DNA of 64,000 nucleotides from Acidobacteriota bacterium (GTDB lineage Bacteria; Acidobacteriota; Terriglobia; Bryobacterales; Bryobacteraceae). The position numbers and the translations under genes are program-made. The stretch lies in NCBI GenBank assembly GCA_018268835.1, contig JAFDVU010000006.1, positions 3,961 to 67,960 of the forward strand, given 5' to 3'. Below are positions 1-64,000 of the stretch, piece after piece (position 1 is the stretch's first letter; each line of letters opens with the position of its first letter). The notes beneath the pieces were generated by a model. That model searched no databases and was not told where the DNA came from. It was given only the letters and a program-made list of their open reading frames with translations.

Positions 1-1081
1 GGAGCATGAGGGCGCTGACCACGATCATGAGCGGGTAGGAGATGTTGGGCGTCAGGTGGAGGAAGGCCTCGGCCTTCACGCGGAACGGGATCGGCGCCTT
101 GAGGATGTCGGGCAGCAGTTTCTTGGCGACCTGGGTGAGGCCCTTGGCCCAGCGCGATTGCTGCACCTGGAAGCCGTGCATTTCGACGGGCAGTTCGCTG
201 GGGCAATCCAGGCCGGGGAGGTAGACGAAGCGCCAGCCTTTGAGCTGGGCGCGGTAGCTGAGGTCGGAATCCTCGGTGAGGGTATCGTGCTGCCAGCCGC
301 CGGCGTCGGCGATCATGGCTTTGCGCAGGATGCCGGCGGTGCCGTTGAAGTTGAAGAAGTAACCGGCCCGCGAGCGGGCGCCGTGCTCGAGGATGAAGTG
401 TCCATCGAGCAGCATGGCTTCGACCTCGGTGAGGAAGTTGTAGTCCTTGTTGAGGTAGCTCCAGCGGGTCTGCACCACGCCGATGGTGGGATCGGTGAAG
501 TGGTGGATGGTGCGCAGCAGGAAGTCCGCCGGGGGGAGGAAGTCCGCGTCGAAGACGGCGACGAAATCGCCGGTCGCGGTCTCCAGACCCTCCTGGAGGG
601 CGCCGGCTTTGAAGCCGTGCCGGTTGGTCCGGTGCTTGTAAACGATGGGGTAGCCCAGAGCCTGGTAGCGCTCGACGATGGCCTCGGCGTAGGCGGCGGT
701 ATCGTCGGTGGAGTCATCCAGCACCTGGATCTGAAGCAGATCCTTCGGGTACTCGATCTTGCAGCACTCTTCGACCAGCCGTTCGACGACGTAACGCTCG
801 TTGTAGATGGGCAACTGGATCGTGACCGGGGGCAGTTGTTCCCAGCGTTTGGCGGGCGCGCCGGTGGCGTTTTTGCGGTGCTTGAAGTAGGTGCGGATGA
901 TGTCGTAGCGGTGTAACCCGTAGATGGAAAGGATGATCAGGACGGTGAAGTAAGGGATCATCATGGCCCAGTCAAACCAGGCGAGCTGATGGATTCCAGC
1001 GAACGGGTTGTTGAAGGCGTTTTGAATCAAGCGCTCCGCCGGCGACTTCGGCGCCAACAGGGCCAGATAGATACTGGACAC
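1..1081 (-). CDS. Family-2 glycosyltransferase, processive synthase type (cellulose-synthase/CslA-like); 3' end runs off the window
   Basis: Absent from the ORF track because no stop lies inside the window. Reverse-complement reading from GTG 1081 (or ATG 964) gives MMIPYFTVLIILSIYGLHRY (TM helix) ... PVTIQLPIYNERYVVERL ... QVLDDSTDDT ... GDFVAVFDADF ... TEDSDLSYRAQLKGWRF ... QVQQSRWAKG. These are the D / DxD / TED / QxxRW motifs. The + strand ORF 56..916 is its antisense shadow. Confidence 0.8.
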   Translation of the reverse strand, partial: MSSIYLALLAPKSPAERLIQNAFNNPFAGIHQLAWFDWAMMIPYFTVLIILSIYGLHRYDIIRTYFKHRKNATGAPAKRWEQLPPVTIQLPIYNERYVVERLVEECCKIEYPKDLLQIQVLDDSTDDTAAYAEAIVERYQALGYPIVYKHRTNRHGFKAGALQEGLETATGDFVAVFDADFLPPADFLLRTIHHFTDPTIGVVQTRWSYLNKDYNFLTEVEAMLLDGHFILEHGARSRAGYFFNFNGTAGILRKAMIADAGGWQHDTLTEDSDLSYRAQLKGWRFVYLPGLDCPSELPVEMHGFQVQQSRWAKGLTQVAKKLLPDILKAPIPFRVKAEAFLHLTPNISYPLMIVVSALML

Positions 1082-1143
1082 GGTAATCCCGATATTAACA
1101 AATCCTATAGGGCCGCGGGGTCGGTGGTACGGGCCAAACCGGG

Positions 1144-2433
1144 CTAGTCGCGGCGGAAGACGACGCCGTCTTTCATGACGAAGCGGATCTTTTCCACCTG
1201 GCGGATATCGTCGAGGGGATTGCCGGGGCAGGCGACGATGTCGGCGAGTTTGCCGGTTTCGAGGGTGCCGGTGCGGGCCGCGACACCGAGGAGGTCGGCG
1301 TCGACGCTGGTGGCGGCGCGGAGGGCGGCGGCGGGCGACATGCCGAGTTCGACGAGGCGGACGAGTTCACCGGCGTTACGTCCGTGGGGGTAGACGGCGG
1401 CATCGGTGCCGACCGCGATCTTCACATTCCTGGCGATGGCTTTGCGGACGGTGGTGTCGAGGGCGGCCATGGCGGCGCGCGCCTTGGCTTCGATGGCGGG
1501 CGGAACATAGCCGTCGCTGATGCGCTCCTTGAGGCCCTGCGCGGCCATGAGGGTGGGGACGAAGTAAGTGCCGCGGGCTTTCATCATGTCGAGGGCTTCG
1601 TCGTCGAGGAAGCTGCCGTGTTCGATGGAGTCGATGCCGGCGCGGATGGCGCGCTTGGCGCCGGTGGCGCCGTGAGCGTGGGCGGCGGTCTTGCGGCGGA
1701 GTTCGTGGGCTTCGGCGACGAGGGCGTCGAGTTCGGCCTGGGTCAACTGCGGGGTATCGACATCGTCGGTGAGGGAGAGGACGCCGCCGGTAGCGCAGGT
1801 CTTGATGACGTCGGCGCCGTGATCGATGTTGTAGCGGACGGCGAGGCGGGCTTCATCGGGGCTGTTGATGACGCCGTCTGTGATGCCGGATTCGCGGCCG
1901 AAGATGCCGGGGGCGTAGCCGGCGAAGGGGTCGCAGTGGCCGCCGGTGGAGCCGAGGGCGTGCACGCTGACGAGCATGCGCGGGCCGGGGATCTTGCCGG
2001 CATCGATGGCGTTGCGCAGGCCCACGTCGATCAGGTCCGTGGAGCCGAGGTCGCGGACGGTGGTGAAGCCGGCCATGAGCGTGCGGCGGACGACGTCCAC
2101 GGCGTCGAGGGTACGTTCGGAGACGGGCTTTTTGAGCAGGCCGAGTTCCTCATTGCGGTAGTCGCGCTCGAAGGGGTAGGAGAGATGGGTGTGGGCGTCC
2201 ATCAGGCCGGGCAGGAGGGTGACGTCGCCGAGATCGAGGATTTCGGCTCCGGCGGGCGCGGCGGCGTTGGCGCCGACGGCGGTGATGCGATTGCCGGAGA
2301 CGACCACGACGGCGGGGGAGACGATGCGGTCGCTCTTGCCGTCGAAGAGGCGCGCGGCCCGGATGACGGTGACTTTATCGGCGGCGGCAAGGGTGAGCGC
2401 CGCAGCCAGGAGGATTCCGGCGAGTCTGGTCAT
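1144..2433 (-). CDS. Secreted amidohydrolase-family metallohydrolase (Xaa-Pro dipeptidase / imidazolonepropionase-like)
   Basis: Internal ATG at 2433 of ORF 1144..3114. The upstream 227 aa are P/S/A/T-rich junk. MTRLAGILLAAALTLAAADK is a signal peptide. LPGLMDAHTHL is an HxH metal motif. The amidohydrolase-like C-terminus includes KIAVGTDA and GKLADIV. Confidence 0.85.
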   Translation of the reverse strand: MTRLAGILLAAALTLAAADKVTVIRAARLFDGKSDRIVSPAVVVVSGNRITAVGANAAAPAGAEILDLGDVTLLPGLMDAHTHLSYPFERDYRNEELGLLKKPVSERTLDAVDVVRRTLMAGFTTVRDLGSTDLIDVGLRNAIDAGKIPGPRMLVSVHALGSTGGHCDPFAGYAPGIFGRESGITDGVINSPDEARLAVRYNIDHGADVIKTCATGGVLSLTDDVDTPQLTQAELDALVAEAHELRRKTAAHAHGATGAKRAIRAGIDSIEHGSFLDDEALDMMKARGTYFVPTLMAAQGLKERISDGYVPPAIEAKARAAMAALDTTVRKAIARNVKIAVGTDAAVYPHGRNAGELVRLVELGMSPAAALRAATSVDADLLGVAARTGTLETGKLADIVACPGNPLDDIRQVEKIRFVMKDGVVFRRD

Positions 2434-2470
2434 TGTCGTAGTGTACTGCGCCTGCTCCGGACGGCGAGGA

Positions 2471-3550
2471 TTATCCCGCGAGGGACGCGAGGAGGTCTTC
2501 GTAGGCGGTGGTGACGGCGTCCCAGGAGTAGTGGTCGCGGACGCGCTGTTCGGCGCGGCGGCGGAGGGCGTCGCGCTCGGCTTCGGACATTCCGAGGGCG
2601 CGGCGGATGGCGGCGGGAAGGGTATCGGGTTCGAAGGGGATGCCGGCGTCGCCGGCGACTTCGGCGTTCTCCGGGGTGTTGCGGTAGAGCACGAGGGCGC
2701 CGCGGCCCATGGCTTCGATGAGCGCCGGGTGGGTGCCGCCGACTTCGGTGGCGTGGATGTAGGCGAAGCTGTGGGACTGCAGCTCGTGGTAGCCGTCGCC
2801 GTAGATGGCGCCGGGGATGGCGATGCGGGGATCGGTGGTGGCGCGCACGCGGCGGATGTAATCGCCGGCGTAGGGGGCGTCGCCGATGAGGGCGAGGCGC
2901 AGGGGAGTCTCCACCTCTTCGAACGCGGCGCGGACTTCGAAGGGATGGTTCTCCGGCTCCATGCGGCTGACGTAGAGGAAGTAGCGCCCGCGTTCCAGTC
3001 CGAGAGCGGCGAGCGCGGCGCTGGTGGAGAGCTTGCCGACGGGCGCGCCGTAGGGGATGAAGGTGCTGGCCTGGCGATAGCGCTGGAGGTAGTAATCCTG
3101 AATGGCGCGCGCATCGGTGATCACGCGGGAGGGGCAGAAGGTGGTGAGCCACTCCGAGGCGTGATACCAGGCGCGGGCGAGCGCGTTCCACTTCTTGCGT
3201 TTGCGCTCGATGCCGTCCACGTTGAGCGCGACGGGGATGCCGAGGAGTCGCGGCCAGAGGGTGAAGACGGCGTTGGCGCCGTTACAGTAGAGCGCGACAT
3301 CGGCGCGGTGGAAGAGCAGGTGGAGGGTGCTGAAGGCGGTGTGGGTGATGGTTTCGAAGTACTTGTGGCGGAGGCTGGGGAGGTAGCAGCGGAGCACGCC
3401 GCGGTAGGCGGGACCGGGGGCGCGTTCGCGGCAGTAGACGACGACCTGGTGGCCGCGCTCGACGAGGCGCGTGCCGAGTTCTTCGGCGAAGGTTTCGAAG
3501 CCGCCGTAATTGGCCGGGATGCCGCGAGTGCCGAGGAGCGCGATGCGCAC
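2471..3550 (-). CDS. GT1/GT4-family glycosyltransferase with DUF1972-type N-terminus
   Basis: GTG start at 3550 overlaps the TAG of the upstream gene by 1 nt. (V)RIALLGTRGIPANYGGFETFAEELGTRLVERGH is the DUF1972-type N-terminus. C-terminal ATEVGGTHPALIEAMGRGALV is the GT-B nucleotide-sugar motif. The N-terminal 135 aa of track ORF 2471..3955 are R/P-rich junk. Confidence 0.85.
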   Translation of the reverse strand: MRIALLGTRGIPANYGGFETFAEELGTRLVERGHQVVVYCRERAPGPAYRGVLRCYLPSLRHKYFETITHTAFSTLHLLFHRADVALYCNGANAVFTLWPRLLGIPVALNVDGIERKRKKWNALARAWYHASEWLTTFCPSRVITDARAIQDYYLQRYRQASTFIPYGAPVGKLSTSAALAALGLERGRYFLYVSRMEPENHPFEVRAAFEEVETPLRLALIGDAPYAGDYIRRVRATTDPRIAIPGAIYGDGYHELQSHSFAYIHATEVGGTHPALIEAMGRGALVLYRNTPENAEVAGDAGIPFEPDTLPAAIRRALGMSEAERDALRRRAEQRVRDHYSWDAVTTAYEDLLASLAG

Positions 3551-4599
3551 TACGTCTTCGCGGTTTCGGAGCGCGAGAGCATGCGCACCATCTTCTTCGG
3601 CGCCTGGTGGCTGACCGGGCGGTATTGGAACCACGCGGCCATGTACTTGTCGTCGACGCGGCGGCTGGACTGAATCAGGCGGCGCTTGGCCATGACCCGG
3701 CGCAGGTTGCGGCCGAGGTACCAGAACGCCTTGAGGGAGGAGTGCTCCCAGAGCAGGCAGCACATGACGACGGTGAGGTCGCGCGCGGCGATGGAGAACC
3801 AGTTGCGCCAGTAGAGATCCGGCGAGATGTTCTTGATGCGCATCAGGAACCGGTTCTTCACCGAGTGCATGTTGATTTCGGCCGGCAGCGCGCGGCGGTT
3901 GCCGGGGAGGACCTTGCGGACGTGGTAGCCGCGGGCGTAGGGGGCGTACAGGCACTTCCAGCCCATGAGCTGGGCGCGCCAGGCGACGTCGGCGTCTTCG
4001 CGGTAGACGAAGAAGTCGTTATCGAAGAACTCGCCGTCGAGCGAGATATCGTCGATCATGGCGCGGCGGTAGAGGGCGGCGGCGGCGGTGGCGCCGAAGA
4101 CATACTCGTAGTGCAGGTAGTGGCCGTTATCCACCTCCTGGCTGCCGCGGTCGAGGTGGCGCAGCATGGGGTTGAAGTAGATACCGGTGGAATCGACGAC
4201 GGGCTTCTCCGGAATTTCGAAGTGGCTGGTCATGGTGAGCAGCTTGCCGCACACGGTGCCGATTTTGGAATCGAACTGGCCGGCATCGACCAGAGCCTGG
4301 ATGAAGTTGGGGAGGAGCAGGACGTCGGGATTGAGGGTCAGGACCCATTCGCCGCTGGAGAGCCGGATGGCCTGGTTCTGCGCGGCGGCGAAACCGTTGT
4401 TCTCTTCGTTGTAGTAGACCTGGCAGCGGTCTTCGAACTGTTCGAGGATGTCGATGGTGCCATCGGTCGAGGCGTTATCGACGACGATGATCTCCTTGTG
4501 CGGGTACCGTTGCGCGAGAACGGATTCCAGGCAGCGCTTGATGAAGCGGCCGCTGTTATAGGTCACTATCGTGACGGATACGACGTCGTTATGCGCCAT
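3550..4599 (-). CDS. GT2-family glycosyltransferase (rhamnosyltransferase-like); paralog of 13117..14169
   Basis: VSVTIVTYNSGRFIKRCLESVLAQ ... IIVVDNASTDGT ... NNGFAAAQNQ ... LNPDVLL ... YREDADVAWRAQL. ATG 4599 is preferred over 4632. Confidence 0.85.
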   Translation of the reverse strand: MAHNDVVSVTIVTYNSGRFIKRCLESVLAQRYPHKEIIVVDNASTDGTIDILEQFEDRCQVYYNEENNGFAAAQNQAIRLSSGEWVLTLNPDVLLLPNFIQALVDAGQFDSKIGTVCGKLLTMTSHFEIPEKPVVDSTGIYFNPMLRHLDRGSQEVDNGHYLHYEYVFGATAAAALYRRAMIDDISLDGEFFDNDFFVYREDADVAWRAQLMGWKCLYAPYARGYHVRKVLPGNRRALPAEINMHSVKNRFLMRIKNISPDLYWRNWFSIAARDLTVVMCCLLWEHSSLKAFWYLGRNLRRVMAKRRLIQSSRRVDDKYMAAWFQYRPVSHQAPKKMVRMLSRSETAKT

Positions 4600-4637
4600 G
4601 CACCTGAACCTGAACAACCCATGATGTACCACGAACC

Positions 4638-5552
4638 TTAAGGGCGAACACCGCTAACCAGACATCGTCCCGCGAGCCGGATCACCCTCCCGTAGCTCGC
4701 GAAAGGCTTGAGACTCCCTTCGAGCACCGATTCTCCGATGCCGCGCAGGATGCTGCCGATCATCACCGCGGCACACACCACCCCATGTGCCGAACGGCCA
4801 AAGTGCTTGAATGAATACCTTAGTAAACTACGATACCAATAAAAACGCCGCATCTCTACTGCGAGGCGGGGGATCGAGTGCCCTCCAATGTGACGGGCAG
4901 TCCCTTGCGGGACGAAGTAGAGTATCCATCCGCCCTGTTTGATTCTGCTGCAAAAATCGACGTCTTCGAACCAGAGCGGATGAAAGCCCTCGTCGAAACC
5001 GCCCACCTGTTCCCACACACCGCGACGCACCATCAGGAACGCTCCGGCGGGTTGTTCGACGGGAAACTGCGTCGAATAATCCCGCCCGAGAAGACGGTAG
5101 CGACGGTTGACCGGATTGTTTGGCCAGAGGCGATTGAGCAAGAGGGATTCCAAAACCAGGACGGCGGGCGTGGGAAGCCGGCGAGCCATGAAACCGATTT
5201 GCGGCCGGCCGCCGGCGTCCACCAGGCAGCCGCCGGCGCCGGCGGAACCTGGCAGGTCGCAGGCGGCGCGCAGGGGTTCGAGGGAACTGAGCAACACGGC
5301 ATCCGGATTCAGCAACAGAATGTAGGGGTTGCTCAAGGCGGCAAAGCCTTGATTGACGGCGGAAGCGAAGCCGCGGTTCTCCGCATTGGCGATGAGCCGG
5401 ATGTTGCGGCGGCGGACTTCCTCGCGGGTGGCGTCCTGCGAGGCGTTGTCGATGACGACGATGTCGGCGCCGGTGGGCGCGGCGGCATCGAGGCAGGGGC
5501 CGATTTCGGCGGCGGAGTTATAAGTCACGATGATGATGCCGATGGGCGCCAT
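4638..5552 (-). CDS. GT2-family glycosyltransferase
   Basis: IGIIIVTYNSAAEIGPCLDA ... IVVIDNASQDAT ... ENRGFASAVNQG ... LNPDAVL ... WFEDVDFCSR. Confidence 0.85.
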   Translation of the reverse strand: MAPIGIIIVTYNSAAEIGPCLDAAAPTGADIVVIDNASQDATREEVRRRNIRLIANAENRGFASAVNQGFAALSNPYILLLNPDAVLLSSLEPLRAACDLPGSAGAGGCLVDAGGRPQIGFMARRLPTPAVLVLESLLLNRLWPNNPVNRRYRLLGRDYSTQFPVEQPAGAFLMVRRGVWEQVGGFDEGFHPLWFEDVDFCSRIKQGGWILYFVPQGTARHIGGHSIPRLAVEMRRFYWYRSLLRYSFKHFGRSAHGVVCAAVMIGSILRGIGESVLEGSLKPFASYGRVIRLAGRCLVSGVRP

Positions 5553-5555
5553 GTG

Positions 5556-6491
5556 TCACTTTGCCCCACGGGTGAGCAGAAAGTACAGCCTCCAATATGG
5601 CCCGCCGGCGGCGGAGCGGACGAATTGTTCGTTCGCGCGCAGAACTTCGTCGAGGGCCGCGGGGACTTCGCGGGCGAAGGCGAAGCCGCGGAGTCCTTCG
5701 CGTTTGCCGCGCAGCCAGGCAAGGCCCCTGCCATGGCGGAATGCCACCGCGCCCCAGAGCAGTTGACCGACGAGGACGGGCCACCAGCAATGGCGCGGCA
5801 GGTGGCGGGCGGCGAGGAAAAGCTGATTGCGGGCGATGCGGCGGACGGTATCGGGATGCCAGCGGCCGAAGGTGGCGCTGCCGAGGTGGACGGCGCGGGC
5901 CTCGGGGACGTAGCGGCCGCGGATGCCGAGGCGGGCGCAGCGCATACCGAACTCGGCGTCTTCCAGGTAGGATTCGAAGCTCTCTTCGAGCAGGCCGGCG
6001 CGGGCGAAGACTTCGGCGCGGAGGAGCACGGCGGTGAAGGGCGGGGAGACGATGTCGCGGGCCTGATCGAAGGGCGGCGCGTCGGCCATGCCGGCGCCGG
6101 CGCGCCAGGTGGTGGCGGCGCGGGTGGTGAGGTCGAAGGTGGCATCGAGCGCGCCTTGCGGGCTGAGGATGCGGCCGGTGGCGAAGGGCGCGGAGGCGGC
6201 GGCGAGGCGGGCGAAGTAATCGGGCGCGAGTTCGACGTCGCTGTTGAGGATGGCGAGGAACTCGCCGCGGGCTTCGGAGATGCCGCGATTCACGGCGGGG
6301 GCGAAGCCGGCGTTGCGTCCCATGGGGATGACGCGGGCGCCGCGGCGGCGGGCGAGGTCGGCGGCGCCGTCGGTGGAGCCGTTGTCGACGACCAGGAGTT
6401 CGCCGGCGCGGAGGGTCTGTGCGTCGAGCGAGTCCAGCAGGCGGCTGAGGCAGTCGCGGCCGTTGAAGACGGGCACGATGGCGGTGATCAT
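5556..6491 (-). CDS. GT2-family glycosyltransferase
   Basis: ITAIVPVFNGRDCLSRLLDSL ... LLVVDNGSTDGA ... RNAGFAPAVNRG ... LNSDVEL ... YLEDAEFGMR. The 4-nt gap to the downstream gene and the 4-nt overlap with the upstream gene suggest an operon. Confidence 0.85.
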   Translation of the reverse strand: MITAIVPVFNGRDCLSRLLDSLDAQTLRAGELLVVDNGSTDGAADLARRRGARVIPMGRNAGFAPAVNRGISEARGEFLAILNSDVELAPDYFARLAAASAPFATGRILSPQGALDATFDLTTRAATTWRAGAGMADAPPFDQARDIVSPPFTAVLLRAEVFARAGLLEESFESYLEDAEFGMRCARLGIRGRYVPEARAVHLGSATFGRWHPDTVRRIARNQLFLAARHLPRHCWWPVLVGQLLWGAVAFRHGRGLAWLRGKREGLRGFAFAREVPAALDEVLRANEQFVRSAAGGPYWRLYFLLTRGAK

Positions 6492-7162
6492 CTCAGGAAA
6501 CGCTTCTTGAGCAGGAAGACGATGTTCTGGAAGCCGTCGCGCCAGGCGTTGAGCTTGGTTTCGCCGACGCGCGAGGAATACATGATGGAGATCTCGCCGA
6601 AGCGGACGCGGGGGTTGAGGATGGCTTCGATCTTAATCTCTTCGCTGAAGGCCATGCCGTCGCTTTCGAGCTTCATGCCCTCCAGGATGGAGCGGCGGAA
6701 GACCCACATGCCGGACTGCGAATCGCGGATCCAGCGGAAGAACAGAATCGACATGACGAGGGAGAGGACGAGGTTGCCGAACTTGTTCTTGAAGCTCATG
6801 GCGCGGGAATCGCGGACGGGGAAGCGGGAGGCGTTGAGGAAGTCGACTTCCAGGTGGAGGAAGGCTTCGACCAGGTAGGAGAGGGCGTCGACGGGATAGG
6901 AGTGGTCGCCGTCGAGCGTGATGATGAGGTCGCTGGTGGCGGAGGCGAAGCCGCGTTTGTAGGCCCGGCCGTAGCCGCGGACTTCTTCGCGCACGACTTT
7001 GGCGCCGAGGCTGGCGGCCACCTCGCTGGTGCGGTCGGTCGAATTATTGTCCACCACCACGACTTCATCGACGAACCCGGGCATGGCGCGGAGGATCTTT
7101 TCGACGCCCTGCTCTTCGTTGAGGCAGGGGATGATGACGGTGATCGACAGGTCCTTATACAT
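6488..7162 (-). CDS. Small GT2 glycosyltransferase, polyprenol-phosphate sugar transferase (DPM1/GtrB-like)
   Basis: ITVIIPCLNEEQGVEKIL ... VVVVDNNSTDRTSEVA ... GYGRAYKRGF ... ITLDGDHSYP. At 224 aa it has the size and motifs of Dpm1-like enzymes. Confidence 0.8.
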   Translation of the reverse strand: MYKDLSITVIIPCLNEEQGVEKILRAMPGFVDEVVVVDNNSTDRTSEVAASLGAKVVREEVRGYGRAYKRGFASATSDLIITLDGDHSYPVDALSYLVEAFLHLEVDFLNASRFPVRDSRAMSFKNKFGNLVLSLVMSILFFRWIRDSQSGMWVFRRSILEGMKLESDGMAFSEEIKIEAILNPRVRFGEISIMYSSRVGETKLNAWRDGFQNIVFLLKKRFLR

Positions 7163-7218
7163 TTGCCGCTGCCCTCCGACTTTTTTGGGGCGCCGCGCGT
7201 CTGGATATCATGGACTGT

Positions 7219-7863
7219 ATGAAGCGCCTGGCGATCCTCGTGCTGAGCGCGGCGGCGCTGGCCTCCGCGGCCGACCTCTCGGCGGTGCACAACGTGTACC
7301 TGCTGAAGATGTCGAAGGGGTTCGACCAGTATCTGGCCAACCGCCTGACGAACGGCAAAATATTCCAGGTGGTGACCGACCCCAAAATGGCGGACGCGAT
7401 CTTCACCGACCAGATTGGAGAGGGCTTCGAGGCGAAGCTGAAGGGACTGTTCCCGCCGCCGGAAGACGCCACGGCGGAGGCGTCGGACCAGGCCGGCGCG
7501 GCGGACCAGGGGGACAAGGCCGACAAAGGGGAGAAGGCCGACAAAGGGGACAAGGCCGGCAAAGGGGACAAGGCCGCGAAATCCGGCAAGGCGGCCAAGG
7601 CGGCCAAGGCTTCCGCCGACGCCGACGAAGACACCGGGGACTCCGCTCCCAGCCTGGTGACGGACACGGTGAACAAGCTGGACAACCCGGCGGTGAACTC
7701 CTCGTTTGGGCGCGCCAAGGGGATGGTGTTTATCGTGGACGCCAAGTCCAAGCAGGTCATCTGGTCGGCGTATGCGCTGCCGAAGAGCACGTCGTCGAGA
7801 GAATTGGACCGCACCGCCTCCGACATTGTAAGCCGCATCAAGCGCGACCTGAAGACGAAGTAG
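7219..7863 (+). CDS. Secreted hypothetical protein with a central GDKADK-type low-complexity repeat
   Basis: MKRLAILVLSAAALASAADL is a signal peptide (alternative ATG at 7210). The frame has strong GC3 bias. It is the only + strand gene inside the minus-strand GT cluster. The competing minus ORF 7155..7868 is S/A/L-rich junk. Confidence 0.75.
   Translation: MKRLAILVLSAAALASAADLSAVHNVYLLKMSKGFDQYLANRLTNGKIFQVVTDPKMADAIFTDQIGEGFEAKLKGLFPPPEDATAEASDQAGAADQGDKADKGEKADKGDKAGKGDKAAKSGKAAKAAKASADADEDTGDSAPSLVTDTVNKLDNPAVNSSFGRAKGMVFIVDAKSKQVIWSAYALPKSTSSRELDRTASDIVSRIKRDLKTK
7510..7581 (+). repeat. 4 x 18-bp tandem repeat (ggggaSaaggccgVSaaa) encoding (G-D/E-K-A-D/G/A-K)4
   Basis: Read directly: ggggacaaggccgacaaa / ggggagaaggccgacaaa / ggggacaaggccggcaaa / ggggacaaggccgcgaaa. 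The array lies in frame inside CDS 7219..7863. Confidence 0.9.
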
Positions 7864-7864
7864 C

Positions 7865-10186
7865 TCACGGGCGCTTCCTCCGGGCAAGATCGCGGTAGCC
7901 TTCGACCAGTTTGCGGGTGATGGCGGCCATATCCCAGTTGGCGACGACTTCGGCGCGGGCGCGCTCCGCCATGGCGGCGGCGGCTTCGGGGTCGCGCAGC
8001 AGGGCGAGAGTGCGGGCGGCGAATTCGGCGGGGTCGTCGGCCAGCGCGCAGAACTCACCGTCCTTCGCCGCAAGACCCTCGGCGCCGACATACGTGGAGA
8101 CCACCGGGATGCCGGCGGCGAACGCTTCCAGGAGCTTGACGCGCACGCCCGAGCCGCTGAGGATGGGGCACACGAACACGGCGTAGCGGGACAGGGGGTC
8201 ACGCACGTCCTCCACGAAACCGAGCATGTCCAGGTGGCCGGCGTAATCGGCGTAGGTGTGTTCGGGGGGCGGATCGCTGCCGGCGATGACGAGGCGCGCT
8301 TCGGGCTCGGCGATGAGGATGCGGGGCATCACGTTGCGCACGAACCAGTCCACCGCGATGCGGTTGGGATCGTGGCGCCAACTGCCGAGGAAGAGCATGG
8401 TGAGGGGCTCGCGTCCGCGCGGGCGGAAGCGATAGCGGGTGGTATCGATGCCGGCGCGCAGGCCGGCCCGCAGGCGGGGGCGGATCCCGGGGACGAAACC
8501 GAGCAGGTAATCGCCATTGGCCGGGGTGCAGACCTGCACCTGGTCGAAGTCGGGGAGCATGCCGAGTTCGTAGCGCAGGGCGCGCAGGTATTCCAGGCGC
8601 GCTTTGAGCGAATCGCCCAGCCCGAGGGTGTGGCCGAGGCCGCGGCCGATGGACTGGAAGTAGACGTCGTGCTCGAAGAGGGCGTTGACGATGTGGCGGT
8701 AGTCGCCGCGATACTGCGCCATGGGGGTGTATTCGAGCTGGAGCACGTCGATTTGCCTGGTGTAGAGCTGGCGATGGATGAGCCACTCGAGGTCGGAGTT
8801 GGCGAATTCGCGCACGGCGTGGGGTTCGATCGAAGCCATGCCGGGCGGGCGTCCGCTGGGGCGCACGAGCCACTCGGCGGAGGCGCAGAAGGTGAGCAAT
8901 TCGCGGTTGGCCTCTTCCTGCCACGGCCAGTCCAGCAGTTCGAGGACGTGGACTTCGGCGAGGCGGGACATCTCGCGCAGCGTCTGGTACATGAAGACGC
9001 CGCCGCCGTGGACGGGCGGGCAGATCGGGTAGGGCGATACGAAGAGGACGCGCAGGCGCTCGGGCGGCGGCGCGGCGGCATCGAAGCGGTCGCGGAAGTA
9101 GCCGCCGAGCGGGCGGCGGAAGGCTTCGGTATCGCCGATTGCCGCGAGAGAGAGGGCGCGGCGGCGCGAGCGGATGGCTTGCGGCAACTGGCGGAAGGCT
9201 TTCCAGATGGCGCGCAGGTTGGGGCGCAGGGGCAGTTCGCCGAAGAGGACGGCGAGGAAGGCGCCGCTCCAGGCGAAGAAGAAGTGTCCGGCCAGGCGCG
9301 GCAACTCGTGGATGTTCTTCCAGCAGAAGAGCAGGTAGTTCTTGCGCAGAACATCCTGGATGAAATCGGGGGTGAATTTTTTCCCGATGGTGCCGCGGTG
9401 TTCGTGATAGACGATGCTGCGCGGCTGATAGAAGACCTTCCAGCCGCGCTTCCAGGCCATATAGCCGAGGTCGGTGTCTTCCAGGTAGAAGGGCTCGAGC
9501 AGGGGATCGAAGCCGCCGAGTTCGAGGAACTTGCGGCGGTCGAAGGCGCAGCTTCCGCCGCCGCCGTAGAAGCAGGGGAAGAGGCCGGTGACGCCGGGGT
9601 CGTCGCGGTGGCGGACGCGGAGTCCGCCGTCCTGCCACCAGGCTTGCGTGAGGCCGGTCTCTTCGCGCAACTTGCCGGGGTCGGTGAAGAAGATCTGGCA
9701 GGAGACGGCGAAGACATCGGGGTCGCGGAAGCCTTCGAGCAGGGGCGCGAGGAAGTCCGGCGCGACGCGCATGTCGCTGTTGAGCAGCACGACGATGTCG
9801 TTGGAGGCGGCGCGGAAGCCGGCGTTGGAACCGCCGCCGAAGCCCAGGTTTTCCGGCAGAGCGACTAGGGTGATCTGAGGGAATCGCTCGCGCAGGAAAT
9901 CCGCGCTGCCGTCTTCGGAGCCGTTATCGACGACGACGATTTCGTTTCGCGGATTGCCGGCGAGCGCCTCGACCACGCTGGGCAGATACTTTTCGAGCAG
10001 GTCGCGGCCGTTCCAGTTGGGGATGACGACGCTGGCGGCATCGGTGCGCGGCATCGCCGAAGGCGCCAGCGGACGGCGGATGCGGAAGAACTGCGCGAGG
10101 ACGAGCGCGACGAAGCTCACCGGCAACACCACGAGCGATGCGAAGAGCAGCGGCAGCGCGCGCAGCAGGCGTTTCAGGAGAGCCAT
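7865..10186 (-). CDS. Bifunctional GT2 (N-terminal) + GT1/GT4 (C-terminal) glycosyltransferase fusion with an N-terminal TM helix
   Basis: LPLLFASLVVLPVSFVALVLAQFF is a TM helix. SVVIPNWNGRDLL ... IVVVDNGSEDGS ... ENLGFGGGSNAG ... LNSDMRV ... YLEDTDLGYM is the GT2 part. ILSGSGVRVKLLEAFAAGIPVVST is the GT-B C-terminal motif. Total length is 773 aa. Confidence 0.85.
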   Translation of the reverse strand: MALLKRLLRALPLLFASLVVLPVSFVALVLAQFFRIRRPLAPSAMPRTDAASVVIPNWNGRDLLEKYLPSVVEALAGNPRNEIVVVDNGSEDGSADFLRERFPQITLVALPENLGFGGGSNAGFRAASNDIVVLLNSDMRVAPDFLAPLLEGFRDPDVFAVSCQIFFTDPGKLREETGLTQAWWQDGGLRVRHRDDPGVTGLFPCFYGGGGSCAFDRRKFLELGGFDPLLEPFYLEDTDLGYMAWKRGWKVFYQPRSIVYHEHRGTIGKKFTPDFIQDVLRKNYLLFCWKNIHELPRLAGHFFFAWSGAFLAVLFGELPLRPNLRAIWKAFRQLPQAIRSRRRALSLAAIGDTEAFRRPLGGYFRDRFDAAAPPPERLRVLFVSPYPICPPVHGGGVFMYQTLREMSRLAEVHVLELLDWPWQEEANRELLTFCASAEWLVRPSGRPPGMASIEPHAVREFANSDLEWLIHRQLYTRQIDVLQLEYTPMAQYRGDYRHIVNALFEHDVYFQSIGRGLGHTLGLGDSLKARLEYLRALRYELGMLPDFDQVQVCTPANGDYLLGFVPGIRPRLRAGLRAGIDTTRYRFRPRGREPLTMLFLGSWRHDPNRIAVDWFVRNVMPRILIAEPEARLVIAGSDPPPEHTYADYAGHLDMLGFVEDVRDPLSRYAVFVCPILSGSGVRVKLLEAFAAGIPVVSTYVGAEGLAAKDGEFCALADDPAEFAARTLALLRDPEAAAAMAERARAEVVANWDMAAITRKLVEGYRDLARRKRP

Positions 10187-10187
10187 G

Positions 10188-11450
10188 TCAGAGAGCCGGC
10201 CCCAGCCCGACTTTGCGTCCGAGCCTCACCCAACGCGAGAGCCGCACCATGGCGAGCTGCTGCTCGAGTTCGCCCTTTTCCCGGTCCAGCCTCAGGGCCC
10301 AGGCGGTGCGCTCTTCGAGTTCCTTTTCCGCGCGGCCGATGGCGGCGACGGCCTGCACGAGTTCTTCGGAAAGGCGGGCGATTTCGGCGGTGAGGCGCTT
10401 TTCGGTATCGAGCGCCCACTGCGTCTTCTCGCGGTTCTCCTGCTCCAGCGCGGCGATCTTGCGATTGAACCCCTCGACGACGCCGCGCGCGTTCTCCTGA
10501 TCGCGCGCCAGTTCCCGCTGCAACTCGAGGATGCGGGCGTCGCGTTCGGCGACGAGGGCGTTCAATTCGGCGGCCCAGCGATTGCTGGCTTCCAACTCCT
10601 CTTTCTGCTCGCGGAAGAGGGCGAGCAGTTTCTGGTGCTCGTGGTCGAATTCGGCGAGATCGGCCTGGGACTTATTGAGCCATCCGTCCTTGAGCGCGAG
10701 TTCCTTTTCAAGCGCGGCGATGTGGCGTTCGCGCTCGCGCAGCACGTTGGCCGAGCGGGGGACGTAGAGGAAGGCGGGATTGCCCAACTGCGGGCGGTGG
10801 GCGCAGACGGCGACGAAGAAATGGCTCTCATCGGGCGCGGTTTCGCCGGCGTCGAGGCGGGCTTCCACGGTGTTGCCGGGCTCGTGCGGGGTGAAGGCGA
10901 CGCCTTCGACGTGATTTTCCAGGTAGAGCGAAACGTGCGGGAAGACGGCGCGCAACTCATCGCTGAACTCGGCGAAATCGAATTCGTGGACGTGGAAGGG
11001 ATTGGCGCCGTGGGCGCCGCGCGACTCGGTGTAGTAAAGGCGGTTGGGGGTGGAGACGATCAACTGGCCGGAGGGGGTGAGGACGCGGCGGGCTTCGGCG
11101 AGGAAGCCGCGCCAGTCCTCGAGGTGCTCGATCATCTCGAAGGCGACGACGAGATCGAAGGAGGCGTCGGGGAAGGGCAGGGCGGTGGCGCTGGCCTGTT
11201 CAAAGGCGAGGTTGGCGGCGGCGTAGTGGGCGCGGGCAAATTCCACGGCATCGGCGGCGACATCGATGCCGGTGACGCGCTCGGCGGTGGAGGCGAGTTC
11301 CGCCGTGCCGTAGCCGGCGCCGCATCCGGCGTCGAGCACGCGCTTGCCCCGGGCCAGGCGTACGGCGAAGGTGTAGCGCGCCATGTGTTCGTTGAGCAGG
11401 TCGATATCCACCTGCCCGGGAATCAGCCTCTCGCCGGTGAATTCAGCCAA
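10188..11450 (-). CDS. Class I SAM-dependent methyltransferase fused to a long C-terminal coiled coil and terminal amphipathic helix (WbdD-like architecture)
   Basis: VLDAGCGAGYGTAELA is the SAM motif I, followed by FDLVVAFEMIEHL. From about residue 235 to 405 (nt about 10238-10748) the sequence is heptad-like and E/L/A/R-rich (IAALEKELALKDGWL ... RILELQRELARDQE ... KIAALEQENREK ... RAEKELEERT). It ends in LSRWVRLGRKVGLGPAL. There is an 8-nt overlap with wzt. Confidence 0.8.
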   Translation of the reverse strand: MAEFTGERLIPGQVDIDLLNEHMARYTFAVRLARGKRVLDAGCGAGYGTAELASTAERVTGIDVAADAVEFARAHYAAANLAFEQASATALPFPDASFDLVVAFEMIEHLEDWRGFLAEARRVLTPSGQLIVSTPNRLYYTESRGAHGANPFHVHEFDFAEFSDELRAVFPHVSLYLENHVEGVAFTPHEPGNTVEARLDAGETAPDESHFFVAVCAHRPQLGNPAFLYVPRSANVLRERERHIAALEKELALKDGWLNKSQADLAEFDHEHQKLLALFREQKEELEASNRWAAELNALVAERDARILELQRELARDQENARGVVEGFNRKIAALEQENREKTQWALDTEKRLTAEIARLSEELVQAVAAIGRAEKELEERTAWALRLDREKGELEQQLAMVRLSRWVRLGRKVGLGPAL

Positions 11451-12756
11451 GCTGTTTCTCCAGGGGCGCGCCGCCGCTGATGCGCGCGTTCACCTCGACG
11501 CGGCAGGGGAGGTGAATGTAGCCGTAAATCTGCTGCTCGCCGCGGCTCATCTGCAGGACCAGGGCGTTATCGATCCAATCGCACATGGAATAGCCCATCA
11601 GGGTGCCGTCGGCAATCGCGGGGGAAAACGAGAACGACGCGGGGTAGAGTTCGGGCAGGTCCACGTGGAAATCCACGGTGAGCACGTCGCCCTCCTGCAT
11701 GGGGGGCAGTTGGTGGCCCTCGCGCGCGGTGTTGGTGCCGGCGAAATCCATGCCGAGTTGATTGCGCAGCATGAAACCGACGATGGGCAGCGGGAGATCG
11801 GCTCTGGCGCGCGCGCTGATGCGCACCAGGATGCGGCCGGAGGGTTCGAGCAGGTGCGCGGGGCGGCCCGATTCGTCGTAGACGGCGATGCCGATGACCT
11901 GGGCGCGGCCGTCGCCGAAGCGGTGGTCGACGTTGGGGATGGAGTCGACGATTTCCGGCGCCTGGAGCGATGCGCGGCGTTCGGCGCGGGGCGCGGCGGC
12001 GGAACGGTTGAGCAGGTAGGTGGAATCCTTTTCGGTCATGGCCGCCAGGTATTTGGCGACGATCTTATCGGGGTCGCCGATATCGAGCAGGCGGCCGCGG
12101 TCGAGCCAGAGGGCGCGGTCGCCGATGGCTTTGACGTCGCTGACCGCGTGGGAGACGAAGAGGATGGTGACGCCGCGTTGGCGGAGTTCGTGCACCTTGC
12201 GCATGCAGCGCTGGCGGAAGTAGATGTCGCCCACGGCGAGGGCTTCATCGACGAGGAGGATTTCGGGATCCACGTTGATGGCGACGGCGAAGGCGAGGCG
12301 CACGACCATGCCGCTCGAGTAGGTTTTGACCGGCTGGTTGATGAAGTCGCCGATTTCGGCGAAGCCGGTGATCTCGGCGTAGCGCTGATCGATCTGCCGG
12401 GTGGAAAGCCCCATGATGGAGCCGTTCAGGTAGACGTTGTCGCGGCCGCTGAATTCCGGATTGAAGCCGGCGCCGAGTTCGAGCAGGGCGGAGACGCGTC
12501 CGCCGACCTGCACGGTGCCGGAGGTGGGATGGAGTATGCCGGCGACCATCTGCAGCAGGGTGCTCTTGCCGGAGCCGTTCTCGCCGACGATGCAGAAGGT
12601 CTCGCCGCGGCGCACCTCGAAGCTCACGTCGTGCAGCGCCCAGAAATCCTTGTGGCGCTTGAGGCGGTTCAGCGACAGGAGTTCCTTGAGGCGGTCACCC
12701 GGCGAATCGTAGATCGCGTAGCTTTTGGAAACGTCTTGAAATTCAACGGCGTTCAC
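11443..12756 (-). CDS. wzt: Polysaccharide ABC-transporter ATP-binding protein, Wzt type, with a C-terminal Wzt_C-like glycan-binding domain
   Basis: GTG start at 12756. GENGSGKSTLLQ is Walker A, YSSGMVVRLAFA is the ABC signature and ILLVDEALAVGD is Walker B. There is a ~180-aa C-terminal extension (DHRFGDGRAQVIGIAVYDESG ... LPCRVEV), as in O-antigen Wzt proteins. Confidence 0.85.
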   Translation of the reverse strand: MNAVEFQDVSKSYAIYDSPGDRLKELLSLNRLKRHKDFWALHDVSFEVRRGETFCIVGENGSGKSTLLQMVAGILHPTSGTVQVGGRVSALLELGAGFNPEFSGRDNVYLNGSIMGLSTRQIDQRYAEITGFAEIGDFINQPVKTYSSGMVVRLAFAVAINVDPEILLVDEALAVGDIYFRQRCMRKVHELRQRGVTILFVSHAVSDVKAIGDRALWLDRGRLLDIGDPDKIVAKYLAAMTEKDSTYLLNRSAAAPRAERRASLQAPEIVDSIPNVDHRFGDGRAQVIGIAVYDESGRPAHLLEPSGRILVRISARARADLPLPIVGFMLRNQLGMDFAGTNTAREGHQLPPMQEGDVLTVDFHVDLPELYPASFSFSPAIADGTLMGYSMCDWIDNALVLQMSRGEQQIYGYIHLPCRVEVNARISGGAPLEKQLG

Positions 12757-13116
12757 GGCGATGAAAGCGAATCATTAGTGTAACCCGCGCCCGTGGCGGG
12801 CATCGTGGCGCGATCCGGCGTTCTCCCGCGGGTGCGGGGATGATCCTGGTCCTGGCTCTGGTGTGCGCGGCATGTTCGTCGGCACGCAGGCGATTCGCGC
12901 GGCATGAAAGCGCGCGGTGCAGGACGGCAGTTTTTCGCTGCGGCGGGAAACGGCACGGGTGGAGGTGGCGCGATCGGGCTACATGGCCTACTGCGAAGGC
13001 AGCTACGTGATCGTGTGCCGGATGACGCCGGGCAAGATGTGGAAGGCTGTGACGGACACACTCGCGCGCTCGGCGGATCCGGAGCCGCGGTAGCCGGCGG
13101 GGGACAGCGGGATCGG

Positions 13117-14169
13117 TCACGCGGCGTCGGTGGCAAGCACACCGGTGGTCGCGGCGGCGACTACTTCGGGGAGCAGCGGTTCGGCGAAGGGTTCGGCACG
13201 GAACCAGCGCAGCAGGGCGGAATCGCCGGCGCGGCGGCGGCGCATGATTTCGCGGCGGCGCTCCCACGCATTGGACCAGCACTGGGCGACACGCCAGAGC
13301 GCGGGCAGGGAGCGGGGTTCGGCCAGGAGGCACCCGCCCAGCACCACCAGGTCGCGCGCGGTCATAGGGAGCCAGCACCGGCGATACAGCCCCGGGGTGG
13401 AGTTCTTGATGCGCATCAGGAAGCGGTTCTTCACCGAGTGCATATTCATGGCCGGGGAGACGGAACGGCGGTTGCCCGGGGTCATGGTGCGGACGTGCCA
13501 GGCGGAAGCGGCGGGGGCGTAGATGCAGCGCCAGCCGAGCAACTGCGCGCGCCAGGCGACGTCAGCGTCTTCGCGGTAGGCGAAGAAATCGGGATCGAAG
13601 AAGGCGCCGCCGATGGAGACGTCGTCGATCATATCGCGGCGATAGAGGGCCGCGGCGGCGCAGGCGCCGAAGACGTACTCGGTGCGGTTGAAGGCGGGAG
13701 AGTCGGGCTGGTGCCAGCCGCGGTCGAAGTGGCGGGCGGTGGGGGTGAAGTAGATGCCGGCGGAATCGATCAGGCGTTCGGGGAGGGGCTGGAAGCCGGG
13801 CCCGATGGAGAGTAACTTACCGCACACGGTTCCGGCACCCGGGTCGAGGCCGGCGGCATCTACCAGACAGCGGAGAAAACCGGGTTCGAGGAGGACATCC
13901 GGGTTCAGAGTCAGCACCCACTCCGCCGTGCTGGAGCGGATGCCCTGGTTCTGGGCTTCGGCGAAACCGACATTGCGCGGATTGAGGACGGTGCGGATAC
14001 GGTCACGGAACTTGCGCAGGATGCGCCGGGTATCGTCCTGGGAGGCGTTATCGACGACGACCACGTCGAGGGCCACATCCTGTTGATTCAGAGCGGCTTC
14101 GAGGCAGCGGCGGATGTACCGGCTGCTGTTGAAGGTGACGATGGATACACAAACAGTCGGTTCCGGCAT
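13117..14169 (-). CDS. GT2-family glycosyltransferase; paralog of 3550..4599
   Basis: ATG at 14169 (MPEPTVCVSIVTFNSSRYIRRCLEAAL ... VVVVDNASQDDT ... RNVGFAEAQNQG ... LNPDVLL ... YREDADVAWRAQLLGW ... MNMHSVKNRFLMRIKN). The last block is nearly identical to that of gene 3550..4599. Confidence 0.85.
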   Translation of the reverse strand: MPEPTVCVSIVTFNSSRYIRRCLEAALNQQDVALDVVVVDNASQDDTRRILRKFRDRIRTVLNPRNVGFAEAQNQGIRSSTAEWVLTLNPDVLLEPGFLRCLVDAAGLDPGAGTVCGKLLSIGPGFQPLPERLIDSAGIYFTPTARHFDRGWHQPDSPAFNRTEYVFGACAAAALYRRDMIDDVSIGGAFFDPDFFAYREDADVAWRAQLLGWRCIYAPAASAWHVRTMTPGNRRSVSPAMNMHSVKNRFLMRIKNSTPGLYRRCWLPMTARDLVVLGGCLLAEPRSLPALWRVAQCWSNAWERRREIMRRRRAGDSALLRWFRAEPFAEPLLPEVVAAATTGVLATDAA

Positions 14170-14283
14170 GTTGATATGGCGATGTACTAACCTAAGACCC
14201 GAATTTACGAAAACCAACTACAGCGAAATTTTTTTGAAGGGTGTAGTTGAAAACATGTTTCGCGGGTCTTTGGTGCAGAGGGA

Positions 14284-14838
14284 ATGTCGTCATTCGCGTC
14301 CGACGAACAACTCGTGAACATGCTCCGTCAGGAACGAACGGGCGCCGCGCTCGAAGAGCAAGTGAGCCGGCTGTTCGAGGAATCGCGCGACGACGTGTAC
14401 CGGTATTTGCTGACGCTGGGGCTGCATCCGCCGCGCGCGCAGGAGTCGGTGCAGGAAGTGTTCCTGCGCCTGTACGCCACTCTGCGCAAGGGGGAGGAAA
14501 TCCAGAATCCGCGGGCATGGGTTTTCCGGGTGGCGCACAACCTGGGGTTAAAGGTTCGCGCGCGGCAGGAAACCGAGGAGCCTTTCGATACGGAAGTGCG
14601 CGCGCGATACGTCGGGCGCACGGACACGCCGGAGAGCGAGTTGCTGGATCGCGAACGGATGGTGCGCTTTCACGACGCGGTGGAAGGGCTGAGCGAGCAG
14701 CAGAAGCGGTGCCTGTTTCTGCGCATGGAAGGCATGCGGTATCCGGAGATCGGTTCGGCGCTGGGCATCAGCCCGAGCGCGGTGGGCGAGTTTCTGCGCC
14801 GTGCCATGGTGCGGCTGAGGAAGGTGCGCGATGAGTAG
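14284..14838 (+). CDS. ECF (group 4) sigma-70 family RNA polymerase sigma factor
   Basis: Region 2 is DDVYRYLLTLGLHPPRAQESVQEVFLRL ... AWVFRVAHNL. Region 4 HTH is QQKRCLFLRMEGMRYPEIGSALGISPSAVGEFLRRAMVRLR. Confidence 0.85.
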   Translation: MSSFASDEQLVNMLRQERTGAALEEQVSRLFEESRDDVYRYLLTLGLHPPRAQESVQEVFLRLYATLRKGEEIQNPRAWVFRVAHNLGLKVRARQETEEPFDTEVRARYVGRTDTPESELLDRERMVRFHDAVEGLSEQQKRCLFLRMEGMRYPEIGSALGISPSAVGEFLRRAMVRLRKVRDE

Positions 14839-16507
14839 CCTTACGGTGCGCCATCCCGAAGACGGAGCTCTGCTGCAGTATCTGGACGGCGAACTCGGGC
14901 GGCGGCAGGCGCGCAAGGTGCGGGAGCACCTTAAGGCGTGCTGGCAGTGCCGGGCGGAACTGGAAGAACTGCAAGCCACGGTGAACGAGTGCATGCGCTA
15001 CCGCAAGCAGGTGATGATTCCCTGCATGCCGGAGCCGCCGGCCGCCTGGGGGCGGCTGGATTTCGCGCGGGTGGACGCCGAACTGGCGCGCGAATCCTTC
15101 ACGGCGCGGCTGGGCCGCTGGCTTTCGCCGCGGCGGAACGCGCCGTTGCGCTGGGCGCTTTCGGGCGCCATGGCGCTGGCGCTGGCCGCGGTGGTTGTTC
15201 TGCAACTGCGCGAGACCCCCAAGGTGGAAGCGGCGGCGCTGCTGCGCAAAGCGGTGGCGGCCGGCGACAGCCGTCCGCGCGCGCCGCGGCGATTGCGCAT
15301 CTTATCTTCCCGCGGCCCGCTGACGCGGCTAGCCGGGACTGCCTCGGTCCGCCCGGCGGCGGCCGAAATCGAAATCGCGCGCCACTTCGAGACGGCGCGC
15401 TACGACTGGAACGACCCGTTGAGCGCCAGGGCCTATGCGGCATGGCGCGAGGCGCTGGCGCGCAAGGTGGACGAAGTCTCCACCCTGGATCCGGCCGTAT
15501 ACAGAATCAGGACCACCACTCCCGACAGCGAACTGGCGATGGCCAGCCTGGACCTGCGCAAGACGGATTTCGCGCCGGTGGCGGCTCGCTTCGAGTTCGC
15601 GGATCACGAGTGGGTGGAAATCACGGAATCGGTAGACCAGCTCGATTCTCCCGCAAGCACAGTAGCTGGAACCACCGGCGGCACGCCACGCCAACCTGGG
15701 GTGCCGCCGGGTCCTTCTTCATCGGAATTTGCAGCCGCGCCGGCGGCGCCCGCGCCCAATGAGGAGCTGCAGGTAGTGGCGGCGCTCCACGAGGTGGGCG
15801 CCGACCTGGGCGATCCGCTCGAAATCAGCCGCGAAGGCGGCGAGGTAGTGGTGAGCGGCGCCGGGATCAGCGCGCAGCGGCAGCAACAGATTCACAATCA
15901 ACTGGACCGCCTGCCCCACGTGGTAGTGCGGTTCAGCGATCCGGTTTTACCCGCAAGCACGCCGGCTGTCGAGCCGGCAACGACTCGTGATGCGGCCGTA
16001 CCCGCCGAAAGACCAACCTACACGGCGCGGATTGAACAACGCCTCGGTGGGCGGCCGCAATTCGAGCGTTTCAGCGGACAACTTTTGGACTGGACGGATG
16101 CGGCGATGTCGCGCGCGTACGCACTGCATCGCCTGGCCGAGCAGTTCACGGCGGCATCGGAGAGCGGCATGAGTCCCGAGGACCGGCGCACGCTGCGCAA
16201 GCTGGGACGCGAGCACCTGGCGGCGATGCAACAGGACCTGGCCAGGATCCAGACCACGGTGAATCCGGTACTTAGCGGCATCGGCGCCACGGCGGGAGCG
16301 GCGGATTCGCGGCCCGCGCCGATGGCATGGCAGGCGGCCAGCGAGCGCGTGATGGCGAGCGGCCATCGTATGGAGCATCTGCTGGCGGTGGTGCTCGGGG
16401 CGGCATCGGGCAACGCGGGCGGCAACGCGCCATCGGACCTGATGACGGCGCTGAACCAGTTGACGAGCGACATCGGGCAGTGCCAGCGCCTATTGTCGAA
16501 CGAATAG
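14831..16507 (+). CDS. Anti-sigma factor (zf-HC2 N-terminus, one TM helix, large extracytoplasmic domain)
   Basis: 8-nt overlap with the sigma gene. VREHLKACWQCRAELEEL is an HxxxCxxC motif. WALSGAMALALAAVVVLQL is a TM helix. About 430 aa of unassigned C-terminal domain follow. Confidence 0.75.
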   Translation: MSSLTVRHPEDGALLQYLDGELGRRQARKVREHLKACWQCRAELEELQATVNECMRYRKQVMIPCMPEPPAAWGRLDFARVDAELARESFTARLGRWLSPRRNAPLRWALSGAMALALAAVVVLQLRETPKVEAAALLRKAVAAGDSRPRAPRRLRILSSRGPLTRLAGTASVRPAAAEIEIARHFETARYDWNDPLSARAYAAWREALARKVDEVSTLDPAVYRIRTTTPDSELAMASLDLRKTDFAPVAARFEFADHEWVEITESVDQLDSPASTVAGTTGGTPRQPGVPPGPSSSEFAAAPAAPAPNEELQVVAALHEVGADLGDPLEISREGGEVVVSGAGISAQRQQQIHNQLDRLPHVVVRFSDPVLPASTPAVEPATTRDAAVPAERPTYTARIEQRLGGRPQFERFSGQLLDWTDAAMSRAYALHRLAEQFTAASESGMSPEDRRTLRKLGREHLAAMQQDLARIQTTVNPVLSGIGATAGAADSRPAPMAWQAASERVMASGHRMEHLLAVVLGAASGNAGGNAPSDLMTALNQLTSDIGQCQRLLSNE

Positions 16508-16529
16508 CTCGCTACCCCGACTCGGAAGT

Positions 16530-18404
16530 TCAATTGTGGACCGCGATCACGACGCCAGGTTGGGTGGAGATCCCGCTGTAGCTCGCCGTTATGGGTTGGT
16601 CGCCATTGCCCACCGATGATGGAATTACCACGTTGAACTGAAATTCGCCTGGCGCCACCAGGCCGGCGAACTGCACCGCTGCATTGGCGCCGCCGATCTT
16701 CACCACGGGCACGGGCGAAAGCGTTCCGGATTGCATCAAAGACCCGCTCACAATGGGTGCCGAGGTTGGTCCGAAGCCGTTGGCGTACAGCAGCACCGTC
16801 TCGCCCGGTTTGGCGGGCGTGGTTAGTCCGGCATAAAGATTCGTTGGCCCGATCAGACTCCCATCTGCGTGCACTGCAGCCAGGTACGGTCCCCCGTTAA
16901 ACACGAAGAACGACGGCGAGAGCGGCAGCGCTTGTACAACAGATGGCGCGCTTACCGTCCCTTTGTTGGTGACCGACACCTGCACCGGGCCGCTCATAGC
17001 ATCGGGCGGAGTGAGGATGTTCACCTGCGAAGGGCTGATGTAGTACACGTAGGCAGCCTTGCCATTCACGGTCACACCGACGCCGTCCAGTTGTGCCGGC
17101 ATTTCGCTACCGGAAAAGTCGGAACTCTGCCATATGCGAGAGTCCCCCGTGAGTGCGAGGCCGGCGCCTTTCACCTCCACCCATGTATTTGGTGCAATCG
17201 CGGGGCTTTCACCTTCCGCGTTGGCCACCAACGATATTACCGGCGGCGCCAGTTCAAAATGAGCCTGGAGAACGTCATCAGGAAACGCGCTCGCATTCGC
17301 GTGGAAGATCTCGATGAACTGCGCGCGCAGAGAATCGTTCCGGCTTAACGGGTAGATGCCGGTCTCCAGCATCTCCAGATACGTGGTCGACGTACACGGC
17401 GTAGGGCTGGTGACCGGCTCCGAGCACGCCGCCCCCTGCCCGGTTGAACCGAAGTACTCATTGGTCTGAAATGCGACCAGCGTTCCGAACGTCCGGGCTG
17501 CCTGGACCACTTCCGTCGATGCCGGTTCACCGGGCATCAGAAAATCGAACTGCACCACCAGGCGGCCTGGAAGTTTCTGGCTCGCGACTGCGAAAAGCGG
17601 CTGGTTCTGGTCGGGAACAGCACCCTTGATCACTGATCCGTCCTCAGCGATAGCGGGGAAAGGATTCAGCGGAATGACGGACACGTCGAAGGTTTTGTCC
17701 GGGAAGCTCTTCTGAAAAGAGCCGATGATCTGAGTCCATGCCTGCAATAGCAACGATGGCTTGTAGCCCGCCTGCTGCCAGGTGGTGACCGCATCGCTGA
17801 CGCAAGCCAGTCCGGTCGATTGCGGCGTCTCGGCCGGCAGGCGCAACTCCTCCGTGGTGCGGTTGATCCCGGTGAGTCGGACCAGAGTGATGGCATCATA
17901 GGCTCCCGCGCTCTTCAGGTGCGCGGCGAGCGCCGCCAGCAGGGCATCCCAGTGGCTCAGAAAGGCGGGATCCCAGGGCGCCGCAATGGTTTCGGTCTGG
18001 CAGGCACCCGTCGCCCCGCCGTGCGGCGAGATGGTGAAGCGGAGCGCACCAGCGCCGGCACCCGCGGGGGCGGGATCAAACAGCCACGATGGAGTGGCAT
18101 CTCCGGCAGGCACGACCAGATCGATCTTTTTACCCACCGCCGCGATTCGGCTGATCCACTGGTCGAGCACGGTCCACTGATACTGGCCCATCGAAGGCTC
18201 CACTGCGTTCCAGCCGACCACCAAAGCCACGCCATCTACGCCGGGCAGCGCGATTGATGAGATCAGAGCTTTCGAGGTGCTTGCGGAAACTTGCGCGACA
18301 TCGTTGGTATAGACATATATTCCCCGCAGATCGGGCGAGGCGCTCTGCGCGCGCGCAATCGAAAGGGACATCGCCAATAACGCGCAACGGTGAAGACGAT
18401 TCAT
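16530..18404 (-). CDS. Secreted protein: N-terminal glycoside-hydrolase-like TIM-barrel region plus C-terminal TIGR03437-like (Solibacter C-terminal, Ig-like) domain
   Basis: Signal peptide MNRLHRCALLAMSLSIARAQSA. GWNAVEPSMGQYQWTVLDQWI resembles GH42/GH35-type barrels. The C-terminal ~215 aa (IAPNTWVEVKGAGL ... AQLDGVGVTVNGKAAYVYYISPSQVNILTP ... VQFAGLVAPGEFQFNVVIP) match my recollection of TIGR03437. Confidence 0.7.
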   Translation of the reverse strand: MNRLHRCALLAMSLSIARAQSASPDLRGIYVYTNDVAQVSASTSKALISSIALPGVDGVALVVGWNAVEPSMGQYQWTVLDQWISRIAAVGKKIDLVVPAGDATPSWLFDPAPAGAGAGALRFTISPHGGATGACQTETIAAPWDPAFLSHWDALLAALAAHLKSAGAYDAITLVRLTGINRTTEELRLPAETPQSTGLACVSDAVTTWQQAGYKPSLLLQAWTQIIGSFQKSFPDKTFDVSVIPLNPFPAIAEDGSVIKGAVPDQNQPLFAVASQKLPGRLVVQFDFLMPGEPASTEVVQAARTFGTLVAFQTNEYFGSTGQGAACSEPVTSPTPCTSTTYLEMLETGIYPLSRNDSLRAQFIEIFHANASAFPDDVLQAHFELAPPVISLVANAEGESPAIAPNTWVEVKGAGLALTGDSRIWQSSDFSGSEMPAQLDGVGVTVNGKAAYVYYISPSQVNILTPPDAMSGPVQVSVTNKGTVSAPSVVQALPLSPSFFVFNGGPYLAAVHADGSLIGPTNLYAGLTTPAKPGETVLLYANGFGPTSAPIVSGSLMQSGTLSPVPVVKIGGANAAVQFAGLVAPGEFQFNVVIPSSVGNGDQPITASYSGISTQPGVVIAVHN

Positions 18405-18672
18405 GGTGTGGCTTCTTCGCTCAATGCCGCATAACGATCGATTCTATTCCACGGCCCTTGACGCGGGACTGGAGCGGAATCCGGCAATGTATTAAGCAAT
18501 ACAAGCGGTGGCGTGCCGAGTAAGTTGACTCGAAATCCCCGCCGCTCTCTCGCGATCAAGACCGATCCTGACTTTTGGGGGAGCGGGGCAGCGGCAGCAG
18601 CGACCTTGGCCGGATGGACGAAAACGAGCGGTGCCTACGGCTTCTGTCGTACGATTAGCGTAGGCACACCGA

Positions 18673-21672
18673 ATGAATGTTGGGCCCAGGGTCCTTGCGG
18701 TCCTCCTATCCCTGATCCTTTGCGCGGCGGCATCTGCGCAGGGTACGTCCTTTGTCTACGGGCGGGTGCTGGATCCTTCCGACGCGGTTGTGCCGGGTGC
18801 ATCGGTAACCGTAGTCAACCAGGATTCGGGCTTTCGCCGCGTAACGGATACCGGTCTGGACGGCGGCTACGTGGTGGGCGCGCTGGAGGGCGGACTGTAC
18901 AAGATCACGGTCCGCAAGGACGGGTTCGTCGGGATGATGCGGTTCGACGTGCGGGTGCCGGAGCGGCAACCGGCGCGGGCCGATTTCAAACTGACGGTTG
19001 GCGCGGTTGAAGAGACGATCACGGTGGAGGGCACCGAACCGCTGGTGACGACCGATGACGCGTCGATCGGGGTGCGCGTTTTCCACGACGAGATTCGCAA
19101 TCTGCCGCTGAACGGGCGGGGCGTGCTGGGGCTGGTGGAGCTTTCGCCGGGCACCAACGTGACACCGGCCACGCGCGGGGAGTCGGGGCAGTTCACGGCC
19201 AACGGCCAGCGTCCGAACGCGAACTACTTCACGGTGGACGGCGCGAGCGCGAACACCGGGGTGGCGGCGGGCGGACTGCCGGCGCAGGCCACGGGCGGCG
19301 TGCTGCCGGCGATGACCGCCTTCGGGAGCCTGGATTCGCTGCTGCCGGTGGAGGCGGTCGACGAGTTCCGCGTGCAGACCGCCAATACGCCGGGCGACCT
19401 CGGCCGCCTGCCGGGAGCGAACGTTTCGCTGACCAGCCGGTCCGGGTCCAACCAGTTTCACGGCAGCGTGGTTTATCGCGTACGGCACGAATTGCTGGCG
19501 GCCAACGACTGGTTCGCGAATTACTCCGGCGAAGGGCGCGGACCGCTGCGGTTGAACGACGTGGCGCCCTCCTTCGGCGGGCCGTTGCGCCGCAACCGCA
19601 CGTTCTTCTTCCTTTCGTTCGAGCACATGGACTTGCGCGGTCCGTACGTCACGCGCCAGCCGGTTCCTTCGGCGGCGACCCGTGCCGCGGCCCCGGACTG
19701 GGTGCGTCCGGCGCTGGACCTTTATCCGCTGCCGAACGGAGCGGACGTGGGCAACGGGTTGGGCTTGTGGTACGGGCGCAACATCCGGCCGTCGCATTTG
19801 ACCAGCGGGCTGGCGCGGTTGGACGAGGCGATCACGCCGCGGGTCACGCTGTTCGCGCGGTACAACGATTCGCCCTCGTCGAACGAGTTCGGCGCCACCG
19901 AGGTGAACCGGCTCGACCTTCGGTTCCGCAGCCTGACGCTGGGATTGAACTACCGGCCCGGAGCGCGGTTCACGTTCGACCTGCGCGCGAACGAATCGCA
20001 ATCGGAGGCGGAATCGACGTGGTCGGTGGCGGGGAGCAATGTGTCCTCGGGCTGCGACCTGGCGCCGCTGACGGCGTACCTGTTTCCCGCGGCGAACGCG
20101 TGCAACTCGCTGGTACGGTTTTCGGTCGGCGGAGTGGGACAAGTGGTGCTGGGCAGCGAGGGCAGGCGCCGGCAACGTCAGTTCCAACTGCTGGGCTCGG
20201 CGGGCCTGAACGTGAGCGGGCACTCGCTGCGGGTGGGCGCGGACTACCGCAGGATCCTGCCGATCCGGCGGGACGCGAGCGGCATGCTCAGCTCGATCGC
20301 CGACGACATCACCAGCCTCACCGACAAGCGCAATCTCTGGCTGGGAAGCGCGGCCGCGCTGAGTACATCCGCCGAGGTGAGTGAACTTTCGCTGTGGGTG
20401 CAGGATGCGTGGCGGATCTCCTCGCGGCTGACGGTGACTCCGGGGCTGCGCTGGGAGTTCAACCCCTCGCCGGTACCGGGCGGCACGGCCTGGTTCCTGA
20501 ATCCGGCGCAGAACCTGTTCGAGGAGCAGCATCGCGCGCTGTGGCCGGTATCGTACATGAACTTCGCGCCGCGGCTGAGCGCGGTGTGGCGGCTGGACCG
20601 CGACGGGCGCACGGTGCTGCGGGCGGGAGCCGGCCTGTTCTACGATTCGAGCCTGAGCATTGCGACGGATCTGATCAACGGCGGGCCGCTGAGCATCACG
20701 CAGTTGCTGAGCGGGAAGGCGGGGCTGTTCTCGTCGATCCTGAGCTACGGGTACGATCCGGCGCTGCGCCTGCCGCGGATTTCGGAGTGGAACCTGACGC
20801 TGGACCGGGCGCTGAGCCGCAACGACGCGCTTTCGATCGGGTACGCGGGATCGAAAGGGCGGCGGCTGATTCGCCGCGAACTGGGAGGCGCGGGGAACAC
20901 GCCGACGGCGTTGTTCGCGCTGACGACGAATCACGGCGAGTCGGATTACGAAGGCTTGCAGGTGCAGTACCGGCGGCGGGTGGCGCAGGGGCTGCAGGCG
21001 CTGGCATCATACGCGTGGTCGCATTCGCTGGACAACGATTCGAGCGACGCGTTCCTGATGTGGGCGGGAGCGGACTCGCCGCACCGGGACTACGGGTCGA
21101 GCGATTTCGATCTGCGGCAATCGCTGAGCGTGGCGATGACGTGGGACGCGCCGCGGCGGCTGGGCGGGTGGTCGATCGATGGGCTGCTGCGGGCGCGCAC
21201 GGGGTTTCCGATCACGGTGCTGGTGAACGAGCAATATCAGGGGATCGCGCTGGCGAACGCGTTCCGGCCGTATCAGTTGCTGGACCAGTCGCTGTGGATC
21301 GACGATCCGAACCTGCCGGGGGGGAGGGGCATCAATGCGGCGGCGTTCATGGTGCCGGCGGCGGGGACGCAGGGCTCGCTGGGGCGGAATTCGATCACGG
21401 GATTCGGGATGGGGCAGGTGGATCTGGCGGTGCGGCGCGACTGGCGGTGGTGGGAGCACCGGACGATCGAGGCGCGGCTGGAGGCGTTCAACTTGCTGAA
21501 TACGGCGGCTTTCGCGGACCCGGTGCGGTACCTGAGCAGTCCGGTATTCGGGCAATCGACGTCGATGTTGAACGTGATGCTGGGGACGGGGAGTCCGGGG
21601 AGCGGGTTGGCGCCGATTCTGCAGACGGGCGGGGCGCGGAGCTTCCAGGCGACGGTGCGGTTGAGATTTTGA
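18673..21672 (+). CDS. TonB-dependent outer-membrane receptor with N-terminal carboxypeptidase-regulatory-like domain
   Basis: The signal peptide is followed by GRVLDPSDAVVPGASVTVVNQDSGFRRVTDTGLDGGYVVGALEGGLYKITVRKDGF (CarboxypepD_reg). The plug region is VFHDEIRNLPLNGRGVLGLV. The C-terminus ...RSFQATVRLRF ends in an aromatic residue. Confidence 0.85.
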   Translation: MNVGPRVLAVLLSLILCAAASAQGTSFVYGRVLDPSDAVVPGASVTVVNQDSGFRRVTDTGLDGGYVVGALEGGLYKITVRKDGFVGMMRFDVRVPERQPARADFKLTVGAVEETITVEGTEPLVTTDDASIGVRVFHDEIRNLPLNGRGVLGLVELSPGTNVTPATRGESGQFTANGQRPNANYFTVDGASANTGVAAGGLPAQATGGVLPAMTAFGSLDSLLPVEAVDEFRVQTANTPGDLGRLPGANVSLTSRSGSNQFHGSVVYRVRHELLAANDWFANYSGEGRGPLRLNDVAPSFGGPLRRNRTFFFLSFEHMDLRGPYVTRQPVPSAATRAAAPDWVRPALDLYPLPNGADVGNGLGLWYGRNIRPSHLTSGLARLDEAITPRVTLFARYNDSPSSNEFGATEVNRLDLRFRSLTLGLNYRPGARFTFDLRANESQSEAESTWSVAGSNVSSGCDLAPLTAYLFPAANACNSLVRFSVGGVGQVVLGSEGRRRQRQFQLLGSAGLNVSGHSLRVGADYRRILPIRRDASGMLSSIADDITSLTDKRNLWLGSAAALSTSAEVSELSLWVQDAWRISSRLTVTPGLRWEFNPSPVPGGTAWFLNPAQNLFEEQHRALWPVSYMNFAPRLSAVWRLDRDGRTVLRAGAGLFYDSSLSIATDLINGGPLSITQLLSGKAGLFSSILSYGYDPALRLPRISEWNLTLDRALSRNDALSIGYAGSKGRRLIRRELGGAGNTPTALFALTTNHGESDYEGLQVQYRRRVAQGLQALASYAWSHSLDNDSSDAFLMWAGADSPHRDYGSSDFDLRQSLSVAMTWDAPRRLGGWSIDGLLRARTGFPITVLVNEQYQGIALANAFRPYQLLDQSLWIDDPNLPGGRGINAAAFMVPAAGTQGSLGRNSITGFGMGQVDLAVRRDWRWWEHRTIEARLEAFNLLNTAAFADPVRYLSSPVFGQSTSMLNVMLGTGSPGSGLAPILQTGGARSFQATVRLRF

Positions 21673-21762
21673 ATCCGTGATAAACTCAAAGAGGTCCGGA
21701 CAATGTCCGCGCGGACCCCAAATTTGTGCGCGGAGGTTGTTCGGGCTTGTATACCGTGGGAT

Positions 21763-21840
21763 CGGGCCGTGGCGCAGCCTGGCTAGCGCGCTTGCTTGGG
21801 GTGCAAGAGGTCCCGAGTTCAAATCTCGGCGGCCCGACCA
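21763..21840 (+). tRNA. tRNA-Pro, anticodon GGG, CCA encoded
   Basis: Manual cloverleaf: acceptor cgggccg/cggcccg, D stem gcgc/gcgc, anticodon stem cttgc/gcaag with loop ttGGGgt, variable loop aggtc, T stem ccgag/ctcgg with loop ttcaaat, discriminator a, then cca. Total 78 nt. Confidence 0.9.
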
Positions 21841-21871
21841 AAAACCCCTCAATTTTCGCCTCTACGCCACA

Positions 21872-22871
21872 AATGGGGGCAGCCGGCGTCCCCGACCTCA
21901 CGAACACATTATCCTAACCCGCAACCGGTAGTTGTTGAAATTGCGGAATCCGTACGCTTGGCGTTGTAGCACCTCCATTTTCGTGTGGAAGCCTTCGGTG
22001 ATGCCGTTGTTCCTGGTGAAGCGCCACATCATCGCCAGTTCCGTCGCCCACGAAGACAGGGTGGATCCCAGCTGAACGAGCTGCGTCAGACCGGCGTTCT
22101 TCAGATCCTCGATGGCGCGAAGGAATCGATGGGCGAGGTGCTCGCAGTTTTTTCGTGTGCGATGCTTTTTCAACAGCAAGTGGCAAAGCCGCTGCTTGAA
22201 ACGGTAGATCTCGCGCAGGACGGGGAACTAGTCAAAGTACTGTTCGAGCTTGGCGCGTTGCTCGGGCTTGAGGTTGTGGCGGTGCCGCCGCATCAACAGA
22301 GGAGACCACGGTTCTTACCCCCCGCAGGGTCGATCTCCCGCCAACAGGCCAGGAAATGATGGTTGATCAGGCGGATGACGTGGAACCGGTCGGCGACGAT
22401 CTTGGCGTTGGGAAAATGCTTCCGCACGATGGCGCGATAAACGCTGGCCAAGTCCATGCAGACGATGCGCACGCGATCCTTGCCGGGGAGCTTCGCCAGG
22501 TAGTCTTCCAGTGCGGCTTCGCTGCGCCCCAGCACGACATCGCAGATGGTGTGGCTGCGGAGATCGCAGAAGGTGGTGGCGTAGTCCTTGCAGCGGAATT
22601 TCAAGCTCTCCACTTCCAGGATGCAGCCGCGCAAACCCCAGGATTCATGCCGGGGCTCGCGCAGGCGCTTGTCCTTGAGACGGAGGCGGTCGCTGCCGCA
22701 GTTCGGGCACACCCGGTCCCCCTCGTACCGGGCCGAGATCCGCACCATCCCCGATTCCTCTTGAATGCCTGTAACCTGATATCCAGGCAGGCCGAGCACT
22801 GCTTCTGATCTGATCAAACGTATTCTCCCAAGAACGTTTTATCAGGTCAGGGCCGCCGGTCTGCCCCCATT
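21872..22871 (-). mobile_element. Decayed ISL3-family insertion sequence (~1.0 kb, internally deleted)
   Basis: Imperfect terminal inverted repeats: 21872 AATGGGGGCAGCCGGCGTCCCCGACCT versus the reverse complement of 22844-22871, AATGGGGGCAGACCGGCGGCCCTGACCT. That is 25 matches over 28 aligned columns. The repeats enclose the broken transposase. I found no clear target-site duplication. Confidence 0.75.
21898..22817 (-). pseudogene. ISL3-family transposase pseudogene
   Basis: The N-terminal piece (22293..22817) has LGLPGYQVTGI ... CPNCGS zinc-finger ... FRCKDY. The C-terminal piece (21898..22179) has NNGITEGFHTKMEVLQRQAYGFRNFNNYRLRV. The pieces are separated by a frameshift near 22295 and an in-frame TAG (gac tag ttc) near 22230. 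Total coding is about 306 aa against about 400+ aa expected, so an internal deletion is also likely. Confidence 0.8.
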
Positions 22872-23553
22872 AACGATCTAGAGCCCAATTTTCCAGACAG
22901 ATAGCGGGAATCATATGAACTGGTCCCCCGTTTTGCCTTTCTCGTAAGGCTCTCCCAAGGATCAACGCCAAACTGGCGTGAAGGCATCGCGCGGTGTCGG
23001 AGCCCTGACCGCGCCCGGCAGGGCAAGGCTCCGGCCGTCCGGAGGCCCGGCGCTGGCTCAAGTTCTTGGGCGCAGGGCGGAAAGAGTCATCGATAACCCC
23101 AGTTACCGCCCCTCCATCGCACGCTGTGCGTGTGTCGAACCGCCGCCTACTTTTGTGGTGTCACGACGCGAAATGCCACTGGAGTAGAGCGAGCGACGGC
23201 AAACGGAGTCGGCAGTGCTGAAGAAGAACGCTCGGCCAGCGCTCCCAACTGAGGCTGCCCCGTTGTGAACGGCTGCGAGATCGCCGTCACAACGTAGTCC
23301 CCGGTTCGATCGGGCACACGCCCTTCCTCGGAGAGCGTCAATCCCAAGATGGGCACAACCTTCCCCTATGACTTTCGACAATTCGTACCGTTTGGCACCA
23401 ACAGCCTCTTCATTATGTTTGACAACGGCACCGCCAAATGATCGGATTGAACGAATTGATGCTGCGCCGACATACGGTTCGCCGGGTGACGCAAGGCCTG
23501 TCTAACCTCCTCTGCTGCGCCACATCTCCATATTGCACTCGAAGGGCCCCAAA

Positions 23554-26500
23554 ATGGTTAAAACGTCGGACTCGAAGGCCAGTCAAATCGTCCTTGAATC
23601 TCCCCAGGCTGGCCCGCAACTCCCGCCACTCAGGTATATCGGAATCCCCTTCCCCAGACCGATCGCTCAGGCGTGGGCGCCGGCATGGTTTTACAGCGCG
23701 CTGAACTGGCTGGGTAAGTCGTATTTCGATGCGAGTAATGTCCAACAGACATTCAGCTGGTACATGGCAGGATCGAGCGTCGATCCATATGCCCATCCGG
23801 GAGCGACACGCCTGTTCCTGGTGATTCTGGCCGGCGACACCTTCCGTCTTACCCTGGCAGCCGACGCAAATTCCACAGCGCCGGCGGCGGGAGGGAAGTC
23901 CTATCCGAACACGGATCAAGGCATCCTGGCGATGTATCAGGACCTGGCCGCCAGCCCGATCTTCTCCGCAGTGAAGTATTGCTACGTCCCCGGACGCATC
24001 GGCCCCGATCTCAATCCGAACACGTTCACCGGGATCGCCGCGGCCAGTGTCGCCACCGGGGAAATCCCCGCCGGCGGTTACGATCCCGGAACCGGCCTGC
24101 GGATCGCCGTCTTAGGTTCGGCCGTCTCCCAGGTGGTGCCTCTCGACGACTTTCTGAAGACGCGAAACGAGCAGATCTACAACGACGACCCGGTCATTGT
24201 GCCCATCGTCACCGCCTTGGTCTACGACGTGACCCAGTACAACACCGTCGGAGCCACAACCTTCGTCCTTCCCGTGTATTACACGCGCGACCAGGTGTCA
24301 GCGGGGAATTATTACGTCAGCAAGTTTGACGTGTCCACCTCGGTGAATGGACAAACGGTTCACTGCGGCCAGACCGCCGTCTTTCCGGGCGGTCCAGGAT
24401 TTAACGACTCGACCGCGAGCGCTCTGAAACTGGAGACAACCGCGGTAGTCGCCGGCGCAGGTCATAACTTCACCGTCTATACCTTCGATACGGCGAAGGT
24501 CGCCACGATCTCCACCCTGAGCCCGAAGGTGGAAACCGGCGTCATCATGTTGACCTATAATTCGCCGTCGCCGTCGAGCGTCTTCGCCAACCAGCGCATC
24601 ATCGGCTTCTACCGCGACAATTCCTGGACCACGTGCCTCGGCCAGCCCATCTACGACTTCGGAGCAAGCAACGCCAGTTTCACCGCTGCGACCGCGGCTT
24701 TCAGCGCGCCGGTCCTCCTCTACGATCCCACCCATCCCTTTCTCAACGGCGGTTCCCTGCAGAATGTGGTGCGGAAACTAGCGCAAGCCCCATACCTTTA
24801 TCCGACAGACCGGCTGGTTGCCATCCTCGATGCGGCTATCGCTGCCAGGGATACCGATAGCGGCGCGGGGTTAAGCGTCACCTCTGCGGCACTCAAGTTC
24901 AACATGAGTTCGACTCCGGCCGCACCGGTCGTCGATCAACTCTCGGTACCTGTTATGGTGACCGCGACCACCACTCCGGTACCCACCGACAGCATCAAAA
25001 GCAAAGCCGCGCCGGCCCCGCCTGCCAGCCTCAAGCCGGTTCCGGACCTGCCCTCGGCAGCGATCCTGCCCGGCGCCGTGGTGGATCACCCCCAGCAGAC
25101 CATCAGCGTCTCCGGACCGGGCGGCGCGAACCTCCAGATAATCGGGGGCGGCATCGTTTGGCCACCCCCGCCAGGCCCTGTCACGGTTCAGGCCGGACTC
25201 ACCGCATCTATTCCCCGCGAAGTTCTTGCCGGCACCGGCATCACGAGTGTCGAGATCGGAACCGCGTTCCCGCGGCAGAACCTCGGCTCCGGAGCCGTCT
25301 TCCAATCGCAGCCGGCGGGACGGGTGGTCAACCTCATGGAAAGCAGGGTGCCCGCTCTGCCGCCCTACGTTCTGAACCTCGCCAATGCGGGATTCGCTGT
25401 GAAGGAGGGCGTCTCCTATATCCTGTCGGTGACCGGCACCAGCCTGACCGTACGCGGCTCGGACGGTTCGTCCGCGTCAGCCGCGGTTGCCGCGCCCGGA
25501 TCGACCCACACCTACGTCGGAGCCATGGTGTACACGGCCGCAGTTACGGCCGTCCCGCTGTATCCGAAGCTCCCTCTGTCGCTCGCTGCGCCGGCCGTGG
25601 GCACCCATGGAGTTCTGCAGGGCGAACAGTACAGCGTCCGTCTGACGTTCGGCACAGACCAGAGCCGCTACGACATTCTGGATTCGAACCAGACGGCGGT
25701 CGATTCCAACATCGCCGTCCCCAACCCGGTGCCCGGCGATAAGTTCACGCCTCAGCCCGGCGACCTGTACTTCGGCAGCTTCATCGGCGGCTCGAACCAG
25801 ATGACGGTATGGTCCGTTCCGGTGTTCCTGACTGTGTCGCCGACCCTGTTGCCCGGTGCTGGCGTCGATGGAAACATGACGCTGGACGCGCAGGCCAGCG
25901 GACTCCCCGGGTACCAACTGCAGATCACCGACAGTTCGCTATTCATCTTCTCCAACGTCAACGTCGATACCGGAGCCACCGGCTCGCTCAGTCCCGCGAA
26001 CGTGTTTCTAGCCGCCGCGGTCATCAATTCCGCGCCGGACGACACCACCTCGAAGGCCTTCGCCCCGTGCAGGGTCGTGATGGGCCTCGTGCGTCAGGTC
26101 CAGATGGGGACCACGCTGAAGTACGTGTTCGTGCCTGAGGACGACAGCGTGGTCATCGGGCAAACGCGCTACATGCTGAGCGTGATCAACCTCGACAACA
26201 TGAGCGGCGACCCGAACACTCTTCCGTATCCGCCGGTCTACTGGCCGCAATCGCAGTACTGGCAGTTCGCCAATCGCCACAATCCGTACCTGGACGTCGA
26301 GTACGCAGGCGCCGACCAGACCGCGCGGATCAGCCGGGCGCAGACGGACACGGCCAGAATCGGCCTCGAAACGGCGCAGGCTCAGGAACCGATGCAGATG
26401 TACCTGGACACCGGCGCCGACGGGATGACGGTATGGCCGATCTATGCTTTTCCTTACGCCACATCCACCCAGACCATCGACCTGGGCCAGTTGAAGGCGA

Positions 26501-44313: not shown

Positions 44314-47019
44314 TCAGCGCTGCGGATTCTTCGGCAGGCTGATCAGGTTGGCGAAGATCCGGTAGGCGCCGGGCACACCTTCGGGCAGTTCGCGGTAAAA
44401 CGCGTATGCGTTGTAGACGTAGATCCCTTTGCCGTACCTGGCGTAGAGGAGGCCGCCCTTCTGCGGCTCCTGCCCTTCATCGTGGGTTTCGAGCAGCGCT
44501 TCGTAGTGCGGGTCCCAGGATTTCATCCACTTCGAGCCGCGTTCCTCTACCCAGCCGGTGAAATCCTTCTCGCTGATGCGGTTCGGCCACTTGAAGACTG
44601 GGTTCGACGGCGCCAGGATCTGCACCTTGGAAGCCTCGTCGGTGACCTCTTCCGGATTCGAGGTCATCGTGTAGGGATACGGGCCGAAGTTGTGATCGAA
44701 CTCCGGCGTGTTGTACTGCACGATAACGACACCGCCGTTCTTCACGTAGTCGAGCAGGCGGTTGTTGTACGTCGCCAACTCCGGGCGGGCGGCATAGGTA
44801 CGCACGCCGAGCAGAATCACGTCGTAGCGGCTGAGATCGCCGCTCGCAATATCAGCCGGCGCCAGAAAGCTCACTTTGATCCCCAGGTGTTCGAGCGAGT
44901 CCGGGACGTCATCGCCGCTTCCCATCACGTATCCGACCCGCAATCCGGACGCGACCTTTACGTCGACACCACTGGTCTTGTACGTGGACGACGTGTACAG
45001 GAAATAGGGCCGCAGTCCGCTGTAGCCGGTCACTTCGTAACCCTCGCGGTACTGCCGGCCTCCGAACTCGGCGACGGCCGTGATCGAGTACGGCTTCTCG
45101 CTCAGGTTGGCGGGAGTCACTGTGAAGGACAAGGCGAGATCCTCGCCGTCCTGTGTGGTAGAAAAGGGGATCGACGTCGGCTCCGACTTCCAGCCGGTGG
45201 GCAGATCGAGCCGCACGGTACCGGAGGCCGGACCTTTCACGTTGCTGTGAACCACTGTCTTCACCGCGAAGGTCTTCGCATCCAGCGGGACGATGCCGAA
45301 GCGGGGTGAAATCGAAATGCCGATCGTTGGAGCAACGACAAGGGGCTCCAGGACGGTTCCGAGGCCGTTCACGCGCTTCACCGTTTGCACGTACTGTCCG
45401 ATGCGAATGGGCGCGCCGTCGAAGCTCCAGTCCGCCCACGCCGCAATCGGGTACGGCGCGAGCGGCTGATTGAGGTAGCGCGCGTCGGTGATGTCGTAAT
45501 ACGACTGCTCGATATCGGGCCGGGTGAAGTACGGTCGTGTAAAGGCAACGTTATCCGGCACCTTTACGGTGAAGCGTGCATCCACCGGCTTGGCCGCGGC
45601 GTCCTCGGTTCGCTCCGCTGCCGCGGCAGGCGTGACCGTCCACGCTGGACCGTTGGTCGAGACCACGCTGAGCTTCTCCAGAACCGCGGGAGTGGTGCCC
45701 TGGTTGACCGCGTGGACCCTCACGCCGAATGTCTGCCCCGGAATCGCCACCCGGAAAGTCTCCGGGTCCCCGAGGAACTGCGCCATCCGCGGATTCGGCT
45801 CCTGATCGGGGGCCACAGACGCCGCGACCGAAAGTCCAAGCGATTGGGCGAGCGCACTGTTGAATTGGGTGCGTTTGATGTTCAGCTCATGGAGCAGGTC
45901 GTACTTCGAATCGTCAGAAAAGCTGCTCTTTTTCACGGCGGCGATGAGCGCGATCGTGTCCTTCATGCCTTGCGCCAGGGCGGGCGCGGAGCGTTCGGGA
46001 GCCGTGCCTGAGAACTTCGCGGTTGCGTCCTCCACGGCAGCGTTGATCCTGCGTAAGCCATCCGCCAGGAACGCGGAATCGCCGCCCTTCGCCAAGCCCA
46101 CAAGTCCCATCAAAGACGTATCGATCCCATCGAAGAAGTCCTTCTCCTTTTCCGGCACGGACACCGTGGAAGCGTACCGGTGATAGGTACTCGATACCTG
46201 TCCGGCCTTGGGGATGTTGGGACCGCCGTTTTGCGATTTCTGGTAGCCCAATCCCTGGCGGGAGATCTGCACGTAGGAAGCGCCCAGCATCGGATCGTAG
46301 CTGCCCTGGGGAACTTCCACGTTCACCGTGAGCGGGGCGCCGCCGGCCCTGGCGAAGAACGGTGCCCGCGCGTAGTCTTTTATGGGCGACCAGGGACGAA
46401 GGCCCTCACGAATCTGCTCCGGGAAAATGTTGGGATCGCCTGCCGCTCTGAACACGGCCTGCGCCATCGCGCCGGCGGTCTGGTGATTACCGTGACCATC
46501 GCTGGGACCGCCGACGAACACCGAGGTGATCACCAGCGGCCGGACCATGCGGACCACTCGCACCACGTCGGCGAGCACCCGGTCGCGGGTCCAGTGATTG
46601 ATCGATTCGGCCATGGTCTTCGAGAAGCCGTAGTCGACCACTCGCGTCCAGTATTGTTCCACGCCGTAGTAGCGGTCGGCAGCGAGCAACTCCTCGGTGC
46701 GGACGAGTCCGAGGGCGTCGAAGTAATCCGGCGACATGACGTTCGCGCCGCCCTCGCCACGGTTGAGGGTGAGCAGTGTGACGCGCGTTCCCTTGCCGCG
46801 CGATTCGTACGCGAGCATGCCGCCATCCTCATCGTCCGGATGAGCCGTAATCATGATCAGGCTGGCCCTGGTGTGGAGTTTCTTCAGGCTCTGCCAGAGC
46901 GCCGTGGATCCCCGGTTTGGCGGAATCTCCAGCGCCACCACGGACGGCTGGATGGAGGTGTCGTAAGGGGTCTGGGCAAAAACAGGTACGGCCAAGAGAA
47001 GGGCAAGAAGGAGTTTCAT
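44314..47019 (-). CDS. Secreted PIG-L/LmbE-family deacetylase domain protein (901 aa, multidomain)
   Basis: Signal peptide MKLLLALLLAVPVFAQ. IMITAHPDDEDGGMLAY ... VTLLTLNRGEGG ... HGNHQTAG are PIG-L zinc-site motifs. The C-terminal YDVILLGVRTYAARPEL ... NGGVVIVQYN resembles a ThuA/GATase-like fold. Confidence 0.8.
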   Translation of the reverse strand: MKLLLALLLAVPVFAQTPYDTSIQPSVVALEIPPNRGSTALWQSLKKLHTRASLIMITAHPDDEDGGMLAYESRGKGTRVTLLTLNRGEGGANVMSPDYFDALGLVRTEELLAADRYYGVEQYWTRVVDYGFSKTMAESINHWTRDRVLADVVRVVRMVRPLVITSVFVGGPSDGHGNHQTAGAMAQAVFRAAGDPNIFPEQIREGLRPWSPIKDYARAPFFARAGGAPLTVNVEVPQGSYDPMLGASYVQISRQGLGYQKSQNGGPNIPKAGQVSSTYHRYASTVSVPEKEKDFFDGIDTSLMGLVGLAKGGDSAFLADGLRRINAAVEDATAKFSGTAPERSAPALAQGMKDTIALIAAVKKSSFSDDSKYDLLHELNIKRTQFNSALAQSLGLSVAASVAPDQEPNPRMAQFLGDPETFRVAIPGQTFGVRVHAVNQGTTPAVLEKLSVVSTNGPAWTVTPAAAAERTEDAAAKPVDARFTVKVPDNVAFTRPYFTRPDIEQSYYDITDARYLNQPLAPYPIAAWADWSFDGAPIRIGQYVQTVKRVNGLGTVLEPLVVAPTIGISISPRFGIVPLDAKTFAVKTVVHSNVKGPASGTVRLDLPTGWKSEPTSIPFSTTQDGEDLALSFTVTPANLSEKPYSITAVAEFGGRQYREGYEVTGYSGLRPYFLYTSSTYKTSGVDVKVASGLRVGYVMGSGDDVPDSLEHLGIKVSFLAPADIASGDLSRYDVILLGVRTYAARPELATYNNRLLDYVKNGGVVIVQYNTPEFDHNFGPYPYTMTSNPEEVTDEASKVQILAPSNPVFKWPNRISEKDFTGWVEERGSKWMKSWDPHYEALLETHDEGQEPQKGGLLYARYGKGIYVYNAYAFYRELPEGVPGAYRIFANLISLPKNPQR

Positions 47020-47073
47020 AAATCGACCCTGCTGGTGGAGGCGGGCCGAAGCGAAACCGGCCCGCCTCGCCGT

Positions 47074-50000
47074 TCAGAAATACAACTTGAGGGCAAATTG
47101 AATCTCTCTCGGATCGGTCACGGTGCTGAACGTCTTTCCGAAAGAGCCGAGCGCCGAAGCTGCCACGCTGGCGTTCGGATTGTTGAAGTTCGCGTGATTC
47201 CACGCGTTGAAGAACTCCGTGCGGAACTCAACATTCCAGCTTTCACGGATCGGGAATCGCTTGAACAGGCTCAGGTCTACGTCCTGGATTCCGGGCCCGT
47301 GGAACGCGCGCGGCGCACAGGTCCCGAAGGTCCCGGTCGCCGGAATCGCGAACGCGGCCGGGTTGAGGAAAAAGCCGGTCGCGCCGCTCCCGACGAACTG
47401 CGAGCGGTCACTGGTCGCCCCGGAATACGGATCTCCGGTACAGTTGGCGCGGCTGGCGTGGCTGCCTCCGGTCTGGCTCACGTCGGGCGCCGTAACGGTG
47501 AACGGTGTGCCGGTTTCCATGGTGACGATCGTATTCAGTTGCCACCCGCCGATCATCCGGCTGGCCAGGCTGTTGTTGTTGAGCACGGCGCCACCCTTCC
47601 CAACCGGTAAATCCCACACCGCGTTCGCCACGAACCGCTGGGTTACATCGAAAGGTGAGTTGCTCCGCTCGAGGCTGTAGTTGTAGGCAGTCGCCGGAGT
47701 CGATCCGCCCGTCAGATTGTCGACATAGTCGGAGAAGTTGTGGCTCCAGGTATAGCTGACGCCGTAGGAGAGACGCTTGGAGAAGCGTCGCCGCAGCGAT
47801 ACCAGCAGGCCGTTGTAGTTGGTGTTCCCATCGTTGGTGGCCAGTTCCAGGAACGCGTGGTTGCCGCTGGTGGAGTTCAGCGTGCTGTTGAGGTTCGCGT
47901 AAGGGAATATTGTGATCGGCCGGCCGGCCGGATCGAAGCCCGTCACCAGTCCCTGGTTCGCATTGCGCAGGCGATTCATTTTGCGGCCGAAGTTGCCCAC
48001 GTAGGAGATCTCGAGCACGGTGCTCTCCGAGATCTCGAACTGCGGACCGAAACTGACCTGGTGAACGTAGCCGCTGCGCTCGTTGGGATCCTGTGCCCGC
48101 ACCTGGAGCTTGGTCAAATCCACCAGAGCCGGGGTGAACTGCGCGGACGGGAAGCCGCTCTTCAGCTGGAACGCGGGCGTCGTGCTGCCGAGCGTCTGCG
48201 ACAGCGACCCGTCGATCAGCCACGGAGGATTCAGCGCCAGCATGCTCTCCGACCCGATCCGCACGATGTGCTGGTAGAAGACGCCGTAGCCGCCGCGCAG
48301 CACTACTTTCTGCATCGGCTGCCAACTGAACCCGACCCGCGGTGCAAAGTCGTTCATGTCGGGGTGAACCAGTCCGCGCGAGTACCAGTCGCCTTCCTTG
48401 GCGGTTACGAATCCTCCGCCATTCGCAGGTGTGAAGTTCGAGAGTGCGTTCTGGTGGTTCAGGATCGGCGAGAACAGTTCGTACCGGAGGCCGTAAGTCA
48501 GGGTGAAGTTTCCGCTGACGCGCCAGATGTCCTGCGCGAAGAAGTTGTTCGAGTCCTGGTAATTGTGGACCACGGTCGGCGTCGTGAAGGCCGCTGTACT
48601 GATGTCACCGAGCAGGAAATCCGGCACGCCAAGTCCGCTGTTTCCGCTGTAGATTCCGCTTGCCGTAATCTGGCCCTGCGGCGACTGGATATCGAGGAAG
48701 TTGTCGCTCGTGTGCCGGTGCTCGTAGCCGAACTTGAGGCTGTGGTTGCCCTTGAGCCAGCTCAGCGTGTCCAGTAACTGCCACACCTGCGAAACCTGAA
48801 ACTGCGGCCGCCAGGGCGACGATCCCAGCCGCTGCAACCCGCTGATGTTGATGGGCGGGATGCCCGCATCGTTCGGTCCGGCGGGGATACCGGTGAGGCC
48901 GTACGTGCTCGCCTGCGACGTGCCGAGCGTCAGCCCGATGGGATCGCTGTGCGCGTAGTCGCGGCTGAAGCCGGCGCGAAGCTCATTCAGCATCGACGGC
49001 TTCACGATGTCGGTCCAGGCCAGGGCCAGGGATTTGCCGCGAATCCGGTACTGCGTGGCAAAGTTCCCGTTGCCCGCGATCGGGTCGCCGGTCCACGGCG
49101 GATCCTGGCGGTCCACCTGGTAGTCGCTGAAGCGTCCGAACAGCCGGCTGTTGGGAGTGAAGTTGTGATCGATGCGGGTGTCCCAGGAGAAGGTGTCGTT
49201 CGGAACCGAATACTGAAACTGGTAGTTCGGCGATCCGGTCCAACTGCCGGGTTGCCCCTGCCGCACCACCGCACCCGGGATGTTGGGGTTCGGGTACAAC
49301 GCCAGCAGCTTGGATCCGACCGGATCGATGCACGCAGGTGCGATGATGTTGCCGGTAATGCATCCGTTCTGGCTAGGGACGGTCGGATTTGCCAGGGCGG
49401 CCTTGAGTTCCGTGAAGTTACCCTGCTTCATCAACGGCGTCGGGACGGTCGTGTTCACGGTGGTCGCTTTCCGGCTGGTAAGGTCTTGCGCATCGAAGAA
49501 GAAAAATGTCCGGTTCTTGATGATCGGACCGCCGATTGTGCCGCCGAACTGGTTCTGGCTGAAGTGTCCGCGCGGAACGCCGCCGGCGTTGTTGAAAAAG
49601 CTGTTCGAATCGAACTTGTTGTTTCGGAGGAACTCCCAAACATCGCCGTGGATGGCGTTGGCCCCGCTCTTAATCGAGGCGTTGATCACGGCGCCCGCCG
49701 AGGTCCCGAATTCGGCGGAGTAGGTGCGGGTTTGCACGCGGAACTCCTGCAGCGCATCCGGCGGCGGTTGCACAGTCTGCACGGAGCCCTCCTGCAGGTT
49801 CGTGGAGCCCGAGTTGTTGTCGATGCCGTCCAGCGAGAAGTAGTTCTGCGTTTCCAGGTTGCCGTTCGAACTGAATCGGTCGGGCGCCTGGTTGTTGGGA
49901 TTCGTCACGTTCTTCTGCATCCCGGCTTCGAGCAACGCAAGGTCCGCATACCGGCGCCCGTTCAGCGGTAGGTCCTTAATCTGCTTCTCCTGGACCACGC

Positions 50001-50427
50001 CTCCCACATCCGCGGTTTGCGTCTGAAGAACGGTACCTGAGGCCTGCACCTCGACGGTCTCCGTGACTGCACCGACCTTCAGGCTGAAATCCACGGATGG
50101 TCTCGACTGCACATGCAGTTGAATGTCATTCTGAGCCTGCGATCCGAAGCCGGACGCCGTCACCCGAACCGAATAGGTCCCCGGCGGCAGCGCGGTGAAC
50201 TGATACTCACCGGCCTCGTTGGTGGTTGTGGTCCGCCTGACGCCGGTTGCCGAGTTCGTCAACTCGACCGTGGCCTTCGGCACCGCTCCTCCGCTTGCAT
50301 CTCGAACCGTTCCTACGATGGCGCCGGTATCGATCTGCGCGGCTCCTGGCTTCACCGCCAAACAAAGAAAAGCGAAAACGCTGAGTACCCGCACCATGGT
50401 CAGTACGGGCAAGTTCCTGATCGTCAT
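47074..50427 (-). CDS. TonB-dependent outer-membrane receptor with CarboxypepD_reg domain
   Basis: GTVRDASGGAVPKATVELTNSATGVRRTTTTNEAGEYQFTALPPGTYSVRV, then the plug QEKQIKDLPLNGRRYADLA. The C-terminal end is FALKLYF. It belongs to the same family as 18673..21672. Confidence 0.85.
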   Translation of the reverse strand: MTIRNLPVLTMVRVLSVFAFLCLAVKPGAAQIDTGAIVGTVRDASGGAVPKATVELTNSATGVRRTTTTNEAGEYQFTALPPGTYSVRVTASGFGSQAQNDIQLHVQSRPSVDFSLKVGAVTETVEVQASGTVLQTQTADVGGVVQEKQIKDLPLNGRRYADLALLEAGMQKNVTNPNNQAPDRFSSNGNLETQNYFSLDGIDNNSGSTNLQEGSVQTVQPPPDALQEFRVQTRTYSAEFGTSAGAVINASIKSGANAIHGDVWEFLRNNKFDSNSFFNNAGGVPRGHFSQNQFGGTIGGPIIKNRTFFFFDAQDLTSRKATTVNTTVPTPLMKQGNFTELKAALANPTVPSQNGCITGNIIAPACIDPVGSKLLALYPNPNIPGAVVRQGQPGSWTGSPNYQFQYSVPNDTFSWDTRIDHNFTPNSRLFGRFSDYQVDRQDPPWTGDPIAGNGNFATQYRIRGKSLALAWTDIVKPSMLNELRAGFSRDYAHSDPIGLTLGTSQASTYGLTGIPAGPNDAGIPPINISGLQRLGSSPWRPQFQVSQVWQLLDTLSWLKGNHSLKFGYEHRHTSDNFLDIQSPQGQITASGIYSGNSGLGVPDFLLGDISTAAFTTPTVVHNYQDSNNFFAQDIWRVSGNFTLTYGLRYELFSPILNHQNALSNFTPANGGGFVTAKEGDWYSRGLVHPDMNDFAPRVGFSWQPMQKVVLRGGYGVFYQHIVRIGSESMLALNPPWLIDGSLSQTLGSTTPAFQLKSGFPSAQFTPALVDLTKLQVRAQDPNERSGYVHQVSFGPQFEISESTVLEISYVGNFGRKMNRLRNANQGLVTGFDPAGRPITIFPYANLNSTLNSTSGNHAFLELATNDGNTNYNGLLVSLRRRFSKRLSYGVSYTWSHNFSDYVDNLTGGSTPATAYNYSLERSNSPFDVTQRFVANAVWDLPVGKGGAVLNNNSLASRMIGGWQLNTIVTMETGTPFTVTAPDVSQTGGSHASRANCTGDPYSGATSDRSQFVGSGATGFFLNPAAFAIPATGTFGTCAPRAFHGPGIQDVDLSLFKRFPIRESWNVEFRTEFFNAWNHANFNNPNASVAASALGSFGKTFSTVTDPREIQFALKLYF

Positions 50428-50532
50428 GGTTCCCCTCGCGATGCGCCGAATTATATCGCAGTCGGTGCGGATTGTGAAAAGAAAAGGTGCAAAATGTACA
50501 CTGATGGAGGAAGTGATTCAGATCTACCGTCG

Positions 50533-52335
50533 ATGTCGACAATGAAGCGCACCCGCCGCAGTCTGCTCCGCCTGCTGCCGTTCCTCTCCTGCCGGCTCTC
50601 GGGACAGGGGATGGCGACTCGCGGGGTAAGGCCTGCACCACGCGGTAAGCCTTCTGGCCTGCCGTTTCGCGCGAAGTTTACCGACGTTGCCCGGGCGGCC
50701 GGTCTGCGTGAGCCGGTGATCTGCGGCGAGGTCGATCACAAGACGTACATCCTCGAGACCATCGGCTGCGGCGCTGCCTTCTTCGACTACGACAACGACG
50801 GCTGGCTAGACGTCCTCATTTTGAGCGGCACGCGACTTTCGGGTTCGTCCGCGACCAATCGCCTGTATAAGAACAATCGGGATGGAACCTTCACCGATGT
50901 CACCGAGAAGGCCGGCCTTCATCGCTCGGGATGGGCCTCCGCAGTGACGGTCGGCGACTATAACAACGACGGCTTCGACGACCTCTTCATCACGGGATAC
51001 GGCCACAATGTTCTCTACCGGAACAACGGTGACGGAACCTTCACCGATGTCACCAAAGGGGCCGGCCTGCTGCACGACAAGCCTCGTTGGGGCTCCGGCT
51101 GTACCTTTCTCGACTACGACCGCAACGGTCTTCTCGATCTCTTCATTGCCAGCTATGTGGACTTCGACCTGCAGACCGCGCCGAAACCGGGAAGCGAGTC
51201 CTACTGCAACTGGAACGGAATCCCGGTCCACTGCGGCCCGCGTGGGCTTCCCACCGGCACGCCGATGCTCTATCGGAATAACGGCGACGACACGTTTACG
51301 GACGTCAGCGTCGCCTCGGGTGTGGCGAAGTCGACGGGCAGCTACATGATGACCGCGGTAGCCGCGGATTTCGATAACGACGGCTGGCCTGACATCTATG
51401 TCGCCTGCGACTCAACGCCTAGCTTTCTGTTTCGCAACAATCGGGACGGCACCTTCACCGAAACCGGAATGATCCGGGGCGTAGCGCTGAGCGAGGACGG
51501 CAATCCGCAGGCCGGCATGGGCCTGGGAATCGGCGACTACAATCTCGACGGTAGCCTCGACATCCTCAAGACGCACTTCTCGGACGACACCAGCATCCTG
51601 TTCCGCAACGACGGCAGGGGTTCGTTCGATGGCGTGACTGAGATGACTGGACTCGGGGTGGAAACGCGCTTCGTCGGCTGGGGCGCCGGTATGACGGACC
51701 TGGACAACGACGGCCTGCCCGATCTGCTGATCGTGACGGGTGGCGTATTTCCGGAAGTCGCGCGCCAGTTGCCGCGCTACCCGATGGAGACTCCGCGCGT
51801 AGTTTTTCGGAATCTGGGCAGCGGCAGGTTCGAGGAGTTGATCGACGAAGCAGGACCGGGAATTACGGCACCTCACTGCAGCCGCGGATGCGCCTTCGGT
51901 GATTTCGATAATGATGGCGACGTGGACGTGCTGGTCGTAAACCTGAACGAGCCACCCTCGTTGCTGCGCAACGACGTGACAGGCGGAAACCACTGGCTGA
52001 AAGTGAAGCTGATCGGCGTCAAGTCGAACCGCAGCGCCATCGGAGCCCGCGTCACGGTGCGCTATGGGGACCGCGTGCAGGCCCAGGAGGTGCTGAGTCA
52101 GGCGAGTTTCTACTCAGTGAACGACTTCCGGCTTCATTTCGGTCTCGGCCTAGCGGAGCGGGTGGACCTGGAAATTCGTTGGCCCAGCGGGACGAAGGAA
52201 TCGATCGCAAAGGTCGCGGCCGACCGGCTGATCGTGATCCGGGAAGGCGAAGGGATCGTTCGAACGGAAAGGTTCGGCGGGAACGCCCAAGCTAGAGTCG
52301 GCGACCAAACGAGTGTGACCAGGTTCAGGAAGTAA
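50533..52335 (+). CDS. CRTAC1/ASPIC-UnbV family protein with FG-GAP/VCBS-type repeats
   Basis: Internal ATG at 50533 or 50542 (MSTMKRTRRSLLRLLPF, Tat/Sec-like). FDYDNDGWLDVL, GDYNNDGFDDLF, DFDNDGWPDIY, DLDNDGLPDLL and DFDNDGDVDVL are repeat units. The C-terminal UnbV-like part includes IGARVTVRYGDRVQAQEV. Confidence 0.85.
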   Translation: MSTMKRTRRSLLRLLPFLSCRLSGQGMATRGVRPAPRGKPSGLPFRAKFTDVARAAGLREPVICGEVDHKTYILETIGCGAAFFDYDNDGWLDVLILSGTRLSGSSATNRLYKNNRDGTFTDVTEKAGLHRSGWASAVTVGDYNNDGFDDLFITGYGHNVLYRNNGDGTFTDVTKGAGLLHDKPRWGSGCTFLDYDRNGLLDLFIASYVDFDLQTAPKPGSESYCNWNGIPVHCGPRGLPTGTPMLYRNNGDDTFTDVSVASGVAKSTGSYMMTAVAADFDNDGWPDIYVACDSTPSFLFRNNRDGTFTETGMIRGVALSEDGNPQAGMGLGIGDYNLDGSLDILKTHFSDDTSILFRNDGRGSFDGVTEMTGLGVETRFVGWGAGMTDLDNDGLPDLLIVTGGVFPEVARQLPRYPMETPRVVFRNLGSGRFEELIDEAGPGITAPHCSRGCAFGDFDNDGDVDVLVVNLNEPPSLLRNDVTGGNHWLKVKLIGVKSNRSAIGARVTVRYGDRVQAQEVLSQASFYSVNDFRLHFGLGLAERVDLEIRWPSGTKESIAKVAADRLIVIREGEGIVRTERFGGNAQARVGDQTSVTRFRK

Positions 52336-52586
52336 CCAGGTCGGACCGGACCAGCCAGAGCGGGCCGTCACGGGGCGAACGAGATGGACGACGGTGAGTC
52401 TGACGTTCCATTCTCGCGTTGGAGTCTCAGCCTGCGGATCGGCATAGTCCAGCGAACCCCTCGAGTCGGCAGTAGAGGGAGTGCACAACTTGATGCGAAT
52501 TTCAAATGACTGACCACAGCAAAGCAACCGTAGGAGAACCACACGGACGCCGGGGGAGAGTCAATCCTGTCGAGCCTGAGTTTTCC

Positions 52587-52645
52587 CCCGCACAATCCCG
52601 CAGAATTCTCAAAAGGCGCGAAAATCCCGCACAATTCCCGCGAAT
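52587..52645 (+). repeat. Cluster A of a 10-bp motif CCCGCRNAAT (4 units, two tandem pairs)
   Basis: cccgcacaat (52587), cccgcagaat (52597), cccgcacaat (52626), cccgcgaat (52637). The cluster ends 66 bp before the tRNA-fragment repeat. Confidence 0.85.
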
Positions 52646-52711
52646 GAAAAACCCTGTCCCGCGCGTAAGTATCTGAGAATCAACACCCACACACGCCAAG
52701 GGGCCCCCTGG

Positions 52712-52762
52712 GCTTGCTTGGGGTGCAAGAGGTCCCGGGTTCAAATCTCGGCGGCCCGACCA
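52712..52762 (+). repeat. 51-nt direct copy of the 3' half of tRNA-Pro(GGG) (att-like)
   Basis: 52712-52762 equals 21790-21840 (anticodon stem through CCA) with a single difference (a at 21816 versus g at 52738). The upstream sequence has no matching acceptor or D arm, so it is not a tRNA gene. Confidence 0.9.
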
Positions 52763-52844
52763 TCTTTTCAACGCATTATAAAAGGGCGCCCCTTTCGAGG
52801 TAGGCTTTGAGCGTCGAACTCAGCCCACGGAAAGGAGCACCCTT

Positions 52845-53912
52845 ATGGACAGCAAGAAGTATATTGGCATGGACGTCCATCAGGCAACCGTCTCGATTGC
52901 CGTTATGGATTCGGGCGGCAAGGTGGTGATGGACTCGGTAATCGAAACCAAGGCGGCTACCATCCTGGGGTTCATCCAGGGAGTGCGCGGAACGCTATCG
53001 GTGACATTCGAGGAAGGTACCAGTACGGCCTGGCTGTACGACCTCTTGAAACCGCACGTCACCAAGGTGGTGGTTTGCGATCCGCGAAAAAACGCGCTCC
53101 TGAAGGCCGGCAACAAGAATGATCGAATCGATGCCCGCAAGCTCGCCGACTTGTTGCGGAGCGGACTCCTCTCGCCGGTCTACCACGGAGGGGCGGGCGT
53201 ACGTACGCTGAAAGAACTGGCGCGCAGCTACCTGACAATCACGAAGGATCTGACGCGGGTGAGGAATCGGATCAAGGGCATGTATCGAAGCTGGGCCATT
53301 CCCTGTGCCGGTCAAAAGGTGTATTCTCCGCGGTACCGCAGTGCGTGGTTGACGCAACTGACGGAAGTGGGGGTGCGGCGCCGGGCGGAGTGGTTGTATC
53401 GACAACTGGACGATCTGCAACCACTACGCCGAGAAGCGCGGCAACAGCTGCTGGCAGAGAGCCACAAGCACCCCGCGCACACTGTGCTCCGCCAGGTTCC
53501 CTGGCTGGGCCCGATCCGGGTTGCCCTCCTGATTGCGTTGATTCAGACACCACATCGGTTCCGGACCAAACGGCAACTCTGGGCATACAGTGGGTTGGCC
53601 CTGCAGACGCGAGTCAGCGGCGAATATCGCATGACGGACGGCCAACTGCAGCGTGCCAAGAGACAGCCGTCCCTGCGCGGTCTCAATCAGAATCACAACC
53701 ATGAGCTGAAAGCTCTGTTCAAGAGCACCGCCACGCGGGCCAGCACCGCGGCCGGCCCTTTCGGAGACTTCTATGCCGCCTTGCTGGCCACGGGGATGAG
53801 GCCTACGATGGCCCGTCTGACCGTGGCCCGCAAGATCGCGGCCATCGTTTTGACCATTTGGAAGAAAGGAGAGCCGTTCGATCCACAACAGCTGAAACGG
53901 CAAGCAGCTTGA
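52845..53912 (+). CDS. IS110-family (DEDD) transposase
   Basis: AAGGAG lies 7 nt before the ATG. YIGMDVHQATVSIAVMD is the N-terminal DEDD start. NKNDRIDARKLADLL is present. The C-terminal Transposase_20-like part is WAYSGLALQTRVSG ... ARLTVARKIAAIVLTIWKKGEPFD. Element ends were not defined. Confidence 0.85.
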   Translation: MDSKKYIGMDVHQATVSIAVMDSGGKVVMDSVIETKAATILGFIQGVRGTLSVTFEEGTSTAWLYDLLKPHVTKVVVCDPRKNALLKAGNKNDRIDARKLADLLRSGLLSPVYHGGAGVRTLKELARSYLTITKDLTRVRNRIKGMYRSWAIPCAGQKVYSPRYRSAWLTQLTEVGVRRRAEWLYRQLDDLQPLRREARQQLLAESHKHPAHTVLRQVPWLGPIRVALLIALIQTPHRFRTKRQLWAYSGLALQTRVSGEYRMTDGQLQRAKRQPSLRGLNQNHNHELKALFKSTATRASTAAGPFGDFYAALLATGMRPTMARLTVARKIAAIVLTIWKKGEPFDPQQLKRQAA

Positions 53913-54193
53913 GTGTCTGAGCAGAGCCGATACCACCCCAGGGTCTTCCTGCCGCTGGCCTGTCGGATTTGCCAAACGCTCGGGTTCGAGGGCGAGTATC
54001 TATTAAGTTGTTAGGCGCAGGGTGTGCACTTATGCACCGAGTCTCTGTTTCAATCGTATGCCCCCTCGGACAACCCAAGAAAGCCATAGGCCCCGAGCCT
54101 CAAATAGAATCATGGTTGGCACCCTCCATCCGCATTGCTTGTTGCGTTTCAGGATTCGACGCGCCGCGCTCCCTTTCCCTCTTGCCATCCTCG

Positions 54194-54268
54194 CAGAACG
54201 GTCCTCGCCGTCAAGGTTTCGCTCCGCCGCGCCTGTCGGCGCGCCCTTGACGGCTCCGGGCCGTTCTG
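54194..54268 (+). other. Three-tier imperfect hairpin in non-coding DNA 3' of the IS110 transposase gene
   Basis: cagaacgg/ccgttctg (8 bp), gccgtcaagg/ccttgacggc (10 bp), and an inner cgcgcc-tgtc-ggcgcg (6 bp, tetraloop). Read directly from the sequence; function unknown. Confidence 0.6.
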
Positions 54269-54514
54269 ACGAACACTTCCTGACAAGAGGGAAAGTCAGG
54301 AACTAAACCGAGCCGCGCATGCCGGCCTCCCGTTGGTCGGCCACCGGCTCCCAGGACCCTCGAGATGGAAAACACCGCTCCGCCACAGCCGCCTCGATCG
54401 AGCCCAGGGGCTGAATGCCAGCCACTCCCGCCAGGCTTTCAGCCCGGTGGGGGAATATTTCTCTTGACATTCCCTTTTATAGAATAACTTAGACACCACA
54501 GACCCCAATTTCAT

Positions 54515-54544
54515 CCCGCATTATCCCGCACAATCCCGCACAAT
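54515..54544 (+). repeat. Cluster B of the same 10-bp motif (3 perfect-phase tandem units)
   Basis: cccgcattat / cccgcacaat / cccgcacaat, in the same orientation as cluster A. The cluster overlaps the stop of the integrase-like remnant. Confidence 0.85.
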
Positions 54545-54805
54545 TTTGAAGGAAGCAACTGTCGGGCCCTTCTTCTCCTGCGAGCCGAAGAGCCGTTCCT
54601 GCACACGACGCACTGCCTGCTCGCGACGCGTCAACGCAATCACCGTGATCGACATCATCGGAATGCGCAATTGAGACACAGAATCGACAACCGCCCCGGT
54701 TTCACAAGATCCGAAATGGGTGTGCCTGTGCTCTGCTGAAACAGGGGATAACGTTGCCAGGATAGAAGCCGCTGGCGAACGGCCCGTCTGGAACCCACGG
54801 TTCAC
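54521..54805 (-). pseudogene. Probable C-terminal remnant of a tyrosine recombinase/integrase
   Basis: AEHRHTHFGSCETGAVVDSVSQLRIPMMSITVIAL aligns by eye to box II, H-x-L-R-H-T-[FS]-x-S ... aG ... v ... LGH-x-S-I-x-x-T. The N-terminal ~250 aa are missing (the TA module occupies that space), and the catalytic Tyr is not evident. Confidence 0.45.
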
Positions 54806-54942
54806 GTGGAAACTACCACCGAATGACCGCGTCGTGGCGGCAGTGAGATCACCGTGGGTGAGAACTGAGCATCCGATTTCGTATATTTCGTACGATTTGC
54901 GATTATTTCGATTATTGGCTACACTAGAACTCGGAGGTAGCC

Positions 54943-55398
54943 ATGCCGCATGAACCTGTCACCTTGCCCGAATCGGAGGAAGGGCAGATCCGGGAGCTGA
55001 ACCGAATGCTCCAACTCGGGACGCCGGCACTGGTCGGTGCCGATGGCGAGCGCGTAGAGTTGCCGGATTCCGTTTTCCGACTCTTGAAGGACATCGCGCG
55101 CAACATGCAGTTGGGGCGAGCGGTTGTCCTCATCCCGGAAAACCAGCAACTGACGACGCAACGATCTGCCGACCTGCTCGGCGTCTCCCGGCCTCACCTG
55201 ATCAAGCTCCTCGAAGCAGGAGAACTGCCCTACCACAAGGCCGGCAGCCATCGCCGCATTTACCTAAAGGATCTGCTCGCTTACCAGAAACGTCGCAACG
55301 CGGAGCGCAAGGCCGCTCTGGACCGCATCGCGAAGGAGGCATTCGAGTCCGGCCTGTACGATCGGACAGGCACTCCCGAAGACGGCGAAGACGAATGA
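54943..55398 (+). CDS. Antitoxin-like DNA-binding protein (excisionase/MerR-type HTH)
   Basis: TTQRSADLLGVSRPHLIKLLEAGELPYHKAGSHRRIYLKDLLAY is an HTH_17-like motif. GGAGG lies upstream. There is a 4-nt ATGA overlap with the PIN gene. Confidence 0.75.
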   Translation: MPHEPVTLPESEEGQIRELNRMLQLGTPALVGADGERVELPDSVFRLLKDIARNMQLGRAVVLIPENQQLTTQRSADLLGVSRPHLIKLLEAGELPYHKAGSHRRIYLKDLLAYQKRRNAERKAALDRIAKEAFESGLYDRTGTPEDGEDE

Positions 55399-55982
55399 GA
55401 GCCGATTACCGCGTCGTGCTCGACGCGTGCGTCCTCATCCCGATGCCTCTTGCCGACACGCTGCTGCGCATGGCGGAGGCGCCGCGGTTGTACTTGCCCC
55501 AGTGGACGCAAACCATTATGGATGAGGTGACACGCAACCTCATCGCCAAATGGGGAATGCCGGCCGATAAGGCGCAGCGCCGCGAGCAAGAGATACGTCG
55601 CCACTTCCCTGAGGCGTGGGTGGAGGGCTTTGAGCCGCTCATCGAGACGATGACCAACGATGCCGGAGACCGCCATGTCCTCGCCGCGGCCGTGCGTTCC
55701 CGCTCGGATTTGATCGTCACCTACAATCGCCGTCATTTCCCGCCCGAGTCGATGCAGACCTGGGAGATCGAGGTAGAAGGACCATCCGCTTTCCTGCGTG
55801 GCCTCCACGATCTGGACGCAGGCTTGTTCGTCACCAAGTTGCACGAGCAGGCGGGCGCGATTGGAGTGCCGCTCCAACGGTTGCTTCGCAGCCTCGCTAA
55901 GAGTGTGCCCGGTTTTGTCAGCTACTTCTGTGAGGAACAGGGGATCGACCTCGGCGAAGACGAGCGAGGTGCCTCGCGGTGA
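55395..55982 (+). CDS. PIN-domain toxin-like protein
   Basis: VVLDACVLIP (first acidic residue), NDAGDRHVLAAAV and DLIVTYNRRHF follow the PIN acidic-residue pattern. The gene is translationally coupled to the HTH gene. Confidence 0.7.
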   Translation: MRADYRVVLDACVLIPMPLADTLLRMAEAPRLYLPQWTQTIMDEVTRNLIAKWGMPADKAQRREQEIRRHFPEAWVEGFEPLIETMTNDAGDRHVLAAAVRSRSDLIVTYNRRHFPPESMQTWEIEVEGPSAFLRGLHDLDAGLFVTKLHEQAGAIGVPLQRLLRSLAKSVPGFVSYFCEEQGIDLGEDERGASR

Positions 55983-56218
55983 GGGTAAAGAAGCGCCGCG
56001 CCGTCTTCCAGCTTTACATCCGGCTACGCGATATCGAGCCAGCGATCTGGCGCCACATCCACGTTTGGGAGGACATCAAGCTCCACAAGGAGTGGGAAGC
56101 CATCTACGAGAAAGTCGCGGCCCTGCATGAGTCGTACGCCGACGGGCCGGACTACCCCGCGGCAAATGCGCCTTCGGGTGTGGGCATCGTGGGCGCTGAG
56201 CTCTTCGGATGCCACTGA
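55979..56218 (+). pseudogene. Truncated pRiA4b-ORF3-like (PF07929-type) stub
   Basis: VFQLYIRLRDIEPAIWRHIHVWEDIKL resembles the family N-terminus (YQLKVTL ... PPIWRR ... VP). Only about 35 aa are family-like, out of 79 aa. The GTG start overlaps the PIN stop (GTGA). Confidence 0.45.
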
Positions 56219-56464
56219 GGGGGTGGACGCTGTCGAGGCGTTCATGTCAGCCGTATCCGAGCGATGGGACGCTCGTTAATCCCCTTCCCTCCGCTTCAAC
56301 AGCCGAAGTGTCTCACAAGACCGATCCCAAATTCCTCTCTACGCGTCCGACGGATCACCGCGCGGATTTCGTTCGCGCGAGGCCGATGAACGGCTAATCC
56401 AGACCGGCTTCGTGACCGCAGAGGACTGGAGCGGGGTACCAATCCGGAGGAGGCGGCTGCAGGC

Positions 56465-57067
56465 CTAACCGCGACGTCTCCGCTCCCGCGCGCCCAGACC
56501 GATCAAGCCGGTGCCCATGAGCAACACCGGACCGGGTTCCGGTACCGGGGACACCGTCACATCGTCCAACACCCAGAATGCCGGATTTTGCGACGCTGAA
56601 AACGTCAGGGTGCTGCTGGTCGAGGTCGCAACGGTCGAGTAGGTATACAGGAGATAGGGGAAAGTCCCGGAGTTCGTCACGGTCAGCAGCGTGTTGCCGT
56701 CGAGAGTCACGTCCATCGAGTTCGGTGCGGCTAACCCGCCGAAACTGGTGTTCGCCAGGTAAAAGGAAATCACGTACCCCTGGCCCACGGTGGTGTCGAA
56801 GGACTGGCTGATGCTGCCAAGGAGGGGGTCGCCGAAGTATGCTGCGTAGCGACCTCCGTGAGGGCCGGGATCAGTATCCACGCCGGCGTTGCACGGCGGA
56901 GCAAGAGTGGACTCGCTGGCGGATACGAGGATGCAGCCGCCGGTGACGGTCCAGCCAGTAAAATCGCCCGTCTCAAAGCCTCCGTTGGTCAACGGAGCAG
57001 CCTCCGAAACGGTTGTTAGGACCAAGCAACCTAACAAAACGGGGAATACGGATGCGAATCTTCTCAA
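56465..57067 (-). CDS. PEP-CTERM-anchored secreted protein with a jelly-roll-like (DUF642/CBM-like) domain
   Basis: TTG 57067 lies 6 nt after AAGGAG (57074-57079) and gives MRRFASVFPVLLGCLVLTTVSEA, a signal peptide. NGGFETGDFTGWTV follows. The C-terminal VSPVPEPGPVLLMGTGLIGLGARERRRRG is a PEP-CTERM sorting signal. The 5' part of track ORF 56465..57352 was rejected. Confidence 0.8.
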   Translation of the reverse strand: MRRFASVFPVLLGCLVLTTVSEAAPLTNGGFETGDFTGWTVTGGCILVSASESTLAPPCNAGVDTDPGPHGGRYAAYFGDPLLGSISQSFDTTVGQGYVISFYLANTSFGGLAAPNSMDVTLDGNTLLTVTNSGTFPYLLYTYSTVATSTSSTLTFSASQNPAFWVLDDVTVSPVPEPGPVLLMGTGLIGLGARERRRRG

Positions 57068-57469
57068 GGCGGTCTCCTTCGTCGAACGTGCGCTCCTCGT
57101 GATGCAGTCTGTCCATTTCTGGCGACTCTTAAGCCGTCCAAGCATAACACGCCATCTATTTACATAGTTCCGGACGATTCTGGGACTCGGAACTGGCTTA
57201 GGCGCTCGGCTCGTGCCATATCGCGTGGGGGCCACTTCCCTGGACCTGGAAATCGCGGGGGCCTTCCTGGCGGCACTGCCGCGGATCTTCAGAGTCCTGC
57301 AATCCGTGCCGGCGCCGTTCGTGGCCCGTGTCTCACAATCGGCCCACGTCACTCTTTACCTGAGTGGAAGTGGCTCGAGAAGACGCCGGAACGCTCGGTC
57401 CCGCCAGGCTCAGGGACCAATCTCTCCATAAGGAACAACATCTGAGTTCGTCTCAAGGCGATTTGAAGA

Positions 57470-57690
57470 GTGCGTGGGCAACCGCGCGCGAGGGTAGAAC
57501 GAGTGTGGAGTCGGCGCATCCTGACTTTAGAGGAGACTGCGCGCGTGCTGGCCCGGATGGAGGAGCCCAACAAACTCATCCTCGAAACCTGCATCGCTAC
57601 CGGCGCGCGCATCTCCGAGGTCCTCGGCCTGCAGTGGAAGGCGTGAACCTGGATGCCGGGACAGGCAAGGCGTGCATACCGGCAAGCCCG
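57470..57690 (+). pseudogene. Tyrosine-integrase fragment (box I region), frameshifted and truncated
   Basis: My translation: RRILTLEETARVLARMEEPNKLILETCIATGARISEVLGLQWKA*, continuing in another frame as VNLDAGTGKA. This is the classic TG-x-R-ISE-x-LGL-x-W-x-x-[VI]-[DN] catalytic-Arg block. There is no N-terminal or C-terminal remainder. Confidence 0.65.
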
Positions 57691-57704
57691 ATGTCTGCGA
57701 TGCC

Positions 57705-58418
57705 TTACGTTAGCTCAGGCGACGGCCCGCGCTTATTCACCCGCATCTCTTCCAGCCGCGCTTGTCTTCGCACCGCCAGAGCCATCGTCAGCGGAATCGC
57801 CAGGATTGACAGCGCGGAGGTCCAGCCTGGCAAGTTCAAGCCGGGGATGAACGCCGCCACAATCCCCCCGATGGCGACCAGGAATCCGCCGAGGATCAAG
57901 TTCATCCCCGATTCCCGCAGTTCTACGCGAGTGCTCTGCAGCACCGTGTGTGCGATCGCAACGAAGATCAGCAGGCCGTACACCAACATGAGCAAGCCCG
58001 CCACCGAGCCGGTGGTGTAATACAGAACCGGATGGACGATCAGTTCGGCCACCAAAAAGACCAGAAAGCAGCCCCATGCTCCGTAGATGACCCCGGCGAT
58101 AAGACGGCTCTCGCCTATCCGCTTCGGTCTGGGGAACATGACGAAAAATCGGAGCAGCAGGATCCACAGGAGAACGGTGGCGGCCGCGGACACATGATCC
58201 TTCACGCCATTCCAGACTCCCAGGCTGGGCCCCCGGCCAGGAAGCATGGCCACACCCGCGGCCAGGCCGATGTGCGCCATCGTGAGCGCGGGTGACGTCT
58301 CTTCCGTGAAGAAGGCCCACAGCCCGAGGCAGAGAAACCCGAGTCCGGCCAGCGTGGCCGCAATCCTGGCGTTCACCGCAGCCCGAAACGGCGGCTCGTA
58401 CACGACGTCGAGCGTCAC
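57705..58418 (-). CDS. Polytopic membrane protein (about 6-7 TM helices), unknown function
   Basis: GTG start at 58418. Hydrophobic helices include IAATLAGLGFLCLGLWAFF, AATVLLWILLLRFFVMF, GVIYGAWGCFLVFLVAELIV, VAGLLMLVYGLLIFVAIA and LILGGFLVAIGGIVAAFI. The gene lies in frame with the PDZ ORF upstream. Confidence 0.65.
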   Translation of the reverse strand: MTLDVVYEPPFRAAVNARIAATLAGLGFLCLGLWAFFTEETSPALTMAHIGLAAGVAMLPGRGPSLGVWNGVKDHVSAAATVLLWILLLRFFVMFPRPKRIGESRLIAGVIYGAWGCFLVFLVAELIVHPVLYYTTGSVAGLLMLVYGLLIFVAIAHTVLQSTRVELRESGMNLILGGFLVAIGGIVAAFIPGLNLPGWTSALSILAIPLTMALAVRRQARLEEMRVNKRGPSPELT

Positions 58419-58427
58419 CCTCTCGCC

Positions 58428-58736
58428 CTAGCGCTCGACAACAAACCGGTGTTTCTGCCCAACTCTTGGTGCCAAGGCCAGCGGCCAGCGGGACTCCATG
58501 CCGAGTTCCTCGACCGGCCTTCCCTCGACGCTGATCACGCGGTCTCCGGCCTCGAAGCCCGACCTGTCCGCCCATCCACCGTGGATAACTCCCGGTACGC
58601 GATACTCGGGATCGTACAATCCACCGGTGAATCCGCCGGCCGGCCTGCCATAGGCGCCGAAGCCGGCCCAGCCAACCAGACCAATGGCGGCCGCCAGCAG
58701 CTGCAGGCGTCGGCGTTTCAAAATCAGCGCGTCCAT
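58428..58736 (-). CDS. Small PDZ-domain protein with an N-terminal TM anchor
   Basis: ATG 58736 lies 1 nt after the upstream stop. LQLLAAAIGLVGWAGFGAY is a TM helix. GVIHGGWADRSGFEAGDRVISVEGRPVEEL is a PDZ-like core. Confidence 0.65.
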   Translation of the reverse strand: MDALILKRRRLQLLAAAIGLVGWAGFGAYGRPAGGFTGGLYDPEYRVPGVIHGGWADRSGFEAGDRVISVEGRPVEELGMESRWPLALAPRVGQKHRFVVER

Positions 58737-58737
58737 C

Positions 58738-60033
58738 TTACACCTCGATTGCTCTGCGTCCCCTCCAGTGGCGGACTTCGGCGCTTGCCAGCAGGAGCAG
58801 CATCCACGCCAGCGGCGCCGGGTAATGCGCGACATAGCTGACGACGTAGTAGACCAGAGGAAACGTCGCGAGCGGAACGAGGAGGGTGACCCGGCGCGGA
58901 GCGTCGAGCGCAGGCAAGGTACGGCGCAGACCAAGGATCGCAAGCATCGTCACCGCGGTGAAGAGCCCCGCGAGCAACGGGTAGCGCAGTGGACCACACC
59001 AGAAATGGAGAAAGCGCATCAGCGTGAGGCGCCAGAACTCAGCAGGATGAGTTCTGATCCAGGCAAGAGCCTCGTTCACGGCGCGCCGGTTATACTCGGC
59101 TTCTCCCAGTTCTCGCACCTGACGGGCCTCCTCCAGGTTCTCGCTGGGGTGACGCAACGTCCCGGCGCGGGCCATGCTGACCTCGATGTCCGCGTCGGCT
59201 CCAGGCTGATTGGCGATCCGGAATTCCAGGCCGAAATTGCTGCGGATAAAAAAGAAACCGTGAAGGGCCGTGTAGTTGCGCCACGTCCAGGGAACGCAGG
59301 CCAGAATTGCGCCGGCGGCAACGCAAGCGGAGAGGAGCCACTGGCGCCGGCCGCGCTTCCACCAGAGTTCAAACATCAGGTAGCCCACCAGGACAAGAAG
59401 CAAGGGGGGTAATACGTGAAATGCGGCGCCGCACCCGAGTCCGAGCAGGAACGAGCCCGCCGCGGACGGGCGATCCGCAGTCCAACGGTGCGCAAAGGCG
59501 ACGGTCAGCAAGGCCAAGGCGAGCGAGGCGTGAGCCGTGGCCCCCGGGCCGATAGCTTCACCCAGACCCTGCATTGGAATCAGGGCGCAGGCGACTCCGG
59601 CGAAGATGCCGGCACACGTGCCCAGTCCCAGTCTGCGTGCAAACCACGGCAGCAGGGCGTACAACAGAGAATGACTACTGATTCCCACCAGCGCACGCAC
59701 ATACCCGGCGCTCGCAGTGATTCCGAAAACATGATAGATCAGGGCAAGCAGAGCCGGTGAAAGAGGCGTCGGGTGTGCGGTAGGCCCGGTCGGGATCATA
59801 TAAGGATCCGCGAACTGCCCGGTGCGCAGGAGCGACAGCGTCACTCTCCCTATCTCGCCGCCAAGACGATAGAAGTCCTGGTGATTGCTCACCCAAACGG
59901 CAAGCAGGGCAGCCCGGATCGCGAAAGAGAGAAGGAATATGAGAATGAACGTTCGGACCGGCGAGCTGAAAATCCTGCCCGCTGCTCCTGGTGTCACCAG
60001 CGACGCGCCATGTTCAGCACTTGTCGCGCCCAT
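58738..60033 (-). CDS. GT-C-fold membrane glycosyltransferase-like protein (ArnT/PMT family-like)
   Basis: 431 aa with about 10 TM helices. The overall pattern is that of ArnT/PMT_2 proteins: N-terminal helix, a periplasmic loop with DFYRLGGEIGR ... FADPY, and many helices. No search was done. Confidence 0.55.
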   Translation of the reverse strand: MGATSAEHGASLVTPGAAGRIFSSPVRTFILIFLLSFAIRAALLAVWVSNHQDFYRLGGEIGRVTLSLLRTGQFADPYMIPTGPTAHPTPLSPALLALIYHVFGITASAGYVRALVGISSHSLLYALLPWFARRLGLGTCAGIFAGVACALIPMQGLGEAIGPGATAHASLALALLTVAFAHRWTADRPSAAGSFLLGLGCGAAFHVLPPLLLVLVGYLMFELWWKRGRRQWLLSACVAAGAILACVPWTWRNYTALHGFFFIRSNFGLEFRIANQPGADADIEVSMARAGTLRHPSENLEEARQVRELGEAEYNRRAVNEALAWIRTHPAEFWRLTLMRFLHFWCGPLRYPLLAGLFTAVTMLAILGLRRTLPALDAPRRVTLLVPLATFPLVYYVVSYVAHYPAPLAWMLLLLASAEVRHWRGRRAIEV

Positions 60034-60528
60034 CTGCGAACTCCGCGCGGATCAGCCACTCTGATTGTACTGCGGGAGCGGCTTGGGAGACTCGCTCAAA
60101 CAGAACCGGGGGCGATTCGCCGCCTCGGCCGCTATCCCTGCGAAGCGCGCGAGAAGCAAGCCGCGCGAGCGAGTTCGCGGGCCCTGGTGCGGCCGAGATG
60201 CCAGCGTACTCCATCAGGACGCAGTGCGCAGGCCTGCTTTATTGACCGGAGAGCCCGACGGCTGCCTCGCCGGGGTTGCCGCGACCGATCACGGCATCTC
60301 AAGCTTGGTCAGCAGGACGAAATCAAGCCGGACCTCCCAGGTGGCGGATCGGAAGGGTCAGGTTGACGCAAGGTCATTCGTCTGTAATTCTGGAAGAGGT
60401 ATCAGGAGTCGACTCGGTTTCGAGTCGCGGCAACCGGCGGGAAACGCACGGTGCTTAGGAGGACCGTTTGGTCTTCGGATACGCGGCGCGGAGCGCTGAA
60501 TCGTTTCCAACCTTCCTGATGCACGTTT

Positions 60529-61200
60529 GTGAAGGAGCGTGTGTCACCAATGAAAGCCGAAATCTCTCACGTCTGGGTCAAAGAGGGCGCGGACATCCCC
60601 TGCCTGGCGATTCTGTCCGATGGCAGTTCGTACACTACCTGCCTTCTGGCAGGCCGCTACGACTTCGAGGGTCATCTCGATCAAGAGGGAAGGCGTTTCT
60701 TGCGCCTGCGCGATACGCAAGGGAGCTTGAAGATAGTGGGCGAGCGCGAACTGAGGGGTTCCGCGCGACGGATCTACCGCAGGCCGGATCAGCCGGTTAG
60801 ACCTTGTCAGGCCGGTCCACCCTGCGCGGCGGCAAACGTAACGCCGATCACGGCCGCGGACCGGGGCGCAGTGAAGAAGTGGTTGCGCAGTTCCGTACCG
60901 GATTTCTTGCCACGACGGCACCTCGGTAGATATGTCGAGTGCGGCTCGGTGGATTCCTGGACCGTGGAGTACACCATCGAGCGGAGCGACGGGGAATGGA
61001 TGATCCGCTGCGAAGACCCAGGCGGCGAGCGGGACTCATCGGGTTTTGCGGACGTCGCCGCGCTGGTGGAGGATGCCTCGGATCGCGGCTATGACCCGGA
61101 GGATCTACTGGGCGACCTGCGCCGTTCCCGCCATCCGCATCTGATCACACTCGCCCACGAGGTTGAGGAGGTAGTGACCGCGGCTGCTACGGCGCCATGA
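60529..61200 (+). CDS. Hypothetical protein
   Basis: A 223-aa ORF with a plausible composition and no motif I recognise. The alternative start is ATG 60550. Confidence 0.5.
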   Translation: MKERVSPMKAEISHVWVKEGADIPCLAILSDGSSYTTCLLAGRYDFEGHLDQEGRRFLRLRDTQGSLKIVGERELRGSARRIYRRPDQPVRPCQAGPPCAAANVTPITAADRGAVKKWLRSSVPDFLPRRHLGRYVECGSVDSWTVEYTIERSDGEWMIRCEDPGGERDSSGFADVAALVEDASDRGYDPEDLLGDLRRSRHPHLITLAHEVEEVVTAAATAP

Positions 61201-61365
61201 TCGCCGGCGCGAAGACGGTACTTTGCGCAATGGGCCAGGGCGTGGGCGCCCGATCGAATTTGTCGGGACGCGTCCCGCGGGCGTTCAGCCTTGCGCCGGA
61301 AGACGGCACACACGGTTAATTGGAAACGGGCTGCCCCAGGCCGGTACCGCGCTAAACTTTTACCA

Positions 61366-62601
61366 ATGAACCGGCGAAGCTTTCTGGCCGCGGGGCCGGC
61401 GCTCGGAATGGCCGCCTTTCCCGCACCCGCTGCCGCGCAATCCGCGGCGAAGATGAAGATTACGCGCATCCGCGCTTACTCGCCTCCCAACCGTAACCAG
61501 ACCTTCAACCAGAGCGACATGGTGGTCACGGTGGAGACCGACGCCGGCGTTACCGGCATCGGCGAGGGCGGTTCGCGCGACATGCTGGAGCAGTGCGCGG
61601 GACGGCTGATCGGGCAGGACCCGCTGCGGATCGAGTACCTGTGGCAGGATATGGCACGGTCGTGGTTCTACCCGCCGGGACGCGAAAAGCTGCATGCGCT
61701 CGGTGCGCTGGATCTGGCCCTGTGGGACATCCGCGGCAAGACGCTCAAAGTCCCGGTGCACGCGCTGCTCGGCGGCGCGGTGCGGAACTACTGCGAGTGC
61801 TACAACACCAGCGGCGTCGTGGCCGGTGTCAGCAACCGCATGACGCTGCGCGAGCGCGCGCAGGCCACCATCGCGGCAGGCTACCGCGCGTTCCGCATGG
61901 GCGCGGCCGACGCTCCGCGCGGCACCACCACTTACAACACCCGCGAACGGCTCAACCAACTCTACGAGGACTGCGTGCAGGTGCGCGAGGGCGTGGGCAA
62001 GAACGGCGACTGGTGCATCGACTTCCACCAGCGCTTCGACCTCGACGAAGCCATACGCGGCTGCGACCTCATCAAGGACCTCGCGCCCTTCTTCGTGGAA
62101 GACCCCGTCCGCACCGAGGCTTTCGCGCAGGACCTGCCGATCCTGCGCCGTACCGTGCGGGTGCCGATCGCCGCCGGCGAAGAGTGGGGCTACCGCTGGG
62201 ACTTCAACCAGCTTGTGGAAGCGCACGATCTCGACTTCGTCCGGGTCACGCTGCCCAACGTCGGCGGCATCACCGAGATGCGCAAGATCGCGGCCATGTG
62301 CGAGACGCACTTCGTCGGGATCGTGCCGCATTTCACCGGACCGATCGCCACCGCGGCGCTGGTGCACACGCTGGCGGCGTATCCGGGACCGGTCCTGATG
62401 GAGTACAACAACCCCGGGCGCGTGCTGCCGCACCTGCCGGTGTGCCTGGAGTTCCGCGAGGGGAAGCTGTATCCGAACGACCGTCCCGGTCTCGGGGTGG
62501 AACTGGACTTCAAGCCGCTGACGCAGGTCATGGAGATCACGCAGCCCGGTCCGGCGCGCCCGGTTTACCACCGTCCCGACGGCTCGATCACGAACTGGTA
62601 G
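61366..62601 (+). CDS. Enolase-superfamily (mandelate racemase/muconate lactonizing, sugar-acid dehydratase-like) enzyme with a Tat-type signal
   Basis: ATG 61366 gives MNRRSFLAAGPALGMAAFPAPAAAQ (twin-arginine). ITRIRAY ... VVTVETDAGVTGIGEG ... ALDLALWDIRGKTLKVPVHALLGG is the MR_MLE N-terminal domain. IDFHQRF ... FVEDP ... IAAGEE is the acidic metal-ligand pattern. Confidence 0.8.
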   Translation: MNRRSFLAAGPALGMAAFPAPAAAQSAAKMKITRIRAYSPPNRNQTFNQSDMVVTVETDAGVTGIGEGGSRDMLEQCAGRLIGQDPLRIEYLWQDMARSWFYPPGREKLHALGALDLALWDIRGKTLKVPVHALLGGAVRNYCECYNTSGVVAGVSNRMTLRERAQATIAAGYRAFRMGAADAPRGTTTYNTRERLNQLYEDCVQVREGVGKNGDWCIDFHQRFDLDEAIRGCDLIKDLAPFFVEDPVRTEAFAQDLPILRRTVRVPIAAGEEWGYRWDFNQLVEAHDLDFVRVTLPNVGGITEMRKIAAMCETHFVGIVPHFTGPIATAALVHTLAAYPGPVLMEYNNPGRVLPHLPVCLEFREGKLYPNDRPGLGVELDFKPLTQVMEITQPGPARPVYHRPDGSITNW

Positions 62602-62610
62602 CGGAGCGGA

Positions 62611-64000: not shown

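Follow-up and report, generated by a model that had tools for sequence, protein, structure and literature searches.

Two copies of a 51-nt sequence from the 3′ half of tRNA-Pro(GGG) lie in the window, the 64-kb stretch of DNA analyzed here, which comes from one contig of a metagenome-assembled genome (MAG). Do they bracket an integrated island that carries the giant gene between them? ARAGORN found a single tRNA gene in the window, this tRNA-Pro(GGG), and a repeat finder returned one two-copy family (51 nt, same strand, 98% identity, spacing 30,922), in agreement with the original prediction of a direct repeat with one mismatch (Table 1). The two copies were the only ones found when up to three mismatches were allowed, and a chance origin was ruled out by 100 dinucleotide-preserving shuffles, none of which contained a match. 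Copy 1 begins at raw tRNA position 28, one base ahead of the anticodon stem. The second copy lacks the acceptor and D arms, as predicted: the 27-nt 5′ part of the tRNA is absent elsewhere in the window at up to six mismatches. An Rfam search of 52300–54960 gave no match, partial tRNAs included. The sole difference between the copies is an A at 21816 and a G at 52738. An A occupies this site in 112 of the 112 genome loci with the 51-mer, indicating that the G is a change of the displaced copy itself; as read from the sequence, it converts an A-T pair of the T-stem into G-T.

Table 1. Features around tRNA-Pro(GGG) and its displaced 3′ fragment (window coordinates)
Feature	Position	Strand	Evidence and remarks
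tRNA-Pro(GGG), intact	21763–21840	+	ARAGORN; 3′ 51 nt (21790–21840) is repeat copy 1
Decayed ISL3-family insertion sequence	21858–22885 (with duplications, 21850–22893)	−	Pfam DDE_Tnp_ISL3, Zn_ribbon_ISL3; inverted repeat
About 640 nt without recognizable gene	22894–23532		tRNA-proximal end of interval
Giant ORF, 5297 codons	23533–39426	+	ATG at 23554; no Pfam domain
Conserved gene block, seven genes	39527–52335	mixed	Pfam; colinear in relatives
GH4, PfkB kinase, amino-acid permease, TPR protein	first four block genes	−, −, −, +	Pfam
PIG-L deacetylase	44314–47019	−	Pfam
TonB-dependent receptor	47074–50427	−	Pfam
FG-GAP/ASPIC CRTAC1-like gene	50113–52335	+	Pfam
Four TCCCGC repeats and one degenerate copy	52592–52667	+	Starts 52596, 52625, 52636, 52657; consensus AATCCCGCACAAT
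Displaced tRNA-Pro 3′ fragment, repeat copy 2	52712–52762	+	50/51 identical, G at 52738
IS110-family insertion sequence, 1711 bp	52772–54482	+	Transposase 52845–53912; Pfam DEDD_Tnp_IS110, Transposase_20
Left end of older element B	54483–54647	−	Three TCCCGC repeats and integrase 3′ remnant; 88% to L120
Three TCCCGC repeats, 10 nt spacing	54514, 54524, 54534		In element B left end
HTH_17 protein and PIN-domain protein	54943–55982	+	Pair also in L041, L102
Second integrase relic	57506–57643	+	tblastn E 1e-7; Pfam PF00589 E 1.7e-4

tRNA-Pro(GGG) is a hot spot for integration across Bryobacterales. The DNA downstream of it differs in nearly all of 112 genomes of this order, and PF00589 integrases lie within 60–90 nt of it, on the opposite strand, in L044, L066, L100, and L110. 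Fragments of 43 to 54 nt adjoin the same tRNA in L009, L047 (two), L059, L082, L112, and L014, and all seven start in the anticodon stem-loop; the identity block of the window starts one base ahead of that stem. The anticodon loop is a canonical crossover subsite, as are the T loop and the T/acceptor junction, and the anticodon-centered attP class accounts for 2083 of the 3919 islands in Islander (PMC4383910). The shared register of these fragments and the integrases adjoining the tRNA in relatives support the predicted reading of the 51-nt repeat as an att-site signature left by a tyrosine integrase, and they place the crossover at the anticodon loop of tRNA-Pro. A scan of viral contigs for the core yielded one contig (IMG/VR class viral), adjoining a syntenic tRNA-Pro; it showed no integrase match and no homology to the 30.9-kb interval.

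The displaced fragment is followed by TCTTTTCAA, the start of the flank of an older element, hereafter element B. This flank is interrupted 9 nt past the fragment by the IS110 element, whose insertion point is an AA dinucleotide seen at both junctions; the uninterrupted site is present in L120, and the IS110 element is a secondary insertion. It was rejected as the origin or vehicle of the fragment because L120 and L012/L060/L073/L106 share the flank without IS110. In L120, a metagenome contig, an intact tRNA-Pro is followed by a sequence beginning TCTTTTCAATAACTTAGAC and then by an integrase C-terminal domain (PF00589). With IS110 removed, window positions 52712–52771 (98%) and 54483–54647 (88%) correspond to one unbroken stretch of L120. 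In addition, tblastn detected a tyrosine integrase remnant, the last ~20 codons, at 54587–54646 on the minus strand, the same position and strand as the integrase gene of L120. These matches support the view that the fragment and its right flank represent a former tRNA/integrase junction of the older element. Further right, the HTH_17/PIN pair is one that lies ~210 nt past an intact tRNA-Pro in L041 and L102, and the second integrase relic matches residues ~225–270 of the L066/L094 integrases in the orientation opposite to the first. The far end of element B might be marked by another copy of the tRNA 3′ end, but a search of both strands of the window with the last 20–30 nt of the tRNA, at 4–7 mismatches, found none beyond the two known. 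Exact-protein look-ups with the IS110 transposase and the radical-SAM gene, aimed at contig sequence outside the window, likewise gave no match. The original prediction had allowed that the fragment might belong only to the decayed element on its right; this holds for the right flank but not for the left, which has element-type arm repeats.

Clusters of the hexamer TCCCGC (at least three within 80 nt) occur only twice in the 64 kb, on the same strand on either side of the fragment, at 55–115 nt to its left and, with IS110 removed, 40–70 nt to its right. Among 2000 uniform placements, any cluster of three within 80 nt appeared in 6.7% and any cluster of four within 100 nt in 0.2%. TCCCGC repeats also follow the tRNA in L012, L060, and L106. 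The left cluster is a candidate set of P-arm protein-binding sites and the right cluster a candidate P′ arm; two clusters around the fragment give the P-core-P′ layout expected between tandem elements. The repeats are absent from the tRNA-proximal flank of the interval; had the interval started out as a B-type element, its left end must have been replaced since.

This tRNA-proximal flank has its own insertion. The ISL3 relic, with imperfect terminal inverted repeats and a transposase that is in two pieces and has an internal deletion, is bracketed by a perfect 8-bp target duplication, CAATTTTC (21850–21857 and 22886–22893). It is a secondary insertion 9 nt past the tRNA, and the intact duplication indicates that it did not delete the junction. 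With the relic removed, the flank reads AAAACCCCTCAATTTTCCAGACAGATAGCGGG and resembles the flank of L054 (76% over 75 nt), which neighbors an N6 DNA methylase gene.

Apart from the giant ORF, which has no Pfam domain, the cargo listed in the original prediction (GH4/kinase/permease genes, PIG-L deacetylase, TonB-dependent receptor, and CRTAC1-like protein) was borne out by Pfam, and the longest-ORF starts of the GH4 and CRTAC1-like genes probably lie too far upstream. The giant gene is accessory and rare, with a patchy distribution: its first 1400 residues, used as the query, found only 27 homologs, and every examined one was in another context. The 12.8-kb block is colinear, at 77–82% nucleotide identity, in L115, L116/L117, L118, and L119, where it sits at other loci. 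In the loci examined from four distinct relatives its neighbors are different each time; by contrast, the left flank of the tRNA retains more than 10 kb of synteny in relatives. A P4-type primase motif read in L115 beside tRNA-Arg was not confirmed by Pfam. The PIG-L protein recurs at 70–90% identity across more than 120 protein clusters. Nucleotide identity to the nearest relatives is 77–82% for the block and 76–84% for the flank; as these values are about equal, nothing points to a distant donor. The tetranucleotide signature of the block correlates with that of the left flank at r 0.81–0.89, a tighter match than the one between that flank's own halves (0.74). The k-mer and GC profiles spoke against an island of foreign composition: the signature of the interval matches the flanks, and GC content is lower by only ~3–4 points. 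The block is flank-like and order-wide, and only the giant gene has a patchy phyletic pattern.

Pfam on ORFs detected no integrase, excisionase, conjugation, or phage gene in 21841–52711. Nor did the interval yield integrase relics: tblastn with 10 candidate proteins from genes next to tRNA-Pro in other genomes, of which 3 are Pfam-confirmed integrases, found none, and neither did a Pfam scan of small ORFs in its two noncoding ends; the relics lie outside (54587–54646 and 57506–57643). The predicted absence of an intact integrase is therefore correct, and the claim of an island carrying the giant gene stands in part: the interval is att-flanked and the giant gene is accessory, but the interval has neither integrase nor relic, its composition is native, and its block is colinear elsewhere. 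A syntenic empty-site allele, which had been proposed as a check, was not found. L120 shows an uninterrupted tRNA/B junction, yet it is nonsyntenic upstream of the tRNA. The syntenic relatives L113, L114, L123, and L125 all differ downstream: the tRNA is missing from L113 and L125, other DNA occupies the site in L114 and L123, and in none of them does the tRNA adjoin the sequence right of 52762.

We compared this arrangement with known systems. As in Islander-type tRNA/tmRNA islands (PMC4383910), one end has an intact, regenerated tDNA and the other a directly oriented copy of its 3′ portion; the identity block runs from the anticodon stem to the CCA, the interval length is within the usual range, and the target is a hot spot that adjoins integrases in relatives. 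Unlike those islands, the interval has no integrase gene or relic, so that the integrase filter of Islander would reject it (PMC4383910), and its cargo is largely a conserved block of native composition. CIMEs and tandem accretion, as summarized in PMC5704250 for ICESt1-related elements of Streptococcus thermophilus, offer another likeness: a segment that is bounded by att sites but lacks genes for integration or transfer stands next to a second element at a target gene's 3′ end, and the two share a hybrid att site. The interval retains both attL and attR as the 51-nt copies (50/51 identical), and Pfam and tblastn found no such genes in 21841–52711. In the CIME cases described there (Pavlovic 2004 and Bellanger 2011, in PMC5704250), a functional integrase is present, and the incoming element integrates beside a decayed resident. 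Here, by contrast, both partners are decayed, and the partner without an integrase is the younger one, next to the tRNA. The interval may derive by decay from an ICE or IME: its right end bears the arm repeats of the B-type family, its left end bears none, and no related functional element was found. The two insertion sequences are secondary passengers and neither made the 51-nt repeat; one of each family lies in the first AT-rich stretch past each tRNA 3′-end copy, with the 8-bp duplication typical of ISL3 and, for IS110, no terminal inverted repeats and a dinucleotide common to both junctions. An att-flanked, integrase-less interval is a known kind of feature, and the interval is best described as a CIME-like segment of this kind in a tandem array.

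Starting from the directly observed repeat, subsite, hot spot, B junction, two IS insertions, and arm repeats, we lean toward repeated site-specific integration into a single hot spot (tandem accretion) as the source of the tRNA-Pro 3′-end copies, which would then be att sites. First, element B, with a tyrosine integrase encoded ~60 nt past the tRNA on the opposite strand, would have entered tRNA-Pro(GGG) at its anticodon-loop subsite. A second circular DNA with the same 51-nt core would then have recombined with the regenerated tRNA, supplying a new 3′ half, displacing the old 3′ half and B by 30.9 kb, and forming the junction P arm-core-P′ arm-integrase. During subsequent decay, the B integrase would have been reduced to ~20 codons and the inserted interval would have kept no recombination genes; ISL3 would have landed 9 nt past the tRNA and IS110 9 nt past the fragment, and the displaced copy would have gained its one substitution. 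We infer both this order of events and the arrival of the whole 30.9 kb as one circle.

The interior of the interval, native in composition and gene content, also suits another account, which we consider unlikely: that there is no 30.9-kb island, the interval being resident chromosome downstream of an unrecombined tRNA-Pro, and that an attP-like B-type junction of one or two elements arrived by rearrangement or noncanonical insertion. The flank of the intact tRNA resembles the class, probably native, that follows most intact tRNA-Pro genes and the L082 distal fragment; element-type repeats on both sides of the fragment recall an intact attP; tRNA-Pro is a synteny breakpoint in the clade; and one MAG has a 54-nt fragment (L014) in the middle of a 600-kb contig and the intact tRNA (L093) on another. 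However, the junction would have had to settle by coincidence in the same orientation and 30.9 kb from the sole natural target in a multi-megabase genome, after a break of the element no more than ~375 nt from the core at a boundary that has no IS. More events are needed than for tandem integration, which yields the P-core-P′ junction directly.

An assembly artifact, in which two strain variants (interval-P arm-core-native flank and tRNA-B) were joined via the shared tRNA sequence, appears improbable. The source is a MAG contig, and related populations carry different elements at the site, but because of the A/G difference the copies share exact runs of only 26 and 24 nt, less than the usual assembly word lengths require for a join, and the G occurs in the fragment alone, which fits a displaced, nonfunctional copy in one genome. 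It is more improbable still that the fragment remains from another, independent tRNA-Pro(GGG) gene, which lay right of the CRTAC1-like gene, was used by B, and then lost its 5′ half: duplicates may exist, as MAG SMAG_U14823 has two loci (L050 and L092) with a complete tRNA-Pro(GGG) each, but MFD02248.bin.2.12 (L014 and L093) is the only other listed MAG with more than a single locus, the left edge of the fragment is at the anticodon stem like integrase-made fragments elsewhere, an arm-repeat array rather than a deletion scar lies to its left, and the 5′ half leaves no trace in the window.

For annotation, the repeat alone does not justify calling the giant gene or the sugar block horizontally acquired. 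The att cores, arm repeats (AATCCCGCACAAT), and junction sequences are now available as concrete queries for reads. The interval could move only with a matching integrase supplied in trans, and a speculative extension, which we regard as rather doubtful, is that this recombinase-less att segment, with its orphan 5297-residue gene and sugar/receptor block, has been moved in trans by the tRNA-Pro integrases of its neighbors. If so, trans mobilization would explain the sequence conservation of the block despite its different context in each genome, and core-like blocks and giant genes would circulate in Bryobacterales as cargo that has no integrase of its own and uses a common hot spot. In this soil group, for which few mobile elements have been described, tRNA-Pro(GGG) is a frequent target of integration, and synteny breaks at it throughout the order.

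The window contains a single tRNA gene, tRNA-Pro(GGG), whose last 51 nt recur once, on the same strand (hereafter the fragment), with A at 21816 and G at 52738 as the sole mismatch. The two copies are the only ones in the window at ≤3 mismatches, no third copy of the tRNA 3′ end was found on either strand of the window, and none of 100 shuffled sequences contained a copy. The repeated stretch begins at raw tRNA position 28, 1 base ahead of the anticodon stem, and ends at CCA. Coordinates, mismatch scan and shuffles thus fully bore out the original prediction of a one-mismatch direct repeat of the tRNA-Pro 3′ half bracketing 30.9 kb, and the cargo listed there was matched by Pfam. The fragment is very probably an att relic made by an integrase.

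Features in and around the 30.9-kb interval
Feature	Position	Strand	Remarks
18-nt tandem repeat	7482-7589		~six units, GGCCGACAAAGGGGACAA
GH42/TIG gene	16508-18618	minus	624 residues; GC3 0.72
tRNA-Pro(GGG)	21763-21840	plus	intact
Repeat copy 1	21790-21840	plus	
Sequence right of tRNA	from 21841		AAAACCCCTCAATTTTC
Interval	21841-52762		
Broken ISL3 element	21858-22885		directly behind intact tRNA; Pfam
Giant ORF	23533-39426		5297 codons; rich in T/V/A/G/S, few charged residues
TCCCGC array, x4	52596-52657	same as next array	within 62 nt
Repeat copy 2 (fragment)	52712-52762	plus	
Sequence right of fragment	from 52763		TCTTTTCAA
IS110-family element	52772-54482		AA at both junctions
TCCCGC array, x3	54514-54534	same as previous array	exact 10-nt spacing
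Integrase remnant of element B	54587-54646	minus	final ~20 codons only
HTH_17 + PIN gene pair	54943-55982		also behind tRNA-Pro at two other loci
PRiA4_ORF3-like fragment			weak match; right of HTH_17/PIN pair
Second integrase relic	57506-57643		orientation opposite to first relic

A scan with the 51-mer, using one genome per species, located it at 112 loci, all with A at the variable position; their titles were nearly all Bryobacterales, Bryobacteraceae, Solibacteraceae or Terriglobia, and 1 contig was binned as Verrucomicrobiia. Additional 3′ fragments of 43–54 nt occur in six of the genomes bearing the 51-mer, and every one starts within the anticodon stem-loop, as in the anticodon-centred attP class that comprises 2083 of 3919 Islander islands (PMC4383910). 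A PF00589 integrase gene lies 60–90 nt past tRNA-Pro on the opposite strand at four loci, other occupants elsewhere include a ParB/methylase gene, a restriction-modification methylase and ISL3 copies, and the DNA 3′ of tRNA-Pro differs in nearly all genomes compared. The fragments, adjacent integrases and varied downstream DNA therefore indicate that tRNA-Pro(GGG) is a hot spot for integration within the order.

In one metagenome-assembled genome, a 54-nt fragment is found midway along a 600-kb contig, with a flank ~85% like that of the intact gene on a different contig; orphan fragments distant from the gene therefore exist. At another locus (L112, oriented positions 2092–2292), tRNA-Pro and a 45-nt fragment are only ~155 nt apart, and the DNA between them contains TGTAGA repeats, which were also seen downstream of the tRNA at four further loci; these repeats appear to be a second arm-repeat family and L112 an element deleted almost completely. 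In most genomes a motif of the type CTCAAAGACTTACAGAC lies within the ~25 nt past tRNA-Pro, and element-derived flanks mimic it (TTTTCAATAACTTAGAC); this reflects either att identity beyond the tRNA or a conserved tRNA 3′-processing/terminator signal.

To the right of the fragment, the ORF beginning 83 nt away encodes, by Pfam, a transposase of the IS110 family and no integrase. In L120, a contig found in one metagenome scan, an intact tRNA-Pro is followed by TCTTTTCAATAACTTAGAC and then by an integrase C-terminal domain on the opposite strand. This locus matches 52712–52771 (98%) and 54483–54647 (88%) in one unbroken stretch, which therefore delimits the IS110 element. IS-free versions of the same right flank lie behind intact tRNA-Pro at four other loci. 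The fragment together with its right flank is the place (attL) where tRNA and integrase gene once met in an older element, B. The IS110 element has 73 nt ahead of and ~570 nt behind its transposase gene; Rfam gave no match on the element, and the long 3′ non-coding part could contain a putative guide RNA (bridge/seek-type). Two non-syntenic genomes carry the HTH_17/PIN pair ~210 nt past an intact tRNA-Pro, with 78–82% amino acid identity for the HTH protein, and the pair looks like a toxin-antitoxin-like module moving with elements at tRNA-Pro.

Across both strands of the 64-kb window, only the two TCCCGC arrays (consensus AATCCCGCACAAT) group ≥3 copies within 80 nt; of 2000 uniform placements, 6.7% gave any 3-cluster within 80 nt and 0.2% any 4-cluster within 100 nt. 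Two or three copies lie behind the tRNA at three other loci and two in L120. The arrays are candidate arm-type protein-binding sites, and with IS110 removed the fragment would have a P arm–core–P′ arm–integrase layout, the structure made where two tandem-integrated elements meet. The suggestion that the fragment belongs only to the decayed right-hand element thus held for its right flank, which is the B junction according to L120, but its left side also has an array.

At the tRNA-proximal end, the ISL3 relic ends in imperfect terminal inverted repeats and is flanked by a perfect 8-bp target duplication (CAATTTTC); it arrived later and left the junction in place. Once it is removed, the tRNA flank is 76% identical over 75 nt to that of L054, a locus with a neighbouring N6 methylase. 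No TCCCGC array was found in this flank, nor any recognisable gene or relic in the ~640 nt after ISL3. At least three other genomes have ISL3-family elements or ends within ~20–90 nt past tRNA-Pro, which points to the AT-rich stretch there as a preferred target.

Within the interval, the giant ORF yielded no Pfam domain in either half and no internal repeats, and its first 1400 residues retrieved only 27 homologues from 5.8 billion proteins. Full-length counterparts (~70–72% nucleotide identity) at two loci are surrounded by unrelated genes, with no tRNA found within 10 kb. The remaining genes (the block, 39.5–52.3 kb) are widely conserved: PIG-L shows 70–90% identity over >120 clusters, and the order receptor, PIG-L, TPR, permease, kinase, GH4 is colinear at 77–82% nucleotide identity in L115, L116/L117, L118 and L119, including the CRTAC1-like region in L115. 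The block's neighbours vary among these, and tRNA-Pro adjoins it in none. In L115 (4270–4754), the block (12.8 kb) begins ~400 nt past a tRNA-Arg(ACG); a short ORF between them resembles a P4-type primase fragment but has no Pfam match. A k-mer profile gave no indication that the block is compositionally foreign: its tetranucleotide signature agrees more closely with the left flank (r 0.81–0.89) than the halves of that flank agree with one another (0.74), and its GC content is 0.60–0.64, that of the left flank 0.65–0.68.

Among relatives sharing the left flank, L113 (receptor identity 86%) and L125 keep upstream synteny with no tRNA-Pro behind the receptor gene, whereas the tRNA is followed by a ParB/methylase element in L114 and by unrelated genes in L123. 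Synteny thus breaks at the tRNA. In these four, no homology to window 21.8–64 kb was found within 10 kb, and the comparison proposed originally revealed no syntenic empty-site allele. The GH42/TIG gene is absent from all four, which are otherwise colinear across its site; it is a second insertion specific to the lineage, on the left side of the tRNA. The 18-nt tandem repeat falls inside an ORF of the left flank, which is rich in glycosyltransferases.

Tandem accretion is, by a modest preference, the best reading of the interval. Element B would have integrated first at tRNA-Pro; a second circular DNA sharing that core would have recombined with the regenerated tRNA, pushing the old 3′ half and B 30.9 kb away; both members would then have decayed, and two IS elements would have inserted where AT-rich sequence follows each copy. 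As for the predicted integrative island, the att relic is very probable, but arrival of the entire 30.9 kb as one mobile island is somewhat doubtful because the interval is devoid of recombination genes and native in appearance. That the interval is resident chromosome and the attP-like junction was displaced is unlikely. Mis-assembly of strain variants in the source, a metagenome-assembled Acidobacteria genome (NCBI; 77,450-nt contig), is improbable, and still more so is a remnant of a second tRNA-Pro gene, no second copy of the tRNA 5′ 27 nt being found in the window. The interval is CIME-like in the terms of PMC5704250, that is, att-flanked and without its own integration genes. The repeat is a classical signature, correctly observed; what is unusual is the integrase-less, core-like content that it encloses.
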